The notes under the pieces are model-generated. The model was not told where the DNA came from. It searched no databases and worked only from the letters and a program-made list of their open reading frames with translations. From Promethearchaeota archaeon (lineage in GTDB: Archaea > Asgardarchaeota > Lokiarchaeia > Sigyniarchaeales > SOKP01): 64,000 nt of DNA. The stretch covers positions 1 to 64,000 of the forward strand of contig JBHLNZ010000006.1 in assembly GCA_048941015.1 (NCBI GenBank), written 5' to 3'. Shown here in pieces: positions 1 through 64,000 of the stretch (positions are counted from its first letter, which is position 1; the number at the start of each line of letters is the position of its first letter). The position numbers and the translations under genes are program-made.

Positions 1-1140
1 GGAGTCCTTGGTCCAGGAAGTGGTTTTTCAGCAACAATAGGAGGAGGTCTTTCAAATAGTACAGCGGGTTTTGGATCGACCAAGTATGGAGTTGTTCCAG
101 ATATATGTTTAGGAGTTGAAGTTGTCTTACCTAATCCTCAAGGGACTATAATTAGAACTGGTGCTGCTGCTAATAAGTATGCAAAACCCTTCTGTAGGTA
201 TGGAGTGGCACCAGATTTTACAGGATTATTTATGGGAGATGTCGGAACAATGGGTATTAAAACAAAAGCATTTTTAAAGTTGTTTCCAGAAACTCCTTAT
301 AAAGCACAGAGATATTATATGCTTCATAAAAATGATTATAATAAAGTTGTAGAATTAATGTATAAGCTTCAAAGTGAAGTTAAGGATGGATTACATGATG
401 TAATTGTTGTTCCTCTTGCTTTACTGCAAATTTTATCTATGATGGTTGAAAACAAACCTCAGAAAAGACCGAGATTAAAAGGTCCCGTGTTTTCAATTTT
501 GGTAGAGGCAATGGATGAGAGAATTTTAGAAATTTATCTTGAAAAAGTTACCCATATTATGGAAAATGACTCAAGACCATTTGAATACCAAGAAATGGAT
601 TTAGATGCCCCACTCGCTAAAGATTGGAAGTTTAATTTGAAATATGCCTATAATTATTTTAATAAGTATATCTCAATAGTCCCTCCTAAGATTTCGTGTA
701 CAACATGTCATAAAATTCCAATTTCAGCAATTCCTGAAACTGCTGAAGCTAGTGCTGCTTTTGATAACCGACATAAAGCGGAATTTCCCTCTCAAAGCAT
801 TTCATTATATGCAACGGTTATATTTCAATTGCCTAATGGACATTGTGTAATTGTTGGAGGATTTAATGCAGATAATGTTGAGGAAGAACGTCAAATCTCT
901 ATGAATATGTGGCATAAAAAATTAAGGAATCAAATTCGGTATGGGGGAGTACATTATTGGCTTGGAGAATCTATTTCCCAATCAATTGTAGAAGCTGATG
1001 CCTATACTCCCGAATTTGTACAGTTTTTTAAAGATATCAAGAAAGCTGTAGATCCTAATTACTTATTAAGCCCTAATAAATTTCACTTATATAATTATGA
1101 ACATGACTATACACAACATATAATAAAAGAAGAAGATTAA
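1..1140 (+). CDS. FAD-binding oxidoreductase (GlcD/D-2-hydroxyacid dehydrogenase/VAO-type), 5'-truncated by the window edge
   Basis: Frame 1 is open from base 1 (GVLGPGSGFSATIGGGLSNSTAG...). It is collinear with the full-length paralog at 1989-3524 and ends in the DPNYLLSPNK motif typical of FAD-oxidase C-terminal domains. Confidence 0.88.
   Translation, partial: GVLGPGSGFSATIGGGLSNSTAGFGSTKYGVVPDICLGVEVVLPNPQGTIIRTGAAANKYAKPFCRYGVAPDFTGLFMGDVGTMGIKTKAFLKLFPETPYKAQRYYMLHKNDYNKVVELMYKLQSEVKDGLHDVIVVPLALLQILSMMVENKPQKRPRLKGPVFSILVEAMDERILEIYLEKVTHIMENDSRPFEYQEMDLDAPLAKDWKFNLKYAYNYFNKYISIVPPKISCTTCHKIPISAIPETAEASAAFDNRHKAEFPSQSISLYATVIFQLPNGHCVIVGGFNADNVEEERQISMNMWHKKLRNQIRYGGVHYWLGESISQSIVEADAYTPEFVQFFKDIKKAVDPNYLLSPNKFHLYNYEHDYTQHIIKEED
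199..272 (+). repeat. 74-bp exact repeat, copy 1 (copy 2 at 2577-2650)
   Basis: Nucleotide-identical tract within two otherwise diverged paralogs. Confidence 0.85.
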
Positions 1141-1146
1141 AGGTGA

Positions 1147-1953
1147 ATATTAGTTAGTTTTAAAAAATCAATAGAAGAGATACAAGAAAAAAGAAAAAGC
1201 CTTAGAACTACCATATTTAAAAATGCCGAAATGATAACGGTTTTATGGGAAACTAAAGAAGAACTTATAAAGAATTTGCTCCCTTCTCCACTTGAACCTA
1301 TTGATAGGCCGATTGCTTTTTCGTTTATTGCTAATTATTCTTCTACAAACCAAGGTTTACCATATTATGAAGGAGCACTCATCTTGAGATGCCAATATAA
1401 AGGTCAAATGGGAAATTATTACTTAGCTATGCCAGTAACCGATGATAGAGCAATGATAGGAGGTCGGGAGATTTTTGGCTTTCCTAAAAAGATAGCTAAT
1501 GTTCGCTTAGAGCGTGATGGAAATAATGTATATGGTTATTCTGAACGGCTTGGAACAAAAAATATAGAGATAAATGCAAACTTGACAGGAAAGTTTAATG
1601 ACCCTGAAACTCCCAGACTTATTAAAGAGTTAGGACTTCTGCCCGGAAGAAAAAGAAATACTATTAATTATAATTTCAAGTACTTTCCTGCCCCCACAAA
1701 AGAGGGATTTGATTATAATCCTTGGTTAGTAAGACAAGAAACCGCTGTAAGCCCGAAATCATTGGAGATGGGTGAAGCTGAAGTTAAACTAAATTCAACT
1801 GTTCATGATCCTTGGGGTGAAATTGAAATAGTTAAAATATTAGGAGCGTTATATCTTAAAACTGATAACGTTATGTACCCAGGACAGAAAGTAGCAGAAG
1901 TCGATGGTAAAGAATTTTTACCTTATTCTTATTTGAAATGGGATTGGTATTGA
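1147..1953 (+). CDS. Acetoacetate decarboxylase (Adc) family protein; start uncertain (frame open from 1147, first ATG at 1231)
   Basis: PYYEGAL and GGREIFGFPKK (Schiff-base Lys) motifs, plus a C-terminal HDPWGEIEI. An SD-like AGGTGA lies at 1141-1146. Confidence 0.82.
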   Translation: MLVSFKKSIEEIQEKRKSLRTTIFKNAEMITVLWETKEELIKNLLPSPLEPIDRPIAFSFIANYSSTNQGLPYYEGALILRCQYKGQMGNYYLAMPVTDDRAMIGGREIFGFPKKIANVRLERDGNNVYGYSERLGTKNIEINANLTGKFNDPETPRLIKELGLLPGRKRNTINYNFKYFPAPTKEGFDYNPWLVRQETAVSPKSLEMGEAEVKLNSTVHDPWGEIEIVKILGALYLKTDNVMYPGQKVAEVDGKEFLPYSYLKWDWY

Positions 1954-1988
1954 TTTTAAACTTTAAAAAAGATAATTTAATTGTTAAA

Positions 1989-3524
1989 ATGTCGAAAATT
2001 GAAGCTATATACAAGGAAATTGAAAAAATCATAGGTACAAATTACATTACCGATAAAGACTTCATGAAAGCAGCTTACTCAAGAAATGTGGATCCTGCAT
2101 TTCCCGATCGTTGGCCCGATATAATAGTAAGACCAGAAAATACGCAAGAAGTTTCCGAAATAGTGAAAATTGCGAATAAATATAAAATATCTATGGTTCC
2201 TAGAGGCGGGGGTGCGGATTTAGTAGGAGGTGCCGCCATTCAAGGAGGTATATTACTAGATCTAACGAGAATGAATAAAATAATTGAAATTAATGCACAT
2301 GATTTCTATTGTGAACTCGAATGTGGAGTGACATGGGGCGCATTACTTTCGAATTTGTATGAGAAAGATTTAACCACGGGAGTTCTTGGGCCAGGAAGTG
2401 GTTATTCAGCGACTATTGGAGGAAGTCTTTCTAATAGTACAGCGGGTTTTGGATCTACAAAATATGGATTAGTTCCAGATATATGCCTTGGCGTAGAAGT
2501 AGTTTTACCTAATCATCAAGGAACTATTATTAGAACTGGTGCGGCAGCCAACAAATTTGCTAAACCATTCTGCAGATATGGAGTGGCACCAGATTTTACA
2601 GGATTATTTATGGGAGATGTCGGAACAATGGGTATTAAAACAAAAGCATTCTTAAGATTATTTCCAAACTCCCCTTATAAAGTACAAAGAAATTATATTT
2701 TAAATAAAGATGATTATAATATTGTTTCTAAGTTAATGTATGTTTTACAGAAAGAAGTCATAGAAGGACTACATGATCTTTATATCAATCCACGGGTAGT
2801 TATACAACTTTTAGCATCTCAAGCAAAAGAGAAACCTCCAAAAAGAGCTAAAATTAGTGGTCCAGTTTTTATGTTTATTTTAGAAGCTTTTGATGAAAAA
2901 ATTTTAGAGATTTATATTGATAAAGTACATAAAATAATGACAAAGGATAATTCTGCCAGAATTTTTGAATGGCAGGAGATAGATTTAAATGAAAAGTTAG
3001 CTAAAAATTGGAAATTAAATTTTAAATTCCCTTATAGTTACTTTAACAAATTTGTTGCATTAGCTCCTCCAAAGATCTCTTGTACAACATGTCATAAAAT
3101 TCCAATCTCGGTAATAGATGATAAAAAGGAATTAAATAATCTATTTGATAATGAGCATAGAGGTGAGTTTCCTTCACAAAGCTTCTCTCTATTTGCTAGA
3201 TCAATACATCTTCTTCCAAATGGACATTGTGTATTCGCTGGTGGATTTAATGCTGAAAATGCAGATGATCAACGACAAGTTGCAATGAATATATGGCATA
3301 AAAAATTAAGATCTCAAGTGAAATATGGAGGAGTACATTATTGGTTAGGTGAAGCTATTTCTCAATCAATTGTCGAAGCAGATGCTTATACCCCAGAATT
3401 TTTACAATTCTTTAAAGATTTAAAAAAAGTCGTGGACCCAAATTTTTTGTTAAGTCCAAATAAATTCCATATGTATAGTTATAATAATAATATCTCAAAA
3501 TATATCGTAAAGGATGAAAATTAG
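1989..3524 (+). CDS. FAD-binding oxidoreductase (GlcD-like)
   Basis: PDIIVRP, PRGGG..LVGG, LDLTRMNKI, ATIGG and GTMGIKTK FAD-binding motifs. ATG 1989 is preferred over 1938, which would overlap the adc gene. Confidence 0.9.
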   Translation: MSKIEAIYKEIEKIIGTNYITDKDFMKAAYSRNVDPAFPDRWPDIIVRPENTQEVSEIVKIANKYKISMVPRGGGADLVGGAAIQGGILLDLTRMNKIIEINAHDFYCELECGVTWGALLSNLYEKDLTTGVLGPGSGYSATIGGSLSNSTAGFGSTKYGLVPDICLGVEVVLPNHQGTIIRTGAAANKFAKPFCRYGVAPDFTGLFMGDVGTMGIKTKAFLRLFPNSPYKVQRNYILNKDDYNIVSKLMYVLQKEVIEGLHDLYINPRVVIQLLASQAKEKPPKRAKISGPVFMFILEAFDEKILEIYIDKVHKIMTKDNSARIFEWQEIDLNEKLAKNWKLNFKFPYSYFNKFVALAPPKISCTTCHKIPISVIDDKKELNNLFDNEHRGEFPSQSFSLFARSIHLLPNGHCVFAGGFNAENADDQRQVAMNIWHKKLRSQVKYGGVHYWLGEAISQSIVEADAYTPEFLQFFKDLKKVVDPNFLLSPNKFHMYSYNNNISKYIVKDEN

Positions 3525-3529
3525 GTGAA

Positions 3530-4750
3530 ATGATTATAACAGAATTTAATCCAAAAGAAAAATATAAATATTTGAATAAGTTGGGAGATGCTTTACTACA
3601 ATGTATAGCTTGTGGCGATTGTAGGGAAGCCACTGATTATACAGCAAATCCACAAAAATGGGGCGTATGTGTAGCAAGAGATCATACTTCTGGTTTCGAA
3701 CCATATTTCGGTAGGGGAAAAATGCAGATAATACGATCCTTATGGCAAGGAAAATTAGAATTGAGTAAAGATATGGCAGAAGTTATTTTTCAATGTCCAA
3801 CTTGCAATGCATGCGCAGAAGCATGTGCTTATGAGATGGATAATGCTTTATTTTATGAGGCTTTGAGAGCTGAACTAGTAGATGCTGGTTGTGGATTGGA
3901 AACTCATATTCCAATGAATAAAGCAATGGTTGAGTTATTAAACCCATACCAACGAGATAACAAAGAAAAAATTGGATGGTTAACCAAACTCGATTTTAAA
4001 GTGAAAAATGCTTTTAAAGAGAAAGCAGAAGTTTTGTATTTTGTTGGATGTACAGCGGCACTTACTCCAGAGGTTCAAAACGTTGCTATCAATACAGCAA
4101 GGGTTTTGAATAAACTAGGAGTTGATTTTTCCGTTTTTGGAGAATATGAGGTATGTTGTGGAAGTGTAGCTATGAGAACTGGCAATAGAAATGCTTTTAA
4201 CTCAGTCGCTGTTAAAAATTATGAATTATTTAAAAAGAGTGGGGTAAAAACAATTATTACGAGTTGTGCAGGATGCTATCGCACTTTAAAAGTTGATTAT
4301 GTTGACTTTATAGAAGATTTAGGAATTGATGTCCGCCATTCAATTGAATTTATTAAAGAACTTCTACATGAAAAAAATATCTCTCTAAAAAACCTAGGAA
4401 TAACAGTAGCTTATCACGATCCATGCCATACGGGAAGAAATGCCGGAGTTAATCCTTTATATGAGGAACCAAGAGATATTTTATCTAAAATAGCCACTTT
4501 AGTCGAAATGAAAACAATTAAAGAAAACGCGAAATGTTGTGGCGCTGGGGGCGGACTTAAGAAGGGTTTTCCTAGTTTAGCCTTAGAAATTGCCAAAAGT
4601 AGAATTAAAGAAGCAGAAGATACTGGAGCAGAATATTTAGTTAGTATTTGTCCTTTCTGTTATAGAAACTTATATGATGCCATAAAAGCACTTAATTCGG
4701 ATATAAAAATGATTGATTTACTAGAATTATTAAACCAAGCACTATCTTGA
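3530..4750 (+). CDS. (Fe-S)-binding protein, GlcF/HdrD-like (2x4Fe-4S plus two CCG domains)
   Basis: CIACGDC, CPTCNAC..AC, YFVGC, CCG, SCAGC, YHDPCH, CCGAGGG and CPFC motifs. Confidence 0.92.
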   Translation: MIITEFNPKEKYKYLNKLGDALLQCIACGDCREATDYTANPQKWGVCVARDHTSGFEPYFGRGKMQIIRSLWQGKLELSKDMAEVIFQCPTCNACAEACAYEMDNALFYEALRAELVDAGCGLETHIPMNKAMVELLNPYQRDNKEKIGWLTKLDFKVKNAFKEKAEVLYFVGCTAALTPEVQNVAINTARVLNKLGVDFSVFGEYEVCCGSVAMRTGNRNAFNSVAVKNYELFKKSGVKTIITSCAGCYRTLKVDYVDFIEDLGIDVRHSIEFIKELLHEKNISLKNLGITVAYHDPCHTGRNAGVNPLYEEPRDILSKIATLVEMKTIKENAKCCGAGGGLKKGFPSLALEIAKSRIKEAEDTGAEYLVSICPFCYRNLYDAIKALNSDIKMIDLLELLNQALS

Positions 4751-4785
4751 TTATTTTCATCTTGTTTTGTCTTAAAGTAACTTTT

Positions 4786-6006
4786 TCAATTTAGTTTTCT
4801 TGTCTCTTGGTTGGAATAAATTAAGATTAAGCTTATTAAGTAAGCAAAACCTAAAAGCAAGAATGGAAGAGAAATAGAGACATATTGCATTAAAAATCCT
4901 GTGATCATTGTTGATATTGGCATCATAACTGAACTCAATGTAAAACTAGCACCAGAAATTTTCCCTAATTCTTTTTCTGGAAGACTTTCTTGTATAAATG
5001 TCCAAAATGGGACATTTATTAGAGGGATATTAAAACTCCATACGAAAACAATTATCATCGCTAAAAATATATTAGTACTAAAAGCAAAAAAAATCATTCC
5101 TATAATCCCCCAAATATTCCCTATTATAAGTAAAATTCCCTTTTTGAACTTTGCACCCCAATGACCAATTAAAAGACTACCTATTAAAGAGCTTAACGAA
5201 TAAGAAGTGAATAGCAAACCATATCCTTGTGCACCAGCATTTAAAATGCTTTTTGAAAAAGCTGGCCATCCAATTGAAAGTGGTCCTTGAGCAAAAAGAG
5301 TATGAATACACATCCATGTTATAACTAAAATAAATAAAATTCTATTCTTTCTTATTAATTTAATACCACTATAGAGATCTGAAAAGAAATTACGGAAAGA
5401 GATAAAATTTCTTCTTTCAAAAACATGTTCAAGCAAAATAAAAATAAATGAAGAACCTATAAAAATTATTGAACTCAATATAAATAAATTCATTATACCA
5501 AATGTATCTATCAACATTCCTCCTGAATAATAACCAAAAATATTTGCTAACCACATAGACGAATCTATTAGGGCATTAGCTGCCAAAAGATTCTCCTTTT
5601 TAATAAACTGGGGCATAATTGCTATTGATGAATTAAGAAAAAAGACCAAAGAGATACCTTGAATAAATGTGATTATATAAACATGCCAAACTTCTAATAT
5701 TTGCAAATAGCCAAGGATTGGAAGAATAATGATAATTAAACCTCGAGTAATTAAAGCAATCATCATTAATTTCTTTCGATTAAAGACATCAGCAATAATT
5801 CCCGAAAAAAAACTAAAAATGAGCATTGGAAGAAATGTTAGTGCTCCTACGATTCCGAGTTGTATTTCAGAATTTGTGGTTTCTAGAACCCACCAATTAA
5901 GAGTTATACTATATAATGCTCCCCCTAAACCAAAACCGAGGAATCCAATCCAAAAACCAATAAAACTTCGATCAGAAAAAAGTTCTCTATATTTATTCTT
6001 GTTCAT
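4786..6006 (-). CDS. MFS transporter (DHA3/macrolide-efflux-like)
   Basis: About 12 hydrophobic segments and MFS motif A (GIIADVFNRKK). Confidence 0.88.
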   Translation of the reverse strand: MNKNKYRELFSDRSFIGFWIGFLGFGLGGALYSITLNWWVLETTNSEIQLGIVGALTFLPMLIFSFFSGIIADVFNRKKLMMIALITRGLIIIILPILGYLQILEVWHVYIITFIQGISLVFFLNSSIAIMPQFIKKENLLAANALIDSSMWLANIFGYYSGGMLIDTFGIMNLFILSSIIFIGSSFIFILLEHVFERRNFISFRNFFSDLYSGIKLIRKNRILFILVITWMCIHTLFAQGPLSIGWPAFSKSILNAGAQGYGLLFTSYSLSSLIGSLLIGHWGAKFKKGILLIIGNIWGIIGMIFFAFSTNIFLAMIIVFVWSFNIPLINVPFWTFIQESLPEKELGKISGASFTLSSVMMPISTMITGFLMQYVSISLPFLLLGFAYLISLILIYSNQETRKLN

Positions 6007-7155
6007 TTATTCATTATCCTTCGCTTTTCTTTGTTTTCTCTTCTCTAATCTTCTTCTAACAACACAATATACTGGACCAGTAAATATAGTTACATAACAA
6101 GAATTGCAGCTAGTACATTTAGCCGGGCTTAAATCACCACTCATCCATCGATTTGGAAGATTTGGTTCATATATTAAAGGCCTACTCAAAGAAATAAAAT
6201 CAGTAATACCCTCCTTAATAAAATTTTCAGCAGAAATAGGATTTTTTATTCCTCCCATTAAAATCATTTTGCTATTTTTCATATTCGGTTTTAATATTTT
6301 ACCAGTTGGTAGGAAGTAATTTTCTTCATCAGGAGATTTAATCTGTCTACTAGGATATGCGTTATTTGTTCCAATTTGAGTTTCATTGATTCCTCCACTA
6401 GGTTCAATCGCATCAAAACCTTTCTTTATGAGGATTTTTGCGATTTCTAAACTCTGTTCTAATTCTAACCCATCTGGTATGAAATCTTGGGTTTGGAATT
6501 TAATAGTTATTGGAAAATTCTTTCCTACCTCATCTTTAATTCCATCATAAATTTCAAGTAGAATTCTTGCCATATCCTCATTGGTTCCCCCATAATCATC
6601 AGTTCGCCTATTTGTATAAGGTGAGATAAAATTACTCAATAAATAGCCATGGGCTGCATGAAGTTGAACCATATCATATCCACTATCATAAGCTCTTTTT
6701 GCTGCTGCAACAAATCTTTGTATTAAAATATTTATTTCATCTATTGTTAATTCTCTTGGAGTTAAACCAGTACTCTTATCGGTTACTGGAGATGGAGCAA
6801 TAGGAGGGTATTTAGGGTGTGTACCTTGACGCCCAGTATGAGCAATTTGAGCAGCTATTTTAACTTCAGAGTAATTATGAACTGAATTTACTAATTTTTT
6901 TTGACCCGGAATAAAAGAATCATTATCTAAACGAAGTTGATAAGCACTTGCTGTTCCACTAGGATCAACAGCAATAAATTCTGAAATGATTAATCCTGTT
7001 CCACCTTGTGCTAATTCTTCATAAAAATCTATTAACTCTTTTCCTACTAAACCGTATTTCTCGGATTTTCCGGTGTAGGTAGCTGATCTGACAATCCTGT
7101 TTTTAATTCGAATTCTCCCAATATTCTCTGGACTGAATAATTTAGTAAGATTCAA
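6007..7155 (-). CDS. NADH:flavin oxidoreductase (old yellow enzyme family) with a C-terminal CxxCxxC motif
   Basis: KNRIVRSAT, QIAHTG, HAAHGYLLSNFISPYTNRRTDDYGG and CTSCNSC motifs; TTG start. Confidence 0.92.
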   Translation of the reverse strand: MNLTKLFSPENIGRIRIKNRIVRSATYTGKSEKYGLVGKELIDFYEELAQGGTGLIISEFIAVDPSGTASAYQLRLDNDSFIPGQKKLVNSVHNYSEVKIAAQIAHTGRQGTHPKYPPIAPSPVTDKSTGLTPRELTIDEINILIQRFVAAAKRAYDSGYDMVQLHAAHGYLLSNFISPYTNRRTDDYGGTNEDMARILLEIYDGIKDEVGKNFPITIKFQTQDFIPDGLELEQSLEIAKILIKKGFDAIEPSGGINETQIGTNNAYPSRQIKSPDEENYFLPTGKILKPNMKNSKMILMGGIKNPISAENFIKEGITDFISLSRPLIYEPNLPNRWMSGDLSPAKCTSCNSCYVTIFTGPVYCVVRRRLEKRKQRKAKDNE

Positions 7156-7227
7156 TTAAATCACATATGAAAAGCTAAATTATATGCTTCAAAATAATAT
7201 AAAAAAAAGAAATGCTACTAATGAATT

Positions 7228-8553
7228 TTATTTTTTAGTAATGGATTCAAGTCTTTCAGTAAAAATTTTTTCAGTTAAATCCATTTCTTGTATAAGGTTT
7301 CTAAGAACAGGAATCCAAAATAATGGAATAAGAATCCAAAAGAAAATTGAGATCATCATTCCATAAACGAATCCTAAGGTATCTGCAATTACAGCTCCTA
7401 AGATAGGTCCTATAGACCTTCCAATAATATCAAAAAAATTAGCTGTAGATAATATGGTTCCCCGATGTTCAGGTAAATTTAAATCTACGACTGTTGCATA
7501 CCAATTTCCGTTTACTGCTCCATTAGCAAATATACCGATCATAAAAAGAATTAACATTATTATGATTCCAGGGAAAATATTTGGAGCTCTAAATGGTATT
7601 ATTAGTGCAATAAATACAAAAGGAATAGGTATAAGATTTCCTAAAATAGCAAGCTTTACTCTCGCTTTCTTATTACCTTCTTTGAAACGCTTATCACCTA
7701 TAAAACCGAAAAAAATTGTTCCTGCTAATGTTGCTAGAAGTATTAATAATAGGTAAATTAAAGATTCCTCAGCAGGTATTCCGTGATAATCTTCCATATA
7801 TGCAAATAGAAGAAATAAAATGATACCCGTAGGTATCGTATCTACAAAATTAATAGCTAACCACACATTTGCTTTTTTCTTAAAAATTACTTTTAAATCA
7901 GAGAACCTTATTCTATATGTATAATCAACAGCATTTCTATCAATCAAGTATGAATAATCTTTACCGATACGGGACGGTTCTTTAAAAAATAAGAATAATA
8001 TGGCACTAATTAAACCTGCAATACCAATAATAGTATAAGATAGGCGCCAATCAATAGTTCCCATAAATGTAGCTAAGCCTATTCCTACAATACCACCCAC
8101 TAATGTTGCAATAGAGAAGAATGAATATCCCTTAGATCTATCTCCCTGAGAAACAATATCACCTATTAGAGAAAATATGTTTGGCACTAATGCTCCAAAT
8201 CCAACTCCTGTCATTATACTTAAAAAGTAGAATAAAATGAAACCAGAAGCCCCTGGTGGAACAAGTATAGTTAGAAATGTGAAAAATGAAAAATTTAGTG
8301 TAGCAATAAACACTATCCATTTTCTTATTAACTTATCTGCTAGGTATCCAAAAATTAACATTGCTAATCCAGAAATTATAGTGAAAGTGGAAACAAGTGC
8401 TCCTAAAGGCGTAGTATCTCCCCCAAAACCAAAATAAGCAGAAATAATAAGAAGGTTTGGCGAAACCATATTAGAAACAGTATGGATCAAAGTGACAATA
8501 GTAATGAATAACACTATTGATAATACTGGTAACCGCTGCGATTGATTTTCCAT
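7228..8553 (-). CDS. MFS transporter (spinster-like)
   Basis: 12-TM pattern with GYLADKLIRK and EPSRIG motifs. Confidence 0.85.
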   Translation of the reverse strand: MENQSQRLPVLSIVLFITIVTLIHTVSNMVSPNLLIISAYFGFGGDTTPLGALVSTFTIISGLAMLIFGYLADKLIRKWIVFIATLNFSFFTFLTILVPPGASGFILFYFLSIMTGVGFGALVPNIFSLIGDIVSQGDRSKGYSFFSIATLVGGIVGIGLATFMGTIDWRLSYTIIGIAGLISAILFLFFKEPSRIGKDYSYLIDRNAVDYTYRIRFSDLKVIFKKKANVWLAINFVDTIPTGIILFLLFAYMEDYHGIPAEESLIYLLLILLATLAGTIFFGFIGDKRFKEGNKKARVKLAILGNLIPIPFVFIALIIPFRAPNIFPGIIIMLILFMIGIFANGAVNGNWYATVVDLNLPEHRGTILSTANFFDIIGRSIGPILGAVIADTLGFVYGMMISIFFWILIPLFWIPVLRNLIQEMDLTEKIFTERLESITKK

Positions 8554-8620
8554 ACTATTTACTTAAATAGTATAATATAAAAAGCTTCAATTTTGATTCT
8601 AAACTAAAAATCCCAATAAA

Positions 8621-9067
8621 CTAACATAATTCTCCGCTTGTTTCAAAACAATTAAAGATCTCATGTAAATTTTCAATATAATCTTTCATTGATTCATACC
8701 ATTTATCTAATAGCTCTTTAAATTGAGTTTTAATATCTTCTAAACCTTTAGCACTATAAACATATAGATAACCTCTTTTATGGCTTTCTTCCTTACCTTT
8801 TTCTTCAGCAAATTCTTTTAAGGACATAGATTCTCTTAGTATAACATTGCGGTCTATTAGGACTTGTAAAGCTCTTTGAATTGAACTTCTATCTTTATTT
8901 AATACATTTGTAAGTTCTAATGTACTCGCTTTTTCATGTTTCAACAAATATGAGAAAACATTTGACTCCATTTCATTTAAACCTAGAATGCACTTAAATA
9001 ATTTAGAACTTTTGAAAATTTCCTCATCATCAACCATTATTTTCAGTTGATCAGAAATACTTTCCAT
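8621..9067 (-). CDS. Winged-HTH transcriptional regulator (TrmB-like)
   Basis: CILGLNEMESNVF...ELTNVLNKDRSSIQRALQVL...RGYLYVY pattern. Confidence 0.82.
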   Translation of the reverse strand: MESISDQLKIMVDDEEIFKSSKLFKCILGLNEMESNVFSYLLKHEKASTLELTNVLNKDRSSIQRALQVLIDRNVILRESMSLKEFAEEKGKEESHKRGYLYVYSAKGLEDIKTQFKELLDKWYESMKDYIENLHEIFNCFETSGELC

Positions 9068-9133
9068 CTTATTCTCCTTCTTTACAGTATTTTGTTAAAT
9101 AAAAAGTAAAATATAAAATTAAAAATAAAAATT

Positions 9134-9541
9134 TTAAACAAAAGATTTCAGTTTTTGAAGTACACGTTGCATATAATCATAATTCACAGAACCGACAATT
9201 TTATGAATTATTTTATCATTTTTGATAAATAACGTTGTTGGAATCCCTGTAATTCTATAATTTTGTGCAATTGACGGAAGCTCATCAACATTTACTTTAG
9301 CGAAAATAAAATCTTGCGAATGTTCTTTTTGAAGGCTCTCAAAAACAGGTGCAAACGCCATACATGGACCACACCAAATTGCCCAAAAATCTACAATTAT
9401 AATTCTTTCATTATATTCCTTAAGTAAATTATTGTATTCTTCTTGAGAACGTACTTTTATAATCTCTTTTGGCATCGACTGACTTTTTAAAAATGCTTCT
9501 GCTTTTTTGATTCGTATTTTTTCCAAATCATTATCAGACAT
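9134..9541 (-). CDS. trxA: Thioredoxin
   Basis: VDFWAIWCGPC active site and GIPT cis-Pro motif. Confidence 0.95.
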   Translation of the reverse strand: MSDNDLEKIRIKKAEAFLKSQSMPKEIIKVRSQEEYNNLLKEYNERIIIVDFWAIWCGPCMAFAPVFESLQKEHSQDFIFAKVNVDELPSIAQNYRITGIPTTLFIKNDKIIHKIVGSVNYDYMQRVLQKLKSFV

Positions 9542-9766
9542 ATCTCTCTTCCATTTTTTGTTTATTTTGAAAGTTATGATAGTTATGTAAACAACTTTCC
9601 TTACTTTAAAAATATTATCTATTCTATTTAAAACTCATGATTATGAAATAAAAACAAACATAATTTTAGACTGAATTTAAATTCAAAATTTCAATTCTGC
9701 TTTTTAAAAATACTTAAAAGAGTGTATTTATTAATTTTTTATAATTATAAACCAAACATCTTCTAA

Positions 9767-10519
9767 ATGATTATTCACTCGCTTTTTATTCTGCAGAAAA
9801 CTGGAGTATGTATTTATTCCCGAAATTTTACAAAAAATTTTGATAATATCGAGGCAAATTTAATAACTCCATTCTTTTCAGCTATCTTTTCTTTCTCTGA
9901 AAATGTTATATCGAAACAGACTCCGGAAGTTTTGGAGATGGGTGGCTTCAGATTCGTATTCAAAACTTACAATTCCTATATTTTTACTATCTTATCAGAT
10001 TCAAGTACCAGTTTGTTATTTGTAAATTCTCGTCTTGAGAGACTAACTGAAATTTTTAATGAATTCTTAGATGAAAACGAGATTGATGAATGTGAACAAA
10101 TTCAAAATAGACAATTTGATAAAATAATTGATTCAGTAATCACTGGAGAAGAGGATATTGTCTTAAGTCAACCACTCTATCGAAAAATAATTGATTTAAT
10201 TAATAATTTAGTTTTTGAAAACGAGATATTGGGCGCGGCATTAATGAATATTAATGGTAAGGTAATTTATTCTTCACTTCCTCATGAGATCCTCTTATCA
10301 TCATTAAAGGAATTAGAAATTCGATATACAGTTTCAAGAGAGTTTAGTACTACTTTCTATAGTCTAGAAAATGAGCAAAAAGTATTTTCAAAAATAGTAA
10401 AAATTCCATGGAAATTGGATCCTTTATTATTCGTTGTTTTATTTGATTCTACGGTTCCATTTGGGATGGCAGAAATAAATCTTGATAAATTTTCAAAAAA
10501 AATTGAAAATATAATATAA
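9767..10519 (+). CDS. Longin-like plus roadblock/profilin-like two-domain protein
   Basis: The N-terminus IHSLFILQKTGVCIYSR...LITPFFSAIFSF fits longin beta-beta-alpha. The second domain ILGAALMNINGKVIYSSL fits a roadblock/profilin hairpin. Confidence 0.65.
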   Translation: MIIHSLFILQKTGVCIYSRNFTKNFDNIEANLITPFFSAIFSFSENVISKQTPEVLEMGGFRFVFKTYNSYIFTILSDSSTSLLFVNSRLERLTEIFNEFLDENEIDECEQIQNRQFDKIIDSVITGEEDIVLSQPLYRKIIDLINNLVFENEILGAALMNINGKVIYSSLPHEILLSSLKELEIRYTVSREFSTTFYSLENEQKVFSKIVKIPWKLDPLLFVVLFDSTVPFGMAEINLDKFSKKIENII

Positions 10520-10579
10520 AGCAATATTTTGAATTAGAAAAATAATCTTTTTTTGTTTCTTTATATTAAAATTCTTAAT

Positions 10580-11845
10580 ATGTTTGATATTATCATTATT
10601 GGTGCTGGAACTGCAGGTTCTTCATTAGCAAATAAGGTTTCAAAATTTTCAAAGACACTTCTAATTGAAGCTCAAGATTATGATGCTGGAATACCTTCTC
10701 GAACAAATATATTTGCGGAACATAATAAACCCTATATCGATGATATCTTCTGGAATGATGATAATATCTTCCCACGGCCATTTTTGCAGTTGAATTATAA
10801 GAGTGAACAACATGATGGCTTATTATCATCTAAAGAGTTTGGAGCACCTTTAGGTAAAATATCGAAAACAGAAATATTTATTGAAAAACTTATCAATTCT
10901 TTCAAGGATAATGATGGAATAACAAAATTCAACGAAAAAATCGTAAAAGTAAATCGATATAATGATTATATTGAATTGATTAATAATAAGGGTGAATCTT
11001 ATAAAACTAAATTGTTAGTTTTAGCAACTGGTTCTCGTGGTTTTGAATTACAAAAATCTTTAGGATTTGACATACCAGATTCTTATAGTGGTGTTTATAC
11101 AAACATTTGGGCTGATGAAGATTTACTTCAGGATAATTTTAGTTTTCAATATATGTTTCATTTTAATCCAAAAATTAGTCTCAATGGACCTTTCTTTTTT
11201 AATGTTGGGAAGGAAAGGATATCAACGGGATATCTGGGAAATAAAGAAAACCCAAGTGAACTGAAAAATAAATTAGAACGTATTTTGAATAATTATCAGA
11301 AAATACAACCATTTATTAAAGGATTAAAATGGAATAAAAATGAATTTGTAACTGGTGACATCTCAAAACATCCAATTAAATCTTTTACAAACGATCGAGT
11401 ACTTATATTAGGTGAAGCTGCAGGCTTAGTAACTTCTTTTTTTTATGAAGGAATCCTTTGTGGATTGTTAAGTGCTGATGTTGCTGCGAAAATTATTCAA
11501 CCTCTTCTTGAAAAAGACAGTAACTATGATAAATTCGAATTAAATAAATACGATCAAGAAATCAAAAGAATTCTCTTAGATGGTTATTTCAGAAATGGTG
11601 ATGCATGTGAATATTTATTTTATAGTGGGGAGACATATTCAAAGACTTTATGGATTACTTATACTGATTTGTTAAACACAAATAAAACTGTAAGAAAATA
11701 CGTTTATGAGGCGCATATGATACAAAATTTATGGAATTATGACACTGATAGAGATCGTTGGGTAGGTGAAAAGTTATTTGGGGCCCTTCCAACCCTATCC
11801 AAGCTCATTTTATGGCCAAAATTTTTAAAGGCTATGATGAAATAG
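10580..11845 (+). CDS. FAD-dependent oxidoreductase, geranylgeranyl reductase-like
   Basis: DIIIIGAGTAG Rossmann motif, LVLATG, and LGEAAGLV...EGI. Confidence 0.75.
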   Translation: MFDIIIIGAGTAGSSLANKVSKFSKTLLIEAQDYDAGIPSRTNIFAEHNKPYIDDIFWNDDNIFPRPFLQLNYKSEQHDGLLSSKEFGAPLGKISKTEIFIEKLINSFKDNDGITKFNEKIVKVNRYNDYIELINNKGESYKTKLLVLATGSRGFELQKSLGFDIPDSYSGVYTNIWADEDLLQDNFSFQYMFHFNPKISLNGPFFFNVGKERISTGYLGNKENPSELKNKLERILNNYQKIQPFIKGLKWNKNEFVTGDISKHPIKSFTNDRVLILGEAAGLVTSFFYEGILCGLLSADVAAKIIQPLLEKDSNYDKFELNKYDQEIKRILLDGYFRNGDACEYLFYSGETYSKTLWITYTDLLNTNKTVRKYVYEAHMIQNLWNYDTDRDRWVGEKLFGALPTLSKLILWPKFLKAMMK

Positions 11846-12034
11846 ATCTTATAATTTTTTTTAAATTTTTTGTGTGAAAATTCTTCTTTTTGTGACAACA
11901 TCCGCAAATTTTTGAAAAAAAATTTTCTTTATATACCTATATTTTCTCATTTTTATAAAAAAAGTCAAAAAATTCACCGAATTTGGGTTAAGGTATTTTT
12001 GACTTTAAAAAAAATCAAAAAGTAGGTTTTAATC

Positions 12035-12529
12035 ATGGCGACTGAATATGCTATCTTAGCAAAATTAGGGGGACATGTTGGTTCTAATCCTGAAATAATA
12101 AGTTCTTTTCCTTCAATAGCAACAATAGGAGAAGAAACAGAGATTCTTAACAAATGTTTCCCTCTTGGATCTAAAGTGGGAGATTTTATAGAAGATAGGT
12201 TTTATAAACATCTTGTTCTCTCTTATATTTTCAAAGTCCGACGAGAAATGAATAGAGATGATTTATTTTCATTGTCTGTTCTTTTACATAAACGCGATAA
12301 AATTGATATATACAAACCTGTTTTAAAAGAACTTATTGATATATTAGACAGAAATAACTTATTGAATGAGACTATATTGAATCAATATCATGATACTATC
12401 TATGAAGGAATGAATCAGGAAAAGGACGTATATATCAAGGATCTACTAGTTGATTTTTCAAGAATTTTTAAAGAGATTAAAGCTAAAATATTTAAGCAAA
12501 AACCAGAATTAAAAGGAAGTTTTTTCTGA
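12035..12529 (+). CDS. Stand-alone uDENN/longin-like domain protein
   Basis: PEIISSFP-x12-ILNKCFPLG matches the uDENN P..L..yP...fCFP.G signature. It is followed by beta strands (LSYIFKV, FSLSVLL) and a helix. Confidence 0.6.
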   Translation: MATEYAILAKLGGHVGSNPEIISSFPSIATIGEETEILNKCFPLGSKVGDFIEDRFYKHLVLSYIFKVRREMNRDDLFSLSVLLHKRDKIDIYKPVLKELIDILDRNNLLNETILNQYHDTIYEGMNQEKDVYIKDLLVDFSRIFKEIKAKIFKQKPELKGSFF

Positions 12530-13173
12530 TGATAGAAAATATATTAGTCGAAAATTTAAGAGAGCTAGGATATCTACTTAGTGCTATTGTTATACCACTC
12601 GCTACCGTGATACTAGGAAGGAAAATGTTTAAAGAGAAAAAAATAGCAGGCAAATTTAATAATATTAGACTTATAACATTCGCAATTTTCACATGCTTTG
12701 CAATCATGAGTATATTAGAATATTTAGTACATTTATCTTTGTCACCCTTTTTAGATGAGATCTTTGGTTTCGAAATTGATAATGTAAATCTATATTCAAT
12801 ATTAATAGGAACAATGGTATCATTAGGCTTAACTCTAATTTTCTTTGCAAATCGATGGGAAGCATTTTATTACGTAGCATTATTTTTCTTTGGAGGGATG
12901 ATAATATTTTATTTTTTTACTGGATTTGATGCCTGGCTTGAGGTTTATATACAAATAGCGGCTATATGTAGCCTTATATTCATGTATCTTACAAGTTTTC
13001 GAGTAAAAGACAATGGAGCATTAGGTTTAGCTATTTTTTTTACTTTAGCATTTAGTGTATTAATAGTAAGTATTCCTTTAGTAACTCAAATATTAATCTT
13101 AGCATATGATATCTTCATCGTAATATTTTCTTTGGGATTTTTTAAAATATTCAAACAGGAGGTTTCTTACTAA
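12529..13173 (+). CDS. Seven-transmembrane protein of unknown function
   Basis: Seven hydrophobic segments of about 20 aa; 1-nt TGATG overlap with the upstream gene. Confidence 0.75.
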   Translation: MIENILVENLRELGYLLSAIVIPLATVILGRKMFKEKKIAGKFNNIRLITFAIFTCFAIMSILEYLVHLSLSPFLDEIFGFEIDNVNLYSILIGTMVSLGLTLIFFANRWEAFYYVALFFFGGMIIFYFFTGFDAWLEVYIQIAAICSLIFMYLTSFRVKDNGALGLAIFFTLAFSVLIVSIPLVTQILILAYDIFIVIFSLGFFKIFKQEVSY

Positions 13174-13174
13174 A

Positions 13175-13825
13175 ATGGTAGAATATGTATATTCAATATT
13201 AGAGATAATAATTGTTATTTTTGGAATACTTTCTCTAATCCCAGTTTTTGCGTCATGGAAAGATACTAAAAATAGAATGTACATTTCAATTTTTGTACTG
13301 ACCCTTGGACTTATAGCTTTTTCAATAATTAATTTGCTCACATATTTATTTGAAATTGACACTACAGTTTATCTTATTGGAGGATTACGGTTCGGTTACA
13401 TTTTAGGATATATATTAGCTACAATTCAATTTGAATTTATGCTTTACTTGAGGGATTTAAAGAAACTATACACTTTACCATTTATTATCGCATTTTATCT
13501 TATTATGGGAAATATATTAATCGTTTCCAGTGTAGCTTTCATACTATATCTCACATTTGTAGGTTATGTCCCAGCATATTTTCTTTTAAGAGATGGAAAA
13601 AGTAAACGAAATGGCTTAGCTTTTGGAACGGGATTACTTTTTTTAATATGGGGTATTGGTCAAACTATTCCACTATTGTTAATAACGATCATATTTCGAA
13701 CAGTCTCAGTTTTCTTTTTCTTTTTAGGATCCCGAGGATTCTATGAAAATTATATTTTCTTAGACCAACAAGAAGAGCAAAAGATTTTAGGAACATGGAT
13801 ATCCAAATTTGTAGTAAAGGAATAA
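13175..13825 (+). CDS. Seven-transmembrane protein, distant paralog of 12529-13173
   Basis: Seven hydrophobic segments. The TM5-6 junction is shared (KRNGLAFG vs KDNGALG), and the gene starts 1 nt after the previous stop. Confidence 0.75.
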   Translation: MVEYVYSILEIIIVIFGILSLIPVFASWKDTKNRMYISIFVLTLGLIAFSIINLLTYLFEIDTTVYLIGGLRFGYILGYILATIQFEFMLYLRDLKKLYTLPFIIAFYLIMGNILIVSSVAFILYLTFVGYVPAYFLLRDGKSKRNGLAFGTGLLFLIWGIGQTIPLLLITIIFRTVSVFFFFLGSRGFYENYIFLDQQEEQKILGTWISKFVVKE

Positions 13826-13870
13826 CTTGTAATTTCTTATATCTTTTTTTTATTTATTTTTCTATTTTTT
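13826..13870 (+). terminator. Oligo-T archaeal terminator-like tract
   Basis: cttttttttatttattttttctattttttt follows the second 7TM gene. Confidence 0.45.
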
Positions 13871-14046
13871 ATATCATTATTTAATATTCTTCACAATCAA
13901 CTTGTGTGTAAAAAAACGAGATTTTTCACATAATACGTTCGTTCAGTACAAAATCTAATAAAAAAAAAGTCATTTTTATTACATTTATTTTATATATGTT
14001 CTAAGTAAAAAATTCACTAGGATATTATTCTACAAATTGATATAAG

Positions 14047-14943
14047 ATGGGAGTAAAAAATATCTTAAAACGGGTTTTCACAAAGGATAAGAAGGTAGTT
14101 ATATGTGGCTTAGATTCTGCTGGAAAGACTACAATGGTTTCTTTCCTTCAGAATGGAACTTTTATTGAGCATACACCAACCATGGGTAAAGAAATGACAA
14201 AGATTGAAGTACAAGGAGTTCGTATAGACTTAATGGATTTGGGAGGTCAGAAAGACTTTAGAGATTTATGGATGGGAGAAGCTTCTCATGCAGAATGTGT
14301 AATTTTTATGATAGATGCTTATGCTCGAGAGAGATTTAATGAAGCTAAAGATGAATTATGGAAACTTTCTAATATTTTTAAGAAGAAGCCATTGATAGTA
14401 TTAGCAAATAAATACGATCTCCAACCTGTAGCTCAAATTAGTGAAATCATAGATGCTTTAGATCTTAAGAAATTACCTTCTTTCGAGATTATTCCAATAT
14501 CATGTAAAACTGGATTTGGTATTGTTAAGTCATTCATGAAAATCTATTACAAGTTAACTGGAAAGCAATTAACTAATAAGCTTAGCACAAAGGCAGTCAC
14601 TGTCTTCAATCAAGGAGGTATACCCCTAACATCTTCTTCTAATGAAGATATATTACAAGGTGGACTATTTGCAGCAATTAATAGTTTTGTAAAGGAATCA
14701 TTCAAATCTGATTTAGACCAATTAAAGATAGGTGATAATTTAATTATTTTTAAACGATCTAAAAATTTACTAGGTTCTATTGTAGTTAATTCAAGTGATT
14801 TAATCAACGTTGAGGATGCCGAAGAAGGTTTATATGAACTATTATGTCATTTAGAACATATGTGTCCTGAAATTGAAAGAGATCAATTGGATACTGAAAA
14901 GATTGACTACTTAGTTAAGCAATACGCTTCAAATCTATTATAA
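14047..14943 (+). CDS. Arf-family small GTPase with an N-terminal amphipathic helix and a C-terminal longin-like domain
   Basis: MGVKNILKRVF N-terminus; G1 GLDSAGKTT, PTMG, G3 DLGGQ, G4 NKYD, G5 SCK. The C-terminus reads AVTVFNQGGIPL...LQGGLFAAINSF. Confidence 0.9.
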   Translation: MGVKNILKRVFTKDKKVVICGLDSAGKTTMVSFLQNGTFIEHTPTMGKEMTKIEVQGVRIDLMDLGGQKDFRDLWMGEASHAECVIFMIDAYARERFNEAKDELWKLSNIFKKKPLIVLANKYDLQPVAQISEIIDALDLKKLPSFEIIPISCKTGFGIVKSFMKIYYKLTGKQLTNKLSTKAVTVFNQGGIPLTSSSNEDILQGGLFAAINSFVKESFKSDLDQLKIGDNLIIFKRSKNLLGSIVVNSSDLINVEDAEEGLYELLCHLEHMCPEIERDQLDTEKIDYLVKQYASNLL

Positions 14944-15003
14944 ATTTATATTATTATTTTTTTTAAAAATTATCTATTATTTTTATCAAAAAAAAAAGAG
15001 ATT

Positions 15004-18000
15004 TTATATTGGAATTATTATATCGAATAGAAAGTCAAATAGCACTTTTGAAAGCATGTCTATAATCAATTTTTCCACTACCTTTTTAATTACTTGTTTC
15101 ACTGCCTCTTTAATCGCTTGAGCAGCGATATTAGATGGACCACCACCATAAATACTTATTACAACATTTACACCTATTATCAGAGAATATTTAAGAGCCA
15201 ATCTCGCTATATCAATAAGGAAAGCCAAAAATGGGTCATCCGGTTTAGGGATCAGGTCGAATATAAGGTCGATCACAAAACCGATTAGAGCATCAGATAT
15301 TATAAATATTATATATGATGCTATTGGAAGAACACTTATAAGCTTTTCATGATACTCCTTATATTTATGAAATGTATCCCATATACGTTTTCCAAGATAT
15401 ATTAAACCTCTGCGAAGAGGTTCTAAAATCGATGGAAGATTATGAAATATAAATTCGATAAGTCCTGCAATAAAAAGAATTAGTAACTCAATTAATATTA
15501 CTTCAACATTAAGATCTATGTCTAGCTTAAATTCCCTAAAATTAAACTGTATCAATATAAGATCTATAGCAATTAAAGAAATGGCAACGATAAACCAACT
15601 AGGAGATTTTAACGAATTAATTAATTTAGATACGGATAGAAGAAGCCAATAATCATCAACATCTTCTTCATACATTCTAAGAAATCCATATAAGAACCAT
15701 CTCGAATATTCAAAAAGTCCGCAAAATGCTGTGAAAAGTATAAGCTTTAAAAGATCCATCCATGTTAATCCAACATATTCTCCAATGTAACCTGAAAAGA
15801 TATTTAAAACTAATAGTAATAAGAAAGAGTAAATACCTGCCTTCCATTTTACAGCATATTCTAAAGCAAAATAAAGAACATCAGATATAATTGGAATATA
15901 AATATAAGGTACATAATCATCACTAACTAGTATATTCGCTACTTTAGTTAATAGAAATACATAAAGACTTTGATTAAAATAAGATGCTATCTCTTGAATA
16001 TTAAGTAGTTCCGCAATATCTTCGTCAGCAATAGAAACTCTGATCTCATAAAGACCGGCGTTCATAATAGCTATTTCTACTCTTCCACTGCTCATATATT
16101 GATCATGGGCAACTTGATTTGTTCTCATTTCTAGAAGTTGAATATAGAATTCAACATTGCGAACAACACGATTATCTTCATCATAGAGGCAAATTGTCGG
16201 TTTCATAACATAGTTCATATCTTCCATTGAAATTGCTCCTATGTTGATCCCAATATGACCAATTTCAAAAATACGTAATCTATCTTGATGTGAAACCTCG
16301 ATTGGTTGATAATAATCATTCATCTTGATTTTGAGACGTAATTGATAATTTCCTGCTTGAATTAATTTATTTGTCACATTTAATTTTACATTGATATAAA
16401 CCCATCCATTATTATCTGACTTATTCGAAATATCTAAATATCTGATTATATCTCTAAAATGATGTATATAATATCCAAAATCAACAATTTGATTTTTTAA
16501 ATTGGACCCATTGAGGTAATCTTGAATTCTTGCAACAATTGTGATTATTTCACCTCTATGTCCAGAATGCTTTACATCAGGTCTATTTGGATTATTATGC
16601 CAGTAATCAATAAAAGTTAAGTTCAAGGGTCTCCTGAGTATTTTTGCAATCCTCCTTGAATTTGAAGGTGCAAAAAATCGTGCTCCCTGATAGGTTACTG
16701 TGCTTGTTTCAAAACCATATTTAGTTGGTGTGTAATAGATTGAATAATTTCCATCTTCCAAGGTAACATTAGCAGTACCATATGTGTTTTTTCCATTCAC
16801 TATTTGATAGTAAATAGTTCGATTAGTCACTATCATTGATCCATCCTTGATGTTGCATGAATAGGGTAAAGGATCGCCATCTTCATCGCGTAGAATAAAT
16901 TCAATTTGTTCTTCTTCCCAAAGATAATGTCTACCACTAGCATTTGGATTCAAAAAATGGTATTTAATTTCCAAAGTTGTCCTCTCAATAAAATCTATTA
17001 AGAATGAAGTACTTCCAGTAAAACTTGACCACTCTTCATCAATTACTACGGTAAATTTATGTTGTCCAGCTTGGAATGTATCATCAACTGGAATATTATA
17101 AGCAATAACTCCAGTTCCATTCTCAATAAAGAAATACTTTCCCCTAAATATATCGTCATGTTTGATTCCATCTCCATTTAAGTCGATATCGACAAATATA
17201 TTAATAGGAATGTCTTCTCTTTTTGCTTCTTCCAATCCTGTTTCTACAGTGAATTTAAATATATCTCCTCGCATTATACGGGGTAAGTTTATCTTTGTAA
17301 TGGATAAATCTGCCGGGACTCTTTCTATAATAAATCTTATTTCACTTTGAGAGGATAAGTATCCATTATTATATACATCATCGTCGAATAAAGGTAAGTA
17401 TAACGCTTTAATAATGAAAGTACCTGGAACTGTTATATTTAATGAAAAAGTAGCATTTCCATAAAGATTATCCGTAATTACATGTGTATTAGGCCTTAAT
17501 AGATTTGTAATTCCCCCCTCTTTATAGCATTCAATCAGAACTTTTTGACCAGTTATTGGTGTTCCTTCCTTGTCCAATAAAAATAGATCAATCTCATAGG
17601 GATCAATAACATTACCCTTCTCAGGTCCTTGAATAAGTAAGAGAGTTGTGTGTTGAAAAACTTGCAATCCATATTTGACCATATTTGATGTGGAATCATA
17701 AATTAGGTTTTGCATTCCATCAAAAAATACAAAGATATCAAATTTACCTAAATATGGAAATTCTTCTGGTTGAACTTTTAATGTCGCAGTACCATTTGAA
17801 TTAGTTTCAGCTTTACCATTATATAAAATTTCCTCTGGGCTCTTTGAACTATTGATGATATAAAAATTTAATGCAGCTCCTTGGATTGGATTTAATTGAC
17901 TATCAGTTAAAGTCGCATTAATTTGAAATTCAGTATGAAATAGGGTTTCTGTTCCTTGAATTGAGATTATAGGAATATCTTTAGAGATTATTAAATTAGC

Positions 18001-21000
18001 AGTATCACTACTTTCTTTATAGAAGTCATTTCCACTAGTATTGACATTCAGTATGTAATTTCCGGGAATCAGATTACTAATAAGAGAAGGATTGAAATTA
18101 ATGCTTGCAAGACCATTAGGATCTGTTAATGACGATCCAATTGGATATTTTGTGCCACTAGGGAATAGAATTGCTTCAAAAGTTACCATTATATCTTCAA
18201 TTCCATTGTTTGTATCATCTTCTAATAAATTAGCTACAAGTGAAGTATTATAATAATACGGGCAGTGAATATCAGAACCCATTCCAGTTTGGATGGAAAG
18301 GGCAACATCCTGTAGAGTGATATTTAACTTACCTTTAAATATAGAGACATTATCAGCATAAATTGATTTTCCATCGTAGGATACAATAATATCGTACTCT
18401 CCTGGGGCATAATCACATGGAAATAATAACTTTGCTTCTCCATTTGTATCTGTGGATGCCATACCAAGATAGTAATTATTCTCAGAGTTAGAGATGTTAA
18501 AATAGAGGGTCTGATTCGATAAGCGTTTTTCATCTGCCAAAAGAACAGCGCTAATATTTCCAATTTCATTGTATGGTATATTATTACTTACATAAACTAA
18601 TTGGATGTTCATATATTTGCCTTTATTTTTGAATAATTTCATTTCTTCTATTGGTTGGTATATATTATTTCCTTGAAAAGTCACGTTGAAAATATGTTGT
18701 CCTTTAGCTACGGAAACATTGTAATTAAATGTCGCATAACCATTGATATCAGTAACTGTAGTTCCTAAGGTTTGAGGGTTATCTCTGTCCCCCATTTCAA
18801 AGGTTAAGACTTGTCCAGGGATAGGTGTTTTTGGCTCAATTTCTATAAGTTCATCTGATTCAGAGAGATATTTATCATTTTCAACTAATCGTGCTTTAAC
18901 GTTAATCAAATGATTCGAATAAATATTATCATCTTCCATAATATCAATTTCCAGTTTTACAGATTCTTTCAAAACCTGTAAATTTAACTCCTTTGTTTCT
19001 TTAACAACAATTCCTAGCACATTTAACATAAGTATTGTTATCAAGATTATATAATCTGAAGCTTTAAAGAATAAAGGATCTATTAAAATCTCTAAAGTAT
19101 TCATTTTTTCTGTTGTTATAGAATCTGACATTTTGATTATAGTTTTATAGTTGAGATCTAATATTTTGAGATTGTACGTTCCATTAGCTATGGAAGTAAA
19201 ACTTATATTGATATAATCGGTAAGTTCTGCCTTCACATTTTCATATTCTGTTGGATCAACATCATATATTGGATTATTGACTATTCTTATCTCGACAGAT
19301 GCTGTATTGTTGTTATTATTATTGTCAATTGCTAAAGCATATATCACATATTCACCATCGACATAATCAGTTGTGCTCAAATTATAAATATAAAGATCAG
19401 AAATTGGGTCATAGTAGAAAAAATCTTCTTTCACTAAGGTTATTCCTTGATATAACAACTTAAACAAGACCTCGTGAACACCTGATTCTCTATCAAAAAC
19501 TCCTAGTTTAATTGTCGTTTTTTCCCTTAAAATATCACCATTTGATATCTCAGAAAACCATAATCTAGGAGGATTCATATCCAATTCAGGAGGAATAATC
19601 GTAGAATTTTCTAACACTAAGTCATATGATTCCGTGTCGTTCTCAAGGTTAGGAATCCATTCAGGGTTAATTTTTTCTAATGTTGAGCCCCCATAATCAT
19701 ACAAATCATTCATAGTATCTTGATTCTGTGTTAAAGGATCTTCTGGATAATAATTACTTATTGCTTTTAGATCCTTAATCAATCCTGTTCTTTCTGTTTG
19801 AGAACATATAAGCGCGATTCCGGAATATGATGAAAATAAAATCGTTATAACTAAGAATATTACTAAAAAGATCTTCTTTCTTCTTTTCCCTTTTGAAGTT
19901 TTAATCTTAAAATTAAATGAAGGGGTGATCATCAATGCAGGAACTAGTATGATAAAGAAAGTTTCCCAGAATGACAAACTAAAAGTGAATATACTTTGTG
20001 CTTTAAAATTAACTTTACATCCAAGATAATCATCGGTTCCCTTATAAGTAGCTTTAATAATATACTCATCATATTCTGGGAAAATCCAATCGAAAGTGTT
20101 ATTATCTCCAATGATAAGGTCAAGATAGAAATATTCAGTTGATCCTGATTCATCGTGACATATAATTTGTATTGCTACAAGTTCTCCTATCAACAAACCT
20201 CCTGTTGAGTTAAATAGAATTACATTTATGCTATATAACTCTCCAGGCCTAATATACTCAGGTAAATTTGTTTGAATATTAGTTGGTTCTTTTTCTACGC
20301 ATTTATGTTCTTCTGTCAATTGGCTTTCTTTGTATTCTTCTGTACCTGCGAAATATACTTTTATAATGTAATTACCAAGTTTAGTAGGGGTGAAATTGAA
20401 GAATGTGGTATCATTTGTAACAATTTCATAAGATTGAGTAATTTTTCCTTTAAAATAAATATCAACTGAGAGATTATACCCTTTCAATGCGATTAAAAAC
20501 TCGTCGTATAATGTGATATTTATGTCATAATTAATGTCAATTCGAAATTTGCTAGTAAATAATTCTAATTCTAATGATGTTTTGATTTTTCTGAGGTTGA
20601 AGTAAATTGGATTACTTTCTGCAGCATAATTATATTCTGTTTCATCAATTTTCGCTAATATCGCGGTATTCTTCCACCAGTTTGTTGTTGTGTAATTAGA
20701 AGTGTCCCAGTTAAAAATCGCTATACCTTCTTTATTAGTAATATTTGAGCCGATTAGAATTGGTTCTTTATTCTTTTGGAGAAAAAAGAAAGATACTTCA
20801 GCATCTTCATAAGGTATATCATAATCTTTAATCGTTACATTTGCAACTAATGTAAGATTGTTATTAAAATCTAAAATGCTATAATTCAAATACGTTCCTA
20901 AGAAATCAGTAGATTCAACAACGGAAAAGGCTTCAAGAATAGAAAGATCAATCTCAAGTTCAAATTTCTCAGAATAAATTTCTGTTTCATTACTACTTGG

Positions 21001-24000
21001 ATAGTATCTATCAGTTCCTTCATATGAACCAATTATTTCAAATGCTCCATAATTTGGGATTAGAAATTCATAACTGTTATTAAATCCAATTTCAATTTTA
21101 AAAGATGTCAAAAACAAAGGATTTTCTATTTTAACATTAATAATTTGTCCTAAGAGTTCCCTTTCATAAATGTCGATCAAATCAAAATGAATAATAACTA
21201 GTTCACCAGGAAGAACCTGAAATTTTTCGGGAATTATTGAAATAGAGGTTTGTAATTTATCTATGCTTATTTCTTTAGTTAAGATAAACCCTCCATAATA
21301 TTGATCATCATCAATTACATAAATCTCAAATATTGCATTGTTAAATTCAAAGATATCCCTGTAGGGCGTCCAACTAAACTCTATAACTCCAAAATTATCT
21401 GTAAATCCATCTTTAATTATAATACGTGTTCCGTTAGGTAATAAGAGGGACAGTTGGATATGACAGTTTGAAGCTACATCAGATGGAATAATTAACTTAA
21501 AGACTTCAATGATAAATTGTTCTTCTAGGAATGGTGATAAACTATCAGGAAATTCAACTAAGTTCAATTCAACATTATATTTTGAAATAAAAGTTGAGAT
21601 TTTTGGAGTTGAACAATTATTATAATAGTCTGCATAGTCATAAACAGCAGAAATATTGACTTCTTGACCGATAAATTTAGGTTCAATATCCCATATACAT
21701 GAGATTAATCCCTCATTATCAGTGATTCCTTCATAGATTAAATATTTAGAAGTGCTGTTAGTAATGAAAAATTTTACTATCTCATCTTTAATTGGCATGC
21801 CTGTTAAATTATTTTCTAATCTTGCTCTTAAAAATAGATGTTCATCTGAGTAAAGAATTTCGGGAATTTTTTCCGTAAATTCTAGAGAAGTTGGAATTGG
21901 AGATACTCCGTAATAAATTTGGGTATAAGTTGGTAAATAGAGACTAGATCCACTGTAACTAGCATTTATTCTATATAATCCTAACTCTGTAAAGTTGAAT
22001 TGAATTGTTTGATTACAAGAAATTTGTAGAGTCAAGTAATTAGTTGGAGTCTCGATCTCTAAATATAACGTTTCTGTAATTAATAGATTATCAAAATAAT
22101 CATATAGCTCAAATGTTATATTCAAGTTTTCGTCAATATAATATTGATAGGAATCTGTTAATGCGGCAAAATCAATATAGGTAGGTGATTCGGTTATAAG
22201 AAGTTCTACACTATTACTGGCACCTTCATTTAAAGTGGTTTGATTAGTTTCAGCAATGAAAATTATAGAACTCTCTGCATAGGCTTCTGGTAAACTTACT
22301 AAGAAATTAACTTTTCCATCTAAATCAGTAGTTAATGAGTTAAGAAAGATCTTAGTAGAAGTAGTGAAATCAATATAAAACAATTTTACTAAACTACCAC
22401 TGATGGACTGTTGATTAAATGTGTCTATTAATTGGTATATGAGATTGATTGTATCTTCTTCAGGATAAATATATTCTGGATAATCTATTAGGTTTAACTT
22501 ACTAGGATATAGCTCTATAAAATAAACTATTTCTTTTTCCGTTGGAGCATAGAGCTCTGAACCAAGATAATAAAATTTGTAGATATATTTACCAGCCTCT
22601 GAAAATGATTTAGTCAGTAATGATGTCTCACTTAAATTAATAACCGAACTTTCATAATATGATAGATCTTCACATGTTATTTCATATGTAATCTCATCTT
22701 CGACTTTTTCTCCTCTAGTAGTTAAAAATTCTATTTCAATAATAATATCCTCATTTATATAGCTATGGGGATTAGGTGTGATTATGATATTGAAATAAGT
22801 TTTAAGCGGAGCAGTTGTAATCTTAATTTCATTAAAATATGATTGGTAATAGTTAGATTCTTCAGTGATTATTAAAATCGTTAAATTTTTGTTAATTAAA
22901 CTTGAGGGAATCTGCCATTCAAATTCTATTATCCCCTCTTCATTAGTAGTGTGGTTTTGAGAGTAAATAATGTTTTCTCCATCAAGGATAAGATAATGGA
23001 CTAGCAAACCAGGTATCGGATCAGAATTTGTAGTATTTAAATCAGTGAAAGTGGTATTAAACCGAACGAATTCATCGATTTTATAATCAAAGTTTTGAAT
23101 AGAAGGTTCAATCAAAACTTGGCGTTTTGATACATTTAATATTAAAGAATAGTATGAATCTTGATAGATATCATCATTTGATACAAAATGAAAAACAAAT
23201 TCAAAATCTGCTTCTCTTAATGGTTTCCAGGAAAAAGTATTGGTTAATGGTATTAAGACATCAAAAAGAAATTTATCTTCTACTAAACTTCCATTATCAT
23301 ATATGTTTTCAAAAACTGAAATCCATTTATTTTGAATCGATTCATTTGTAAATGCATCAAATAGATTTACTGTAATTGAAAAATTATTACCCGGAACTAA
23401 ATCCATTTCCGTTACATCTATAGAGAAATAGGTGGGGCGTTTTAAGATTTCTATTGTATAATAATCATGACATTCTAAATAGAGACTGGATCCATAATAA
23501 TCTATTTCTATATAATAAAGCCCTGCTGTTAGAAATTTTAAATTTAAAGAACTATTGTAAGAAGTAATAACCTCGAACTGCTCATAATACGTCTCATTAG
23601 ATATTGTGATTATTAATTGTGCATTTTCGATAAGCTTTTGAAGATCATCATTTAAAAGTTCAAAATTAAAAGTATAATTCTCATTTACATATAAATCAGT
23701 CTTATCTACACTAAATATAATGCGGGTATATAAAGGTCTAATGGTTATTGAAGAAACATTAGTTTTTCGCTGCAAACAGAAACCAAGCTTAGGAGAATTA
23801 TAAGCATAATATTTCACGGTTTTAGAAGCCCAATTCTCAGGGATATCAAATATAAATGTAGCTAATCCTTCTGAATTAGTAATTCCTGAAAGAAATTCCA
23901 TAAATTCACCAGTTTGGTTGGTACATAGAAAAATATTGAGCCCTTCAATGGGCATATTCGTTGAAAGATCTTTTGCTAAAATGGTTATAGCTACTTCCTG

Positions 24001-27000
24001 ATTTATATAATAAATACTCTCTGACGGAGAAATCTCTTTAATTGATAATTTTAATCGTGTAACATTAAAAACAATCGCTGTTTCACTACTTTCAAACAAA
24101 TCTGAGACATTAAACCTGCAACGAATTAGATGTTCTCCAGGCGTTGAAAAACTAATCAAAATTGGTGTTGAAGAATTATAAACTCCTATTGGAATAAAAT
24201 TATCAGAAATGCTAATTGATTCAAAATAGATTTCAAAACCAGTGTTTTCATTGATAAGTCTAGAGTAAATATAAAGATTTTGATTAACAATTACATCAAA
24301 ACCTTCTGGAGCTAAAGAAAGTAATTCTATGCTTGTAGGAGTTAAATCAATATGCAGAGAATACATTTCTGATTTTTTTTCAGCCCAGATATCGAAATAA
24401 AATGGTTCATCCCTAAATGGTTCAGATAACTGTCCATAATTTTCTTCTACTTTAGCAAAAATGAAGTAGTCCCCCTGAAATAGATTTGTTACTGTTATAG
24501 AAGCTATCCCATGCGCATCTGTTAAAGATGTACCTAGCAAAGTAATATTTCCATAATAATCTGAATAGAAGTTAACTTTTGCTCTAATTGCTGGAGCTCC
24601 AGTAAAGAGATCTGTAACATTTGCGACGATATCTAAATTATCTGTAGTATATGCTTGAGTTGCCAAGCTAAGATTTAAATCCACAGGGCGTCTTTTAACC
24701 TCAATGGTAAAATTCCCATTAACACTTTTATAGGTTGGATTTTCTATAACTTCAAAGAAAATCGTATAGTTTCCAGGGCACGTTGGACTATAAGTATATG
24801 TACTATCTGAATTAATCATTTTTGTATTATTATAATATATTATTTTCGGTGTTTCTTCCCACCACACTACATCAAAACCAATATAATCTAACCATGTCCC
24901 TATAACTGCGTTCGATTCAAAATTTGAGAGATATGAATTTTGTGCATCTTTTAAATACCCTTCAAAATAACTGAAAAATCGGAATGTAATCACATTATTA
25001 GGATCTACATATTGCGACAAATTATCAGCAGTAAAATCAAAACTATAATCTGGAATGTTTAATAAATTCAATGGATTATTTGGATTCCCTAATTCAAAGG
25101 TCTCTTCGAAAAGATAATCTAAATAAGTAATATAACTATCTGTTTTATAGTTATAGACTTCTATTCTCCCAAATGACTCAATTATGTTGTTTATATTTAT
25201 ATAGGCTGATTCAAGAAAATGTGCCCCAAATAATGTAGCATTAATATATGATATATCTTTTAATTCCAAATCATAAAGACTAAACAGATAATCTAAATCT
25301 AATTGAAAATAGATTTCGATTTTCTGACGAGAGTAATCTGTATTTGGGTCATATTCTAAAATCTCAGGAGCAACTATCAAGCTAGCGTTCGGATACAATG
25401 TAGAATTTAATAAATATATATCTTTTAGTGTTGCTAATGGTATTCCGGTTTCATTATGAAATACTATTCCTGAATAGTTAGTAAAGGAAGTAAAATGTGT
25501 TCTAACCCAACTATGAGCATCCCAATATGCCTTTTCTTCAATAATATCCAATGGTAAATTTACTTCCTTTCCAAAGAAATTGTCCAGTGTAAGTGCGATA
25601 CTAAAATCAACATCATCCCCCATATAACATTCTATGAAATTAGGAATGATCTCCATAGTAAGTTCGAGCTTATCTGAAAATATTGGATAATGATCTATTG
25701 TTTCTGCTGTTCCAGAAATAGTATATGGATCATCTCCGATTCCATCATCGTCTAAATCCTCTCCAATATAATCATCATAAGAATTACCTATGGTTCCATT
25801 ATCCCATTGATTATTTGATTGAACTGGTATTGATGTATAGTATGAGATCTCAATATAATCTATATTCATCCAGATAATAGTAAGTACAGGTTCCCAGCAG
25901 TACATATATAGCGCCATCCATTCAATATAACCCCCTTGTAGAACTCTATCATATACAGGACCAGAAGTTATAGTCCAGACATTATCATAATAATACGCAT
26001 TCACAGGAGTAGAAGCGACTGTAATAGACTGATAATCACCATTGTCAGCAACTACAAAGAGGGTGAGATCACTTGCTTGATCTAATACGTTTGGTAACCA
26101 ACCCCCTTCTGTCATCACTCGATAATCAATTTCAATCTTTGACAAATATTGGTGAGTAATGCTGTCAAAATTATCATAATTTCCCCAATCTATATGAAGC
26201 CAATCGGGAGGTATATAATATGGATAATCTGCCTCTAAGAATAGATTATAATTATCTTTACTACTTAGAGCATTATCTATTAATGATGCATCAGCAACAA
26301 CTCTTGGAAAAGCTGTTCCCCATAAAAGTCCTCGGAAATCCAATATTTGATAGGCGTAATTTTTATGATATGAGATTGGAACTAAATCGTAGCTATTATC
26401 CTCAGCATTTAATCCGTTTCCTATGAATTCATTATCATGAATAAGGTTGAAATTAGAATATCCTTCAATAATTAAACCATTCTCATTTGAAGTAATACTA
26501 TTATTCTTTATAGTATTATTATTACATCTATGTTCAAGGTAAATTCCATAAACATTTTCGAATATTATATTATCAAATATATTGTTATGTTCTCCACCAT
26601 AAGACCTAATACCATAACCATTAGTGATTATCTGATTGTAATAGATATCATTATATTCTGATTCGGAAATATCTATAGCAAATTTCGATCGTTTTATAAT
26701 ATTACCAGAGATGTCATTACCATCTGAGTGACTGATAATGATTCCATTTGCGTTATCATTTAAGTTATTATGCCAAACATAATGATATCCACCAGGCGAT
26801 TCCAAACTTATTCCAAAATGGGTACTTCCACTTATATTATTTCCAGATATTGTGTTATATTCGCCCCAGATAGTTCTTATTCCATTATAACTTTGTTTAA
26901 TCTCGTTGCCCATAACCATATTATTATAATTATTACCATGTACCAAGATACCTACGTAATTAGAATTTAATTTATTGTTTAATATTTCATTCTCATGTCC

Positions 27001-28431
27001 AATATGTAATTCTATTCCTTCTCGTCTATTGTTTTCTACTGTATTATTCTCAATAAATACATTAATAGCTTTTTCTACACATATACCTTCAAGAAAATTA
27101 TCGTTTATGGTATTTCCTATAACTTTGGTTTGATTAGTATTATATAGATAAATCCCCCTAGCGTTATTTAATGAACAATTGTTTTCTGTTAAAATACCTC
27201 GAGTAGTATTAATTAAGGTAATTGCTGCCATCATTGTGCCCGGACCGGAGTTAAATAAGTTACTATTTTTTATCTCAAATTTAACATACGAATTTTTGAT
27301 TTCTATACAACTCTCTGTATTATTTCCATTTATGGTTACATTTTCAATCCTAAAACCATCACCAACATTACCTGAACACCAATCATAATTAGTGGCATAA
27401 TGTTCCCAACTTTTCAATTGATCTGAATCATCAATTAATAGTGGGGGCAGATCAAGCCAATGGAGATTATTATTTTCAATTATGTTACCGGATAAACTAC
27501 CAGAAATACAGCTCTCATCTCCTATTATGGTGTTATAAAGAATGGAGTTATCATAGCTTGTACCTAATTTAATCCCGGTTTCTCCACAACGCTTCATATT
27601 ATTAAATTTTATAGAGTTATTATGGCTAACCCTTAGACCTATGCCATGGCAGTAGCTGATTGGAGAATAATCCATACCATCAATAATATTGTTAAGAATT
27701 GAATTATTACTTGAACTCAATTCAATAGCTCCAGAATAAAAACTAGTAAGCAAATTGTTAGAAATAGAGTTATATCTAGATCCAGAAAGGATATCTATTC
27801 CATATTGATTTCGTTCAAATTGGTTTTTACATATTATATTACTGCTACTTTTATAAACAAGGACTCCAATACCGTTATCATAACCCATGTTATTTGAAAT
27901 AGTATTATTGTCACTATAATCTAATGTAATGCTTCCAGATTCTCCAACATTATCATATAAGATATTATTACTAACGGTGTTATTTCTAGAGTTATATAAA
28001 CGGATGCCAAAAATATTTGAATAACAAGTATTATTTATCAAATAAGCATTTGTGACATTTTCCAAAAGAATTCCATCGTAATCAGTAGAATGACAAATAC
28101 TATTATTAATAATAAAAGGTTGATTAGAATTAACTATTTTAATGCAATACTGAGCGGTTCCATGACCGTCAATAATAATGTTGTCAATCAAATAGGGGTC
28201 TTCCCATGTTCCTGAACCTGAACACCAAGTATAATTTTCTGCAAATTTGCTCCAACTTAAATTTGGATCAGTATCATTGATGAAGATGGGAAATAAAACA
28301 GGCATCTGACCATTAGATAACTTTATTTCAGTGTTCTCATTATTAACTTGAACATTATTGTTAGCAACTATTACTAATACGAAAACTAAGCCTAAAATGA
28401 ATAGAATTAATAATTTATTATTTTTTTCCAT
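15004..28431 (-). CDS. Giant (4475 aa) cell-surface protein: NosD-type beta-helix repeats, many Ig-like repeats, internal TM pair and polytopic C-terminus
   Basis: N-terminal signal/anchor; GSGTWEDPYLI and NNTI..N parallel beta-helix repeats; recurrent TD.nG.a and Y.G...Y..s Ig-like motifs; hydrophobic segments near 19800-19990 and 15004-15990. Confidence 0.85.
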   Translation of the reverse strand: MEKNNKLLILFILGLVFVLVIVANNNVQVNNENTEIKLSNGQMPVLFPIFINDTDPNLSWSKFAENYTWCSGSGTWEDPYLIDNIIIDGHGTAQYCIKIVNSNQPFIINNSICHSTDYDGILLENVTNAYLINNTCYSNIFGIRLYNSRNNTVSNNILYDNVGESGSITLDYSDNNTISNNMGYDNGIGVLVYKSSSNIICKNQFERNQYGIDILSGSRYNSISNNLLTSFYSGAIELSSSNNSILNNIIDGMDYSPISYCHGIGLRVSHNNSIKFNNMKRCGETGIKLGTSYDNSILYNTIIGDESCISGSLSGNIIENNNLHWLDLPPLLIDDSDQLKSWEHYATNYDWCSGNVGDGFRIENVTINGNNTESCIEIKNSYVKFEIKNSNLFNSGPGTMMAAITLINTTRGILTENNCSLNNARGIYLYNTNQTKVIGNTINDNFLEGICVEKAINVFIENNTVENNRREGIELHIGHENEILNNKLNSNYVGILVHGNNYNNMVMGNEIKQSYNGIRTIWGEYNTISGNNISGSTHFGISLESPGGYHYVWHNNLNDNANGIIISHSDGNDISGNIIKRSKFAIDISESEYNDIYYNQIITNGYGIRSYGGEHNNIFDNIIFENVYGIYLEHRCNNNTIKNNSITSNENGLIIEGYSNFNLIHDNEFIGNGLNAEDNSYDLVPISYHKNYAYQILDFRGLLWGTAFPRVVADASLIDNALSSKDNYNLFLEADYPYYIPPDWLHIDWGNYDNFDSITHQYLSKIEIDYRVMTEGGWLPNVLDQASDLTLFVVADNGDYQSITVASTPVNAYYYDNVWTITSGPVYDRVLQGGYIEWMALYMYCWEPVLTIIWMNIDYIEISYYTSIPVQSNNQWDNGTIGNSYDDYIGEDLDDDGIGDDPYTISGTAETIDHYPIFSDKLELTMEIIPNFIECYMGDDVDFSIALTLDNFFGKEVNLPLDIIEEKAYWDAHSWVRTHFTSFTNYSGIVFHNETGIPLATLKDIYLLNSTLYPNASLIVAPEILEYDPNTDYSRQKIEIYFQLDLDYLFSLYDLELKDISYINATLFGAHFLESAYININNIIESFGRIEVYNYKTDSYITYLDYLFEETFELGNPNNPLNLLNIPDYSFDFTADNLSQYVDPNNVITFRFFSYFEGYLKDAQNSYLSNFESNAVIGTWLDYIGFDVVWWEETPKIIYYNNTKMINSDSTYTYSPTCPGNYTIFFEVIENPTYKSVNGNFTIEVKRRPVDLNLSLATQAYTTDNLDIVANVTDLFTGAPAIRAKVNFYSDYYGNITLLGTSLTDAHGIASITVTNLFQGDYFIFAKVEENYGQLSEPFRDEPFYFDIWAEKKSEMYSLHIDLTPTSIELLSLAPEGFDVIVNQNLYIYSRLINENTGFEIYFESISISDNFIPIGVYNSSTPILISFSTPGEHLIRCRFNVSDLFESSETAIVFNVTRLKLSIKEISPSESIYYINQEVAITILAKDLSTNMPIEGLNIFLCTNQTGEFMEFLSGITNSEGLATFIFDIPENWASKTVKYYAYNSPKLGFCLQRKTNVSSITIRPLYTRIIFSVDKTDLYVNENYTFNFELLNDDLQKLIENAQLIITISNETYYEQFEVITSYNSSLNLKFLTAGLYYIEIDYYGSSLYLECHDYYTIEILKRPTYFSIDVTEMDLVPGNNFSITVNLFDAFTNESIQNKWISVFENIYDNGSLVEDKFLFDVLIPLTNTFSWKPLREADFEFVFHFVSNDDIYQDSYYSLILNVSKRQVLIEPSIQNFDYKIDEFVRFNTTFTDLNTTNSDPIPGLLVHYLILDGENIIYSQNHTTNEEGIIEFEWQIPSSLINKNLTILIITEESNYYQSYFNEIKITTAPLKTYFNIIITPNPHSYINEDIIIEIEFLTTRGEKVEDEITYEITCEDLSYYESSVINLSETSLLTKSFSEAGKYIYKFYYLGSELYAPTEKEIVYFIELYPSKLNLIDYPEYIYPEEDTINLIYQLIDTFNQQSISGSLVKLFYIDFTTSTKIFLNSLTTDLDGKVNFLVSLPEAYAESSIIFIAETNQTTLNEGASNSVELLITESPTYIDFAALTDSYQYYIDENLNITFELYDYFDNLLITETLYLEIETPTNYLTLQISCNQTIQFNFTELGLYRINASYSGSSLYLPTYTQIYYGVSPIPTSLEFTEKIPEILYSDEHLFLRARLENNLTGMPIKDEIVKFFITNSTSKYLIYEGITDNEGLISCIWDIEPKFIGQEVNISAVYDYADYYNNCSTPKISTFISKYNVELNLVEFPDSLSPFLEEQFIIEVFKLIIPSDVASNCHIQLSLLLPNGTRIIIKDGFTDNFGVIEFSWTPYRDIFEFNNAIFEIYVIDDDQYYGGFILTKEISIDKLQTSISIIPEKFQVLPGELVIIHFDLIDIYERELLGQIINVKIENPLFLTSFKIEIGFNNSYEFLIPNYGAFEIIGSYEGTDRYYPSSNETEIYSEKFELEIDLSILEAFSVVESTDFLGTYLNYSILDFNNNLTLVANVTIKDYDIPYEDAEVSFFFLQKNKEPILIGSNITNKEGIAIFNWDTSNYTTTNWWKNTAILAKIDETEYNYAAESNPIYFNLRKIKTSLELELFTSKFRIDINYDINITLYDEFLIALKGYNLSVDIYFKGKITQSYEIVTNDTTFFNFTPTKLGNYIIKVYFAGTEEYKESQLTEEHKCVEKEPTNIQTNLPEYIRPGELYSINVILFNSTGGLLIGELVAIQIICHDESGSTEYFYLDLIIGDNNTFDWIFPEYDEYIIKATYKGTDDYLGCKVNFKAQSIFTFSLSFWETFFIILVPALMITPSFNFKIKTSKGKRRKKIFLVIFLVITILFSSYSGIALICSQTERTGLIKDLKAISNYYPEDPLTQNQDTMNDLYDYGGSTLEKINPEWIPNLENDTESYDLVLENSTIIPPELDMNPPRLWFSEISNGDILREKTTIKLGVFDRESGVHEVLFKLLYQGITLVKEDFFYYDPISDLYIYNLSTTDYVDGEYVIYALAIDNNNNNNTASVEIRIVNNPIYDVDPTEYENVKAELTDYINISFTSIANGTYNLKILDLNYKTIIKMSDSITTEKMNTLEILIDPLFFKASDYIILITILMLNVLGIVVKETKELNLQVLKESVKLEIDIMEDDNIYSNHLINVKARLVENDKYLSESDELIEIEPKTPIPGQVLTFEMGDRDNPQTLGTTVTDINGYATFNYNVSVAKGQHIFNVTFQGNNIYQPIEEMKLFKNKGKYMNIQLVYVSNNIPYNEIGNISAVLLADEKRLSNQTLYFNISNSENNYYLGMASTDTNGEAKLLFPCDYAPGEYDIIVSYDGKSIYADNVSIFKGKLNITLQDVALSIQTGMGSDIHCPYYYNTSLVANLLEDDTNNGIEDIMVTFEAILFPSGTKYPIGSSLTDPNGLASINFNPSLISNLIPGNYILNVNTSGNDFYKESSDTANLIISKDIPIISIQGTETLFHTEFQINATLTDSQLNPIQGAALNFYIINSSKSPEEILYNGKAETNSNGTATLKVQPEEFPYLGKFDIFVFFDGMQNLIYDSTSNMVKYGLQVFQHTTLLLIQGPEKGNVIDPYEIDLFLLDKEGTPITGQKVLIECYKEGGITNLLRPNTHVITDNLYGNATFSLNITVPGTFIIKALYLPLFDDDVYNNGYLSSQSEIRFIIERVPADLSITKINLPRIMRGDIFKFTVETGLEEAKREDIPINIFVDIDLNGDGIKHDDIFRGKYFFIENGTGVIAYNIPVDDTFQAGQHKFTVVIDEEWSSFTGSTSFLIDFIERTTLEIKYHFLNPNASGRHYLWEEEQIEFILRDEDGDPLPYSCNIKDGSMIVTNRTIYYQIVNGKNTYGTANVTLEDGNYSIYYTPTKYGFETSTVTYQGARFFAPSNSRRIAKILRRPLNLTFIDYWHNNPNRPDVKHSGHRGEIITIVARIQDYLNGSNLKNQIVDFGYYIHHFRDIIRYLDISNKSDNNGWVYINVKLNVTNKLIQAGNYQLRLKIKMNDYYQPIEVSHQDRLRIFEIGHIGINIGAISMEDMNYVMKPTICLYDEDNRVVRNVEFYIQLLEMRTNQVAHDQYMSSGRVEIAIMNAGLYEIRVSIADEDIAELLNIQEIASYFNQSLYVFLLTKVANILVSDDYVPYIYIPIISDVLYFALEYAVKWKAGIYSFLLLLVLNIFSGYIGEYVGLTWMDLLKLILFTAFCGLFEYSRWFLYGFLRMYEEDVDDYWLLLSVSKLINSLKSPSWFIVAISLIAIDLILIQFNFREFKLDIDLNVEVILIELLILFIAGLIEFIFHNLPSILEPLRRGLIYLGKRIWDTFHKYKEYHEKLISVLPIASYIIFIISDALIGFVIDLIFDLIPKPDDPFLAFLIDIARLALKYSLIIGVNVVISIYGGGPSNIAAQAIKEAVKQVIKKVVEKLIIDMLSKVLFDFLFDIIIPI

Positions 28432-28656
28432 TAAATTTCGCCAAAATTTTTTTTATTTTAAAAATTTTATAAAAAAATTACGTAACTATATATGTCATGT
28501 TTTTATTTAACAATTTTGTGAAACAGTTACGCTAAATAAAATAAGTGTCTTTGTTTTTATAAAAACCTATAAGGACCAAATTTTTACATAGTATGAAAGA
28601 CTATTTCCTTAAAACCTGAAGTATAATTGAATAGGCTATAAGAAAAAATTAAGGTA

Positions 28657-31017
28657 TTAATATCTTTTAATGAATTTATCAGCTGACTTCTGCTCGAGCT
28701 TTATAACTGCATCTTTAAAATCTTTAACATGAGCACCAAACTCATTTATTAAATCCGGTGTTACTTCAAATGCTTTGTCAAAATTTTCGATTGCTGTGAA
28801 ATACTCTTTCTTATCTAAATATGTATAAGCTATAAAAAGCCACGCATGAGCTAAGAAAGGATCTAATTCCGTTGCTTTTTTATAATTACTAATGGCTCTA
28901 TCATATTCTTTTTTTGTTCTATATGCATTTCCCATATTGTAAAATGCTTCTGCATATAAAGGTTCAACCTCAACGGCTTGTTGGTAAGATTCGATAGCGT
29001 TGTCAGGCTCACCTTTCTTCTCATAAGCTATTCCCATGTGGTTCCAAGATTTCGCATGATTTTTACTTAAATCAAGTGCTTTTTTAAAAGTATTAATCGC
29101 CGTATCAAAATCGCCCTTAAGCGTATTTGCAATTCCAATAGTGAAATATCCTTCAATATATGCACTATCTAATTTTAATGCGTCATTGCAATCGTTTATG
29201 GCGTCATCATATCTCTTATTTTTAATCGCAATTTTAGCTTTGTTTATTAACTCATTTTTATATTTGGTTTTAATAGGAACTTTGTCTTTATATTCTGAAC
29301 TTTCTATTAAATCATTTACGCTCATAGCTTTTTCAAAATATTCAAAAGATTCATTATAATTTTGTTCTTCGGATAATTGAATTGCTTGTTCAACTAAAAG
29401 TTTGATTTCAGAATGATGAACTTCATCAATTGATAATTTAATTTTATTCATTTCTTCAAAGCGACGCTTAGGATCATCAATTGTTTTAGCATATTCCATC
29501 TTTTTATTTAATTTTTCGAGTTCTCTTTCAAATTTCTTTTGTTCATCAGTTAAATCGCCCCTGCCAACGAGATCCTTTAATTCAGCCTGATATATCAGAC
29601 TTTTTATTTTATTCTCTTCCTTTTCCATATCTTCAGTTAAATACATCTTATTAGTAATTGCCAAAGCCCTTTTGAAGATCTCAAGGGCTTCATCATATTC
29701 TTTTTCCTCTAATAAAGCTTTACCCTCTTTTAAAATCTCATCTATCTGAGAAGAATAAGCTTTATTAACGGAATTCTTCAATGCTTCGAGTTCTTCATTT
29801 TCATCTTCAGCTATAGTCATTTCTTTTGCCATGCTAATTGCAGCATATAATTCATTTATCGCCTTTTCATAATTTTTCTGAGCAATCTGTCTTAAATAAT
29901 TGTCTTTCAATAAATTGATTCGAGTAAGACATGTTTTATTTATTAATTCCTTGATATTTTTAATTTCAAGTTCTTTTTGTGAAGAGTTTGTCATTTCTTC
30001 AGCAATATTTAAAGCTTTCTTAAATAATTCGATTGCTTTGTTTACATTTGTTATATCTTGCTCATAATTTTCCTTAATAGTATACTTTTTAGCTTCATCA
30101 ATAATTGGTTTAATTCTTTCAGCATAAATAGGGTTTAAAGCTTTCGATGCGATTGAAGTTATCTTATCGATTTCCATTTTTTTTTGTTCTGAATCAAACA
30201 TTTTTTCTGCGATATTTAACGCTTTGTTAAATTCTTTATTAGCTTCATTATAATTATTTTGTTCTAATAAGGAACTTCCTTTTTCTACGATAGGTTTTAC
30301 ATTATTAGAATAGATTTGATTAATCAAACTTTTTAGGTTGGCAACTTCTGTATTTTTTAGATCAGATTCAAAAAATTTTTCCGTCATTTCTAATGCATCT
30401 TTAAATATTTCAAGTGCTTCATTGGATTTACCTGAGACTTTTAATTGATTCCCTTGTTCAATTAATAGATTAATTTCTGTTGCATAATTTTGATTAAGTA
30501 CTGCTTTAATTTTAACAATTTGTTCATGATTTGGATTTTCTTTATAAATTTCTTTAGCTTTATCTAGTGTGTCTTTAAGAATTTTAATCGAATTTTCATA
30601 TCTTCCTTCTTTCCTCAATCTTTCTGCTTGATATATTTCTTCATCTAAATTAATTATATTTAGCCAATCTTTTATTTCATCTATTTCATTTTGCCTTAAA
30701 TCATGATCTTCAATTTTATCAGCAATTCTCCTTGCTTCATCAAAAACTTTTAATGCTTTTTTAAATTCATTTTGTTTCAATATTATCTTAGTAGCTTCAA
30801 TGATATCAATAATTTTGACTGAATAAACTTGATCTATTTGTGTTTTTATGTTTTCTATTTCATCTAATCTATCATCAGGATCCTTAACTTTCTCTTCTAC
30901 AAAATGCATTGCTTCAAGATACTTTTCAACTGCTCTATTGTAATTTTTTTCGTTTTTAAACGAGTTTCCTTCCTGCATGATAGAATTAAGTTTCTTCAAG
31001 TCAGACTTTTTAACCAT
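28657..31017 (-). CDS. TPR/alpha-solenoid repeat protein
   Basis: Canonical C-terminal TPRs (AKSWNHMGIAYEKKGEPDNAIESYQQAVEVEP) preceded by longer degenerate helical repeats. Confidence 0.9.
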   Translation of the reverse strand: MVKKSDLKKLNSIMQEGNSFKNEKNYNRAVEKYLEAMHFVEEKVKDPDDRLDEIENIKTQIDQVYSVKIIDIIEATKIILKQNEFKKALKVFDEARRIADKIEDHDLRQNEIDEIKDWLNIINLDEEIYQAERLRKEGRYENSIKILKDTLDKAKEIYKENPNHEQIVKIKAVLNQNYATEINLLIEQGNQLKVSGKSNEALEIFKDALEMTEKFFESDLKNTEVANLKSLINQIYSNNVKPIVEKGSSLLEQNNYNEANKEFNKALNIAEKMFDSEQKKMEIDKITSIASKALNPIYAERIKPIIDEAKKYTIKENYEQDITNVNKAIELFKKALNIAEEMTNSSQKELEIKNIKELINKTCLTRINLLKDNYLRQIAQKNYEKAINELYAAISMAKEMTIAEDENEELEALKNSVNKAYSSQIDEILKEGKALLEEKEYDEALEIFKRALAITNKMYLTEDMEKEENKIKSLIYQAELKDLVGRGDLTDEQKKFERELEKLNKKMEYAKTIDDPKRRFEEMNKIKLSIDEVHHSEIKLLVEQAIQLSEEQNYNESFEYFEKAMSVNDLIESSEYKDKVPIKTKYKNELINKAKIAIKNKRYDDAINDCNDALKLDSAYIEGYFTIGIANTLKGDFDTAINTFKKALDLSKNHAKSWNHMGIAYEKKGEPDNAIESYQQAVEVEPLYAEAFYNMGNAYRTKKEYDRAISNYKKATELDPFLAHAWLFIAYTYLDKKEYFTAIENFDKAFEVTPDLINEFGAHVKDFKDAVIKLEQKSADKFIKRY

Positions 31018-31232
31018 TTTTCCTTCGCCAAATCAAATAATCAGAATTATTTCTTTTTAATATTAATCCTTAGAATTAATCTAAATTTTTTAAATTTTTC
31101 TTATAAACATCGATAAAATTCAAATTTTTATAAAAAAACCACTTTCTATTTAAAAGATTAACTCATAAAAAAAGTTTTAATTTGTTTCTATACGAACTTA
31201 AACTAATGGAATGAATAATTTGAAATTATTTT

Positions 31233-32849
31233 ATGGGTACTGAAAATTTGGAACGGAAAATCTTTTACGGTGGACCCATAGTTACCATTAATGATAGAAA
31301 ACCATTCGTTCAAGCTGTAGGAATAAGTGGAGAAAAAATTCTTTCCATAGGTAATTTGAAACAAGTAAAAAATGCTATGGGAGAGAGCTATACTCTAATT
31401 AATTTGAATGGTAATACTATGTTACCTGGATTTATTGACAGTCATCTTCATCCAATAATTCATTCTTTCTTCCTATTAAATCCTGACTTAACTACCATAA
31501 ATAGCCTGGATGGCCTAAAAAAATTATTTGAAAGAATATGCAAAACAAAAAAAGAAGATGAATTAATAATTGGATTTAATTTGAAAGAAGAGAATTTCGA
31601 TAAACCTATTTTACCAACAAAATGGGATTTAGATGAAATCTGTAAAGATAAACCATTATTTATTATGCGTTATGATGGTCATATCGGTATTGCAAATAGC
31701 AAGGCATTAGAATTAGCAGGCATATCAGAAGATACCATTTCACCCGAAGGTGGAGAAATACGTAAAAATGAAGATGGTGAATTAACAGGGATTATCTCTG
31801 AAAAAGCATTAGATTTAATCTTATCAAAAATTTCATTTCCTGGTCCCGAAGAAATTAAGGAAGCTGCTAAAGAGGCATTTAAAATATTAGCCCAAAAAGG
31901 AATAACATCACTTCATGGTATCCTTAGTACTGATGCAAAAGGAGAATTTGGAGGTGCTGCTGCTGTTGAAATGCCCATATATAGAAGTATTCAAGATATA
32001 ATACCTCAAAATTGGTATGCATTGATTAATACCGACAAACCAAAGAAATTAGTTCGATTAAAAAAACCACCCCTTGATAATGGCACTGAGTATAGTAAAT
32101 TTAAGCTGAATTGTCTAAAGCTTTATTTAGATGGCACATTTGGAGCAAAAACAGCTTGCATGTATGAACCTTTTACAGATGCACCTGGTCAATGTGGTTT
32201 TTGTGTAGTCGATGAAAATGAAATTTATGAAAAAATGAAGATTGCTCATAGAAATGGGTTTCAAATTGGCATTCATGCTATAGGTGATAAAGGAAATAGG
32301 ATTGTTGTTGATCTATACAAAAAGCTTTTAAAAGAATTTCCAAGAGAAAATCATAGACACAGAATTGAACACGCGTCAATGCTTACTCCTGATGTAATAC
32401 GAGATATGAGAGATTATGGGATAATCGCTTCTTGTCAGCCACCTTTTTTAAACTCCGAATATCATTGGTTAGAAAAAAGATTAGGTAAAGATCGTCTGAA
32501 ATATACTTATCCATTCAAATCTATAATTAGTGCGGGGGTAATATTAGCATCTGGTTCTGATTGCCCAATAGAAGATCCCAGTCCAATTCTAGGATTACAT
32601 GCGTTAATTAATCGAAATGGTATAGTAATCGAGGAATGTATCTCTATAGAAGAAGCTTTGAAAACATATACTATTAATGCTGCGTATGCTGCCTTTGAAG
32701 AAAATGTGAAAGGAAGTATAGAAGAAGGAAAATTGGCTGATTTTGTAATTTTAGACAAGAATCCTCTTGAAACCGAAAAAGACAGAATTAAAGATATTAA
32801 AGTCGTTGAGACAATAATACGGGGAAAATCAGTTTTTAGAATAGATTAA
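31233..32849 (+). CDS. Amidohydrolase (YtcJ-like, Amidohydro_3)
   Basis: PGFIDSHLH, KLYLDG, IHAIGD, RIEHAS, GSDCP and GSIEEGKLADF motifs. Confidence 0.92.
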   Translation: MGTENLERKIFYGGPIVTINDRKPFVQAVGISGEKILSIGNLKQVKNAMGESYTLINLNGNTMLPGFIDSHLHPIIHSFFLLNPDLTTINSLDGLKKLFERICKTKKEDELIIGFNLKEENFDKPILPTKWDLDEICKDKPLFIMRYDGHIGIANSKALELAGISEDTISPEGGEIRKNEDGELTGIISEKALDLILSKISFPGPEEIKEAAKEAFKILAQKGITSLHGILSTDAKGEFGGAAAVEMPIYRSIQDIIPQNWYALINTDKPKKLVRLKKPPLDNGTEYSKFKLNCLKLYLDGTFGAKTACMYEPFTDAPGQCGFCVVDENEIYEKMKIAHRNGFQIGIHAIGDKGNRIVVDLYKKLLKEFPRENHRHRIEHASMLTPDVIRDMRDYGIIASCQPPFLNSEYHWLEKRLGKDRLKYTYPFKSIISAGVILASGSDCPIEDPSPILGLHALINRNGIVIEECISIEEALKTYTINAAYAAFEENVKGSIEEGKLADFVILDKNPLETEKDRIKDIKVVETIIRGKSVFRID

Positions 32850-32852
32850 AAA

Positions 32853-34031
32853 TTAATCAGTAAAATAGAGATGCTCATCAAACCCAGTTTCAGCAATTAA
32901 ATCTTGTCCAAGTTTCTGTATCGCTCTTTTAGTAGGATTTTGTAAGATCCTTTTAGCTATTTTTACAACTTTGGTTAATTTTACATCAGGAAATTCCTTA
33001 ATAATATTATCATATCGCGAAAAATCGATTCCAGCCGTATAAACGCCTGCATGTCCATGTGTTGCTGAACTAGAAACTGACCAATGCTCCACTTTCAATT
33101 CAATTCTTGAAAGAAGTAAACTAGAAGTAAACCAATCTAAATATAATTCCATTCTTTTTGATTTTCTTTTTGTAGTTTTTAACATCTTGAAAGCTCGATT
33201 AAGCCTATCAGGATGCATTTCTTTAAAGACTCTTTCTTGAGGTTCAGACATACTTTCTTTAACGTGAGATTTTATTTGATCAATTATTTCATTAACTTTT
33301 TGAGCTCTTTCTTCTGTGATTTCTTGATGAATTGCTTGAACATGTTGAGCGATTGTTGCATCAAAGTCGTTGTCTTGTTCAGATGAAATCTCTTGGCCTT
33401 CTGAATTGCTTTGATTACTACCTAATGATTCATTTATTTGTTGAATTTCTGTTGGCATGTTATAAATTTCTTTTTGTTGTAGGGTAAATAATTCTGCTAA
33501 TTTCTGGGGATTTTGTCTTACATCATTGAATTTCTCTTGTATTTCGTGGCGAGAGTAGCCCATATTCATAAGATAAAATGCCGCGCTAGATAATTGGTTT
33601 TCTAGCGCTTCTTCGGCACTATAGTTTCCCACAGTCCCAAATTGCTCCCGTAATTGATCATCAGCTATTAAACTAATCTTTTCTTCATTAATCTCTTCTA
33701 ACTTTATATTATCCAACTTAGTTAGTATATGATCAATCTGTTCACTTGCTAAGTAGTTCAAATTACCAATTGGACCCACCATATATGAAATCTTTTCCAT
33801 CTTCTTTAAAAGCTCGGAAATATCCTTTCGATTTCTTCCTTTTGAAATCTTTAAAAAGTGTTGTAATAAATTTTTATTAAAACCAGCAATAATTTCAAGT
33901 CCGCGATCATCATAACTTCCCAAATACTCAGATAATTTACTTTCTTGGAATTCAGAGGGAAGATTGATATTAAAAACCAATACATTATCAACAATCATAT
34001 AAATGTAATCTAATTTGTCCATAATCATCAA
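32853..34031 (-). CDS. Hypothetical protein with a possible UBA-like segment
   Basis: Long ORF with normal codon usage; contains LMNMGYSRHEIQEKF. Confidence 0.7.
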   Translation of the reverse strand: MMIMDKLDYIYMIVDNVLVFNINLPSEFQESKLSEYLGSYDDRGLEIIAGFNKNLLQHFLKISKGRNRKDISELLKKMEKISYMVGPIGNLNYLASEQIDHILTKLDNIKLEEINEEKISLIADDQLREQFGTVGNYSAEEALENQLSSAAFYLMNMGYSRHEIQEKFNDVRQNPQKLAELFTLQQKEIYNMPTEIQQINESLGSNQSNSEGQEISSEQDNDFDATIAQHVQAIHQEITEERAQKVNEIIDQIKSHVKESMSEPQERVFKEMHPDRLNRAFKMLKTTKRKSKRMELYLDWFTSSLLLSRIELKVEHWSVSSSATHGHAGVYTAGIDFSRYDNIIKEFPDVKLTKVVKIAKRILQNPTKRAIQKLGQDLIAETGFDEHLYFTD

Positions 34032-34126
34032 AAGTCGTAAGCTTAATTTCCTTCAGATATTGTTATCCCTAGTAAAAAATTAAAAATCTAAATATCTTAT
34101 AAAAATAATTACATTTATACTTTGCA

Positions 34127-34618
34127 TTAACGATTTAATTGGTATTTTTTTTTGACTTTTCGAGCAAAATCCATCTGTTCTTTAGTTTCAAGACTACACG
34201 GACGGATTTTTCGAATCCATTTTACAGGATCTATATCATTTGGAATATGTCCAGTATGTGCTGCCCATGCAACTATAAATTGAGCGGTTCTTCCACATCC
34301 AGCAACACAATGGACAACTATTGATTCATTTTTTCTATGATGTTCATTACAAATTTCAAGAAAAGTTTCAATTTGCTTATTTGTGGGTATACCATAATCA
34401 GGAACGTTAATATGGTAATAATTAAAACTATTTGGAATATCCTTACGATTATTAAATTCAGAACAATTAATAATAACCGAAATTCCTCTTTCTTTATAAA
34501 TTTTGAATAAATTTGAATCTGGCCACCAACTTGCTGCCACTTTTCCTTTAATTATCCATGTAAAAGGTTCTGTTCTATGGGGTTGACCTTCTTTTGGCCA
34601 GTACCAAGGATAAGTCAT
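34127..34618 (-). CDS. Dual-specificity protein phosphatase (DUSP23/CDC14-like)
   Basis: VPDYGIP general-acid loop, VHCVAGCGRT P-loop (CX5R) and IRP.SLET.EQ Q-loop. Confidence 0.92.
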   Translation of the reverse strand: MTYPWYWPKEGQPHRTEPFTWIIKGKVAASWWPDSNLFKIYKERGISVIINCSEFNNRKDIPNSFNYYHINVPDYGIPTNKQIETFLEICNEHHRKNESIVVHCVAGCGRTAQFIVAWAAHTGHIPNDIDPVKWIRKIRPCSLETKEQMDFARKVKKKYQLNR

Positions 34619-34704
34619 AACTATTAAAATTAGATAAATAATATTAACTTGTTCAATATATCTTTAAATTTAAAAAAAAATATTAAAATAGAATAAAAAA
34701 AAAA

Positions 34705-37700
34705 TTATAAATTATTTTTTAAATGATTTATCCGCTTCTTTACAATAAAAATTGAAACAAGACTAACGATTGTAATGACGAAGATTAAGTTATATCCCGA
34801 TATTCCCCCAGGTGTAGGAGGAGAGGGTATAGAAACCACTACTTCTATACAATTTGAGAGTGTATCACCATATCTATTATGAGCAACGACTATATAGTAG
34901 TATGTACCATTTTCTAATCCAGATATCGATAAAGGACTTATGCCTGTTTGATATGCTATATTACTAAGTTCACCATTAATCTCAGATATAAAACTAATAC
35001 TTTGATACACTGAATAATTATCAGCATTCGTAGCTGAATTCCATAGCAAATCAAAATTACCATCATCGTCAGGTGTTCCAGCTAACGAAGATAATACAAA
35101 ACTTCCAGGTGGAAATTGAGGTGAAAGTAAATTAGAACTACTAAATTCTAATGAATAATTTGCTGTGATTGTAAAAATTGTAAACATGAAGGTACCATTT
35201 AGTAAAATACCTGTGGATTTTTCATACCATGCAAATCCTCCCGGATAAAGCAAGTCTTCAAGTACCCACACATTATAATCTCCATATCCCGGTATATTAA
35301 TTGCAAGCTCTCCAGTACAATTATAGATATGATCACCACTATAATATGAAGCGATAGATATTAAATCTCCAATTGAAATGTCAGTAAATATCCAAAGTGG
35401 AGTGTGTTGATTAATTCCAAAAGTAAAATTACCTTGATTATTGGTCATGATTCGGGTATACGCATCAACATCCCATGTTCCTTCAAAATAATACTCTAAT
35501 GTGGCTGTGAATTTTACGTGGAATAAACGATTATAAATATGATGTTCCGTCATAAGATAGCTATAATCTACACGTGCCGGTCCATTCAATTCTCCCGCAG
35601 ACATTAGGTAGTTAATATATAGATTATCAATAAGCTTTATTTCTTTGATTGGAACTATCTTAGTCACTTCATTGTTATCGATAAAGATCTCTCCACTTAC
35701 AGGAGGAGTATTTGCAGTAAAATTGTAGTCATCATACGATATTGGAGTAAAATTATAGGTTATAGACCTGTTCGCTCCTACATCTAAGTTAGATATTGAA
35801 GTATAATTAACTTGAACTTCATTAAGATAAAGATATAGCTCTACATCTGCTTCATCTAAAGTACCCTCGTTAAATACAGTTGCAGTAATAAGATATGTAG
35901 AATCTAGTTCGCAATATCCAGGGACTTCAACAATCAGTTTTAATTCATGGTCAAAAATCACATAATTGAAATTTGCATTAGTATCATTGAACTCAAATTC
36001 ATAAAAATTAGAACCACCATCAAAATAAAATACCCCTTCTAAAAGAAATCCTGTAGATTTCTCATATATCGCTATTCCTCCGGTTTGTGTCAAATCAATA
36101 AGTTCCAAAGCTTCTACTATACTAGTATTAGGTAATTCATAATAGATCTGTCTTGATACATTAAAAATATGATCTCCTTCACCATCTACCGCAATTGGAA
36201 CGGTATCATTTAGGTTCACATCATTAAATATCCATATAGGAGTATGATAACTATTACCGAAATAAAAATCTCCACCTGAATTTAACATTATTCTATTCTC
36301 CCCATTTTCATCCCAATAACCGTGATATAACATTCCAATATTAAGGAACCAATCAAGATGGAAGATATTGCCTGAAAACTCAGTATATTCAAAACCAGAA
36401 GGACCAATTGTTCCATCAAGATTAAGAGTGTGATTTAAATATAATCCATCAAAAAGTTTGATATCTATAATTCTTAAAATTTCAATTACTATGTTATTAT
36501 AGATAATCGTTTCATTTTCAACGGGAGGAGCATAGGCAGTAAAATTGTAAGTTCCGTACTCCGTAGGCGTCCAATTATAATTGAGTATCTCACTGTTTCC
36601 CGGATCTAAACTTGAAATAATTTTATCATTTATGATAAGTTCATTAAGGTACAGTATAAATTCAAATGTATTTTCTGTGTTATTCCCTTTGTTCGTAATT
36701 ACAGCATTTATAATATAACTATTGTTAATCTTAGGAGTACTTGGTAGATTTAAAGTTACTTCAAGATCATGTTCTGGTATCATACCACCAGTTCCTAAGA
36801 TTTGAATATCATCTACTAGCCATCCACGATAATCATTATATAAGGAATCATAGGTGTCAAAATAAAACATAAATTGAACAGAGGAATTACCACAATAATT
36901 TGAAATATTTATTGATTCCTTTTGCCAAGGAGAAATATTAGCATCAGAAATATATATCTCCTCCCAATTAAATCCATCGATTGAAATATAAACATAGGAA
37001 ACATCATAATTTGTATTAGATTCTACTTCCTTCCAGTGATAAAATTCTAACATAGCAGAATCTAAATCTGATAGATCAATTGGTATTGAAGTAAAGTTAC
37101 CAAACTCACGATATCCTGTATCAAAAGTTCCGGTTGTTTCATTTCCAAACCACATAGAATGAATGGGAGAGTAATATGGATTTGGCCACGCACTGCTACT
37201 ATTTGTTAGATGCCATAGTCCATTAATGTTTTCCCATTTAGATAGATCACTTTCGAAATCTTCATAAAATAGAGATCCCATAATCTGTACCAATTTAATC
37301 TCTTTATTATTTATTAAAATTGTTTCGCCAGAAACTGGTTGGGCATAAGCAGTAAAATTGTATGTTTTATATTCTGTAGGGAACCAGGTATAATTAATTG
37401 TTTTACTAGAGCCTACAGAAAAATCTGGGATGATTGCAGAATTTACAAGAATTTCATCCAAATATAAGTAGAAACTGACACTCGTCTCATCATTCTCACC
37501 ATTATTATATACTGTAGCATTTACAACATAAGATTCAAGAACTTCTGGATTTGATGGAACTTCCACAGAAACCCCTAAATCATGATCCAAGGTAGGATAT
37601 CTAATTGTTGCATTTCCTGTTCCTGATATCGCTTTAGCGATTAAATAATATTTTCCATTTTCTGTAGGTGTATAAGATATTACCTCATCTTCACCTAATG

Positions 37701-39948
37701 TGCTAGATGTGCTTGATTTAAGCATAATTGGTTCTCCTATTGAAGAGGGATTATTGGAATATAAATGCAAATCGAAATCTGCTCCGGTTGGAACATCTAA
37801 AGTAAATATATAATTATTTCCACTAAGTAAATTAACATAACAACCTAGGCCATGTTTGGTAAAGGGATCTTGATCACTACTTGATATTAACGAACTCTTT
37901 AGGGATCCTAAAGTAAGTTGTTGAGTGTATGCTTCTATTGCAATATCAAGATTAGTTCTTCCATACCCTTCATGTACATCTTTACCACCCCTATCTAACG
38001 TGGGTGAATATTCACTATATGGTGATTCTCTCTGCAATGGATAAGTTTCAGTGGCAGACATCAACATTAATGATTTAACTCTTTTTGCTTCTGTTCCTGT
38101 AAAACCCCAACTTTGCATACCACCCATAGCTTCAATTAACACATTTACTGCACCAGCTACAGCAGGGGTGGCCATTGAAGTACCTTGAGCTCCATATAAA
38201 TCATCAATATAACCTTCAGTAGGATATCCTCCTTCAGCATCATTATCATTTGTATCTGCAGAATACATTTGAAGATTATAAAAACTTCCCCCTGGAGCAG
38301 TAATATCTGGTTTCATTGTACTGCCTGTATAGGAATTACCACCTTGACTACTATAAGATGTTATTTGATCATCAATGCTCATCGAAGCTACTGTAATAAC
38401 ATTATCAGCATCTCCAGGAGAACCAATATGATTGAATATTGGGCCACTATTACCAGCAGCAACAACAGTAACTATTCCATTTTCAACCGCATTATTTACT
38501 GCACTAATCATAGATGTTTGACCCGATGGACCCCCTAAACTCATAGATATAGTTGTTATATTATAGTTATTTTTATTACTTATAACCCAATTAATACCAT
38601 CAATTATATCAGATAGAGTTCCTGACCCATATTGGTCTAAAACCTTAACTCCTACTAAGTGAGCATCGGGGGCGATTCCAATCCATGGATCTCCTGATCC
38701 GTAAAGATTAGGACTGAAAGGCCAATGAATTTCGCTTCTAAATTTAATATCCCAATCATATACATAGCCATCATCACCATCATCCAAAATTAAATCAAAT
38801 CTAAAGGAATATAACCCTAAATCCGTACTTGGAACGGTATATGAGAGATTGTGCATCCAAGTATCCGAATCATTAATATAAGAAGCTACTAGTGTATCTT
38901 CAAAATATAAATAGCCATAAAAATCGACATCATCCGGACTTGGAGTGGAATCTTCAAATTCAGTCGGAATTTCAATCACTCCTGGATTAGTTACATTAAA
39001 CCTTGCCCAATTTACTTCATACGTACCCGGTGAGTCTAAACCTGTATTCCAAGAACTCAATTCATAGGATGCAGTTGATACGCTTCTATCTAAATAATCA
39101 TAATTTGGAGTTCCTATTCCCGTAGCTATCCCTGAACAATGAGTACCATGAGAATTATCATCATATGGTGTGGATAAGCTATTAACCATATCTTGCCAAC
39201 CAATTATTTTATAATTAGGATCCCCCTCTGAATATCCAAGACCAAAAAAATCATGAGAATCATCAATACCAGTGTCAATAACTGCTATTGAGCTAAAAAA
39301 ATCACCATCATAGGATAGATTATTCCAAACATATGGACGAAGATTCATATTACGTGTAGTGTAATATAATTGAGCTTCATAGAGTGCATCTTCTTCAATT
39401 ATATAAGGAATATTATTAATATTTAGTTCATTACTGAATTCAAATAATGTATCATAATCAATCGATCCAGCAAAACCGTTAATAGCTTTTTCATAAGTTG
39501 ATGTGACCAAGCCTCCCAATTTTTCAAAAAGCTCTTTTATCGAATTATAATTTCCTTCTGGAAAAGATATTACAACTGGAATGCTCTCTTTCTTAATAAT
39601 TATTTCGTCTCTCTCCAAATGGACAATTGTTCCTTCTGTATACTCGGTTTCACTTCTTTCATTGTCGTTAGAATATGAAATAAAACCATATTCTGCGATA
39701 AGTTCTAAATTTTTTTCAAAGTGGTCATTTATCCCATTTTTGTCCTTATCAACGGATTTAATTAAATCATTCCATTCTAATAACGAGTTCTGTTCAAAAT
39801 TTAATAAATTTAGGTCAATTTCTTGAATCTCTTCTGAATTTCTATTAATTGATTTTGTAATTAAAGGATTGGTAAAAAACGGGTAAATAATATTTATACT
39901 TATTAAGCACAAAATTAAGCTAATTCTACTATTATTTCTTATTTGCAT
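34705..39948 (-). CDS. S8 subtilisin-like serine protease with PPC/CARDB modules and a Loki-CTERM-type C-terminal sorting signal
   Basis: Catalytic IDTG, HGTHCSG, AAGN and GTSMATP; repeated HDL.V.l..P...V.N.G CARDB-like units; C-terminus PTPGGISGYNLIFVITIVSLVSIFIVKKR. Confidence 0.92.
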   Translation of the reverse strand: MQIRNNSRISLILCLISINIIYPFFTNPLITKSINRNSEEIQEIDLNLLNFEQNSLLEWNDLIKSVDKDKNGINDHFEKNLELIAEYGFISYSNDNERSETEYTEGTIVHLERDEIIIKKESIPVVISFPEGNYNSIKELFEKLGGLVTSTYEKAINGFAGSIDYDTLFEFSNELNINNIPYIIEEDALYEAQLYYTTRNMNLRPYVWNNLSYDGDFFSSIAVIDTGIDDSHDFFGLGYSEGDPNYKIIGWQDMVNSLSTPYDDNSHGTHCSGIATGIGTPNYDYLDRSVSTASYELSSWNTGLDSPGTYEVNWARFNVTNPGVIEIPTEFEDSTPSPDDVDFYGYLYFEDTLVASYINDSDTWMHNLSYTVPSTDLGLYSFRFDLILDDGDDGYVYDWDIKFRSEIHWPFSPNLYGSGDPWIGIAPDAHLVGVKVLDQYGSGTLSDIIDGINWVISNKNNYNITTISMSLGGPSGQTSMISAVNNAVENGIVTVVAAGNSGPIFNHIGSPGDADNVITVASMSIDDQITSYSSQGGNSYTGSTMKPDITAPGGSFYNLQMYSADTNDNDAEGGYPTEGYIDDLYGAQGTSMATPAVAGAVNVLIEAMGGMQSWGFTGTEAKRVKSLMLMSATETYPLQRESPYSEYSPTLDRGGKDVHEGYGRTNLDIAIEAYTQQLTLGSLKSSLISSSDQDPFTKHGLGCYVNLLSGNNYIFTLDVPTGADFDLHLYSNNPSSIGEPIMLKSSTSSTLGEDEVISYTPTENGKYYLIAKAISGTGNATIRYPTLDHDLGVSVEVPSNPEVLESYVVNATVYNNGENDETSVSFYLYLDEILVNSAIIPDFSVGSSKTINYTWFPTEYKTYNFTAYAQPVSGETILINNKEIKLVQIMGSLFYEDFESDLSKWENINGLWHLTNSSSAWPNPYYSPIHSMWFGNETTGTFDTGYREFGNFTSIPIDLSDLDSAMLEFYHWKEVESNTNYDVSYVYISIDGFNWEEIYISDANISPWQKESINISNYCGNSSVQFMFYFDTYDSLYNDYRGWLVDDIQILGTGGMIPEHDLEVTLNLPSTPKINNSYIINAVITNKGNNTENTFEFILYLNELIINDKIISSLDPGNSEILNYNWTPTEYGTYNFTAYAPPVENETIIYNNIVIEILRIIDIKLFDGLYLNHTLNLDGTIGPSGFEYTEFSGNIFHLDWFLNIGMLYHGYWDENGENRIMLNSGGDFYFGNSYHTPIWIFNDVNLNDTVPIAVDGEGDHIFNVSRQIYYELPNTSIVEALELIDLTQTGGIAIYEKSTGFLLEGVFYFDGGSNFYEFEFNDTNANFNYVIFDHELKLIVEVPGYCELDSTYLITATVFNEGTLDEADVELYLYLNEVQVNYTSISNLDVGANRSITYNFTPISYDDYNFTANTPPVSGEIFIDNNEVTKIVPIKEIKLIDNLYINYLMSAGELNGPARVDYSYLMTEHHIYNRLFHVKFTATLEYYFEGTWDVDAYTRIMTNNQGNFTFGINQHTPLWIFTDISIGDLISIASYYSGDHIYNCTGELAINIPGYGDYNVWVLEDLLYPGGFAWYEKSTGILLNGTFMFTIFTITANYSLEFSSSNLLSPQFPPGSFVLSSLAGTPDDDGNFDLLWNSATNADNYSVYQSISFISEINGELSNIAYQTGISPLSISGLENGTYYYIVVAHNRYGDTLSNCIEVVVSIPSPPTPGGISGYNLIFVITIVSLVSIFIVKKRINHLKNNL

Positions 39949-40169
39949 ATTTTCAATTTTTTATTAGTTTTTACAGAATTGTTATATTATTCAAAAAGAG
40001 TTTTGTATTTATTTCTATCTAAGTACTTTTATTAAATTGTTAATTCAGATGTTCAAAACTTCTCGAATATTTTAATTAAAAAACTAATTAAATTAAAATC
40101 TAAATTTTTAACTAATATTCTTTATTTATATTATTTAGTATTCGGTATAATCTTAATAATTCAATAACA

Positions 40170-40616
40170 ATGCATCCCAATACTCGCCATTATCCAAAAT
40201 ATCCACATATTGGTGTTGGAATTCTTCTAATCAGGGAAAATAGTTTGCTTTTAGTTAAAAGGAAATTTAATCCTGATGCAGGTTATTGGTCTATACCAGG
40301 TGGTCATCTAGATCTTGGTGAAAAGGTGAAAAACGCTGCAGAAAGAGAAGGTTTCGAAGAAACCGGCTTTAGAGTGCGAATAACCAAATTAGCAGGTATT
40401 ATTGATAAAATAATGTATGATTCTGAAGGGGAACTTGAATATCATTATGTTCTCATTAATTACTTTGTAGAACAAATCGAAGGAGATCATAATCAACAAC
40501 CTGTGCCAGATACAGATGCTTTAGAAGCTAAATTTGTAAAGTTTGATGATTTAAAGAGCTATAAATTGACTGAATCATTAATAGAACTTCTTAAACAATT
40601 AAAAATAGGATATTAA
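40170..40616 (+). CDS. NUDIX hydrolase (ADP-ribose pyrophosphatase-like)
   Basis: Nudix box GGHLDLGEKVKNAAEREGFEETG. Confidence 0.92.
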   Translation: MHPNTRHYPKYPHIGVGILLIRENSLLLVKRKFNPDAGYWSIPGGHLDLGEKVKNAAEREGFEETGFRVRITKLAGIIDKIMYDSEGELEYHYVLINYFVEQIEGDHNQQPVPDTDALEAKFVKFDDLKSYKLTESLIELLKQLKIGY

Positions 40617-40783
40617 GATTCTAAGATCTTTAATTCAATGAAATATAAAAAAAATATAGATTCAATAGTTATTGATTCCATTTTTATTATTTTTTATTAA
40701 ACAAAAGAATTTAATGTTTCCATAATTATTTTGATATAGAATAATATCTACTAAGTTATAATTTAAGAGATGGTTAATTAGAA

Positions 40784-42097
40784 TTGTCTACCTTAATGAA
40801 ATCTGCTAAAGCTAACATAATTACTAAAGAAATGGAAATAGTCGCCCAAAAGGAACAATTAGACGTTGATTTTATTCGAAAAGGTATTGCTAATGGACGA
40901 ATTATAATCCCAAAATCTAATAGGCGTAATACGGATCCAATAGGAATAGGAGAAGGGTTGCTTGTAAAAATAAATGCAAATATTGGTTCAAGTAAAAAAG
41001 TCTGCAATATTAATGGTGAGCTTGAAAAAGCTAAGATTGCTGTTAAGTTTGGAGCAGATACTGTTATGGATCTCAGTACAGGGGTTACAGAACAAGATGT
41101 TATAACCATAAGGAACCAGATTCTAAAAGAAATTACAGTTCCACTTGGAACGGTACCTATCTACCAATCTGCATTAAGAGCTATTGAAAAGAAAGGAGCT
41201 ATAATTAATTTTGATGAAGATGATCTTTTTAATGTAGTAGAAGAACAAGCAAAGGAAGGAGTAGATTTCTTTACGATTCATGTGGGAGTTACAAAAAATA
41301 TTGTAGATTATCTAAAAGAACATCCAAGAACGATGGGAGTTGTCTCACGTGGAGGAACTTTCCTAGCAGCATGGATTCTTGAAAATGAAGTGGAAAATCC
41401 ATTTTATAGCAATTATGATTATCTTTTAGAGATGGCGAAAGAGTATGATTTTACACTCTCACTTGGAGATGGGATGAGACCCGGTTGTATTTTTGACTCA
41501 ACAGATTATCCTCAAATTCAAGAATTGATGGAAATTTCTAATTTAGTAAAAAGAGCATGGAATATGGATGTTCAAGTAATGGTAGAAGGACCAGGACATA
41601 TTCCCGCAGATGAAGTTGAGAGAAATGTAAAAATTATGAAATCTTTATGTAATGGTGCTCCATTCTATGTCTTAGGGCCATTAGTAACTGATATTGCTCC
41701 AGGATATGATCACATTGTTAGTGCTATTGGTGGAGTCATGGCTGGTTTAGCAGGTGCAGATTATCTCTGTTATGTTACCCCTTCTGAACATTTAGCATTA
41801 CCAGATAAAGAAGAGGTTAAACAAGGAGTTATTGCATCTAAAATTGCAGCACACGCAGTGAATATTGCAAAATACGGAAAAAAGGCTTCAAATTGGGATT
41901 ATAAAATGGACATAGCCCGTAAAAATTTAGACTGGGAAGGGATGATAAAGCAATCCATCGATCCACATTTATCTCGAGAAAAACATTATCGAAATGGGTC
42001 ATTTGAAGATGATGTTTGCAGTATGTGTGGGGAATTTTGTGCTATTAAAATCCTGAAAGATGCGTTAGATAAAAAAAGGTCAAAAAATTTATTGTAA
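40784..42097 (+). CDS. thiC: Phosphomethylpyrimidine synthase
   Basis: KINANIG, DTVMDLSTG, GTVPIYQ, SRGG, EGPGH, YVTPSEHL and CSMCGEFC motifs. Confidence 0.96.
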   Translation: MSTLMKSAKANIITKEMEIVAQKEQLDVDFIRKGIANGRIIIPKSNRRNTDPIGIGEGLLVKINANIGSSKKVCNINGELEKAKIAVKFGADTVMDLSTGVTEQDVITIRNQILKEITVPLGTVPIYQSALRAIEKKGAIINFDEDDLFNVVEEQAKEGVDFFTIHVGVTKNIVDYLKEHPRTMGVVSRGGTFLAAWILENEVENPFYSNYDYLLEMAKEYDFTLSLGDGMRPGCIFDSTDYPQIQELMEISNLVKRAWNMDVQVMVEGPGHIPADEVERNVKIMKSLCNGAPFYVLGPLVTDIAPGYDHIVSAIGGVMAGLAGADYLCYVTPSEHLALPDKEEVKQGVIASKIAAHAVNIAKYGKKASNWDYKMDIARKNLDWEGMIKQSIDPHLSREKHYRNGSFEDDVCSMCGEFCAIKILKDALDKKRSKNLL

Positions 42098-42128
42098 AAT
42101 CCGCTTTTAATGGATTGAAAAGTGCTAA

Positions 42129-43526
42129 TCAATCGATTGTATCAATCAAATTAATGATCTTCTCTATTTTTTGAATCATCTCTTTGGAATTTTTTGCAAA
42201 AACTCTAATGATCGGTTCCTTTCCTACGGCACCTTTATCCCATATGATATCTGGAATATTTCCAAATTTATCGATACTATCTTTAATTAACCATTGCATG
42301 GTAGAATGTTCTCTCATTCGTACTTTATCAGGTTGAGTTTCTCTTAAGAATTCATAAGAAATTAAATCAGTATATGTTTGAATTTCCTTGATATATTTTT
42401 CTTCATATCGAAGATTTACTACAAAATTAATAGAATTATCATACTCTTTCGCTGAAAGAAGCAACCTGGCAGTATGATCTGAGGCTCCAAATTTAATGTC
42501 TCCTGACGCTTTGGGATAGCCATTAACAATTGTAATTCTACCATCAATTCCTGCAATATCTTCCTTATTTATGGCGTTTGGAAGGGAACCTGAAATGTTA
42601 GTTCTCACCTCGGGTATCAATTTAACAAACTTTTTTGAGCTAGAAAAAAAGTTATAGATCTCCTTTATCTGATTAATTACAAAAATTTCCTTTTCAGAAT
42701 AAGATAAATCAATAATTTTACCATTATCTGGTAAGTTGACAAATTTTTGGAATTTTTCATCAAAAAAGTTCTCTGCTTTCTCAATTGCTTTTAAAATAGG
42801 ATTTCCTTGAGCAAGGAATGCCGTAATTGCAGAAGAAAACACACAGCCAGTCCCGTGAATATTTTTTTTAAGATTTAATTTTCTTTTCTTAAAAAGTTTA
42901 AATTCTAGTTTGAGATTATTCCTATAGCATAATAGATCATAAATATAGTTTTTATCAATTAAACCGCCTTTAATAATAACCGCTTTCTCGCCTTTCTCTT
43001 TTCCTTTTATCGTAAACATTTTTTCAATTAGGATTTCTGTTGCTTCTTTTAACTTATGTTCGTTTTCTAATCTCAAATTCCTTAAATTCGTACTAGAATA
43101 GAATTCTGCTTCAGAGAGGTTAGGTGTAATAATTTTTAAATGAGGAAATAAACTTTTTTCTATTTCTAATTCTAAACCTTCACTTGAAAGTCTTTCTCCA
43201 GCACTAGAAATAGATACAGGATCATAAATTACATGTAGATTCTCTCTTTTAATATAATCAACAATAATATCAAGAGCTTGAACATCTGGAATCATACCAA
43301 TTTTCACATATTTTATTGGATAAACACTTAAAATTGCATCCAATTGTAAATCAAGAGTATCCGAGAGGGATTTGTATCCATGAAATTCTGTTGCCGATTG
43401 ATATGTAATTGCTGTTATAACAGAAAAAGGATGAACACCACATCTATCAAAAGTTCTAATATCTGCTTGAATTCCTGCACCAGATGTAGGATCAGCTCCT
43501 GCAATTGTTAAACAAAAATTTGTCAT
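42129..43526 (-). CDS. thiDN: Bifunctional HMP/HMP-P kinase - thiamine-phosphate synthase (ThiD-ThiN fusion)
   Basis: LTIAGADPTSGAGIQAD and HGTGC in the kinase domain; LIPEVRTN, FGASDH and GKEP in the C-terminal ThiN domain. Confidence 0.92.
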   Translation of the reverse strand: MTNFCLTIAGADPTSGAGIQADIRTFDRCGVHPFSVITAITYQSATEFHGYKSLSDTLDLQLDAILSVYPIKYVKIGMIPDVQALDIIVDYIKRENLHVIYDPVSISSAGERLSSEGLELEIEKSLFPHLKIITPNLSEAEFYSSTNLRNLRLENEHKLKEATEILIEKMFTIKGKEKGEKAVIIKGGLIDKNYIYDLLCYRNNLKLEFKLFKKRKLNLKKNIHGTGCVFSSAITAFLAQGNPILKAIEKAENFFDEKFQKFVNLPDNGKIIDLSYSEKEIFVINQIKEIYNFFSSSKKFVKLIPEVRTNISGSLPNAINKEDIAGIDGRITIVNGYPKASGDIKFGASDHTARLLLSAKEYDNSINFVVNLRYEEKYIKEIQTYTDLISYEFLRETQPDKVRMREHSTMQWLIKDSIDKFGNIPDIIWDKGAVGKEPIIRVFAKNSKEMIQKIEKIINLIDTID

Positions 43527-43592
43527 TATACAATATAGTATATATTTTTTAAATAAGTTATATATTTTCTATTCGTTTGATATTATTATTGG

Positions 43593-43638
43593 AGAGATCC
43601 AGTCTTTAGGACAACCAAATTTAGTTATTGGATACTCT
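43593..43638 (+). other. Imperfect stem-loop upstream of tnpB (candidate IS left-end hairpin)
   Basis: agag-atccagt...attggat-a-ctct forms about 11 bp with one bulge. Confidence 0.4.
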
Positions 43639-43678
43639 GTTTAGTTTTAAATAGGAACAATTCTCGAATAATACTAAA

Positions 43679-44887
43679 ATGAGATTAACTGAAATTATTC
43701 AAATTAACCATTTACGGGAATTATCAAACGTATGTCATTTAGCCAAAAATCTTTACAATATAGCTAACTGGTATATTAGGCAGGATTTTTTTAATCTCAA
43801 TAATCTTTTATCCTATTATGATTTAAATTTCATCCTTAAAGACAAATATGCTTACCAAAACCTTCCTTCTCAGACAGCACAGCAAATATTAAAAATAATT
43901 ATTAGAAATTGGAGATCTTATTTTAATGCTTTGAGGGAATATAAAAGAGATAGCAATAAATTCAAGAAAAAGCCGAATATTCCACGATATAAAAGAAAAA
44001 ATGGAGAATTTGTCACAATTTTCACCAATCAGCAATGTAGAATAATACAAGGATATTTATATTTCCCAAAAAGAGTGAATATTCATCCAATTAAAACAAG
44101 AATTACAGAAAAGCTAAAAGAAGTAAGGTTAATCCCTTTAGGAGTAAAGTATAAAGTTGAAATAGTGTATGAAAAAGAAGAGAAGGATTTTGGATTAAAA
44201 AAAGATAGAATATTAAGTATTGATTTGGGACTAAATAATCTCATAACTGCTGTAAATAATAATGGATGCAGACCATTTATTATTAAAGGTGGGATGATTA
44301 AGTCCATCAATCAATATTATAATAAACGAATAGCATATTTTAGAAGTATTGAAAATAAAAAAGGCAATTATAAAGATACCAAAAGAATTCAAAAACTTCA
44401 TATAACTAGAAACAATAAACTTATGACATTATTTCATCGAGTCTCTAAGAATGTAATTGATTATTGTATTCAAAAAAACATTGGAACTATTGTAATCGGA
44501 TATAATTTTGGTTGGAAACAGAACGTTAAAATAGGAAAAAAGAATAATCAGAAATTTGTTCAACTTCCTTTTCTGAAGCTAATGAAACAAATCGAATATA
44601 AAGCTAAATTAAAAGGAATTCAAATAAAACGAATTGAAGAATCATACACTTCCAAATGCTCTTTCTTGGATAATGAACCGATCGGAAGACATGAAAGATA
44701 TGCCGGAAAAAGAATTTTTAGAGGATTGTATAAAACTTCCAATGGTACTTTAATCAATGCAGATGTTAATGGGGCCTATAATATTATGAGAAAAGCATTC
44801 CCAAATGCCATTTCGGTTGATGGGATAGAGGCATTCGGACTAATGCCACAAATAATACAACATAATATTGTTGACACTATTATTTGA
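43679..44887 (+). CDS. tnpB: RNA-guided endonuclease TnpB (IS200/IS605 family, solo/IS1341-like)
   Basis: KNLYN, LPSQTAQQ, RuvC-I SIDLGLNN, IVIGYN..WKQ, EESYTSK and RuvC-III NADVNGAYNI. Confidence 0.93.
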   Translation: MRLTEIIQINHLRELSNVCHLAKNLYNIANWYIRQDFFNLNNLLSYYDLNFILKDKYAYQNLPSQTAQQILKIIIRNWRSYFNALREYKRDSNKFKKKPNIPRYKRKNGEFVTIFTNQQCRIIQGYLYFPKRVNIHPIKTRITEKLKEVRLIPLGVKYKVEIVYEKEEKDFGLKKDRILSIDLGLNNLITAVNNNGCRPFIIKGGMIKSINQYYNKRIAYFRSIENKKGNYKDTKRIQKLHITRNNKLMTLFHRVSKNVIDYCIQKNIGTIVIGYNFGWKQNVKIGKKNNQKFVQLPFLKLMKQIEYKAKLKGIQIKRIEESYTSKCSFLDNEPIGRHERYAGKRIFRGLYKTSNGTLINADVNGAYNIMRKAFPNAISVDGIEAFGLMPQIIQHNIVDTII

Positions 44888-44916
44888 AATAAAATGAGTA
44901 TAATCTTACTTATTTT
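44794..44916 (+). ncRNA. Putative TnpB omegaRNA/right-end scaffold
   Basis: Successive hairpins overlap the tnpB 3' end: gcatt/aatgc, ggcatt-cggact-aatgcc (44830-44847), caaataata-caaca...tgttg-acac-tattatttg (44849-44886) and aaaatgagta/tacttatttt (44891-44916). Confidence 0.55.
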
Positions 44917-45496
44917 AATGGTCTTTAACTCTATCATAAGCCCATTTAGCTTTATCCATCAATCCTAAAGCTTCATAAGATTTTGCTAAATAAAGAAAAC
45001 CATCAGGATAATCATATTTCTCTTTAACTAATTTGAATAATTGATTGATTGCTAAATCATATCGTCCTTGTAAGTAATTAATCTTTCCTCTTAAAAAGGT
45101 TATTCTTTGTCCTTTTTCGCTATTAATATTTTTATCATCATGAAAATCTAATCTTGATAATGCATAATCATACTCGTTTGCTTCAATTAATATATCAATA
45201 GACTCGGAAAATTTAAGAAAGGCTATATTATCAGCAACTTTTCCAATTTTCTGAAGAATGTCTCTTTCTAATATCTTCTTGTATTCTTGTTGTTTCTCTT
45301 TTTCTTTTTTATCAATATAAGATTTAAAATTCTTGATAATTTCCTGAGAATATGGTTCATTACATAAGGGACATCTTAAAGAATGCATTACCCATTCTTT
45401 TAAACAATTAAAATGAGTGGGATGACCATTCGGACATTCTTGATATGATTCATCTCCTTCATTAATACTCATGTGACAGATAATACATGAAGGCAT
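44915..45496 (-). CDS. RING-H2 finger plus TPR protein (putative E3 ligase)
   Basis: C-x2-C-x13-C-x3-H-x2-H-x2-C-x3-W-x6-C-P-x-C, then a coiled linker and two TPR-like repeats. Confidence 0.85.
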   Translation of the reverse strand: MPSCIICHMSINEGDESYQECPNGHPTHFNCLKEWVMHSLRCPLCNEPYSQEIIKNFKSYIDKKEKEKQQEYKKILERDILQKIGKVADNIAFLKFSESIDILIEANEYDYALSRLDFHDDKNINSEKGQRITFLRGKINYLQGRYDLAINQLFKLVKEKYDYPDGFLYLAKSYEALGLMDKAKWAYDRVKDH

Positions 45497-45598
45497 GATA
45501 ATCAGAAAACTATTTAATAAATTATAAAATTATCACTTTTAAGTCTATGTTATTACTAATAATATATTCTAGAATATTGGTTTAATAGGCGATCTTTT

Positions 45599-47167
45599 AT
45601 GTCACTTGCCAAAGAAGAATTATTTAATGAACTTCTATCAAATTTTTTAAAATTGAATGATGATTTGGAAGCTGTTATCGTCTCTGACCATCAAGGCTTC
45701 GTAATCGCTGGTGAGAAGAAAAAGAGTGTAGATTTAGAATTAGTATCAGTTCTCACAGCTCTGATAAATCCTATCTTAGAAAGAATGAGGAGTGAGTTTG
45801 CTTTCAAGAGGTTTGGGAGTGCATCTTTTGATACTGAAGAGCACCGTTTTTTATTTATTTCTATTGATGAAAATGTAACACTTAGTTTAGTCTTAAACAC
45901 TTTGGCTTCAATAGATATAATTTCACCATATGCTTTTTTTCTCGCTGAGAAAGTTGCTCAAATTATTTTCGCTCAAGAAGGAGATCAAATACAAATTACC
46001 ATCCCAAATTTTGAAATAGAAGCCAATATTTCAGAGTCTTCAGATAGAGTTAAAGAACAAATTTATCAGCTTAGGCTAGAATCTGGAAATAAATATCGAT
46101 TTAAATTTGTAATTATTGGGGACCATGAAGTTGGAAAAACCTCACTTATTCGCAGGTTTGTTGAAAATAAATTTTCTAATGATTATCGGTCAACTTTAGG
46201 CCTAAATGTAACCAGTCATTCTATTGAATTTTATGGAAATGAAGTAATCTTTGTTTTATTCGATATTGGGGCACAAGAATATTTTAAGAGGTTCAGAAAG
46301 ACCTATTATCAAGGTGCTCAAGCAGCCTTTATCGTTTTTGATTTAACTAATGAAGACTCTTTTAAAAATGTAAAAAAATGGTATAAGGAAATGCAATCTT
46401 TTATTGGAAATAGAGATATTCCAGTAGTATTAGTAGGTAATAAATCCGATTTAATAAAAGAGAGACGAGTAGAATATCAAGATGGTACAAAGTTAGTAAA
46501 TGAATTCATTGAAGAATTTTCTTCTAAGGATTTTTCATATATTGAAACCAGTGCATTAACTGGTGAAAATGTTGAAGATGCTTTTAGCCTAATCGCTTAT
46601 CATTATATAGTAAAAACAAAGGAACAAGAAGAAGAACGCCTTAAAAAAAATTTAATGAAAATTATTAACTCTATTCTTAATGAAAACAAAAAATTAATGC
46701 TTTCTTTTATAACAGAAAATCCGTATTGGAGTCCTGGCTTACAGATTTTGAATGAAATAAACAGTTTATATGAATGTGAAAAGATATATGATGATAAAGA
46801 GACAAAATACTATGAATATTCAAATGGCTTAGCAATCAAAAACTTCCTTTTTGAAAAATTCAATGTTTATGGCTCCGATGGAGTTCTCATCATTTTTGAT
46901 GCGAGAAAAAGACAAAATATTGACCCTGAATGGAAAGAAATTGTTTATAAAATTATCGATGAACTTGAAGAAAATAAGGTTGCTTTAATTGGGGTAAGAG
47001 TGCCAGAAGAAAGTAATTGGTCCAAAATTATAGAACAGTTTAATGTAAATATACGTTTAGAGAAAAAGTTTATCTCACTTTTATTTTTTAAAATAGGGTT
47101 TGAATATCGATTAGAAATTTATGATCAGCTTGAAGTAATGTTAAATAACATTAAAGATTTAAGCTGA
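45599..47167 (+). CDS. Roadblock domain - Rab-like GTPase - degenerate GTPase-like domain protein
   Basis: LEAVIVSDHQGFVIAG roadblock motif; GDHEVGKT, STLG, DIGAQE, NKSD and ETSAL; C-terminal SDGVLIIFDAR. Confidence 0.88.
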   Translation: MSLAKEELFNELLSNFLKLNDDLEAVIVSDHQGFVIAGEKKKSVDLELVSVLTALINPILERMRSEFAFKRFGSASFDTEEHRFLFISIDENVTLSLVLNTLASIDIISPYAFFLAEKVAQIIFAQEGDQIQITIPNFEIEANISESSDRVKEQIYQLRLESGNKYRFKFVIIGDHEVGKTSLIRRFVENKFSNDYRSTLGLNVTSHSIEFYGNEVIFVLFDIGAQEYFKRFRKTYYQGAQAAFIVFDLTNEDSFKNVKKWYKEMQSFIGNRDIPVVLVGNKSDLIKERRVEYQDGTKLVNEFIEEFSSKDFSYIETSALTGENVEDAFSLIAYHYIVKTKEQEEERLKKNLMKIINSILNENKKLMLSFITENPYWSPGLQILNEINSLYECEKIYDDKETKYYEYSNGLAIKNFLFEKFNVYGSDGVLIIFDARKRQNIDPEWKEIVYKIIDELEENKVALIGVRVPEESNWSKIIEQFNVNIRLEKKFISLLFFKIGFEYRLEIYDQLEVMLNNIKDLS

Positions 47168-47336
47168 TTAAGATTTTTATTAAAAAAAATTCAACAAATC
47201 TGCTTCTCTTTACCCTCTTTTAATCTTATTGAAGATAATTAATTCTTTATAAATAGCTATTTTTAATAATATGTTATGTTATTATATTGATAAGAAAATA
47301 ATAGCTTCCCATTATTCAAAAAACGAGGAGATTTTT

Positions 47337-48905
47337 ATTTCAATAAACAGAAATCAATTATTCCATGATATATTAAATAGATTTCTTGAAAGATTTTATG
47401 AATTAGAAGCAGTGATCATCTCAGATTTTGAAGGATTAATTCTTGCTGGAGAGAAGCAAAAAGGTTATGAAGATAAACTTGAAATAATATCAGTCCTCAC
47501 AACTTTAATAAATCCTGTTTTAGATAGAATTAGAAATGAGTTTTCATTTAAGAATTTTGGCACTGCTTCGTTTGATACTGAGGAACATAGATTATTATTT
47601 ATATCAATAGATGCTGAGAGAACATTAAGTTTTATTCTTAATAGTATGGCTTCCATTGAGAAAATAGCGCCTTATGGTCTTTTTTTAGCAGAAAAATCAG
47701 CACAAATTCTTAATGCTAAAGAAGATGATTTAATCCAAATTTCGATACCTGATTTTGAAAGTGAAGTTGATCGCCATCAGTCATTAAAGCAATCACTTAT
47801 TCAATCGGAGCTTGAGGAGAAAGGTACATATAGCTTTAAATTTGTAGTTGTTGGAGATCATGAAGTTGGCAAAACCTCAATTATTAGAAGATTCGTTGAA
47901 AGGAAATTTTCAGCAGATTATCGAGCCACAATTGGATTAAACATTCTAGCACATAATTTTTTCTTGGAAGGTAATGAAATTGCATTGACTTTATGGGATT
48001 TAGGAGCTCAAGAATTCTTCAAAAGGTATAGAAAAATTTACTATACTGGTGCTGAAGCTGCTTTTATTGTTTATGATTTATCTAATAAGAACTCCTTTGA
48101 AAATGTTATAAATTGGTATAATGAATTAACTGAATTTATTATAGACAAAGATATCCCTATTGTTATAGTTGCTAATAAGCTTGATTTAGCTGATAAAAGA
48201 GTTATAACTCGCGAGGAAGGATTAGAATTGATTAATAAATTGTCAGATTCAGATTCAGGATTATCCTATATGGAAACAAGTGCTTTAAGTGGTGAGAACG
48301 TTCAAGATGCATTTAAATTAATTGCTTACCATTATATTTTGAGGAGTAAACAAAAAGCGAAAGAAATCATAAAAGAGGATCTTTTCGAAGTAATAAAATC
48401 AACTTTAAAAGATTTAGTGATATTAGAATTAACCTTTATTTATGAAAATCTAAGCTGGAATCCTGGATTTCAAGTGATATTAGATATAGAAAAGTTAGGT
48501 GAATATTCTAAAATAAAGGATAATACCCTAGAAAAATTGTATGCCTATAAAAATGGTTTAATTCTAAATAATGCTACCTATGATAATTTTAACCTTAGTA
48601 ATTCTGATGGAGTTTTTTGCATTTTTGATGCACGAGAAAGAGAACATATAGATCCTAAATGGAAAGATATTCTTGTCAACATTATCCAAAAAATCCGCAA
48701 AAAGCGGGCAATAGTAGTTGGTCTTCGTGTTTCTGAGGGCACTAATTGGTCCCAGTTGATGGAAGAGTTCGAAATTGAGCAAGATCTCGAAGAAAAATTG
48801 GTATCAGTTTTATTTCTTAAAATTGGTAAAGATTATCGAGAAAAAATTTATGAACATCTAAAAGTTTTGTTAAATGCAATAGTAAATACACGCAACTTGA
48901 AATAG
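47337..48905 (+). CDS. Tandem paralog: roadblock - Rab-like GTPase - degenerate GTPase-like domain; start uncertain (ATG 47271 or ATT 47337)
   Basis: LEAVIISDFEGLILAG; GDHEVGKT, ATIG, DLGAQE, NKLD and ETSAL. Alignment to the paralog begins at ATT 47337, 6 nt after GAGGAG. Confidence 0.85.
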   Translation: MSINRNQLFHDILNRFLERFYELEAVIISDFEGLILAGEKQKGYEDKLEIISVLTTLINPVLDRIRNEFSFKNFGTASFDTEEHRLLFISIDAERTLSFILNSMASIEKIAPYGLFLAEKSAQILNAKEDDLIQISIPDFESEVDRHQSLKQSLIQSELEEKGTYSFKFVVVGDHEVGKTSIIRRFVERKFSADYRATIGLNILAHNFFLEGNEIALTLWDLGAQEFFKRYRKIYYTGAEAAFIVYDLSNKNSFENVINWYNELTEFIIDKDIPIVIVANKLDLADKRVITREEGLELINKLSDSDSGLSYMETSALSGENVQDAFKLIAYHYILRSKQKAKEIIKEDLFEVIKSTLKDLVILELTFIYENLSWNPGFQVILDIEKLGEYSKIKDNTLEKLYAYKNGLILNNATYDNFNLSNSDGVFCIFDAREREHIDPKWKDILVNIIQKIRKKRAIVVGLRVSEGTNWSQLMEEFEIEQDLEEKLVSVLFLKIGKDYREKIYEHLKVLLNAIVNTRNLK

Positions 48906-48907
48906 GA

Positions 48908-49972
48908 TTATTTTTTCAATCGTATTTTTAATTTTTCTGTTATTAAATCTCCCATCTCTTTAGTTGATAAGGTCTTTATTGTAGGATTTCTTAAATCAAC
49001 AGTTCTTCCTTCTTCAAGTGCTTCTTCTACGGACTTTTCAATCTCTTTCGCTATTACCAAAGATTGAAATGACTCTTGTATCATTAACTTAACACTTAAT
49101 ATTGCCCCAATCGGATTTGCTATGTTTTTTCCTGCGATGTCTGGTGCTGAACCATGAATCGGTTCATACATTGAGATCTTACCGGGATTGATATTCCCAC
49201 TAGCAGCCATCCCAAGACTTCCAATTAAAAATGCCCCTTCATCAGAAATAATGTCGCCAAACATATTCCCAGTAACAACCGTTTGATAATTATATGGAGC
49301 TCTAATAAGCCATTGACAGAATGCATCGATATAAATATCTTCCATTTGTATCTCAGGATACTCGTGGCCAATTTCGTGAAATATCTTTCTCCATAACTTA
49401 CTCGGATTTAGGAGGTTGGCTTTATCAACCGAAGTAATTTTGGAATGACCCCTTTTTTTAGCAAATTCAAAAGCAAATCGAATAATTCTCTCACAACCAT
49501 TTCGAGTATATAACATAACATTATGTGCTTCGTTATCTGAATATTCTCCAACATTTTTATATAACCCTTCAGTATTTTCTCTTACGAAAGTAATATCAAT
49601 TCCTTTCCCAATAAATTCTTCTTTAAGAGGACATCTATCCCATAATGATTTATATAATTTTATTGGTCTGAGATTTACATATAAATCTAATTCTTGACGA
49701 ATTTTTAGTAAAGCTGATTCAGCAACTCCAGGAGGTAAATCAGGAAGTCCAATCGCTCCAAACAATAAAGCATCAGATTTCCTTATAATATTAAACGATT
49801 TTTCAGGGAGACTGATTCCATACTTTTTTAAAACAGCTCCACCTGCAGGAGCTTCTTTAAAATCAAATTCAAATTCTGAATAATCCGAGATTAATTTAAG
49901 AGTTTTAATACCTTCCTCTACAACCTCAGGACCGACACCATCTCCTTTACAAATAGAAATTATTTTTTTCAT
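48908..49972 (-). CDS. leuB: 3-isopropylmalate dehydrogenase (isocitrate/isopropylmalate dehydrogenase family)
   Basis: GDGVGPEV, NLRP, RENTEG, VDKAN, NMFGDIISD and EPIHGSAPDIAG. Exact substrate specificity is not provable from motifs. Confidence 0.75.
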   Translation of the reverse strand: MKKIISICKGDGVGPEVVEEGIKTLKLISDYSEFEFDFKEAPAGGAVLKKYGISLPEKSFNIIRKSDALLFGAIGLPDLPPGVAESALLKIRQELDLYVNLRPIKLYKSLWDRCPLKEEFIGKGIDITFVRENTEGLYKNVGEYSDNEAHNVMLYTRNGCERIIRFAFEFAKKRGHSKITSVDKANLLNPSKLWRKIFHEIGHEYPEIQMEDIYIDAFCQWLIRAPYNYQTVVTGNMFGDIISDEGAFLIGSLGMAASGNINPGKISMYEPIHGSAPDIAGKNIANPIGAILSVKLMIQESFQSLVIAKEIEKSVEEALEEGRTVDLRNPTIKTLSTKEMGDLITEKLKIRLKK

Positions 49973-50578
49973 TAAAATCAACCTAAAATGATTAATTATA
50001 TACTAATAACGCACTTAATAAATTAATTAAAGTTTAGTTCAAAATTAATATAAATTAAAATTACAAAAAATTATGAAGGATGAAGAGTCTATTAGAAAAT
50101 TTTAAAGAGTTATTATTAATGGGATCTGATCCTTCTTTTATTCATCCAAGTGCATATCAAGCTCCGTTAAAAATTACAAAAAGATCATGAAATCGAAATA
50201 GGCGGCTAACTTGAACCCTTAATTGGAAAATGCTATCAAATATGTCTAATGGGATAATATCGTAAGAGTAAAGGATATAGAATACTTTCTGAATCCTCCT
50301 AAAGAATCATTAAAATAAATTTTTAGGAAGATTAACAATTATTGATTACCTGAACTTCGTAATTAGGATTTAAGATAATAAGTTTTGAATATTTAACTTC
50401 CTCGCTTACCATCTTTAAAATTTAAAGAAATCTCAGATCTAATAGCTCAGACCTACTACTATCGGTTCATTTTTAAAACTTCGTAATTTTGTCGATCGGA
50501 TAAAATTATTAACCGAAACATATTCTATCGAAAATTTAACGCAATTTTTAAATATTTGAAATCATAAATATGATATAA

Positions 50579-50608
50579 TAAAGTTCATGTTAAAAAATGT
50601 GAACTTTA
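50579..50608. promoter_or_regulatory. 9-bp inverted repeat between the TATA-like box and SD of the histone gene
   Basis: taaagttca-N12-tgaacttta, with tttaaata at 50547-50554 and GGAGG at 50632-50636. Confidence 0.5.
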
Positions 50609-50643
50609 CGAAATTATAACAATAAAAAAGTGGAGGAATAAAA

Positions 50644-50856
50644 ATGGCTAAAAAAGTTTTTGCCTGGAGTCCAGTTCGTAAACTAATGAAAGATAACGGT
50701 GCTGAAATGGTGGCAAGAGATGCTGTAGATGCATTAATCGATTATTTAGAGAAACAAGCAAAAGGCGTGACCAATAAAGCTCTTGAAATGACCCGACATG
50801 CTGGTAGAAAGAAACTTACATTAGAAGATATGGACTTGGCAATGAAATTAATGTAA
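50644..50856 (+). CDS. Archaeal histone (HMf-type fold, tail-less)
   Basis: 70 aa; PVRKLMK..GAEMVARDA...HAGRKKLTLEDMDLA; strong SD. Confidence 0.93.
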   Translation: MAKKVFAWSPVRKLMKDNGAEMVARDAVDALIDYLEKQAKGVTNKALEMTRHAGRKKLTLEDMDLAMKLM

Positions 50857-51057
50857 ATTTATATTTTCAAAAATTATAATTATTTTTTTTTATTTTTAAA
50901 TTTTTAATCTCAATTTAAACTTCAATCTTAGTTCAAATAGAGCTCTATTAATATTATAGAAATTTTTAATATTTGAATTCACTCAAGTTATAAATTATAT
51001 TCAAATATTATAAAAATTAAATTTATTACTAAAAGAAAGAATATAAGATTAAAATAA

Positions 51058-52251
51058 ATGAGATCAGAAAGCAACAATAAAAAGTACAAATTAAACATTT
51101 ACAAAGCATATCTTTATCACTTTATTTTGGGAATTCATACTGTTAGAGCCGTGTATTACACTTTTATGACAGAATGGGGGGGACTTGTATTTTCTCAACA
51201 GATGATTTTACAAGCTTACTTTATGTTTATGATTTTCATTCTTGAAATTCCATCGGGTGGTATTGCTGATTATCTGGGAAGAAAAAAGGGATTAATATTA
51301 TCAGCATTAACTGTAATTTTAGCTGCCTTTTTTTATAGTATTATTCCAAACATATTTTTATTTTATTTAGCAGAAACATTATGGGCTTTTAGTATTGCTT
51401 TAATATCCGGAACTGATGAAACATTTTTATTTAATTCATTAAAAGTGATAGGAAAGGAAGATCATCTTCCAAAAGTAATGGGAAATATTCAGGTTATGAA
51501 TTTAATTGCATTAACTATCTCAGCACCTCTTGGGTCAATTATAGCTGAATTTGTTTCTTTACAATTTACAATGACATGTTTAGGAATTATATATATTGGG
51601 GCATTTATTACTTCATTAACTTACCATGAACCTAAATTAGTAAATGAACAGAAATCAGAGAGATTTTTAACCATAATCAAAGATGGGTTCAAAGAGTTAA
51701 AAAAAAATAAAATTTTAAGAACATTATGTTTTGATAGGTTATTCATTAATGTATTTATTTATCTCTTATTCTGGACTTATCAACCATATCTAACAGCAAT
51801 TGGAGTTCCTTTATTCATGTGGGGTTTTATTCTATCACTCATGAATCTAACGAATGCGGGTTTATCATACTTATTTCCGAAGATTCTTAAACAATTTAAG
51901 AGAAAAATAATATTTTTGATTTCTATAAATATTATTAATGGTTTAGCTTTTATTTTTCTAGCAATCACTTCAAATCCCATTATAGGGGCCATATTTCTCC
52001 TATTAATAGTGGGATTTGGCTATCCAAGATCATTAATCTATGTACATGGAATAAATAAACAAATTGCATCTGAAAACAGAGCAACAGTTTTAAGCACAAT
52101 TAATATGTTTCAAAGTCTTTCAATGGCGATACTTTATCTCTTTATAGGATTCGCAGTTGAAATATGGGGAATTTTTTGGTTCTTTATGATTAATGGAGCT
52201 ATAATTTTAATATTAACATTATTCACAAGGGCTAAAAGTTCGTATCTTTAA
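51058..52251 (+). CDS. MFS transporter
   Basis: LEIPSGGIADYLGRKK, ISGTDE and RATVLS motifs; about 12 TMs. Confidence 0.9.
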   Translation: MRSESNNKKYKLNIYKAYLYHFILGIHTVRAVYYTFMTEWGGLVFSQQMILQAYFMFMIFILEIPSGGIADYLGRKKGLILSALTVILAAFFYSIIPNIFLFYLAETLWAFSIALISGTDETFLFNSLKVIGKEDHLPKVMGNIQVMNLIALTISAPLGSIIAEFVSLQFTMTCLGIIYIGAFITSLTYHEPKLVNEQKSERFLTIIKDGFKELKKNKILRTLCFDRLFINVFIYLLFWTYQPYLTAIGVPLFMWGFILSLMNLTNAGLSYLFPKILKQFKRKIIFLISINIINGLAFIFLAITSNPIIGAIFLLLIVGFGYPRSLIYVHGINKQIASENRATVLSTINMFQSLSMAILYLFIGFAVEIWGIFWFFMINGAIILILTLFTRAKSSYL

Positions 52252-52359
52252 TCATATGAAGATTAAATTGATAAATGATTTATCAACTATAGTTTAAAAT
52301 TCAAATAAAATGAAATATTTACTCATTTGTAGTATTTTAAAACTCAAGTGGTAGAATAA

Positions 52360-52929
52360 ATGGAAAATGAAGAAATATTTACGTTTATTGAAGGAGAAAA
52401 TGTAAATCTAGTTACTTCGAGTATTAAATATGCAAACTTATATGCTAAATGGAAAAATAATCCAAAAGTACGGATATTTTCAAGAAATGCTATGCCTCGC
52501 TCATTAGAAGAAATAAAAAAGGATTATGAACCTTCAGAAAAAGGACAAGTGAAAGATCATATAGAGTTCTCAATTTATCATAAAGCAGATAAAAAACTTA
52601 TTGGAATTTGTGGTTTAAATAGAATAAACTGGTTTAATAGATCTGCCAATGCCTTCTTGATGATTGGAGAGACTGACTACTGGAATAAGAAAATTGCTAC
52701 TGAAGCCGTAAAACTGCTTCTTAAGTATGCCTTTGAAGAAGTTAACCTCCACAGGGTTACTGGGGGTGCTGCTGTTGATAATATTTATTCATGGAAGGTA
52801 GCTGAAAAAGTTGGTTTCACTTTTGAAGGGATTTCGAAAGAGGATTTTTATGTTGATGGCAAATATGTTGATAATAAAAAGTATTATTATTTAAAGCGAG
52901 ATTGGTTGAAACGACAGGAGAATCAGTAG
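52360..52929 (+). CDS. GNAT N-acetyltransferase (RimJ/RimL family)
   Basis: IGETDYWNKKIATEA, AFEEVNLHRV and KVGFTFEG motifs. Confidence 0.9.
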   Translation: MENEEIFTFIEGENVNLVTSSIKYANLYAKWKNNPKVRIFSRNAMPRSLEEIKKDYEPSEKGQVKDHIEFSIYHKADKKLIGICGLNRINWFNRSANAFLMIGETDYWNKKIATEAVKLLLKYAFEEVNLHRVTGGAAVDNIYSWKVAEKVGFTFEGISKEDFYVDGKYVDNKKYYYLKRDWLKRQENQ

Positions 52930-52934
52930 AAAAG

Positions 52935-53507
52935 ATGAATATGTTAGGAATAGCTCCATTTATTGAAGGTGAACATGTAGATTTATTACCATTAAATGAA
53001 GATAATTTTGCACTATATACTAAATGGGAAAATTTACCAGATGTTAGAAAATATTCGAGGAATGTTTTTCCACTTACTAAAGAAGATTATAAAAAACTTA
53101 TTGGACCACCTAATGGTAAAATTAAGAAATTCATACCTTTTGAAATATGGCACAAAAGAGATAAAAAACCAATTGGTACATGTGAAGTATCTGAAATTAA
53201 TTGGATTAATCGTCATGCATATTTAGGGATATTAATTGGAGAACAAAGTTACTGGAATCAAAATCTATGCACAGAAGTAGCTAAATTACTGACTAAATAC
53301 GCTTTTGAGGAGATGAACCTTAAGAAACTTTACTGGGGTGCTTTTAATCCAAACCTAGGATCTCAGCGCTGTTGTGAGAAAGCTGGATTTAAACTTGAAG
53401 CAACTCTAAAAAATGACATATATATTGACGGAAAATATTTTAATACATTAATTTATTCTCTTTTTAGAAAGGATTGGTTAAATGAAAAATCAGGTAGAAT
53501 TAATTAA
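52935..53507 (+). CDS. GNAT N-acetyltransferase (RimJ/RimL family), tandem paralog
   Basis: IGEQSYWNQNLCTEV, AFEEMNL and KAGFKLEA. A start near MNML is preferred over the overlapping TTG at 52902. Confidence 0.88.
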   Translation: MNMLGIAPFIEGEHVDLLPLNEDNFALYTKWENLPDVRKYSRNVFPLTKEDYKKLIGPPNGKIKKFIPFEIWHKRDKKPIGTCEVSEINWINRHAYLGILIGEQSYWNQNLCTEVAKLLTKYAFEEMNLKKLYWGAFNPNLGSQRCCEKAGFKLEATLKNDIYIDGKYFNTLIYSLFRKDWLNEKSGRIN

Positions 53508-53560
53508 GGTTTTTCACAAATTTAGAGAAATATTGTAATAATCAAGAATCAATGAAAATG

Positions 53561-55138
53561 TTAATTTAAGATTGGTAATAAAATAATGAATTTACTTCCT
53601 TGAGTATAATCTCCTTTAACTTTATCTTCAACCCAGATTTTACCCTTATAGCTCTCAATAATTTTTTTTACTAAAGATAGCCCAAGCCCCATACCTTTAG
53701 TACCTTTTAATTCTCTTTTTCCACGCTCGAAAATAAGTTTCTTTCTTTCATCAGCTACTCCGATTCCATTATCAATGAATTCTAATTTATAATAATCTTT
53801 CTTATCATAATTTTGAGTTGAGATCTTGATATTAATTTCTACAGAAGGATTCTTGTTATATTTTATAGCATTAATTAATACATTCTCAAAAACTTCCTGT
53901 AAATATTCATTCGCATTAACTATAATTTCATCACAAAATTGCTTTATTTTTATATTCAGAAGTCTTTCTGAATATGATTTTTTAATGAATTCTATTGAAT
54001 TTTCCAGTTGTTCACGTACATCAATTGGATTAATAGATATTTGGCTTTCCTCAAATTCAGAAAGAGTTTGAACGTTACTTACTAACTTTGACCCTCTTTG
54101 AATTTGTCTTTTTATAATATTTGCTATACTTTCAATTTCTTTAGATTCTACATTACCTCGTAGATTAAGGATTGTAAGTTCAGCCGAAGAATTAACAATT
54201 TGAAGTATATTGTTAATGTCATGAGCAAAAAGATCCTTATAAAAATTTGCTCTGTCATATGCTTCACGATACTTCTGTTCAGATATTTTTAATGTATTTT
54301 CCGCTATTTTCCTCTCAGTGATGTCTATTACCATCGAACGTGACTCTACAACGTTTCCATCTTTATCAATTATAGGTTTTACAGATAAACTTATCCACAC
54401 AGGTTCTCCATTCTTTCTCATCATTTGAAGTTCTTCATCTTGGCTTGTCTCTCCATTTAAAAATTTTTGAAACAACTTCTTTGCTTTTTGAGTGCCATGT
54501 TCAGAATCATAATAAAGCTCAAAAAATTTCTTATTTAATAACTCTTCTTTAGAATACCTTAATAATTTCTCAGCGGCAGCATTACAACCAACAATTAATC
54601 CATCTCGGTTAACAGAGAAATAAGCATTTGGAGCTTCCTCATAGAGATCTCGATATTTTTCTTCACTTTTCCTAATTTTTTCTGCTGCAACTTTTATTTT
54701 TAATTCAGCTTCTTTCTTTTCTGTTATATCTATAAATGTAGCAAATATAGAGGGTAAACTTTTATAATTTAGCATTTTAGAATGCAAATCAATCCATTTT
54801 ATCATTCCAGACTTTGTAATTATTCTAATAGTATAATGAGAACTAATACTTTTCTCATCAATCAACTTCCTATTTAAATTTTCTACAACAATAGGTAGAT
54901 CTTCAGGATGGATTTTTTCCATAAATTCATTTTGAGACCAATTTCTTAATTCATTAAGAGAATATCCTGAAATATCAGATACTGCATTATTAGTATAATT
55001 AACATAGCCATTTTGTAAAATTATAATTCCCAATGAAGACTCTTCCACAAGAGTTCTAAAGATTTCTTCTGAGAGCCCTAAATTATTTATTTTACTACTA
55101 ATAAGAGATTTTTGTTTTGATGTCACACAAATAACCAT
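53561..55138 (-). CDS. PAS-PAS sensor histidine kinase
   Basis: Two PAS/PAC units (IHPED...DITEKK; DITERK), H-box FAHDINN, N-box NAIKY, DNGIG and GMGLGL. Confidence 0.93.
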   Translation of the reverse strand: MVICVTSKQKSLISSKINNLGLSEEIFRTLVEESSLGIIILQNGYVNYTNNAVSDISGYSLNELRNWSQNEFMEKIHPEDLPIVVENLNRKLIDEKSISSHYTIRIITKSGMIKWIDLHSKMLNYKSLPSIFATFIDITEKKEAELKIKVAAEKIRKSEEKYRDLYEEAPNAYFSVNRDGLIVGCNAAAEKLLRYSKEELLNKKFFELYYDSEHGTQKAKKLFQKFLNGETSQDEELQMMRKNGEPVWISLSVKPIIDKDGNVVESRSMVIDITERKIAENTLKISEQKYREAYDRANFYKDLFAHDINNILQIVNSSAELTILNLRGNVESKEIESIANIIKRQIQRGSKLVSNVQTLSEFEESQISINPIDVREQLENSIEFIKKSYSERLLNIKIKQFCDEIIVNANEYLQEVFENVLINAIKYNKNPSVEINIKISTQNYDKKDYYKLEFIDNGIGVADERKKLIFERGKRELKGTKGMGLGLSLVKKIIESYKGKIWVEDKVKGDYTQGSKFIILLPILN

Positions 55139-55326
55139 ACTTTTAATTCGCTTAAAATAGCTAATTTGTTAAAAATTTCACTATTAAAGCATATATAATA
55201 TTATTAAAGTAAATCTTTTTTACTATATTATCTTTATATTTTAAAAGTTTGTCGCCAACCGCACGAACTAAAAGATTTTATTAAAAAAAAATAAAAAATT
55301 TAAAAAAAAAGATTTGAAAAATTTGA

Positions 55327-55575
55327 TTACCCACCTCCAATAGGGGGAAAAATGGCAATTATATCACCATCCTTAACTATATAATCTTCTTGAATATGAG
55401 GCCTACCGTTTACTAATATTATTAATTTTGTTTTTTGTTCAGAAATTTTATATTTATCTAGAATTGATTTAATAGTGCTGTTTTTTGGGAATCTTTCTTT
55501 TGATTTTGCAGGTCCATAATTTAATAAATCGGCAAAAAATTTAATCGTGACAATAATTTCGCGATTTTCACTCAT
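55327..55575 (-). CDS. MoaD/ThiS-family ubiquitin-like sulfur carrier
   Basis: Beta-grasp pattern VNG...KDGD.IAIFPPIGGG with a free C-terminal GG. Confidence 0.9.
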   Translation of the reverse strand: MSENREIIVTIKFFADLLNYGPAKSKERFPKNSTIKSILDKYKISEQKTKLIILVNGRPHIQEDYIVKDGDIIAIFPPIGGG

Positions 55576-55855
55576 CTTCAGCTCTCTTGAAATACCATTT
55601 ATATAATAGGCTCATGTTCTTAGGAAAAATACCTACTCTATCTCCATCTTTCACTTTTTTACTGAATCCAGCATAAATACTATTTACGAATATGTGGCTA
55701 GTTTCATTCTTTTCAATCGAAAATTTCTCTAATATATCTGAAATAGTTTTCACTTCTGATGAATTAAGATCTAACGTTAAAGGTGCTGCACCTGGTTCTA
55801 GATTTTGTTGGATTTTTTTTCTTAAATCTCCAAATATTCTCAGATGGATCGTCAT
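55568..55855 (-). CDS. MoaD/ThiS-like beta-grasp protein lacking the C-terminal diglycine
   Basis: IFGDL...IFVN...KDGDRVGIFP followed by KNMSLLYKWYFKRAEDE. Confidence 0.8.
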   Translation of the reverse strand: MTIHLRIFGDLRKKIQQNLEPGAAPLTLDLNSSEVKTISDILEKFSIEKNETSHIFVNSIYAGFSKKVKDGDRVGIFPKNMSLLYKWYFKRAEDE

Positions 55856-55872
55856 TTTTAATCCGTAGCAAA

Positions 55873-57606
55873 TTAAAATACACTATCTAAATCTTCATCA
55901 GTTACATTAAACACTTCATTGGTAGGTGGCAACTTTTCTTCTAAGAAAAATTCTGGAAGTCTATCATGCACCGATGTAAATCCTGCAGCTTTATTGAATG
56001 CCATCTCGGTATCTATTATTTGTTTACCATAAGGTGCTACATCATTTACCGTCAATGATGCGCCTAATACACCGTTTAAGGATTCAACAACACCTTGTAA
56101 TCCTTCAGGTATATCTAAAATGGCAAATGCAATAAATAGGCAATATCCCGTAGCATCTACAGCAGCTGTTGCTATTTGTAAAGTACGTGATATTTCCGCC
56201 TTTTTTGGGTCTCTGGGATCAGCCTGTCCACCAACTCCGAGAATCTCTGGAGCGATAGCATAACCTGCGGTATGGTCGGCACCCATCGGAGTTGTTGCGT
56301 AAGTTACACCAATACCTTTAATTGCTCGGGGATCATATGCAGGAAAACCCTGACCTTTTACGGTTGGAATTCTTGTTACTCCTAATACTTTTCCGGTTAT
56401 TTCGGTACCATTAGCAAGAATCTTACCCGTTGGTGTTTTTCTCCTTATTTCCTCCATGAGTTTGAGAGCACCTTTTCCATCTCCAAAATCAATTAAACCG
56501 CCTTCCATTGCTACAGCAAGGGTATCTCCCGCCTCGATTGTATCTAAACCTAAATCATTACAAGCTCTATTTAATTCTCCAACAGTATCTAAATCGTAAA
56601 TCCCACAGTTTGCTCCTAATGCCCAAACGCTTTCATATTCTAAAACTCCAACAGGATCCTTTCCACCTGGTTTTGTCCAAACTTCTGAACATTGAATTAT
56701 ACAACCTGGATTGCAGAAATGTGGACGTACTCCCCCTCTTTTCTTGATTTCCTCTGCTTTTTTTTCTCCCGAAATGTTCTGAGCTCTATCATCTTGCCCT
56801 GCTGAAAAATTTCTCTGTGGTAATCCACCAGCTTCATTAATAATATTGACTAACACACTTGTTCCATAACTATTTAAAGCACCTCCTGGTTTTGTAACAT
56901 CGTGAGTTGTAAGTGCTTCTCTAAGCTTTCTAATTCCTTCCCTAAATACTTCCTCATTAGCAATTTCTACTCCTGGTGCACCCGTTTCATCAACAACAAT
57001 AAACTTCAGACCTTTAGATGCCATTACTGCACCTAGCCCACCTCTACCAGCATATCTACTAGATAATCCTTCAGGATCATTAAAACAAAGACCAGAGGCA
57101 CTCCCTAAAATTTCCGCTGCAATACCCACTCCACAAATACTAACATTCTTATCACCAAACTCCTTAAATAAATCTTTATAAACTCCATATAATCCTTTTC
57201 CAGACCATTTATTAGCATTGATAATTTCAGCACCATCATTAGTGACCTTTAAAAGATAATAATCATTCCCTTTATGTTTACCTTCAACAATTATGGCACC
57301 AATTCTCATGCGAGCTACCCTTTGAGCAAAATTAGTCCCTGCGTTTGCTTCTTTTATTCCACCTGTTAAAGGAGATTTCCCTCCAACAGATATCCTGCCT
57401 GAAGTTGGAGCAGCTGTTCCAGTCACTATACCAGGAGCTAAAACTAACTTATTATGAACTCCTAAAGGATCACATGTTGGTGGAACTTCTTTAGAAACGA
57501 TCGTCGAAGTCATTGCTCTACCGCCTAGTGCCGCATATTCACTAGGTAAGTCTTCAAATTTTGCTTGAAGATTTGTCATATCTACTCTTAATATTCTTTT
57601 TGGCAA
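55873..57606 (-). CDS. aor: Aldehyde:ferredoxin oxidoreductase (tungsten-pterin AOR family)
   Basis: KSPLTGGIKEANAG, GRGGLGAVM, C..GCIIQC, EYES, DLGLDTI and DRLPEFF. A TTG start at 57606 follows SD GAGGTGA. Confidence 0.93.
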   Translation of the reverse strand: MPKRILRVDMTNLQAKFEDLPSEYAALGGRAMTSTIVSKEVPPTCDPLGVHNKLVLAPGIVTGTAAPTSGRISVGGKSPLTGGIKEANAGTNFAQRVARMRIGAIIVEGKHKGNDYYLLKVTNDGAEIINANKWSGKGLYGVYKDLFKEFGDKNVSICGVGIAAEILGSASGLCFNDPEGLSSRYAGRGGLGAVMASKGLKFIVVDETGAPGVEIANEEVFREGIRKLREALTTHDVTKPGGALNSYGTSVLVNIINEAGGLPQRNFSAGQDDRAQNISGEKKAEEIKKRGGVRPHFCNPGCIIQCSEVWTKPGGKDPVGVLEYESVWALGANCGIYDLDTVGELNRACNDLGLDTIEAGDTLAVAMEGGLIDFGDGKGALKLMEEIRRKTPTGKILANGTEITGKVLGVTRIPTVKGQGFPAYDPRAIKGIGVTYATTPMGADHTAGYAIAPEILGVGGQADPRDPKKAEISRTLQIATAAVDATGYCLFIAFAILDIPEGLQGVVESLNGVLGASLTVNDVAPYGKQIIDTEMAFNKAAGFTSVHDRLPEFFLEEKLPPTNEVFNVTDEDLDSVF

Positions 57607-57688
57607 AATTTTCACCTCTAAATTTGTGACAATTAAAGTTTTGTTAAGTTTTTATTTAAGTTTTCGTTATGTATGAAGGGAAAGAACG

Positions 57689-57708
57689 CAATGTTAAATA
57701 TAACATTG
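57689..57708. promoter_or_regulatory. Perfect 8-bp palindrome upstream of the aor promoter
   Basis: caatgtta-aata-taacattg, about 30 bp upstream of a minus-strand TATA-like cttaaata (57653-57660). Confidence 0.55.
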
Positions 57709-57752
57709 AATATTAACGTTCAAATAAAATAGTAAAAAAAAGATTTTATAAA

Positions 57753-58964
57753 TTAAAAATCGATATCTCTACCTTCATAAGCATATTTAAATAATTTCTT
57801 AAACTCCTCACCGCCTACTTGCCTGGAACTTAATACACTAGATGAATCTTCAAAACATAAAGAGACTAACAAATCTAAATTTTTTTCAAAATCCTGTTTT
57901 GAAATACCTGTATCTTCATATTTAGTAGGAAAATCCACTTCTTTTTGCAAATTTTTAACTTTATCAATTACTATATAAGCTGCCTTCTTTGTTTCTTCTT
58001 CCCATTTAGCCCAACCTAATTGTTTGGCAACTTTTGCTAAGAGATCTACGGTTTTATCTTCTGGATCATCATTGTTCATTATATATTGAGTGACATACGG
58101 AAGAGCAATACCAACGGCTCTACCATGAGGGACATGAAATAATGAACCAAATGTATGACCAAGTGTATGCCCTATATGTGCTTGCCCATTGCTAATGGCA
58201 AGACCAGCTAAAGATGCAGCTTGGTGCAAAAAATCTCTTGCTTTCATGTTATTACCGTCCTGATAAGCAACAGGTAAATATTCGAAAATCAGTTCTATTG
58301 CTTTTAGAGCCAAAGCATAGCTAAATTCATTTCTCCATAATGATCCAATTGCTTCAAGAGCATGTGCTAAAGCGTCAAATCCAGTATCAGCAGTTAATTT
58401 AGGAGGCATACCCATTGGAAAAATGGGGTCAACAATGGCATAAGTTGGAACCATACCTCGATGTAGGAAGAAAAACTTTTTCCATATATCACTTTCAAAT
58501 CTAGATACCACTGAAATAAACGTTGTTTCTGAACCTGTTCCAGAGGTTGTTGGTATTGCTACAAACTTTGCTTTCTTACCCAAATCATATAAATCATCCC
58601 GGAAAGCGTGTACATCATCCATTTCAAATTCTGGAAACTCATATAAAACCCACATTGTTTTAGCAGTATCAATTACAGATCCTCCGCCTAGAGCGATAAT
58701 GATATCTGGTTTGTAAGCAATGCATTGTTCTTTTGCTTTTAAAATTCCTTCTTCTTTAGGATTTGGAACAACATCGTTAAAGGATTCATAAGCTTTTCCT
58801 AAATTATCAAGCTTATCGGTCAATATTTTTAGATATCCTAAATCCTCGATAACTTTATCAGTAACAATAAAACACTTATTACCACTGATTTTTTCTAAAA
58901 AATCAAGCGCTTCTTCCCCATATACTATATGAGGACTATTAAAATACCACATTTTTTTAAACAC
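57753..58964 (-). CDS. Iron-containing alcohol dehydrogenase
   Basis: GGGSVIDTAK, PTTSGTGSE, DALAHALE, HTLGH and HG metal ligands. Confidence 0.93.
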   Translation of the reverse strand: MFKKMWYFNSPHIVYGEEALDFLEKISGNKCFIVTDKVIEDLGYLKILTDKLDNLGKAYESFNDVVPNPKEEGILKAKEQCIAYKPDIIIALGGGSVIDTAKTMWVLYEFPEFEMDDVHAFRDDLYDLGKKAKFVAIPTTSGTGSETTFISVVSRFESDIWKKFFFLHRGMVPTYAIVDPIFPMGMPPKLTADTGFDALAHALEAIGSLWRNEFSYALALKAIELIFEYLPVAYQDGNNMKARDFLHQAASLAGLAISNGQAHIGHTLGHTFGSLFHVPHGRAVGIALPYVTQYIMNNDDPEDKTVDLLAKVAKQLGWAKWEEETKKAAYIVIDKVKNLQKEVDFPTKYEDTGISKQDFEKNLDLLVSLCFEDSSSVLSSRQVGGEEFKKLFKYAYEGRDIDF

Positions 58965-59084
58965 CCATTAAAAATTTTCAAGTTAATTAAAATTGGATTT
59001 GTAAAATAAGAAGGTATTAAGATTTAAATTTTTAATAGTTTAAATAATAAAAAAGTTAAACTTATTTCAAAATATAATTATAAA

Positions 59085-59207
59085 CAGGCTCGGGGGGATA
59101 TATCCAAGAAATGTGAAGTACATATCATTTTGAACCCCCGCTCGTCAGCTTACTCCTTTGATTTAAGTTAGGAGGCTGCCGCGATATCCATGCTTCGCCA
59201 CGAGCCT
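59085..59207 (-). tRNA. tRNA-Arg(CCT) with two introns (37/38, 18 nt, 59151-59168; 58/59, 30 nt, 59100-59129)
   Basis: Acceptor AGGCTCG/CGAGCCT plus discriminator G, D-stem GCGA/TCGC, anticodon loop CTCCTAA and T-stem GGGGG/CCCCC. Removing both inserts gives a 75-nt tRNA, and BHB-like pairing is present at both junctions. Confidence 0.9.
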
Positions 59208-59270
59208 TTAGCTAAAGTCTTGATAATATATTAATATAAAAGTATGATATCATAAAAATTTAGATATAAA

Positions 59271-59420
59271 TCAAATATTCAATTTACTCCTATAATAATT
59301 GACTCCACATATTTCACAGAAATATTTTCCATCTACAAAAATGGCTTTTTCTTTAGATATTTCTTTTTGACAATTTTTTACACAGCATATAACAGTTTCC
59401 TGTTTTTTATGATTATTCAT
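59271..59420 (-). CDS. Small (49 aa) zinc-finger protein, not in the ORF track
   Basis: MNNHKKQETVICCVKNCQKEISKEKAIFVDGKYFCEICGVNYYRSKLNI; C-x4-C...DGKYFC-x2-C treble-clef-like pattern. Confidence 0.7.
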   Translation of the reverse strand: MNNHKKQETVICCVKNCQKEISKEKAIFVDGKYFCEICGVNYYRSKLNI

Positions 59421-59546
59421 TTTTATTCAAAATTATGTGATCTTTAAAAGGATAAAAGAATACCTAAATCAAAAGGTTTTAATTCTGACATTTAATTTAA
59501 TTATTATTACAAGATTTTTTAAATATTTTTTTTAGTGTTTTTAAAA

Positions 59547-59828
59547 ATGGAAAGAAGAACTCAACAAATGAATAGACCAAATCGGCCTATCGATTATTTG
59601 AAGAATTCGATGAATAAAGTAATTTTAATTAAGGTTAAACGGAATCGATTATTCAGAGGGCAACTATCTGGATTTGATGAACATCTAAATCTTTATTTGG
59701 AAGGCACAAGTCAGATTTTTGAATATCAAGATGAAGATGGAAACATTCGTGAGGAGCACGAAGATCTCGGAAGTATTGTGGTCCGTGGCGATAATGTTAT
59801 ATTTGTGAATCTAGCCAATGAGGAATAA
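59547..59828 (+). CDS. Sm-like archaeal protein (SmAP/LSm)
   Basis: RPIDYL...FRGQLSGFDEHLNLYL (Sm1) and VVRGDNV (Sm2); start at ATG 59547 or 59568. Confidence 0.93.
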   Translation: MERRTQQMNRPNRPIDYLKNSMNKVILIKVKRNRLFRGQLSGFDEHLNLYLEGTSQIFEYQDEDGNIREEHEDLGSIVVRGDNVIFVNLANEE

Positions 59829-59991
59829 ATCTTTTTAATCAAAAAGTATAAAATTTGTTTATAGTTTATTAGATATCTAATAGTTTTAGTCGATTTTAGA
59901 TAAAAATTTTTAAATTTCGATTCTTTTCAAATAAATAGGGAGAGAATTTGAATTTTTCTTATAAAATTAATTATTCAGCAATAAAATAAAG

Positions 59992-62097
59992 TTGATAACT
60001 ATAAATGATGTAGAACCGGATGAAGCAGTTTTATTAAACCCTAATTTAGGGCATCCCCTATTCTTGGAACTAGATCGCAAGTTAAAGCAAAAAAATTTTC
60101 AAATTAATTTACTTTTTGTAAGCAATATTAAAACTAGCAATGAACTTGAGAAATTTTTAAAATATAAACTTGTTTTGGTCCCACTTCTTGAATACAAATG
60201 GAAAATGACATTATTGCTACGAAAACAAAAGAAGAAAAAGGAAATAGTAAAAGAAAAGGAAGTAAAAAAATCTTTTTGGAGAAGATTAATCAATAAATTA
60301 TTTCGAAAAAAATCTAAACTGAAAGAAGAAAAAATCTCAGAAGAAGAATTATCTATTGATATCTCTAAAGAAAAGCTCAAGTATTTAAAGCCACGAATAT
60401 TGAGAGGGGATCCTATTTCGGCAGTAATTTTGCATACTGAACCAACTTATATTACGGGAATTGAAAATACGAGCTATGATGATTATTGCAGTCCTCCAGA
60501 ATATCTCATTAGACATAATATTATTGGAAAATTAGACCATTTTTATAAAGTAACAATTGATTTCAACCTTTCAAATGAAGTAATCGAATTTTTGGATGTT
60601 CGAAATTTTGTTATGTTTGACATTAAACATGAGAGAATAAAAGGAAAAGATAGTATTAATTATCATTCCTTTGTTCTTTCTAAAAATTTAAGTAAAGATT
60701 TAAATTGTATTCATGCTACGGATTTGCATTTAGCAGAAAGAAACGACCGAATTTATAGTATAATAAAAAAATGGTCACAAACGATTACTAAAGAAACACT
60801 TAAAGGAAATGAACAGTTACAGAAAGGCAAGGTTTCATTCTTTAAAAAAATCTTTAATATAATTCCTAAAAAAGAAACTTCTCCTATTAAACCACTTAAA
60901 AAACGACTAATTAATCCAAATAATAATTTTAGGAAATTTATTAAATTGATGAATGAAAAAGTTCTTGAAAATAATTTAGATTTTATTGTATTAACGGGAG
61001 ATTTAATCGATTTTGCTATCCTTTCAAAAGTACCTAAAGATGTTAGGAAGGTTATTGACTTTGACTATAAACAGAGTAATTGGAGAGTATTTAAAGAAAT
61101 TGTACTGAATTTTCCTCAGAAAAAAAGGAGGGGTGTAATTAATGGAGAAGAATTAATGTGCCCTATTTTCACATTACCCGGAAATCATGATTATCGTCCT
61201 TTTCATTATGATCTTAGATGGGGTGGTTTATATAAAAAGATTGGATTAAGTGCAAATGAGGCTATTGCATTAAATGATAAATTACTAGCAAATCCCATAA
61301 GTTCTATTACAAAAAGCTTTCGAGCATTAAAAGCCTATTTAATGGAAATCAATTCTTCTTTAAATTATTCAATAAGATTTGGAAAAAATAATTTTATATT
61401 TTTAAATAGTGGTTCGGACTCTTTTAAAAATTTACGAGATTTTATGATGGGTAAACCTTCAGTTACAGGAGTCTCAAGTAAACAAATAAAATATTTGGAA
61501 AACCTAATTAATTATAAAATAACTCAAGATAGCAATATCTTTCTTTTTTTACATGGACCCCCAATAAATCCTAAGCGTTCAATAAATATATTTAAACGGT
61601 TTGAAAAATGGATATCTTCTACAGAGATTGGTTCGCAAATTGATGAACTCAAGGAATCTTTAGTTAAAAAGCTCGGTGAGGCTCTTTCTAAAGCTAGAAT
61701 CGATCTTAAATTTGATGTTAAATTTGGTACAATTTCAACAAACTGGGAAAAACTTATTAAATTTTGTAAGGATTATACGCTCTTAACTCTATGTGGACAT
61801 ACTCATGAACTAAAAGAATTCAGATTAGGAGATCCCGAAGCGACAAAGTCAACTGTTTTTCAAGCACCTCCTTTCAGTTTGAAGAAGATTGAAAACCCTG
61901 CTGCGATATATTACGATTTATATTCTGAAATTTTTTCTAATCCTAAAGATATTGAAAAAAATGCCCCTTTCGTAGTTCAAACGCCTGCTTTAGGAATGGG
62001 AGGGTTTCATAATCCAAAATTGGTTGGCGCTTTTCGAGAAATAAAGATACATAAAGAAAGATTATCCTCTTTCAAAGTTGATTTTATAAATCGGTAA
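59992..62097 (+). CDS. Calcineurin-like metallophosphoesterase with a large N-terminal extension
   Basis: TDLH, TGDLID, PGNHD, LHGP and GHTH motifs in the correct order. Confidence 0.88.
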   Translation: MITINDVEPDEAVLLNPNLGHPLFLELDRKLKQKNFQINLLFVSNIKTSNELEKFLKYKLVLVPLLEYKWKMTLLLRKQKKKKEIVKEKEVKKSFWRRLINKLFRKKSKLKEEKISEEELSIDISKEKLKYLKPRILRGDPISAVILHTEPTYITGIENTSYDDYCSPPEYLIRHNIIGKLDHFYKVTIDFNLSNEVIEFLDVRNFVMFDIKHERIKGKDSINYHSFVLSKNLSKDLNCIHATDLHLAERNDRIYSIIKKWSQTITKETLKGNEQLQKGKVSFFKKIFNIIPKKETSPIKPLKKRLINPNNNFRKFIKLMNEKVLENNLDFIVLTGDLIDFAILSKVPKDVRKVIDFDYKQSNWRVFKEIVLNFPQKKRRGVINGEELMCPIFTLPGNHDYRPFHYDLRWGGLYKKIGLSANEAIALNDKLLANPISSITKSFRALKAYLMEINSSLNYSIRFGKNNFIFLNSGSDSFKNLRDFMMGKPSVTGVSSKQIKYLENLINYKITQDSNIFLFLHGPPINPKRSINIFKRFEKWISSTEIGSQIDELKESLVKKLGEALSKARIDLKFDVKFGTISTNWEKLIKFCKDYTLLTLCGHTHELKEFRLGDPEATKSTVFQAPPFSLKKIENPAAIYYDLYSEIFSNPKDIEKNAPFVVQTPALGMGGFHNPKLVGAFREIKIHKERLSSFKVDFINR

Positions 62098-62121
62098 ACT
62101 ATTTCCATCAAAAGAAAAAAA

Positions 62122-62766
62122 TCATACTAAATTATACCCTAGTTCAAATGCATTAATAGCTTCTGAACCTAACTTATTTGTCGTTGAGATTAATTCCCTA
62201 ATTCTTTTCTCATTAAAAATTCCCATAAATTCTTTTGCAATAACCCCTAATATGATATAATCTCCAAATTTAGTATCATTAAATTGAAATTGTGCTAAAT
62301 CAGTAAAATTCATAGATATAATCCTTCTTGCTAATTGATCTAAAATATCTATTATTTCTCCTATCGATGGTTGAATATTTTTCTCATTCGTATTTTTATT
62401 ATTATTCATTTTGAAATTTTGATTTATATTCATTATTACAACTGTTTTTTCAGAAATATAGTTTTTAGATTTATATGTTGCAAGTGGATCAAGTCCTATA
62501 ATCAAATGTGCATCCTTCATAGGAATTAACGGAGATATTAAATCTTCTTTGCTATAATTTTGTTCAAAAGAATAAATCCTATTATCTATTAAATATCTAA
62601 TACCAATATATTTGACAATTCTGGAATTAGAATTGATTTCATCTATATTGTCAACCACTTTTTTAATGATAGGCGATTTTTTTGCAAAATCTCTTAGGAT
62701 GGTTCCAATTAGAGCTAGTTTGTAACTATTCACTCCAACGATTAAGATATTAAAAATGTCTGCCAT
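62122..62766 (-). CDS. Divergent 2-oxoacid:ferredoxin oxidoreductase gamma/IorB-like protein
   Basis: FNILIVGV, SPLIP..DAHLIIGLDP, ILGV and NAFELGY; the GVGGQG loop is degenerate. Confidence 0.6.
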   Translation of the reverse strand: MADIFNILIVGVNSYKLALIGTILRDFAKKSPIIKKVVDNIDEINSNSRIVKYIGIRYLIDNRIYSFEQNYSKEDLISPLIPMKDAHLIIGLDPLATYKSKNYISEKTVVIMNINQNFKMNNNKNTNEKNIQPSIGEIIDILDQLARRIISMNFTDLAQFQFNDTKFGDYIILGVIAKEFMGIFNEKRIRELISTTNKLGSEAINAFELGYNLV

Positions 62767-62818
62767 CTAATTCAATTTAAAATAAATTATTAAAAAAATA
62801 GAAAAATTGTCTTTTTAT

Positions 62819-64000
62819 TTAATGAAATACAGGTCTGCCTTTCCGATGAATTGCCATACCAAATACGTCCTCAGCAGCTTCTAAAACCATCTCTGAAATA
62901 GTTGGATGAGAATGTATTACTTCTGTTAAATCATGAACTGTTAGATTGTGCTGCATAGCTACTGCGATTTCAGCAATTAGCTCTGATGCTTCCGCACCAA
63001 TACAAGAAGCCCCAACAATCTTATGGGTATCCTTATCTGCCAAAATCATTAAAAATCCATCATCCTCCGCCATACACTTCGCTTTTCCTAAAGATACATA
63101 TGGAAACCGTCCCATCAATAGATCTATTCCCAAATCTTTCGCTTGTTTTCTTCTTAAACCGACAGAACCTATATTTGGACTGGTAAATATAGTTGCAGGA
63201 ATTATATTATAATCTGTCTTCCTTTCTTCCACAGGAAAACCGCCTATAGTTGCCAATGCATTCGCTACTGCAATATCACCCATATAACTTGCTACATGTG
63301 CTAACATTGGTGCTCCTGATGCTGAAACATCTCCAATCGCATAAATTCCTTTTACAGGAGTCTCAGCGGTTTTGGTATCAATCTTTATCGCACCCCTCAT
63401 CATTTCAATCCCAAGCTCTTCTAATCCTAGATTACTTGATTCTCTAGCTCTGCCAATTGAAACTAAACAATAATCAGCTTCAAAGTAAGACTTTTCAGCA
63501 CTATCTACTTGTTCCCTTGGAATATCCGCTGAGCATGTGGTAGCTTTTACTCCAGAACCTGTATTTTCTACTGATAATACATTTTGAGAAACTTTAATCT
63601 CTACGCCCATTGAATCTAATTTCTTTTGTAATTCTTTAACAATCATAGGTTCTTCTGTAGCTATTGGTGAAGGTAAATACTCTAACATTACGACTTTACT
63701 TCCGAAGGTTGTGAATATATTTGCAAATTCACAACCGATTACTCCCGCTCCAATAATTAATAGCTTTTTAGGTACAATTTTAAAATCAGGATGTAAAATA
63801 TCATCACTCGTTAATACCCTATCATGATCGATATTAAAAGCAGGAATCAATGCTGGAGAAGATCCTGTAGCAATAATAACTCGTTTTGCTTTGATTGTTT
63901 GAGTATCTTTACCTTCAATGGAAATATCAAACCCATTAGTAGCATTTCCTCCAATAATTTTTCCGTGTCCAATATAAACATCATTTTTCCAAGCTTTCTC
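62819..64000 (-). CDS. lpdA: Dihydrolipoyl dehydrogenase, 5'-truncated by the window edge
   Basis: The frame is open to base 64000; IIATGS, IIGAGVIGCE, YAIGD, MLAHVA and HSHPTISE motifs. Confidence 0.9.
   Translation of the reverse strand, partial: EKAWKNDVYIGHGKIIGGNATNGFDISIEGKDTQTIKAKRVIIATGSSPALIPAFNIDHDRVLTSDDILHPDFKIVPKKLLIIGAGVIGCEFANIFTTFGSKVVMLEYLPSPIATEEPMIVKELQKKLDSMGVEIKVSQNVLSVENTGSGVKATTCSADIPREQVDSAEKSYFEADYCLVSIGRARESSNLGLEELGIEMMRGAIKIDTKTAETPVKGIYAIGDVSASGAPMLAHVASYMGDIAVANALATIGGFPVEERKTDYNIIPATIFTSPNIGSVGLRRKQAKDLGIDLLMGRFPYVSLGKAKCMAEDDGFLMILADKDTHKIVGASCIGAEASELIAEIAVAMQHNLTVHDLTEVIHSHPTISEMVLEAAEDVFGMAIHRKGRPVFH

Follow-up and report, generated by a model that had tools for sequence, protein, structure and literature searches.

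Conserved linkage of an Arf-family GTPase gene with genes for an NPRL2-like longin protein and two seven-helix membrane proteins in Asgard archaea: a candidate small-GTPase switch

Four neighboring genes on the plus strand of the window (the whole 64,000-nt stretch of Promethearchaeota archaeon DNA that was analyzed) encode a longin-domain protein (P1), two seven-helix (7TM) membrane proteins (TM-A and TM-B), and an Arf-family GTPase (Table 1). We lean, at slightly better than even confidence, towards reading the four as one membrane-bound small-GTPase switch, in which P1 would be the regulator, probably a GTPase-activating protein (GAP), and the 7TM pair the membrane partner.

Table 1 Features of the four-gene module in the window
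Feature	Positions	Strand	Description
P1	12035..12529	+	164-aa soluble longin-domain protein, NPRL2/FLCN/SMCR8 'GAP-longin' type
TM-A	12529..13173	+	214-aa membrane protein, seven hydrophobic segments, predicted N-out/C-in
TM-B	13175..13825	+	216-aa seven-helix membrane protein, distant TM-A paralog, GPCR-like predicted architecture
Spacer, TM-B to GTPase gene	13826..14046	+	221 nt, T-rich
GTPase gene	14047..14943	+	298 aa, Arf-family G domain plus C-terminal domain
GTPase G domain (residues 1-170)	14047..14556	+	Arf family
GTPase C-terminal domain (about residues 178-298)	14578..14943	+	Probably longin-like

The four open reading frames (ORFs) described in the sequence-only reading are all present, as are its two tight junctions: the P1 stop and the TM-A start overlap in a TGATG (12527 to 12531), and one base (13174) lies between TM-A and TM-B in a TAA-a-ATG junction. 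The motifs it listed (PEIISSFP, NKCFPLG, GLDSAGKTT, DLGGQ, and NKYD) were all found in the translations. Homologous clusters were recovered for P1 (66), TM-A (120), and TM-B (29), throughout from Asgard MAGs, and because of these clusters and the conserved synteny the four genes are real rather than chance ORFs. In the spacer before the GTPase gene, the TM-B stop is directly followed by T runs, and about 50 nt upstream of the GTPase ATG stands a TATA-like TTTATATA. A spacer of 60 to 267 nt occupies this place in 17 of 17 loci with the order P1, TM-A, TM-B, GTPase (P1-A-B-G). In that order the spacer probably combines a terminator with a promoter of its own for the GTPase gene, and separate transcription of this gene is probable in the window.

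Synteny of the four genes, which had been put forward as a check on their association, is kept in other genomes. All P1 loci from the same taxonomic order with a long enough flank carried P1, TM-A, TM-B, and a GTPase of 298 to 314 aa with an Arf domain and the C-terminal domain. Three arrangements occur (P1-A-B-G, G-P1-A-B, and divergent), whole-module duplicates were seen in tandem or divergent form, and median intergenic gaps are 0 nt from P1 to TM-A, -1 nt from TM-A to TM-B, and 14 nt from the GTPase gene to P1. P1 and TM-B co-occur, in copy numbers that agree, in 38 of the 135 family genomes; the four genes are present or absent jointly, and the module-free genomes include 100%-complete ones. 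The module is accessory and behaves as one block in gain, loss, and duplication. P1 is single copy in the genome under study, and the cultured Ca. Lokiarchaeum ossiferum carries the module. An incomplete literature search found no printed description of it.

That the genes are neighbors with no common function, held in synteny by descent only while their proteins act independently, is highly improbable in our view. The T-rich spacer does set the GTPase gene apart in the window, and Asgard GTPases generally lie outside longin operons (Tran et al., PMC10933270), but the linkage persists across three gene orders, the module is duplicated in blocks, and close relatives have either all of it or none. 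In another class the linkage recurs, there with different 7TM proteins, and a fusion of P1 with the C-terminal domain of the GTPase exists: in another genome, P1 (residues 6 to 149) and this domain (182 to 298) form one natural 275-aa ORF.

The GTPase had been read as an Arf-type protein fused to a longin-like domain. Its G domain is indeed an intact Arf-type GTPase; the fused domain is probably longin-like, on weak evidence. The protein matches Pfam Arf (PF00025) with an E value of 2.2e-33 and 115.6 bits (cut-off, 22.3), its other Pfam matches being Ras (46.9 bits) and Gtr1_RagA (27.3 bits, just above cut-off and far under Arf). All 29 orthologs match Pfam Arf (best E value, 3e-42), and G-alpha Pfam matches to the GTPase and its orthologs fell below threshold. 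The P-loop GLDSAGKTT, Thr45, DLGGQ with Gln68, NKYD, and SCKTG are all present, with key residues invariant in 29 sequences. The closest solved relatives are 8oun, 8oum, and 8oul, whose titles read simply 'GTP-binding protein' or 'Arf GTPase', followed by eukaryotic Arf/Arl, and the module GTPases form one clade in a quick tree. At the N-terminus, Gly2 is followed by a stretch with amphipathic periodicity (residues 2 to 13, muH 0.59; ortholog median, 0.57), a value matched by 10% of shuffles and not significant alone.

For the C-terminal domain, hhalign recovered the longin-like N-terminus of a 250-aa protein encoded at 9767 to 10519 (74%; E value, 2.7e-5) and gave no signal against the P1 family. 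The domain alone has no Pfam match; weak matches to Fuz_longin_1 appeared in 2 of 29 GTPase orthologs, and weak matches to MAPKK1_Int, which is roadblock-type, likewise in 2 of 29. Its PDB sequence matches were set aside as merely a chance armadillo-repeat word.

P1 can be assigned confidently, from its predicted fold, to the longin domains. The AF2 model (pLDDT 89, pTM 0.85) has the element order beta-beta-alpha-beta-beta-beta-alpha and comprises a single longin domain and some short helices. The best Foldseek matches were NPRL2/Npr2 chains (E value, 1e-4; TMq, 0.52 to 0.63), and NPRL2/Npr2 is the subunit that supplies the arginine finger in the GATOR1 GAP. VIA gave Z scores of 12.8 (8fw5_B, 154 of 164 residues aligned) and 12.4 (8adl_S) against the NPRL2/Npr2 N-terminal longin, 9.1 against 6nzd_H, a chain of the FLCN-FNIP2 complex, and 8.7 to 9.2 against DENND1A and DENND10, of which the uDENN part alone aligns. 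The suggestion that P1 is uDENN-like therefore stands insofar as its longin-class fold also resembles uDENN, but the higher NPRL2 score speaks against a DENN protein. We rejected a DENN-domain GEF as an identity for P1, which at 164 aa is without the DENN/dDENN core and has no DENN Pfam match. A DUF835 label on the L. ossiferum homolog in UniRef was not reproduced by Pfam, and P1 profiles searched against PDB sequences reached nothing relevant, NPRL2 included.

Three residues (R74, P43, and G45) are invariant in 32 of 32 P1 family members from three Asgard groups, Lokiarchaeial and Heimdallarchaeial included. Arg74 sits in the beta4-beta5 loop of the AF2 model, and it may correspond to NPRL2 Arg78, judging from the ranges aligned by VIA (2..164 of P1 and 6..173 of the NPRL2 chain) and the human sequence rather than from a residue-level superposition. 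The invariance of Arg74 points to a GAP more than to a GEF. GAP activity would have the opposite sign to GPCR-style activation. The C-terminal tail of P1 is also conserved (K-P-x-L-K-G-S-F-F). GAP-type longins are marked by a GP motif just before beta2, and Asgard longins with a GAP-type arginine and this motif have been reported, together with the question of which GTPase is their client (PMC12290439). At this site Lokiarchaeial P1 has N-P, not strict G-P, within an S-N-P-E motif (17 to 20) whose N18 and P19 are at least 90% conserved; among distant members a few (L068) have G-P and others G-L.

A GPCR-like scheme, of the kind raised in the sequence-only reading, would make P1 an exchange factor instead: a TM-A/TM-B heterodimer would sense a ligand and P1 would charge the Arf-like protein with GTP, giving a receptor-GEF-G protein chain. 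DENN, Mon1-Ccz1, and TRAPP longin platforms are the precedents named for such a factor. We think this scheme rather unlikely. It is consistent with the conserved four-gene linkage, with the resemblance of P1 to the DENND1A/DENND10 uDENN, and with the observation that longin platforms are mostly GEFs (PMC12290439), but P1 is nearer the GAP-type NPRL2 longin, probably has its invariant arginine where GAP longins hold the finger, and is without a DENN core domain.

The membrane proteins bear on the same question. As had been proposed, both have seven hydrophobic helices, by hydropathy (about seven segments in TM-A) and, for TM-B, in the AF2 model (seven TM helices; pLDDT 83.8). Lysines and arginines number 12 inside versus 1 outside in TM-A and 14 versus 1 in TM-B, and in both the N-terminus is predicted to be outside and the C-terminus inside. 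Their proposed paralogy was invisible to BLASTP (E value, 0.53) and to narrow profiles and was borne out with broader profiles by hhalign (97.6%; E value, 1.5e-11), reversed and block-shuffled controls staying far below; by this comparison TM-A and TM-B are distant paralogs. The cytoplasmic face of the pair is conserved significantly above the outer face (in TM-A, 3.17 bits for inner loops versus 2.32 bits for outer loops, p = 4.5e-5). TM-A keeps a basic cluster in ICL1, N-R-W-E after TM3, and R-x-K-D-N-G before TM6; the two proteins have a common motif in the loop before TM6, and the 30-residue cytoplasmic tail of TM-B is conserved. The outer loops, short and of low conservation, show no evident ligand site of the classical extracellular kind.

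Neither protein matched a Pfam family, GPCR families such as 7tm_1/2/3 and Frizzled included, or an NCBIfam family, and the known transporter or enzyme that would have spoken against the receptor idea did not appear in Pfam, NCBIfam, or 1.84 billion representatives. Against the latter the TM-B profile gave only 88 matches, all of 40 to 343 aa. Seven sampled members, longer ones included, had no significant Pfam family, and no Pfam domain was found in the extension of the longer variants (about 300 to 340 aa). The Atlas model of TM-A had no neighbor above TM 0.5, and that of TM-B had bacterial kinase/SpoIIE 7TM sensor modules and class B/F GPCRs as neighbors (TM 0.59 to 0.70). In VIA, TM-B reached Z scores of 13.4 to 9.3, on a scale where a helical-bundle Z under about 13 may be merely a common arrangement; 47 of the 50 listed rows were GPCRs or designed GPCR-like folds, with about 183 residues aligned at 3.4 to 4.5 Å. 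ACER3 (Z 10.5) and Ost-alpha (Z 9.3), both 7TM proteins but not receptors, were also listed. GPCRs made up all 50 Foldseek matches listed, which were weak (E values of at least 0.025). These scores point to shared architecture, not homology, between the TM-B model and GPCRs.

For the GPCR-like scheme, the architecture and orientation of TM-B are favorable, as is the common motif before TM6, the region that GPCRs use for G-protein coupling; the absence of a Pfam 7tm match, the short and variable outer loops, and the below-threshold G-alpha matches weigh on the other side. Alternatively, TM-A/TM-B may be a target rather than a sensor, namely a transporter, channel, lipid-handling, or other membrane machine whose activity, assembly, or localization the Arf-like GTPase and the longin control. 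This we consider unlikely, if worth keeping in view. It would fit the conserved linkage, the concentration of conservation in the helices and at the cytoplasmic side rather than at an outer ligand site, the ACER3 and Ost-alpha rows, and the normal work of Arf GTPases on membranes, where they recruit effectors (PMC11914678), but no transporter or enzyme family was matched, and the structural neighbors are overwhelmingly receptor-type 7TM modules, bacterial kinase sensor modules among them.

Distant P1 homologs in Heimdallarchaeia, probably the longin class of PMC12290439, adjoin true Arf genes, with a gene for a roughly 7TM protein next; Heimdallarchaeia carry a simpler longin-Arf-7TM cassette. 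Their longin-linked Arfs form one clade in the quick tree, which does not settle a sister relation to the Lokiarchaeial ones. Between the Heimdallarchaeial 7TM family and TM-A/TM-B hhalign stayed below 2%, and we claim no homology.

In the switch that we favor, the 298-aa Arf-family GTPase, with its catalytic set intact in the sequence, would be the switching element. P1 would be its dedicated regulator, the fold and the one invariant arginine suggesting that Arg74 is most likely an arginine finger and P1 a GAP, and may dock by pairing with the longin-like C-terminal domain of the GTPase, on the model of NPRL2-NPRL3 and FLCN-FNIP. TM-A and TM-B would form a probable heterodimer whose conserved cytoplasmic loops and tails face the soluble pair. 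The 7TM proteins may merely anchor P1 and the GTPase, or they may gate the access of P1 to the GTPase on a membrane or lumenal cue, like LYCHOS/GPR155 for GATOR1. Counted for this switch were the linkage, the P1 fold with Arg74, the Heimdallarchaeia cassette, the P1 fusion, the paralogy, topology, and architecture of the 7TM pair, and the LYCHOS precedent. Counted against it were N-P in place of the GP motif, the lack of a sequence link to NPRL2, the mostly GEF nature of longin/DENN platforms, the weak longin assignment of the C-terminal domain, a TM-B Z score in the range of common helical bundles, the TM-A Atlas model without neighbors, the short and poorly conserved outer loops, the probably separate transcription of the GTPase gene, and the dissimilarity of the Heimdallarchaeial 7TM proteins.

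It is doubtful that TM-A/TM-B are a genuine 7TM receptor, gated by a ligand or lipid, with direct control of the nucleotide state of the GTPase via the longin regulator. If they were, this would be an archaeal receptor/G-protein system with parts found later in eukaryotic Rag-GATOR1-LYCHOS nutrient sensing, and it might foreshadow GPCR/G-protein coupling. Arf is the nearest relative of G-alpha.

GATOR1 (NPRL2-NPRL3-DEPDC5) and its yeast counterpart SEACIT act on Rag/Gtr GTPases, and the lysosomal protein LYCHOS/GPR155, with its GPCR-like domain, binds GATOR1 (PMC11525196; 10.1101/2024.11.21.624772). The module is similar in that the P1 model resembles the NPRL2 N-terminal longin and has an invariant arginine in what is probably the corresponding loop, the C-terminal domain of the GTPase would be of an alpha/beta dimerization type, as in Rags, and a GPCR-like 7TM protein is linked to a putative GAP. 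Unlike GATOR1, however, P1 stands alone, without NPRL3, DEPDC5, or the NPRL2 C-terminal domain, and no homology to NPRL2 was detected at the sequence level. The GTPase is of the Arf family rather than a Rag, its C-terminal domain gives weak signals to longin and roadblock-type families alike but looks more like a longin, and the 7TM proteins, at about 215 aa, have no transporter or DEP domain. C9orf72-SMCR8-WDR41, FLCN-FNIP, and the Asgard FLCN/SMCR8-type longins (PMC12290439) share with P1 a longin, a conserved arginine, and a proline motif before beta2, and C9orf72-SMCR8 acts on Arf GTPases. The FLCN/SMCR8-type longins have G-P where Lokiarchaeial P1 has N-P, and the module is without DENN domains; the partner GTPase was not identified for the Asgard longins, whereas adjacency in the module suggests one. 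Asgard ArfR (10.1101/2024.02.28.582541) and AArf (PMC11914678) likewise have an Arf-family G domain and a helix-like N-terminal segment after Gly2, but the module GTPase adds a C-terminal domain of roughly 120 aa and forms its own clade. Neither operons nor gene neighbors came up in text searches of the ArfR and AArf papers.

The module names a candidate regulator and candidate membrane partners for archaeal Arf GTPases, whose native regulators, GAPs and GEFs, are stated to be unknown in Asgard archaea (10.1101/2024.02.28.582541; PMC11914678), and it touches on the client asked about for GAP-like longins (PMC12290439). For the MK-D1 genome, gene order was found to be no help in pairing GTPases with regulators (PMC10933270); the module is a clear counter-example, in which one Arf-family GTPase is matched with one NPRL2-like longin and specific membrane proteins. 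The pairing is directly testable because the module occurs in a cultured organism, Ca. Lokiarchaeum ossiferum. Eukaryotes use an arrangement of longin GAP, small GTPase, and 7TM membrane partner at the lysosome, and if the pairing holds, this arrangement would be older than eukaryotes.

Two further systems resemble the module in layout. Actinobacterial conservons (CvnA-D), long compared to GPCR systems, are operons in which a membrane sensor is joined with a regulator of the roadblock/longin superfamily and a small GTPase of the Ras superfamily (PMC13343842, PMC13621833), but their sensor is histidine-kinase-like rather than a stand-alone 7TM pair, their regulators comprise a roadblock of the MglB type and a DUF742 GEF, and their GTPase is not Arf-family, so that no homology is implied. 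The Asgard operon of LAMTOR1-like, Rab-like GTPase, and DENN genes is likewise a conserved neighborhood of a small GTPase with longin/roadblock-type regulators, but with another GTPase family, other regulators, another gene set, and no membrane proteins (Liu et al., 10.1101/2020.10.19.343400). A text search of that preprint, which describes NPRL2-like longins as abundant, did not turn up the P1/TM-A/TM-B/GTPase module.

A 164-aa longin protein (P1), two 7TM membrane proteins (TM-A and TM-B) and a 298-aa Arf-family GTPase are encoded by four conserved, co-inherited genes, here termed the module. All four open reading frames (ORFs) were found in the window as the sequence-only reading had described them, together with the quoted motifs, the TGATG at 12527-12531 in which the stop of P1 overlaps the start of TM-A, and the single base between the TM-A stop and the TM-B start. 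A T-rich spacer of 221 nt precedes the GTPase gene, and the G+C content of the module region (26-32%) resembles that of its surroundings.

Module genes and flanking ORFs in the window
Feature	Position	Strand	Length
250-aa protein	9767-10519	+	250 aa
P1 gene	12035-12529	+	164 aa
TM-A gene	12529-13173	+	214 aa
TM-B gene	13175-13825	+	216 aa
GTPase gene	14047-14943	+	298 aa
Large downstream ORF	15004-28431	-	4475 aa

The neighborhood, for which synteny in other Asgard genomes had been proposed as a check, proved to be kept. All six loci reached via database homologs have the four genes, with differing flanks and two gene orders. A P1 profile search of 400 Asgard genomes recovered P1 in 74, and profile scans of 40 further loci for the module genes found the full set in every locus of the window's taxonomic order that had sufficient flank. 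Three arrangements were seen, P1-A-B-G, G-P1-A-B, and divergent (A, B, and G being the TM-A, TM-B, and GTPase genes). Median gaps were 0 nt for P1-A and -1 nt for A-B; separate transcription of the GTPase gene, as suggested earlier, is favored for the P1-A-B-G order, where the B-G gap was 60-267 nt in every case, but not for the module generally, given a median G-P1 gap of 14 nt. Among the 135 genomes of the window's family, P1 and TM-B occur together in 38 with matching copy numbers, one apparent mismatch being a contig end, and same-genus genomes without the module include several that are 100% complete. Ca. Lokiarchaeum ossiferum B-35 is among the matches, its P1 being NEF87_004542.

The module also duplicates as a whole block. 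Two full modules adjoin in loci L045 (genome G151, divergent) and L051 (genome G275, tandem), and genomes G248, G250, and G273 likewise have two copies each. Pairs of GTPase (with its C-terminal domain) and P1 that lack membrane genes of their own (L058:436-1840 and L059:2591-3984) share their contig with a complete module and lie next to it. In genome G276, an intact 275-aa ORF (L052:5647-6474, minus strand) runs from residues 6-149 of P1 directly into residues 182-298 of the GTPase, its C-terminal domain. Both membrane genes are missing there, as are the G domain and the tail of P1, and the ORF could be a natural fusion or what remains after a deletion.

Upstream of the module in the window, the 250-aa protein has sub-threshold Pfam matches to Clat_adaptor_s, Fuz_longin_1, and Sybindin in its N-terminal half (E 5e-4 to 9e-4). 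Its block (TrmB-thioredoxin-250aa-FAD oxidoreductase) lies upstream of the module in loci L001, L006, and L007 and is absent before it in L002, L004, and L005; this protein is a common neighbor of the module, outside its core. Directly downstream, the 4475-aa ORF has NosD/beta-helix-like repeats, as judged by eye, and is not kept beside the module elsewhere, its place often being taken by a TPR protein and an amidohydrolase.

P1, which had no significant Pfam or NCBIfam match, is modeled as a longin domain of the GAP type and has an invariant arginine. Its AF2 model, built from an alignment of 66 homologs (pLDDT 89, pTM 0.85), has the longin order of strands and helices, followed by additional helices and a small hairpin. 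Every one of the six significant Foldseek matches (E 1e-4 to 9e-4, TMq 0.52-0.59) is a chain from a GATOR1 or SEAC complex, and most recur as NPRL2/Npr2 in VIA-align, where the best Z values were 12.8 (8fw5_B, 154 residues) and 12.4 (8adl_S). Z was 10.2 for a Lokiarchaeial Roadblock-Longin protein, 9.2 for DENND10, 9.1 for one chain of the FLCN-FNIP2 complex, 8.7 for DENND1A, and 7-8 for generic longins. As modeled, the closest structural match of P1 is the GAP-type longin of NPRL2; the label "uDENN-like" caught the fold class, a longin, and missed on DENN identity, there being no DENN core.

P43, G45, and R74 are the sole invariant residues among 32 P1 family members from three Asgard groups; in the AF2 model, R74 sits in the loop that links strands 4 and 5. 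R74 is the putative equivalent of NPRL2 Arg78, as judged from aligned ranges and the human sequence rather than a residue-level superposition. P1 has S-N-P-E where a GP motif would be expected. Asgard longins that share the arginine finger and GP motif of NPRL2, FLCN, and SMCR8 have been described in work that raises the question of which GTPases the GAP-like Asgard longins serve (PMC12290439). A P1 variant in genomes G278 and G272 (L083:3776-4432, plus strand; L084:3998-4681, minus strand) has its first strands swapped for a zinc-ribbon-like N-terminus (CPICS...C.H) and A or K for the arginine, and retains the K-G-S-F-F tail. About 1.5 kb from it, on the other strand, is a 246-aa protein with approximately seven TM segments that the TM-A and TM-B profiles missed.

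The module has an intact Arf-type switch, as had been read from the motifs. Pfam Arf matched the GTPase at 115.6 bits, far over Ras, Roc, and Gtr1_RagA, and the G motifs, including Gln68, are all conserved in 29 orthologs. The nearest solved relatives are the Arf-family entries 8oun, 8oum, and 8oul, with eukaryotic Arf/Arl ranking behind. The C-terminal domain (approximately residues 178-298) had no family match when searched alone; it aligned to the 250-aa protein in its N-terminal part (hhalign 74%, E 2.7e-5), and the orthologs gave weak matches to Fuz_longin_1 (2 of 29) and MAPKK1_Int (2 of 29). Because these are weak ortholog matches and an alignment to a protein with sub-threshold longin-type matches, the longin half of the proposed fusion is probable, while its Arf G domain stands. 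A lone 150-aa paralog of the C-terminal domain (E 2e-10) occurs in genome G210 (L048:7827-8279, plus strand), directly after TM-B in a module with the GTPase gene first.

TM-A and TM-B, neither of which matched a Pfam or NCBIfam family, are 7TM paralogs whose cytoplasmic faces are conserved. Each has approximately seven hydrophobic segments, and an N-out, C-in topology is predicted because basic residues split 12:1 (TM-A) and 14:1 (TM-B) between alternate loops. Cytoplasmic loops and tail are more conserved than outer loops in both (TM-A, 3.17 versus 2.32 bits, p 4.5e-5; TM-B, 3.27 versus 2.30 bits, p 2e-7), a pattern that fits docking of a cytoplasmic partner better than an outer ligand site. 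BLASTP and narrow profiles left the two unrelated, but profiles widened to order-level relatives aligned colinearly over 199 columns (97.6%, E 1.5e-11), with 0.5% for a reversed control and scores of ≤39 in 12 block shuffles versus 68 for the real local alignment, which bears out the claimed paralogy as a distant one.

AF2 modeled TM-B (pLDDT 83.8) with seven TM helices; the first outer loop contains a short hairpin, and small helices occur in the tail. All 50 Foldseek matches listed were GPCRs, at E 0.025 or worse, and the ESM Atlas model matched bacterial 7TM sensor modules, from histidine kinases and SpoIIE phosphatases, at TM 0.59-0.70, with class B/F GPCRs also in this range. For designed "GPCR-like fold" proteins, VIA-align gave Z 13.4 and 12.8; adhesion and class C GPCRs came next, together with GPRC5D and GPR155/LYCHOS (12.3-11), and then Smoothened and Frizzled (superpositions of ~183 residues at 3.4-4.5 Å). 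Because such values may reflect no more than a common helical arrangement, we claim for modeled TM-B a receptor-like architecture and not GPCR homology. The Atlas model of TM-A had no neighbor with TM above 0.5. The TM-B family is small, with 88 representatives among 1.84 billion proteins. In one related family, TM-B orthologs are 321-358 aa long (L056:1779-2855, L057:4261-5226, and L062:2267-3232) and have a C-terminal cytoplasmic extension of ~100 aa with no Pfam match, and similar forms of 290-343 aa occur among the representatives.

We infer that P1 regulates the module GTPase, most likely as a GAP, and that it may pair with the C-terminal domain of the GTPase; a TM-A/TM-B heterodimer would anchor or gate this pair. 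Rag-GATOR1 together with LYCHOS, which is GPCR-like, offers the nearest working analogy, and the actinobacterial conservon the nearest bacterial one. The components belong to known kinds (Asgard Arf GTPases, NPRL2-like and GAP-type longins, and GTPase-longin fusions), and in a recent preprint, 7TM proteins are counted among the Asgard ESP families of earlier surveys and an Asgard family resembling class C GPCRs is described. The literature searched, with incomplete coverage, contained no description of a conserved linkage of Arf GTPase, longin, and 7TM genes.

In genomes labeled Heimdallarchaeota or Heimdallarchaeaceae, genes for distant homologs of P1 (E 1e-11 to 1e-19) directly adjoin Arf-family genes of 174-206 aa. 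Immediately after the Arf gene (0-6 nt away or overlapping it), 13 of 18 loci of this kind encode a 268-321-aa protein with approximately seven hydrophobic segments, whose family has no similarity to TM-A or TM-B at the profile level. The P1 tail also differs in these relatives. In the module, this conserved tail, ending G-S-F-F, might, speculatively, be a peptide that docks to the membrane proteins, in line with its different form in the Heimdall relatives and its absence from the 275-aa ORF of G276, where the membrane genes are missing. In a quick maximum-likelihood tree, which does not resolve whether the two are sisters, the module GTPases and the longin-linked Arfs of Heimdall genomes each form a clade of their own (SH-aLRT 99 each). 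In one Heimdall-labeled genome (G082), at least 6 of 15 Arf-family genes lie directly beside a P1-like longin (L070, L071, L098, L106, L114, and others), suggesting that the cassette has been duplicated repeatedly.

Follow-up and report, generated by a model that had tools for sequence, protein, structure and literature searches.

The locus described here probably holds two members of a protein family in which a roadblock domain, a Rab-like G domain and a pseudoGTPase domain share one chain, a family that is limited to a few Lokiarchaeial families and elaborates the known Asgard roadblock–GTPase fusions. The debate on the origin of eukaryotic membrane and signalling switches turns in large part on Asgard small GTPases and the roadblock and longin proteins that partner them, and we found no description of a domain combination that runs from roadblock to live Rab-like to dead Arf-like. 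The genes lie in the window, by which we mean the whole 64,000-nucleotide stretch of contig JBHLNZ010000006.1 that was analysed (Table 1). The open reading frames sit exactly where the original prediction had placed them, with a RING-H2/TPR gene head-to-head with two tandem paralogs across a short gap. Over their full length the two paralogs are 51% identical, and the similarity of GTPase 2 to GTPase 1 begins at 47337, downstream of the called start. The GTPase orthologs are tightly conserved (57–70% identity across genera) and are thus clearly under selection.

Table 1. Coordinates of the RING–GTPase locus and its context in the window
Feature	Position	Strand	Remarks
ThiD-ThiN fusion gene (context)	42129..43526	-	Pfam Phos_pyr_kin and ThiN
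IS605 OrfB/TnpB gene (context, not part of the module)	43679..44887	+	Pfam OrfB_IS605, Cas12f1-like_TNB
RING-H2/TPR gene	44915-45496	-	193 aa ORF; putative small E3 ligase or adaptor; Pfam zf-RING_2 above cut-off and TPR matches
TPR region, residues ~100-190	44927..45199	-	About 2.5-3 repeats; ortholog-profile match (positions 105-181)
RING-H2 domain, residues 3-46	45359..45490	-	Ligands C4, C7, C21, H25, H28, C31, C42, C45, plus I6, W35, P43
Divergent spacer, 102 bp	45497-45598	.	Between RING/TPR gene and GTPase 1
GTPase 1, RING-proximal paralog	45599-47167	+	522 aa; roadblock, Rab-like G domain, pseudoGTPase
Roadblock/LC7 domain of GTPase 1, residues 1-125	45599..45973	+	AF2 topology, PDB 7yh1 match, hhalign
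Rab-like G domain of GTPase 1, residues 165-335	46091..46603	+	GDHEVGKTS, switch-I T199, FDIGAQE, NKSD, ETSAL
PseudoGTPase domain of GTPase 1, residues 364-521	46688..47161	+	Preceded by long helix (325-363)
GTPase 2, distal paralog	47271-48905	+	544 aa as called; three-domain set as in GTPase 1

The roadblock domain that had been predicted in both paralogs is borne out by fold and by profile comparison. The AF2 topology of the N-terminal domain, a-b-b-a-b-b-b-a, fits roadblock/LC7, and a single sequence matches the Roadblock/LC7 structure PDB 7yh1 (E 0.0084). When 27 N-terminal domains were aligned by hhalign with 14 Robl_LC7 proteins encoded by the host genome, the result was 94.3% (E 9.5e-8, 97 columns; controls, 0.1–0.2%). 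Pfam, including Robl_LC7 (PF03259), detected neither the roadblock nor the C-terminal domain in the paralogs, and the roadblock-domain profile found one weak match among PDB sequences (E 0.075), poorer than that of the single sequence. Within the domain, conservation is highest in helix 2 and strand 3, which is no more than a hint of dimerisation through them. How the domains pack against one another in the full-length model is uncertain (pTM 0.52).

The central G domain is Rab-like, as had been proposed, and not Rag-like, by both Pfam and fold. Pfam Ras matches the two paralogs at E 3e-44 and 2e-43, the best fold matches are Rab8, Rab11, Rab1 and Thor-Rab, and Pfam Gtr1_RagA (PF04670) has no match to either paralog (P0002 and P0003) at E <=0.1. 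All 37 members examined, from both paralog lineages, retain GxxxVGKTS, the switch-I Thr, DxGAQ with the G3 Gln, NKxD and ETSA[LK], and the domain looks catalytically intact at the level of these motifs. The G3 motif is shifted, with Ala at the canonical Gly position of DxGAQ; by analogy with Ras G60A, we presume that this could impair switching. A Rab-type prenylatable Cys on a flexible C-terminal tail is absent, as the protein ends in ...NNIKDLS and the G domain is continued by a helix and then by another folded domain. The host genome has 47 small-GTPase G-domain matches in total. Some homologs of the GTPase family carry weak precomputed PF04670 matches.

The third alpha/beta domain had been read as a pseudoGTPase, and structure prediction agrees. 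Folded alone, it reaches a pLDDT of 91.8. Its top match is Asgard HodArfR1 (Z 13.9, rmsd 3.4 A, 162 of 183 residues), followed by Arf/Arl/Sar1 (Z 11.6–12.4) and Loki Rag-like GTPases, and Foldseek returns Arf1 at E 2e-6. The domain contains neither GxxxxGK[ST] nor NKxD; in the alignment GK[ST] is replaced by W-x-P-[GA], and NKxD by IG[IVL]R. We interpret the modelled domain as an Arf-like G fold stripped of its nucleotide-binding motifs. Because hhalign of the dead against the live G domain within one protein gives 1.4%, this assignment is one of fold only. The domain is confined to the ~520-aa architecture, with 42 representative clusters among 1.84 billion proteins. It was found in 42/42 genomes of the host's family (f1) and in the one genome of the sister family f7, and was not found in families f2 (0/14) or f3 (0/4). 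A literature search found no description of this C-terminal domain, nor anything specific on a pseudoGTPase in Asgard archaea. PseudoGTPase and tandem G-domain proteins such as p190RhoGAP pG1/pG2, CENP-M, Miro and EngA/Der likewise place a motif-less G fold beside, or instead of, an active one, but the domain has no detectable sequence relationship to them and its nearest folds are of the Arf family, including Asgard Arf.

The closest relatives in design are the fusions of Ca. Prometheoarchaeum MK-D1, which comprise RB-GTPase and GTPase-RB forms together with an operon pair predicted to dimerise via its RB domains (Tran et al. 2024, PMC10933270). Like them, the present proteins have an N-terminal roadblock followed by a small G domain of the Ras superfamily, come from a Lokiarchaeial genome with many small GTPases, occur as paired genes and have been proposed to form RB-mediated dimers. 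Unlike them, they add the long helix and the C-terminal pseudoGTPase, the latter not found in MK-D1-type f2, and their G domain is Rab-like, whereas the fused forms of MK-D1 are grouped as Rag/Arf-like (PMC10933270). The Rag/Gtr proteins (RagA/B-RagC/D, Gtr1-Gtr2) also carry G and roadblock domains in one chain and come as paralog pairs. Here the domain order is inverted relative to Rag, as had been predicted, with the roadblock placed N-terminally by AF2 topology and hhalign; moreover, the G domain is of Rab type, an extra dead G domain is present, the paralogs are barely differentiated and single-copy genomes exist. The bacterial MglA-MglB system, a Ras-like GTPase with a roadblock GAP, offers an analogy in which a roadblock is functionally paired with a small GTPase and a roadblock dimer may serve as platform. 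In contrast to MglA-MglB, the proteins of this locus fuse both in one chain, carry a canonical catalytic Gln and have switch regions of Rab type.

How such a protein might work can be outlined from these parallels. Roadblock domains would pair, as in MglB, Ragulator and the Rag proteins, giving a dimer that bears two G domains. Ancestrally this would be a homodimer, with homo- or heterodimers possible where the gene has been duplicated. The Rab-like domain would cycle between GTP and GDP, the roadblock would act as a regulatory platform in cis or across the dimer, and the dead G domain may provide a docking surface independent of nucleotide.

The original prediction went further, to a roadblock-dimerised hetero-GTPase switch of Rag type. 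A single duplication in the ancestor of genera g1 and g2 gave rise to the tandem pair, and each of the two genera has retained both lineages side by side since. This retention, the nature of roadblock domains as dimerisation modules, and the MK-D1 operon pair of Rag-like GTPases predicted to heterodimerise (PMC10933270) would fit an obligate, asymmetric pairing of the two paralogs into a heterodimer of the RagA/B-RagC/D or Gtr1-Gtr2 kind, the roadblock here being at the opposite chain end. We nevertheless judge this heterodimer to be quite improbable. Most genera have one GTPase gene at the locus, at least 8 genomes of 97–100% completeness have a single family member, and G001 retains the distal-type copy alone. 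The paralog lineages show conserved but different residues at 3 of 522 sites (F/L, T/I, E/D), none of them within the canonical dimer elements of the roadblock, helix 2 and strand 3. All G motifs are kept in both copies, and P0002, as noted above, has no Gtr1_RagA match. Given the single-copy, near-complete genomes and the almost complete absence of fixed paralog differences, an obligate Rag-like heterodimer is unlikely as the ancestral state. A 958-aa ORF in G091 was considered as heterodimer evidence and rejected, being an in-frame paralog join with a deletion in a fragmented genome.

The divergently transcribed neighbour is, by its sequence, a genuine RING-H2-type protein in which the E2-contact positions are conserved, and the RING-H2 and TPR reading of the gene holds. 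The 193-aa protein scores 30.6 bits with zf-RING_2 (Pfam PF13639; cut-off 27.3). Tested against the pattern C-x2-C-x(9-39)-C-x(1-3)-H-x(2-3)-H-x2-C-x(4-48)-C-x2-C, it shows the spacing C4-x2-C7-x13-C21-x3-H25-x2-H28-x2-C31-x10-C42-x2-C45, and none of the C3H2C3 ligands, nor W35 or P43, varies among 24 orthologs. The RING-H2 profile matches the solved E3 ligases RNF165/ARK2C, HRD1, Arkadia and RNF38 (E 1e-6 to 1e-4). For the TPR region, single-sequence Pfam matches (TPR_16/TPR_11) fall below cut-offs, and the 24-ortholog profile aligns residues 105–189 with consensus TPR proteins (E 2e-17) and also matches MamA (E 1e-9). With RING-H2 E3 ligases (RNF165/ARK2C, Arkadia, HRD1, RNF38, EL5) the protein shares the C3H2C3 pattern and spacing, the conserved Trp that follows ligand 6 and the Pro that follows ligand 7; it differs in being very small, with a short TPR tail, and in being encoded apart from the ubiquitin/E2 cluster, which lies on contig C29. 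What favours a role as E3 ubiquitin ligase is the conservation of I6, W35 and P43 together with the E2 and ubiquitin-like genes of the host genome, which also has other RING genes, and we regard the protein as a putative ligase. A single-copy ortholog is present in 93 of the 102 f1 genomes. In one genome of the same genus (G013) the RING match contains internal stops and the adjacent GTPase is intact.

The original prediction would have been refuted if the RING adjacency were not conserved; it is conserved throughout f1, and within this family the prediction stands on that count. Divergent RING–GTPase neighbours with a gap of 99–258 bp occur in 81 of the 94 genomes having the RING gene and in all 12 genera of f1; in genus g4 a third, more divergent GTPase copy adjoins the RING gene. 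In the sole f7 genome checked, both genes are present on separate contigs. Across the genera of f1 the block NUDIX-ThiC-ThiD/N-RING-GTPase-IPMDH is collinear, and thiN or thiDN lies downstream of RING on the same strand, 33–110 bp away, at 19 of 22 loci. Since all of the block keeps its order, thiamine genes and IPMDH included, the gene-order evidence for a RING–GTPase link is non-specific. Rearrangements elsewhere in the f1 block include thiD/thiN splits, insertions before IPMDH and, at the present locus, the IS605 OrfB/TnpB insertion that splits thiDN from the RING gene, with none at the equivalent position in 21 related loci. The RING–GTPase junction is the sole junction of the block never seen broken within f1.

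It is quite possible, if short of an even chance, that the RING/TPR protein is functionally unrelated to the GTPases, being either thiamine-tied or a general-purpose small RING protein, and that the adjacency is inherited family gene order. The collinear block, the closely spaced co-directional thiN and the unlinked genes of f7 all point this way. So does family f2, where in two genera a RING/TPR homolog stands beside, and convergent with, a putative ThiBPQ-like thiamine ABC transporter (binding protein, 167–175 bits against the NCBIfam thiamine-SBP subfamily cut-off of 93.4; fused permease, best match ThiP). Counter to this, the f7 RING ortholog has no thiamine neighbours, the f2 orientation is convergent rather than operonic, and the RING–GTPase junction has stayed intact in f1, unlike other junctions of the block. 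We also know of no precedent for a RING/TPR protein in thiamine metabolism, which counts against the thiamine-tied reading. The 502-aa gene divergent from RING in f2, a GTPase candidate by size, was rejected because it encodes an MFS transporter.

Alternatively, the RING/TPR protein could serve the neighbouring GTPase or GTPases as their dedicated E3 ligase or adaptor, its TPR binding the GTPase, perhaps in one nucleotide state, and its RING bringing in an E2 that modifies either the GTPase or proteins that partner it. Eukaryotic RING ligases act in this way on Rag and Rab GTPases, and the invariant RING ligands and E2-contact positions, as well as the E2 and ubiquitin genes in the genome, would suit such a role. 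We consider it unlikely. The head-to-head pair with its short spacer has been kept in 12 f1 genera despite other rearrangements of the block, but thiN/thiDN has an equal synteny case, the two genes are unlinked in f7, and the roadblock-Rab-pseudoGTPase type was not found in f2, where the RING/TPR homolog neighbours the transporter. G113 (98% complete) lacks both genes, yet joint loss is expected of neighbours anyway. Some members of the GTPase family have their own C-terminal TPR array (P0127, 894 aa; G054, 822 aa); their similarity to the TPR of the RING protein is only generic (19% identity, hhalign 82%), and we rejected them as a Rosetta-stone link. A functional or physical ligase–GTPase link is at present a gene-order hint only, one that the thiamine genes share equally well, and our literature search found nothing specific on a RING–GTPase link in Asgard archaea. 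If the neighbour did prove to be the ligase of the GTPase, archaea would have their first example of a small GTPase under ubiquitin-type control. We think it very unlikely that a roadblock-Rab-pseudoGTPase switch has the RING-H2/TPR protein as its dedicated ligase or adaptor in the larger sense of a prokaryotic GTPase–E3 circuit predating pairs like Rag-RNF152, with the tandem paralogs an early step to Rag-like heterodimers.

The spacer itself is short and conserved throughout f1, and co-expression of RING and the first GTPase is plausible. Its core (~45513–45543) is conserved and A/T-rich, resembling two back-to-back TATA-like boxes. The genome is AT-rich; judged by eye, the core (ATAATAAATTATAAAA ... 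CT(A)TTTTTAAG) recurs in the spacers of genera g1, g2, g6, g11 and g12.

A three-domain protein of ~520 aa, in which a roadblock/LC7 domain is followed by a Rab-like G domain and a predicted pseudoGTPase, occurs in f1, the archaeal family to which the window's genome belongs (97 of the 102 genomes sampled, E <= 1e-80); 19 genomes representing other families in its class yielded no such protein. Sought by itself, the C-terminal domain was found in 42/42 f1 genomes and in the one genome of the sister family f7 (1/1), and was not found in those of f2, the MK-D1-type family (0/14), or of a further family, f3 (0/4). When 1.84 billion representative proteins were searched exhaustively, no more than 42 clusters contained this domain; every full-length match among them has the ~520-aa architecture, and most others are short fragments. 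Close homologs are labelled at source as MAG proteins of Promethearchaeota, Lokiarchaeota, Hodarchaeota or Thorarchaeota. The window's genome (3.59 Mb, 144 contigs, 95% complete; the window lies on contig C118) contains 47 small-GTPase matches. Among its proteins are two tandem copies of the three-domain type, GTPase 1 beside the divergent RING-H2/TPR gene and GTPase 2 distal to it, with 51% identity over their full length. The positions of the three open reading frames are exactly those of the original prediction, and its reading of the domains proves right by profile, fold and motif comparisons.

Features of the locus (positions in the window)
Feature	Position	Strand	Description
ORF upstream of the block	34705-39948	-	1747 aa
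NUDIX to IPMDH block	40170-49981		
IS605 OrfB/TnpB gene	43679-44887	+	between thiDN and RING gene
RING/TPR gene	44915-45496	-	193 aa ORF
Divergent spacer, RING/TPR gene to GTPase 1			102 bp
GTPase 1	45599-47167	+	522 aa ORF
G3 motif	46262-46279		DxGAQ
GTPase 2	47271-48905	+	544 aa ORF as called
G3 motif	48009-48026		DxGAQ

The N-terminal domain (residues 1-125) is modelled by AF2 in GTPase 1 (pLDDT 73) with its helices and strands in the sequence a-b-b-a-b-b-b-a, as in roadblock domains. Pfam does not detect a roadblock domain at the N-terminus of the GTPases, and the sole PDB sequence match of this region is 7yh1, a Roadblock/LC7 protein (E 0.0084). Compared profile to profile with 14 proteins of this genome that Pfam assigns to Robl_LC7, it scored 94.3% probability (E 9.5e-8), against 0.1-0.2% for control profiles. 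The G domain (residues 165-335) matches Pfam Ras at E 3e-44 and superposes best on Rab8, Rab11, Rab1 and a Thorarchaeota Rab; the P-loop, switch-I threonine, catalytic glutamine, NKxD and ETSA are kept in 37/37 family members examined. In all f1 members G3 reads DxGAQ: alanine takes the place of the canonical glycine (Gly60 in Ras), and the residue before it is a glycine. In less closely related members the motif is DxGGQ or DxGSQ.

Modelled alone, the C-terminal domain, which follows a long helix, reached a pLDDT of 91.8, and its best structural neighbours are small GTPases throughout. The top match is the Asgard protein HodArfR1 (Z 13.9, rmsd 3.4 A, 162 of 183 residues); Arf, Arl and Sar1 gave Z 11.6-12.4 and two Lokiarchaeota Rag-like GTPases Z 10.5-10.7. 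Inspection of the sequence found neither P-loop nor NKxD, and the sequence does not significantly resemble that of the live G domain. Given this combination, the domain is, by its predicted fold, a pseudoGTPase. One sub-branch has in addition some 5-8 TPR repeats arrayed at the C-terminus (L025:5687-8155 in genome G054, 822 aa; protein P0127, 894 aa), with only generic similarity to the TPR of the RING/TPR protein. The window's genome also encodes a third family member, truncated by a contig end (G000:C67:12-914, minus strand), and two shorter roadblock-GTPase proteins without the dead domain, each some 330-350 aa long (C58:83242-84183 and C12:12302-13267).

Both roadblock-GTPase and GTPase-roadblock fusions have been described in MK-D1, where an operon pair is predicted to form a roadblock-mediated heterodimer (Tran et al. 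2024, PMC10933270). The G domain of those fusions is Rag/Arf-like, whereas that of the f1 proteins is Rab-like and is joined by the pseudoGTPase domain, on which our literature search found no paper. The domain order is inverted relative to Rag/Gtr and the Gtr1_RagA profile has no match in P0002, a GTPase protein of the window; the f1 proteins lie outside the Rag/Gtr family.

The original prediction was of a possible hetero-GTPase switch dimerised through the roadblock domains. Most genera have one GTPase gene at the locus, and two are found in genera g1 and g2. In a maximum-likelihood tree, the proximal copies of g1 and g2 group together (support 96/82), as do the distal copies (92/95), which points to one duplication in the ancestor of the two genera, after which the copies have stayed in tandem. 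At least eight genomes of 97-100% completeness contain a single family member, and one g2 genome has only a distal-type copy, adjoining the RING gene. Positions fixed within each paralog lineage yet different between them number 3 of 522; all are conservative changes, and none falls in the parts of the roadblock domain that usually form the dimer, helix 2 and strand 3. Given the single-copy genomes and the few differences outside the dimer elements, an ancestral, obligate, Rag-like asymmetric heterodimer does not seem to fit, while a homodimer, or a protein that pairs either way, would.

Two observations concern individual copies. The first 22 residues of GTPase 2 as called (47271-47336) are not conserved and four same-genus genomes have no ATG upstream of homology in the distal copy, so translation may really begin at a non-ATG codon near 47337. 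In genome G091, a 958-aa ORF (L026:2016-4892) joins a proximal copy (residues ~21-483) in frame with a distal copy that begins at residue ~85. The genome is fragmented, and the ORF is either a genuine fusion by deletion or a product of tandem paralogs collapsed in the assembly.

The RING/TPR protein passes the Pfam zf-RING_2 cut-off (30.6 bits vs 27.3). All eight zinc ligands (C4, C7, C21, H25, H28, C31, C42 and C45), together with W35 and P43, are invariant among 24 orthologs and homologs, and the ligand spacing is that of a canonical RING-H2. A single profile built from these sequences matches the solved RING-H2 ligases RNF165/ARK2C, HRD1, Arkadia, RNF38 and EL5 over residues 3-51 (E 1e-6 to 1e-4) and consensus TPR proteins over residues 105-189 (E 2e-17). 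Elements of a ubiquitin system are encoded in the genome: four matches to UQ_con (E2), about five RING genes, and a cluster of several ubiquitin-like genes on contig C29; ubiquitin ligase activity is plausible. In one same-genus genome (G013, 100% complete), stop codons break the RING/TPR match (C37:17002-17522); the adjoining GTPase is intact and 83% identical to GTPase 1.

Within f1 the RING/TPR gene and the GTPase are conserved neighbours, so on this point the original prediction is not refuted in that family. The RING/TPR gene has a single-copy ortholog in 93 of 102 f1 genomes, and at least 81 of the 94 genomes with a RING match have a divergent family GTPase 99-258 bp away (median 182 bp). 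Judged by eye, and in an AT-rich genome, the spacer has a conserved A/T-rich core resembling two back-to-back TATA boxes. Genus g4 was considered as an exception and ruled out, as a third GTPase copy adjoins the RING gene there; in G064, where no RING match was found, the contig breaks off 175 bp beyond the proximal GTPase. Both genes are missing from an f1 genome that is 98% complete, as expected if one event removed the two neighbours. Family f7 was examined in one genome, which encodes a clear RING/TPR ortholog (E 4e-42) and, on a separate contig, a three-domain GTPase with 34% identity; the flanks examined to either side of each gene, some 9-10 kb or longer, lack the other gene.

The surrounding genes are conserved as well. 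The block NUDIX-ThiC-ThiD/N-RING-GTPase(s)-IPMDH (isopropylmalate dehydrogenase) is collinear across 12 genera (loci L003 and L005-L024), ThiD and ThiN being either a fusion or, in other genomes, separate and on opposite strands. In 19 of 22 loci the next gene after RING on the same strand, at a distance of 33-110 bp, is thiN or thiDN. The RING/TPR homolog of two f2 genera is convergent (tail-to-tail) with a ThiBPQ-like ABC transporter (L001:3474-9900, L002:3360-8262), and the three-domain GTPase type was not found in f2. The transporter's binding protein scores above the cut-off that NCBIfam sets for the thiamine-binding subfamily, and ThiP is the best match of the fused permease. For the most part, the RING gene proved to accompany thiamine genes more broadly than it does the GTPases. 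Considering the collinear block, the co-directional thiN/thiDN, the unlinked f7 genes and the f2 arrangement, we regard adjacency within f1 as real but not as specific evidence for a RING-GTPase link. A Rag-like hetero-GTPase under the control of the neighbouring putative ligase is a speculative possibility.

The TnpB site is empty in 21/21 related loci; the gene is thus a recent insertion, splitting a probable RING-thiN co-transcription unit. The f2 RING/TPR homolog is 243 aa long in one genus; in the other it makes up the C-terminal portion of a protein of 699 aa that has another RING at its N-terminus. Segments of the 1747-aa ORF upstream of the block match two related loci at 37-39%.
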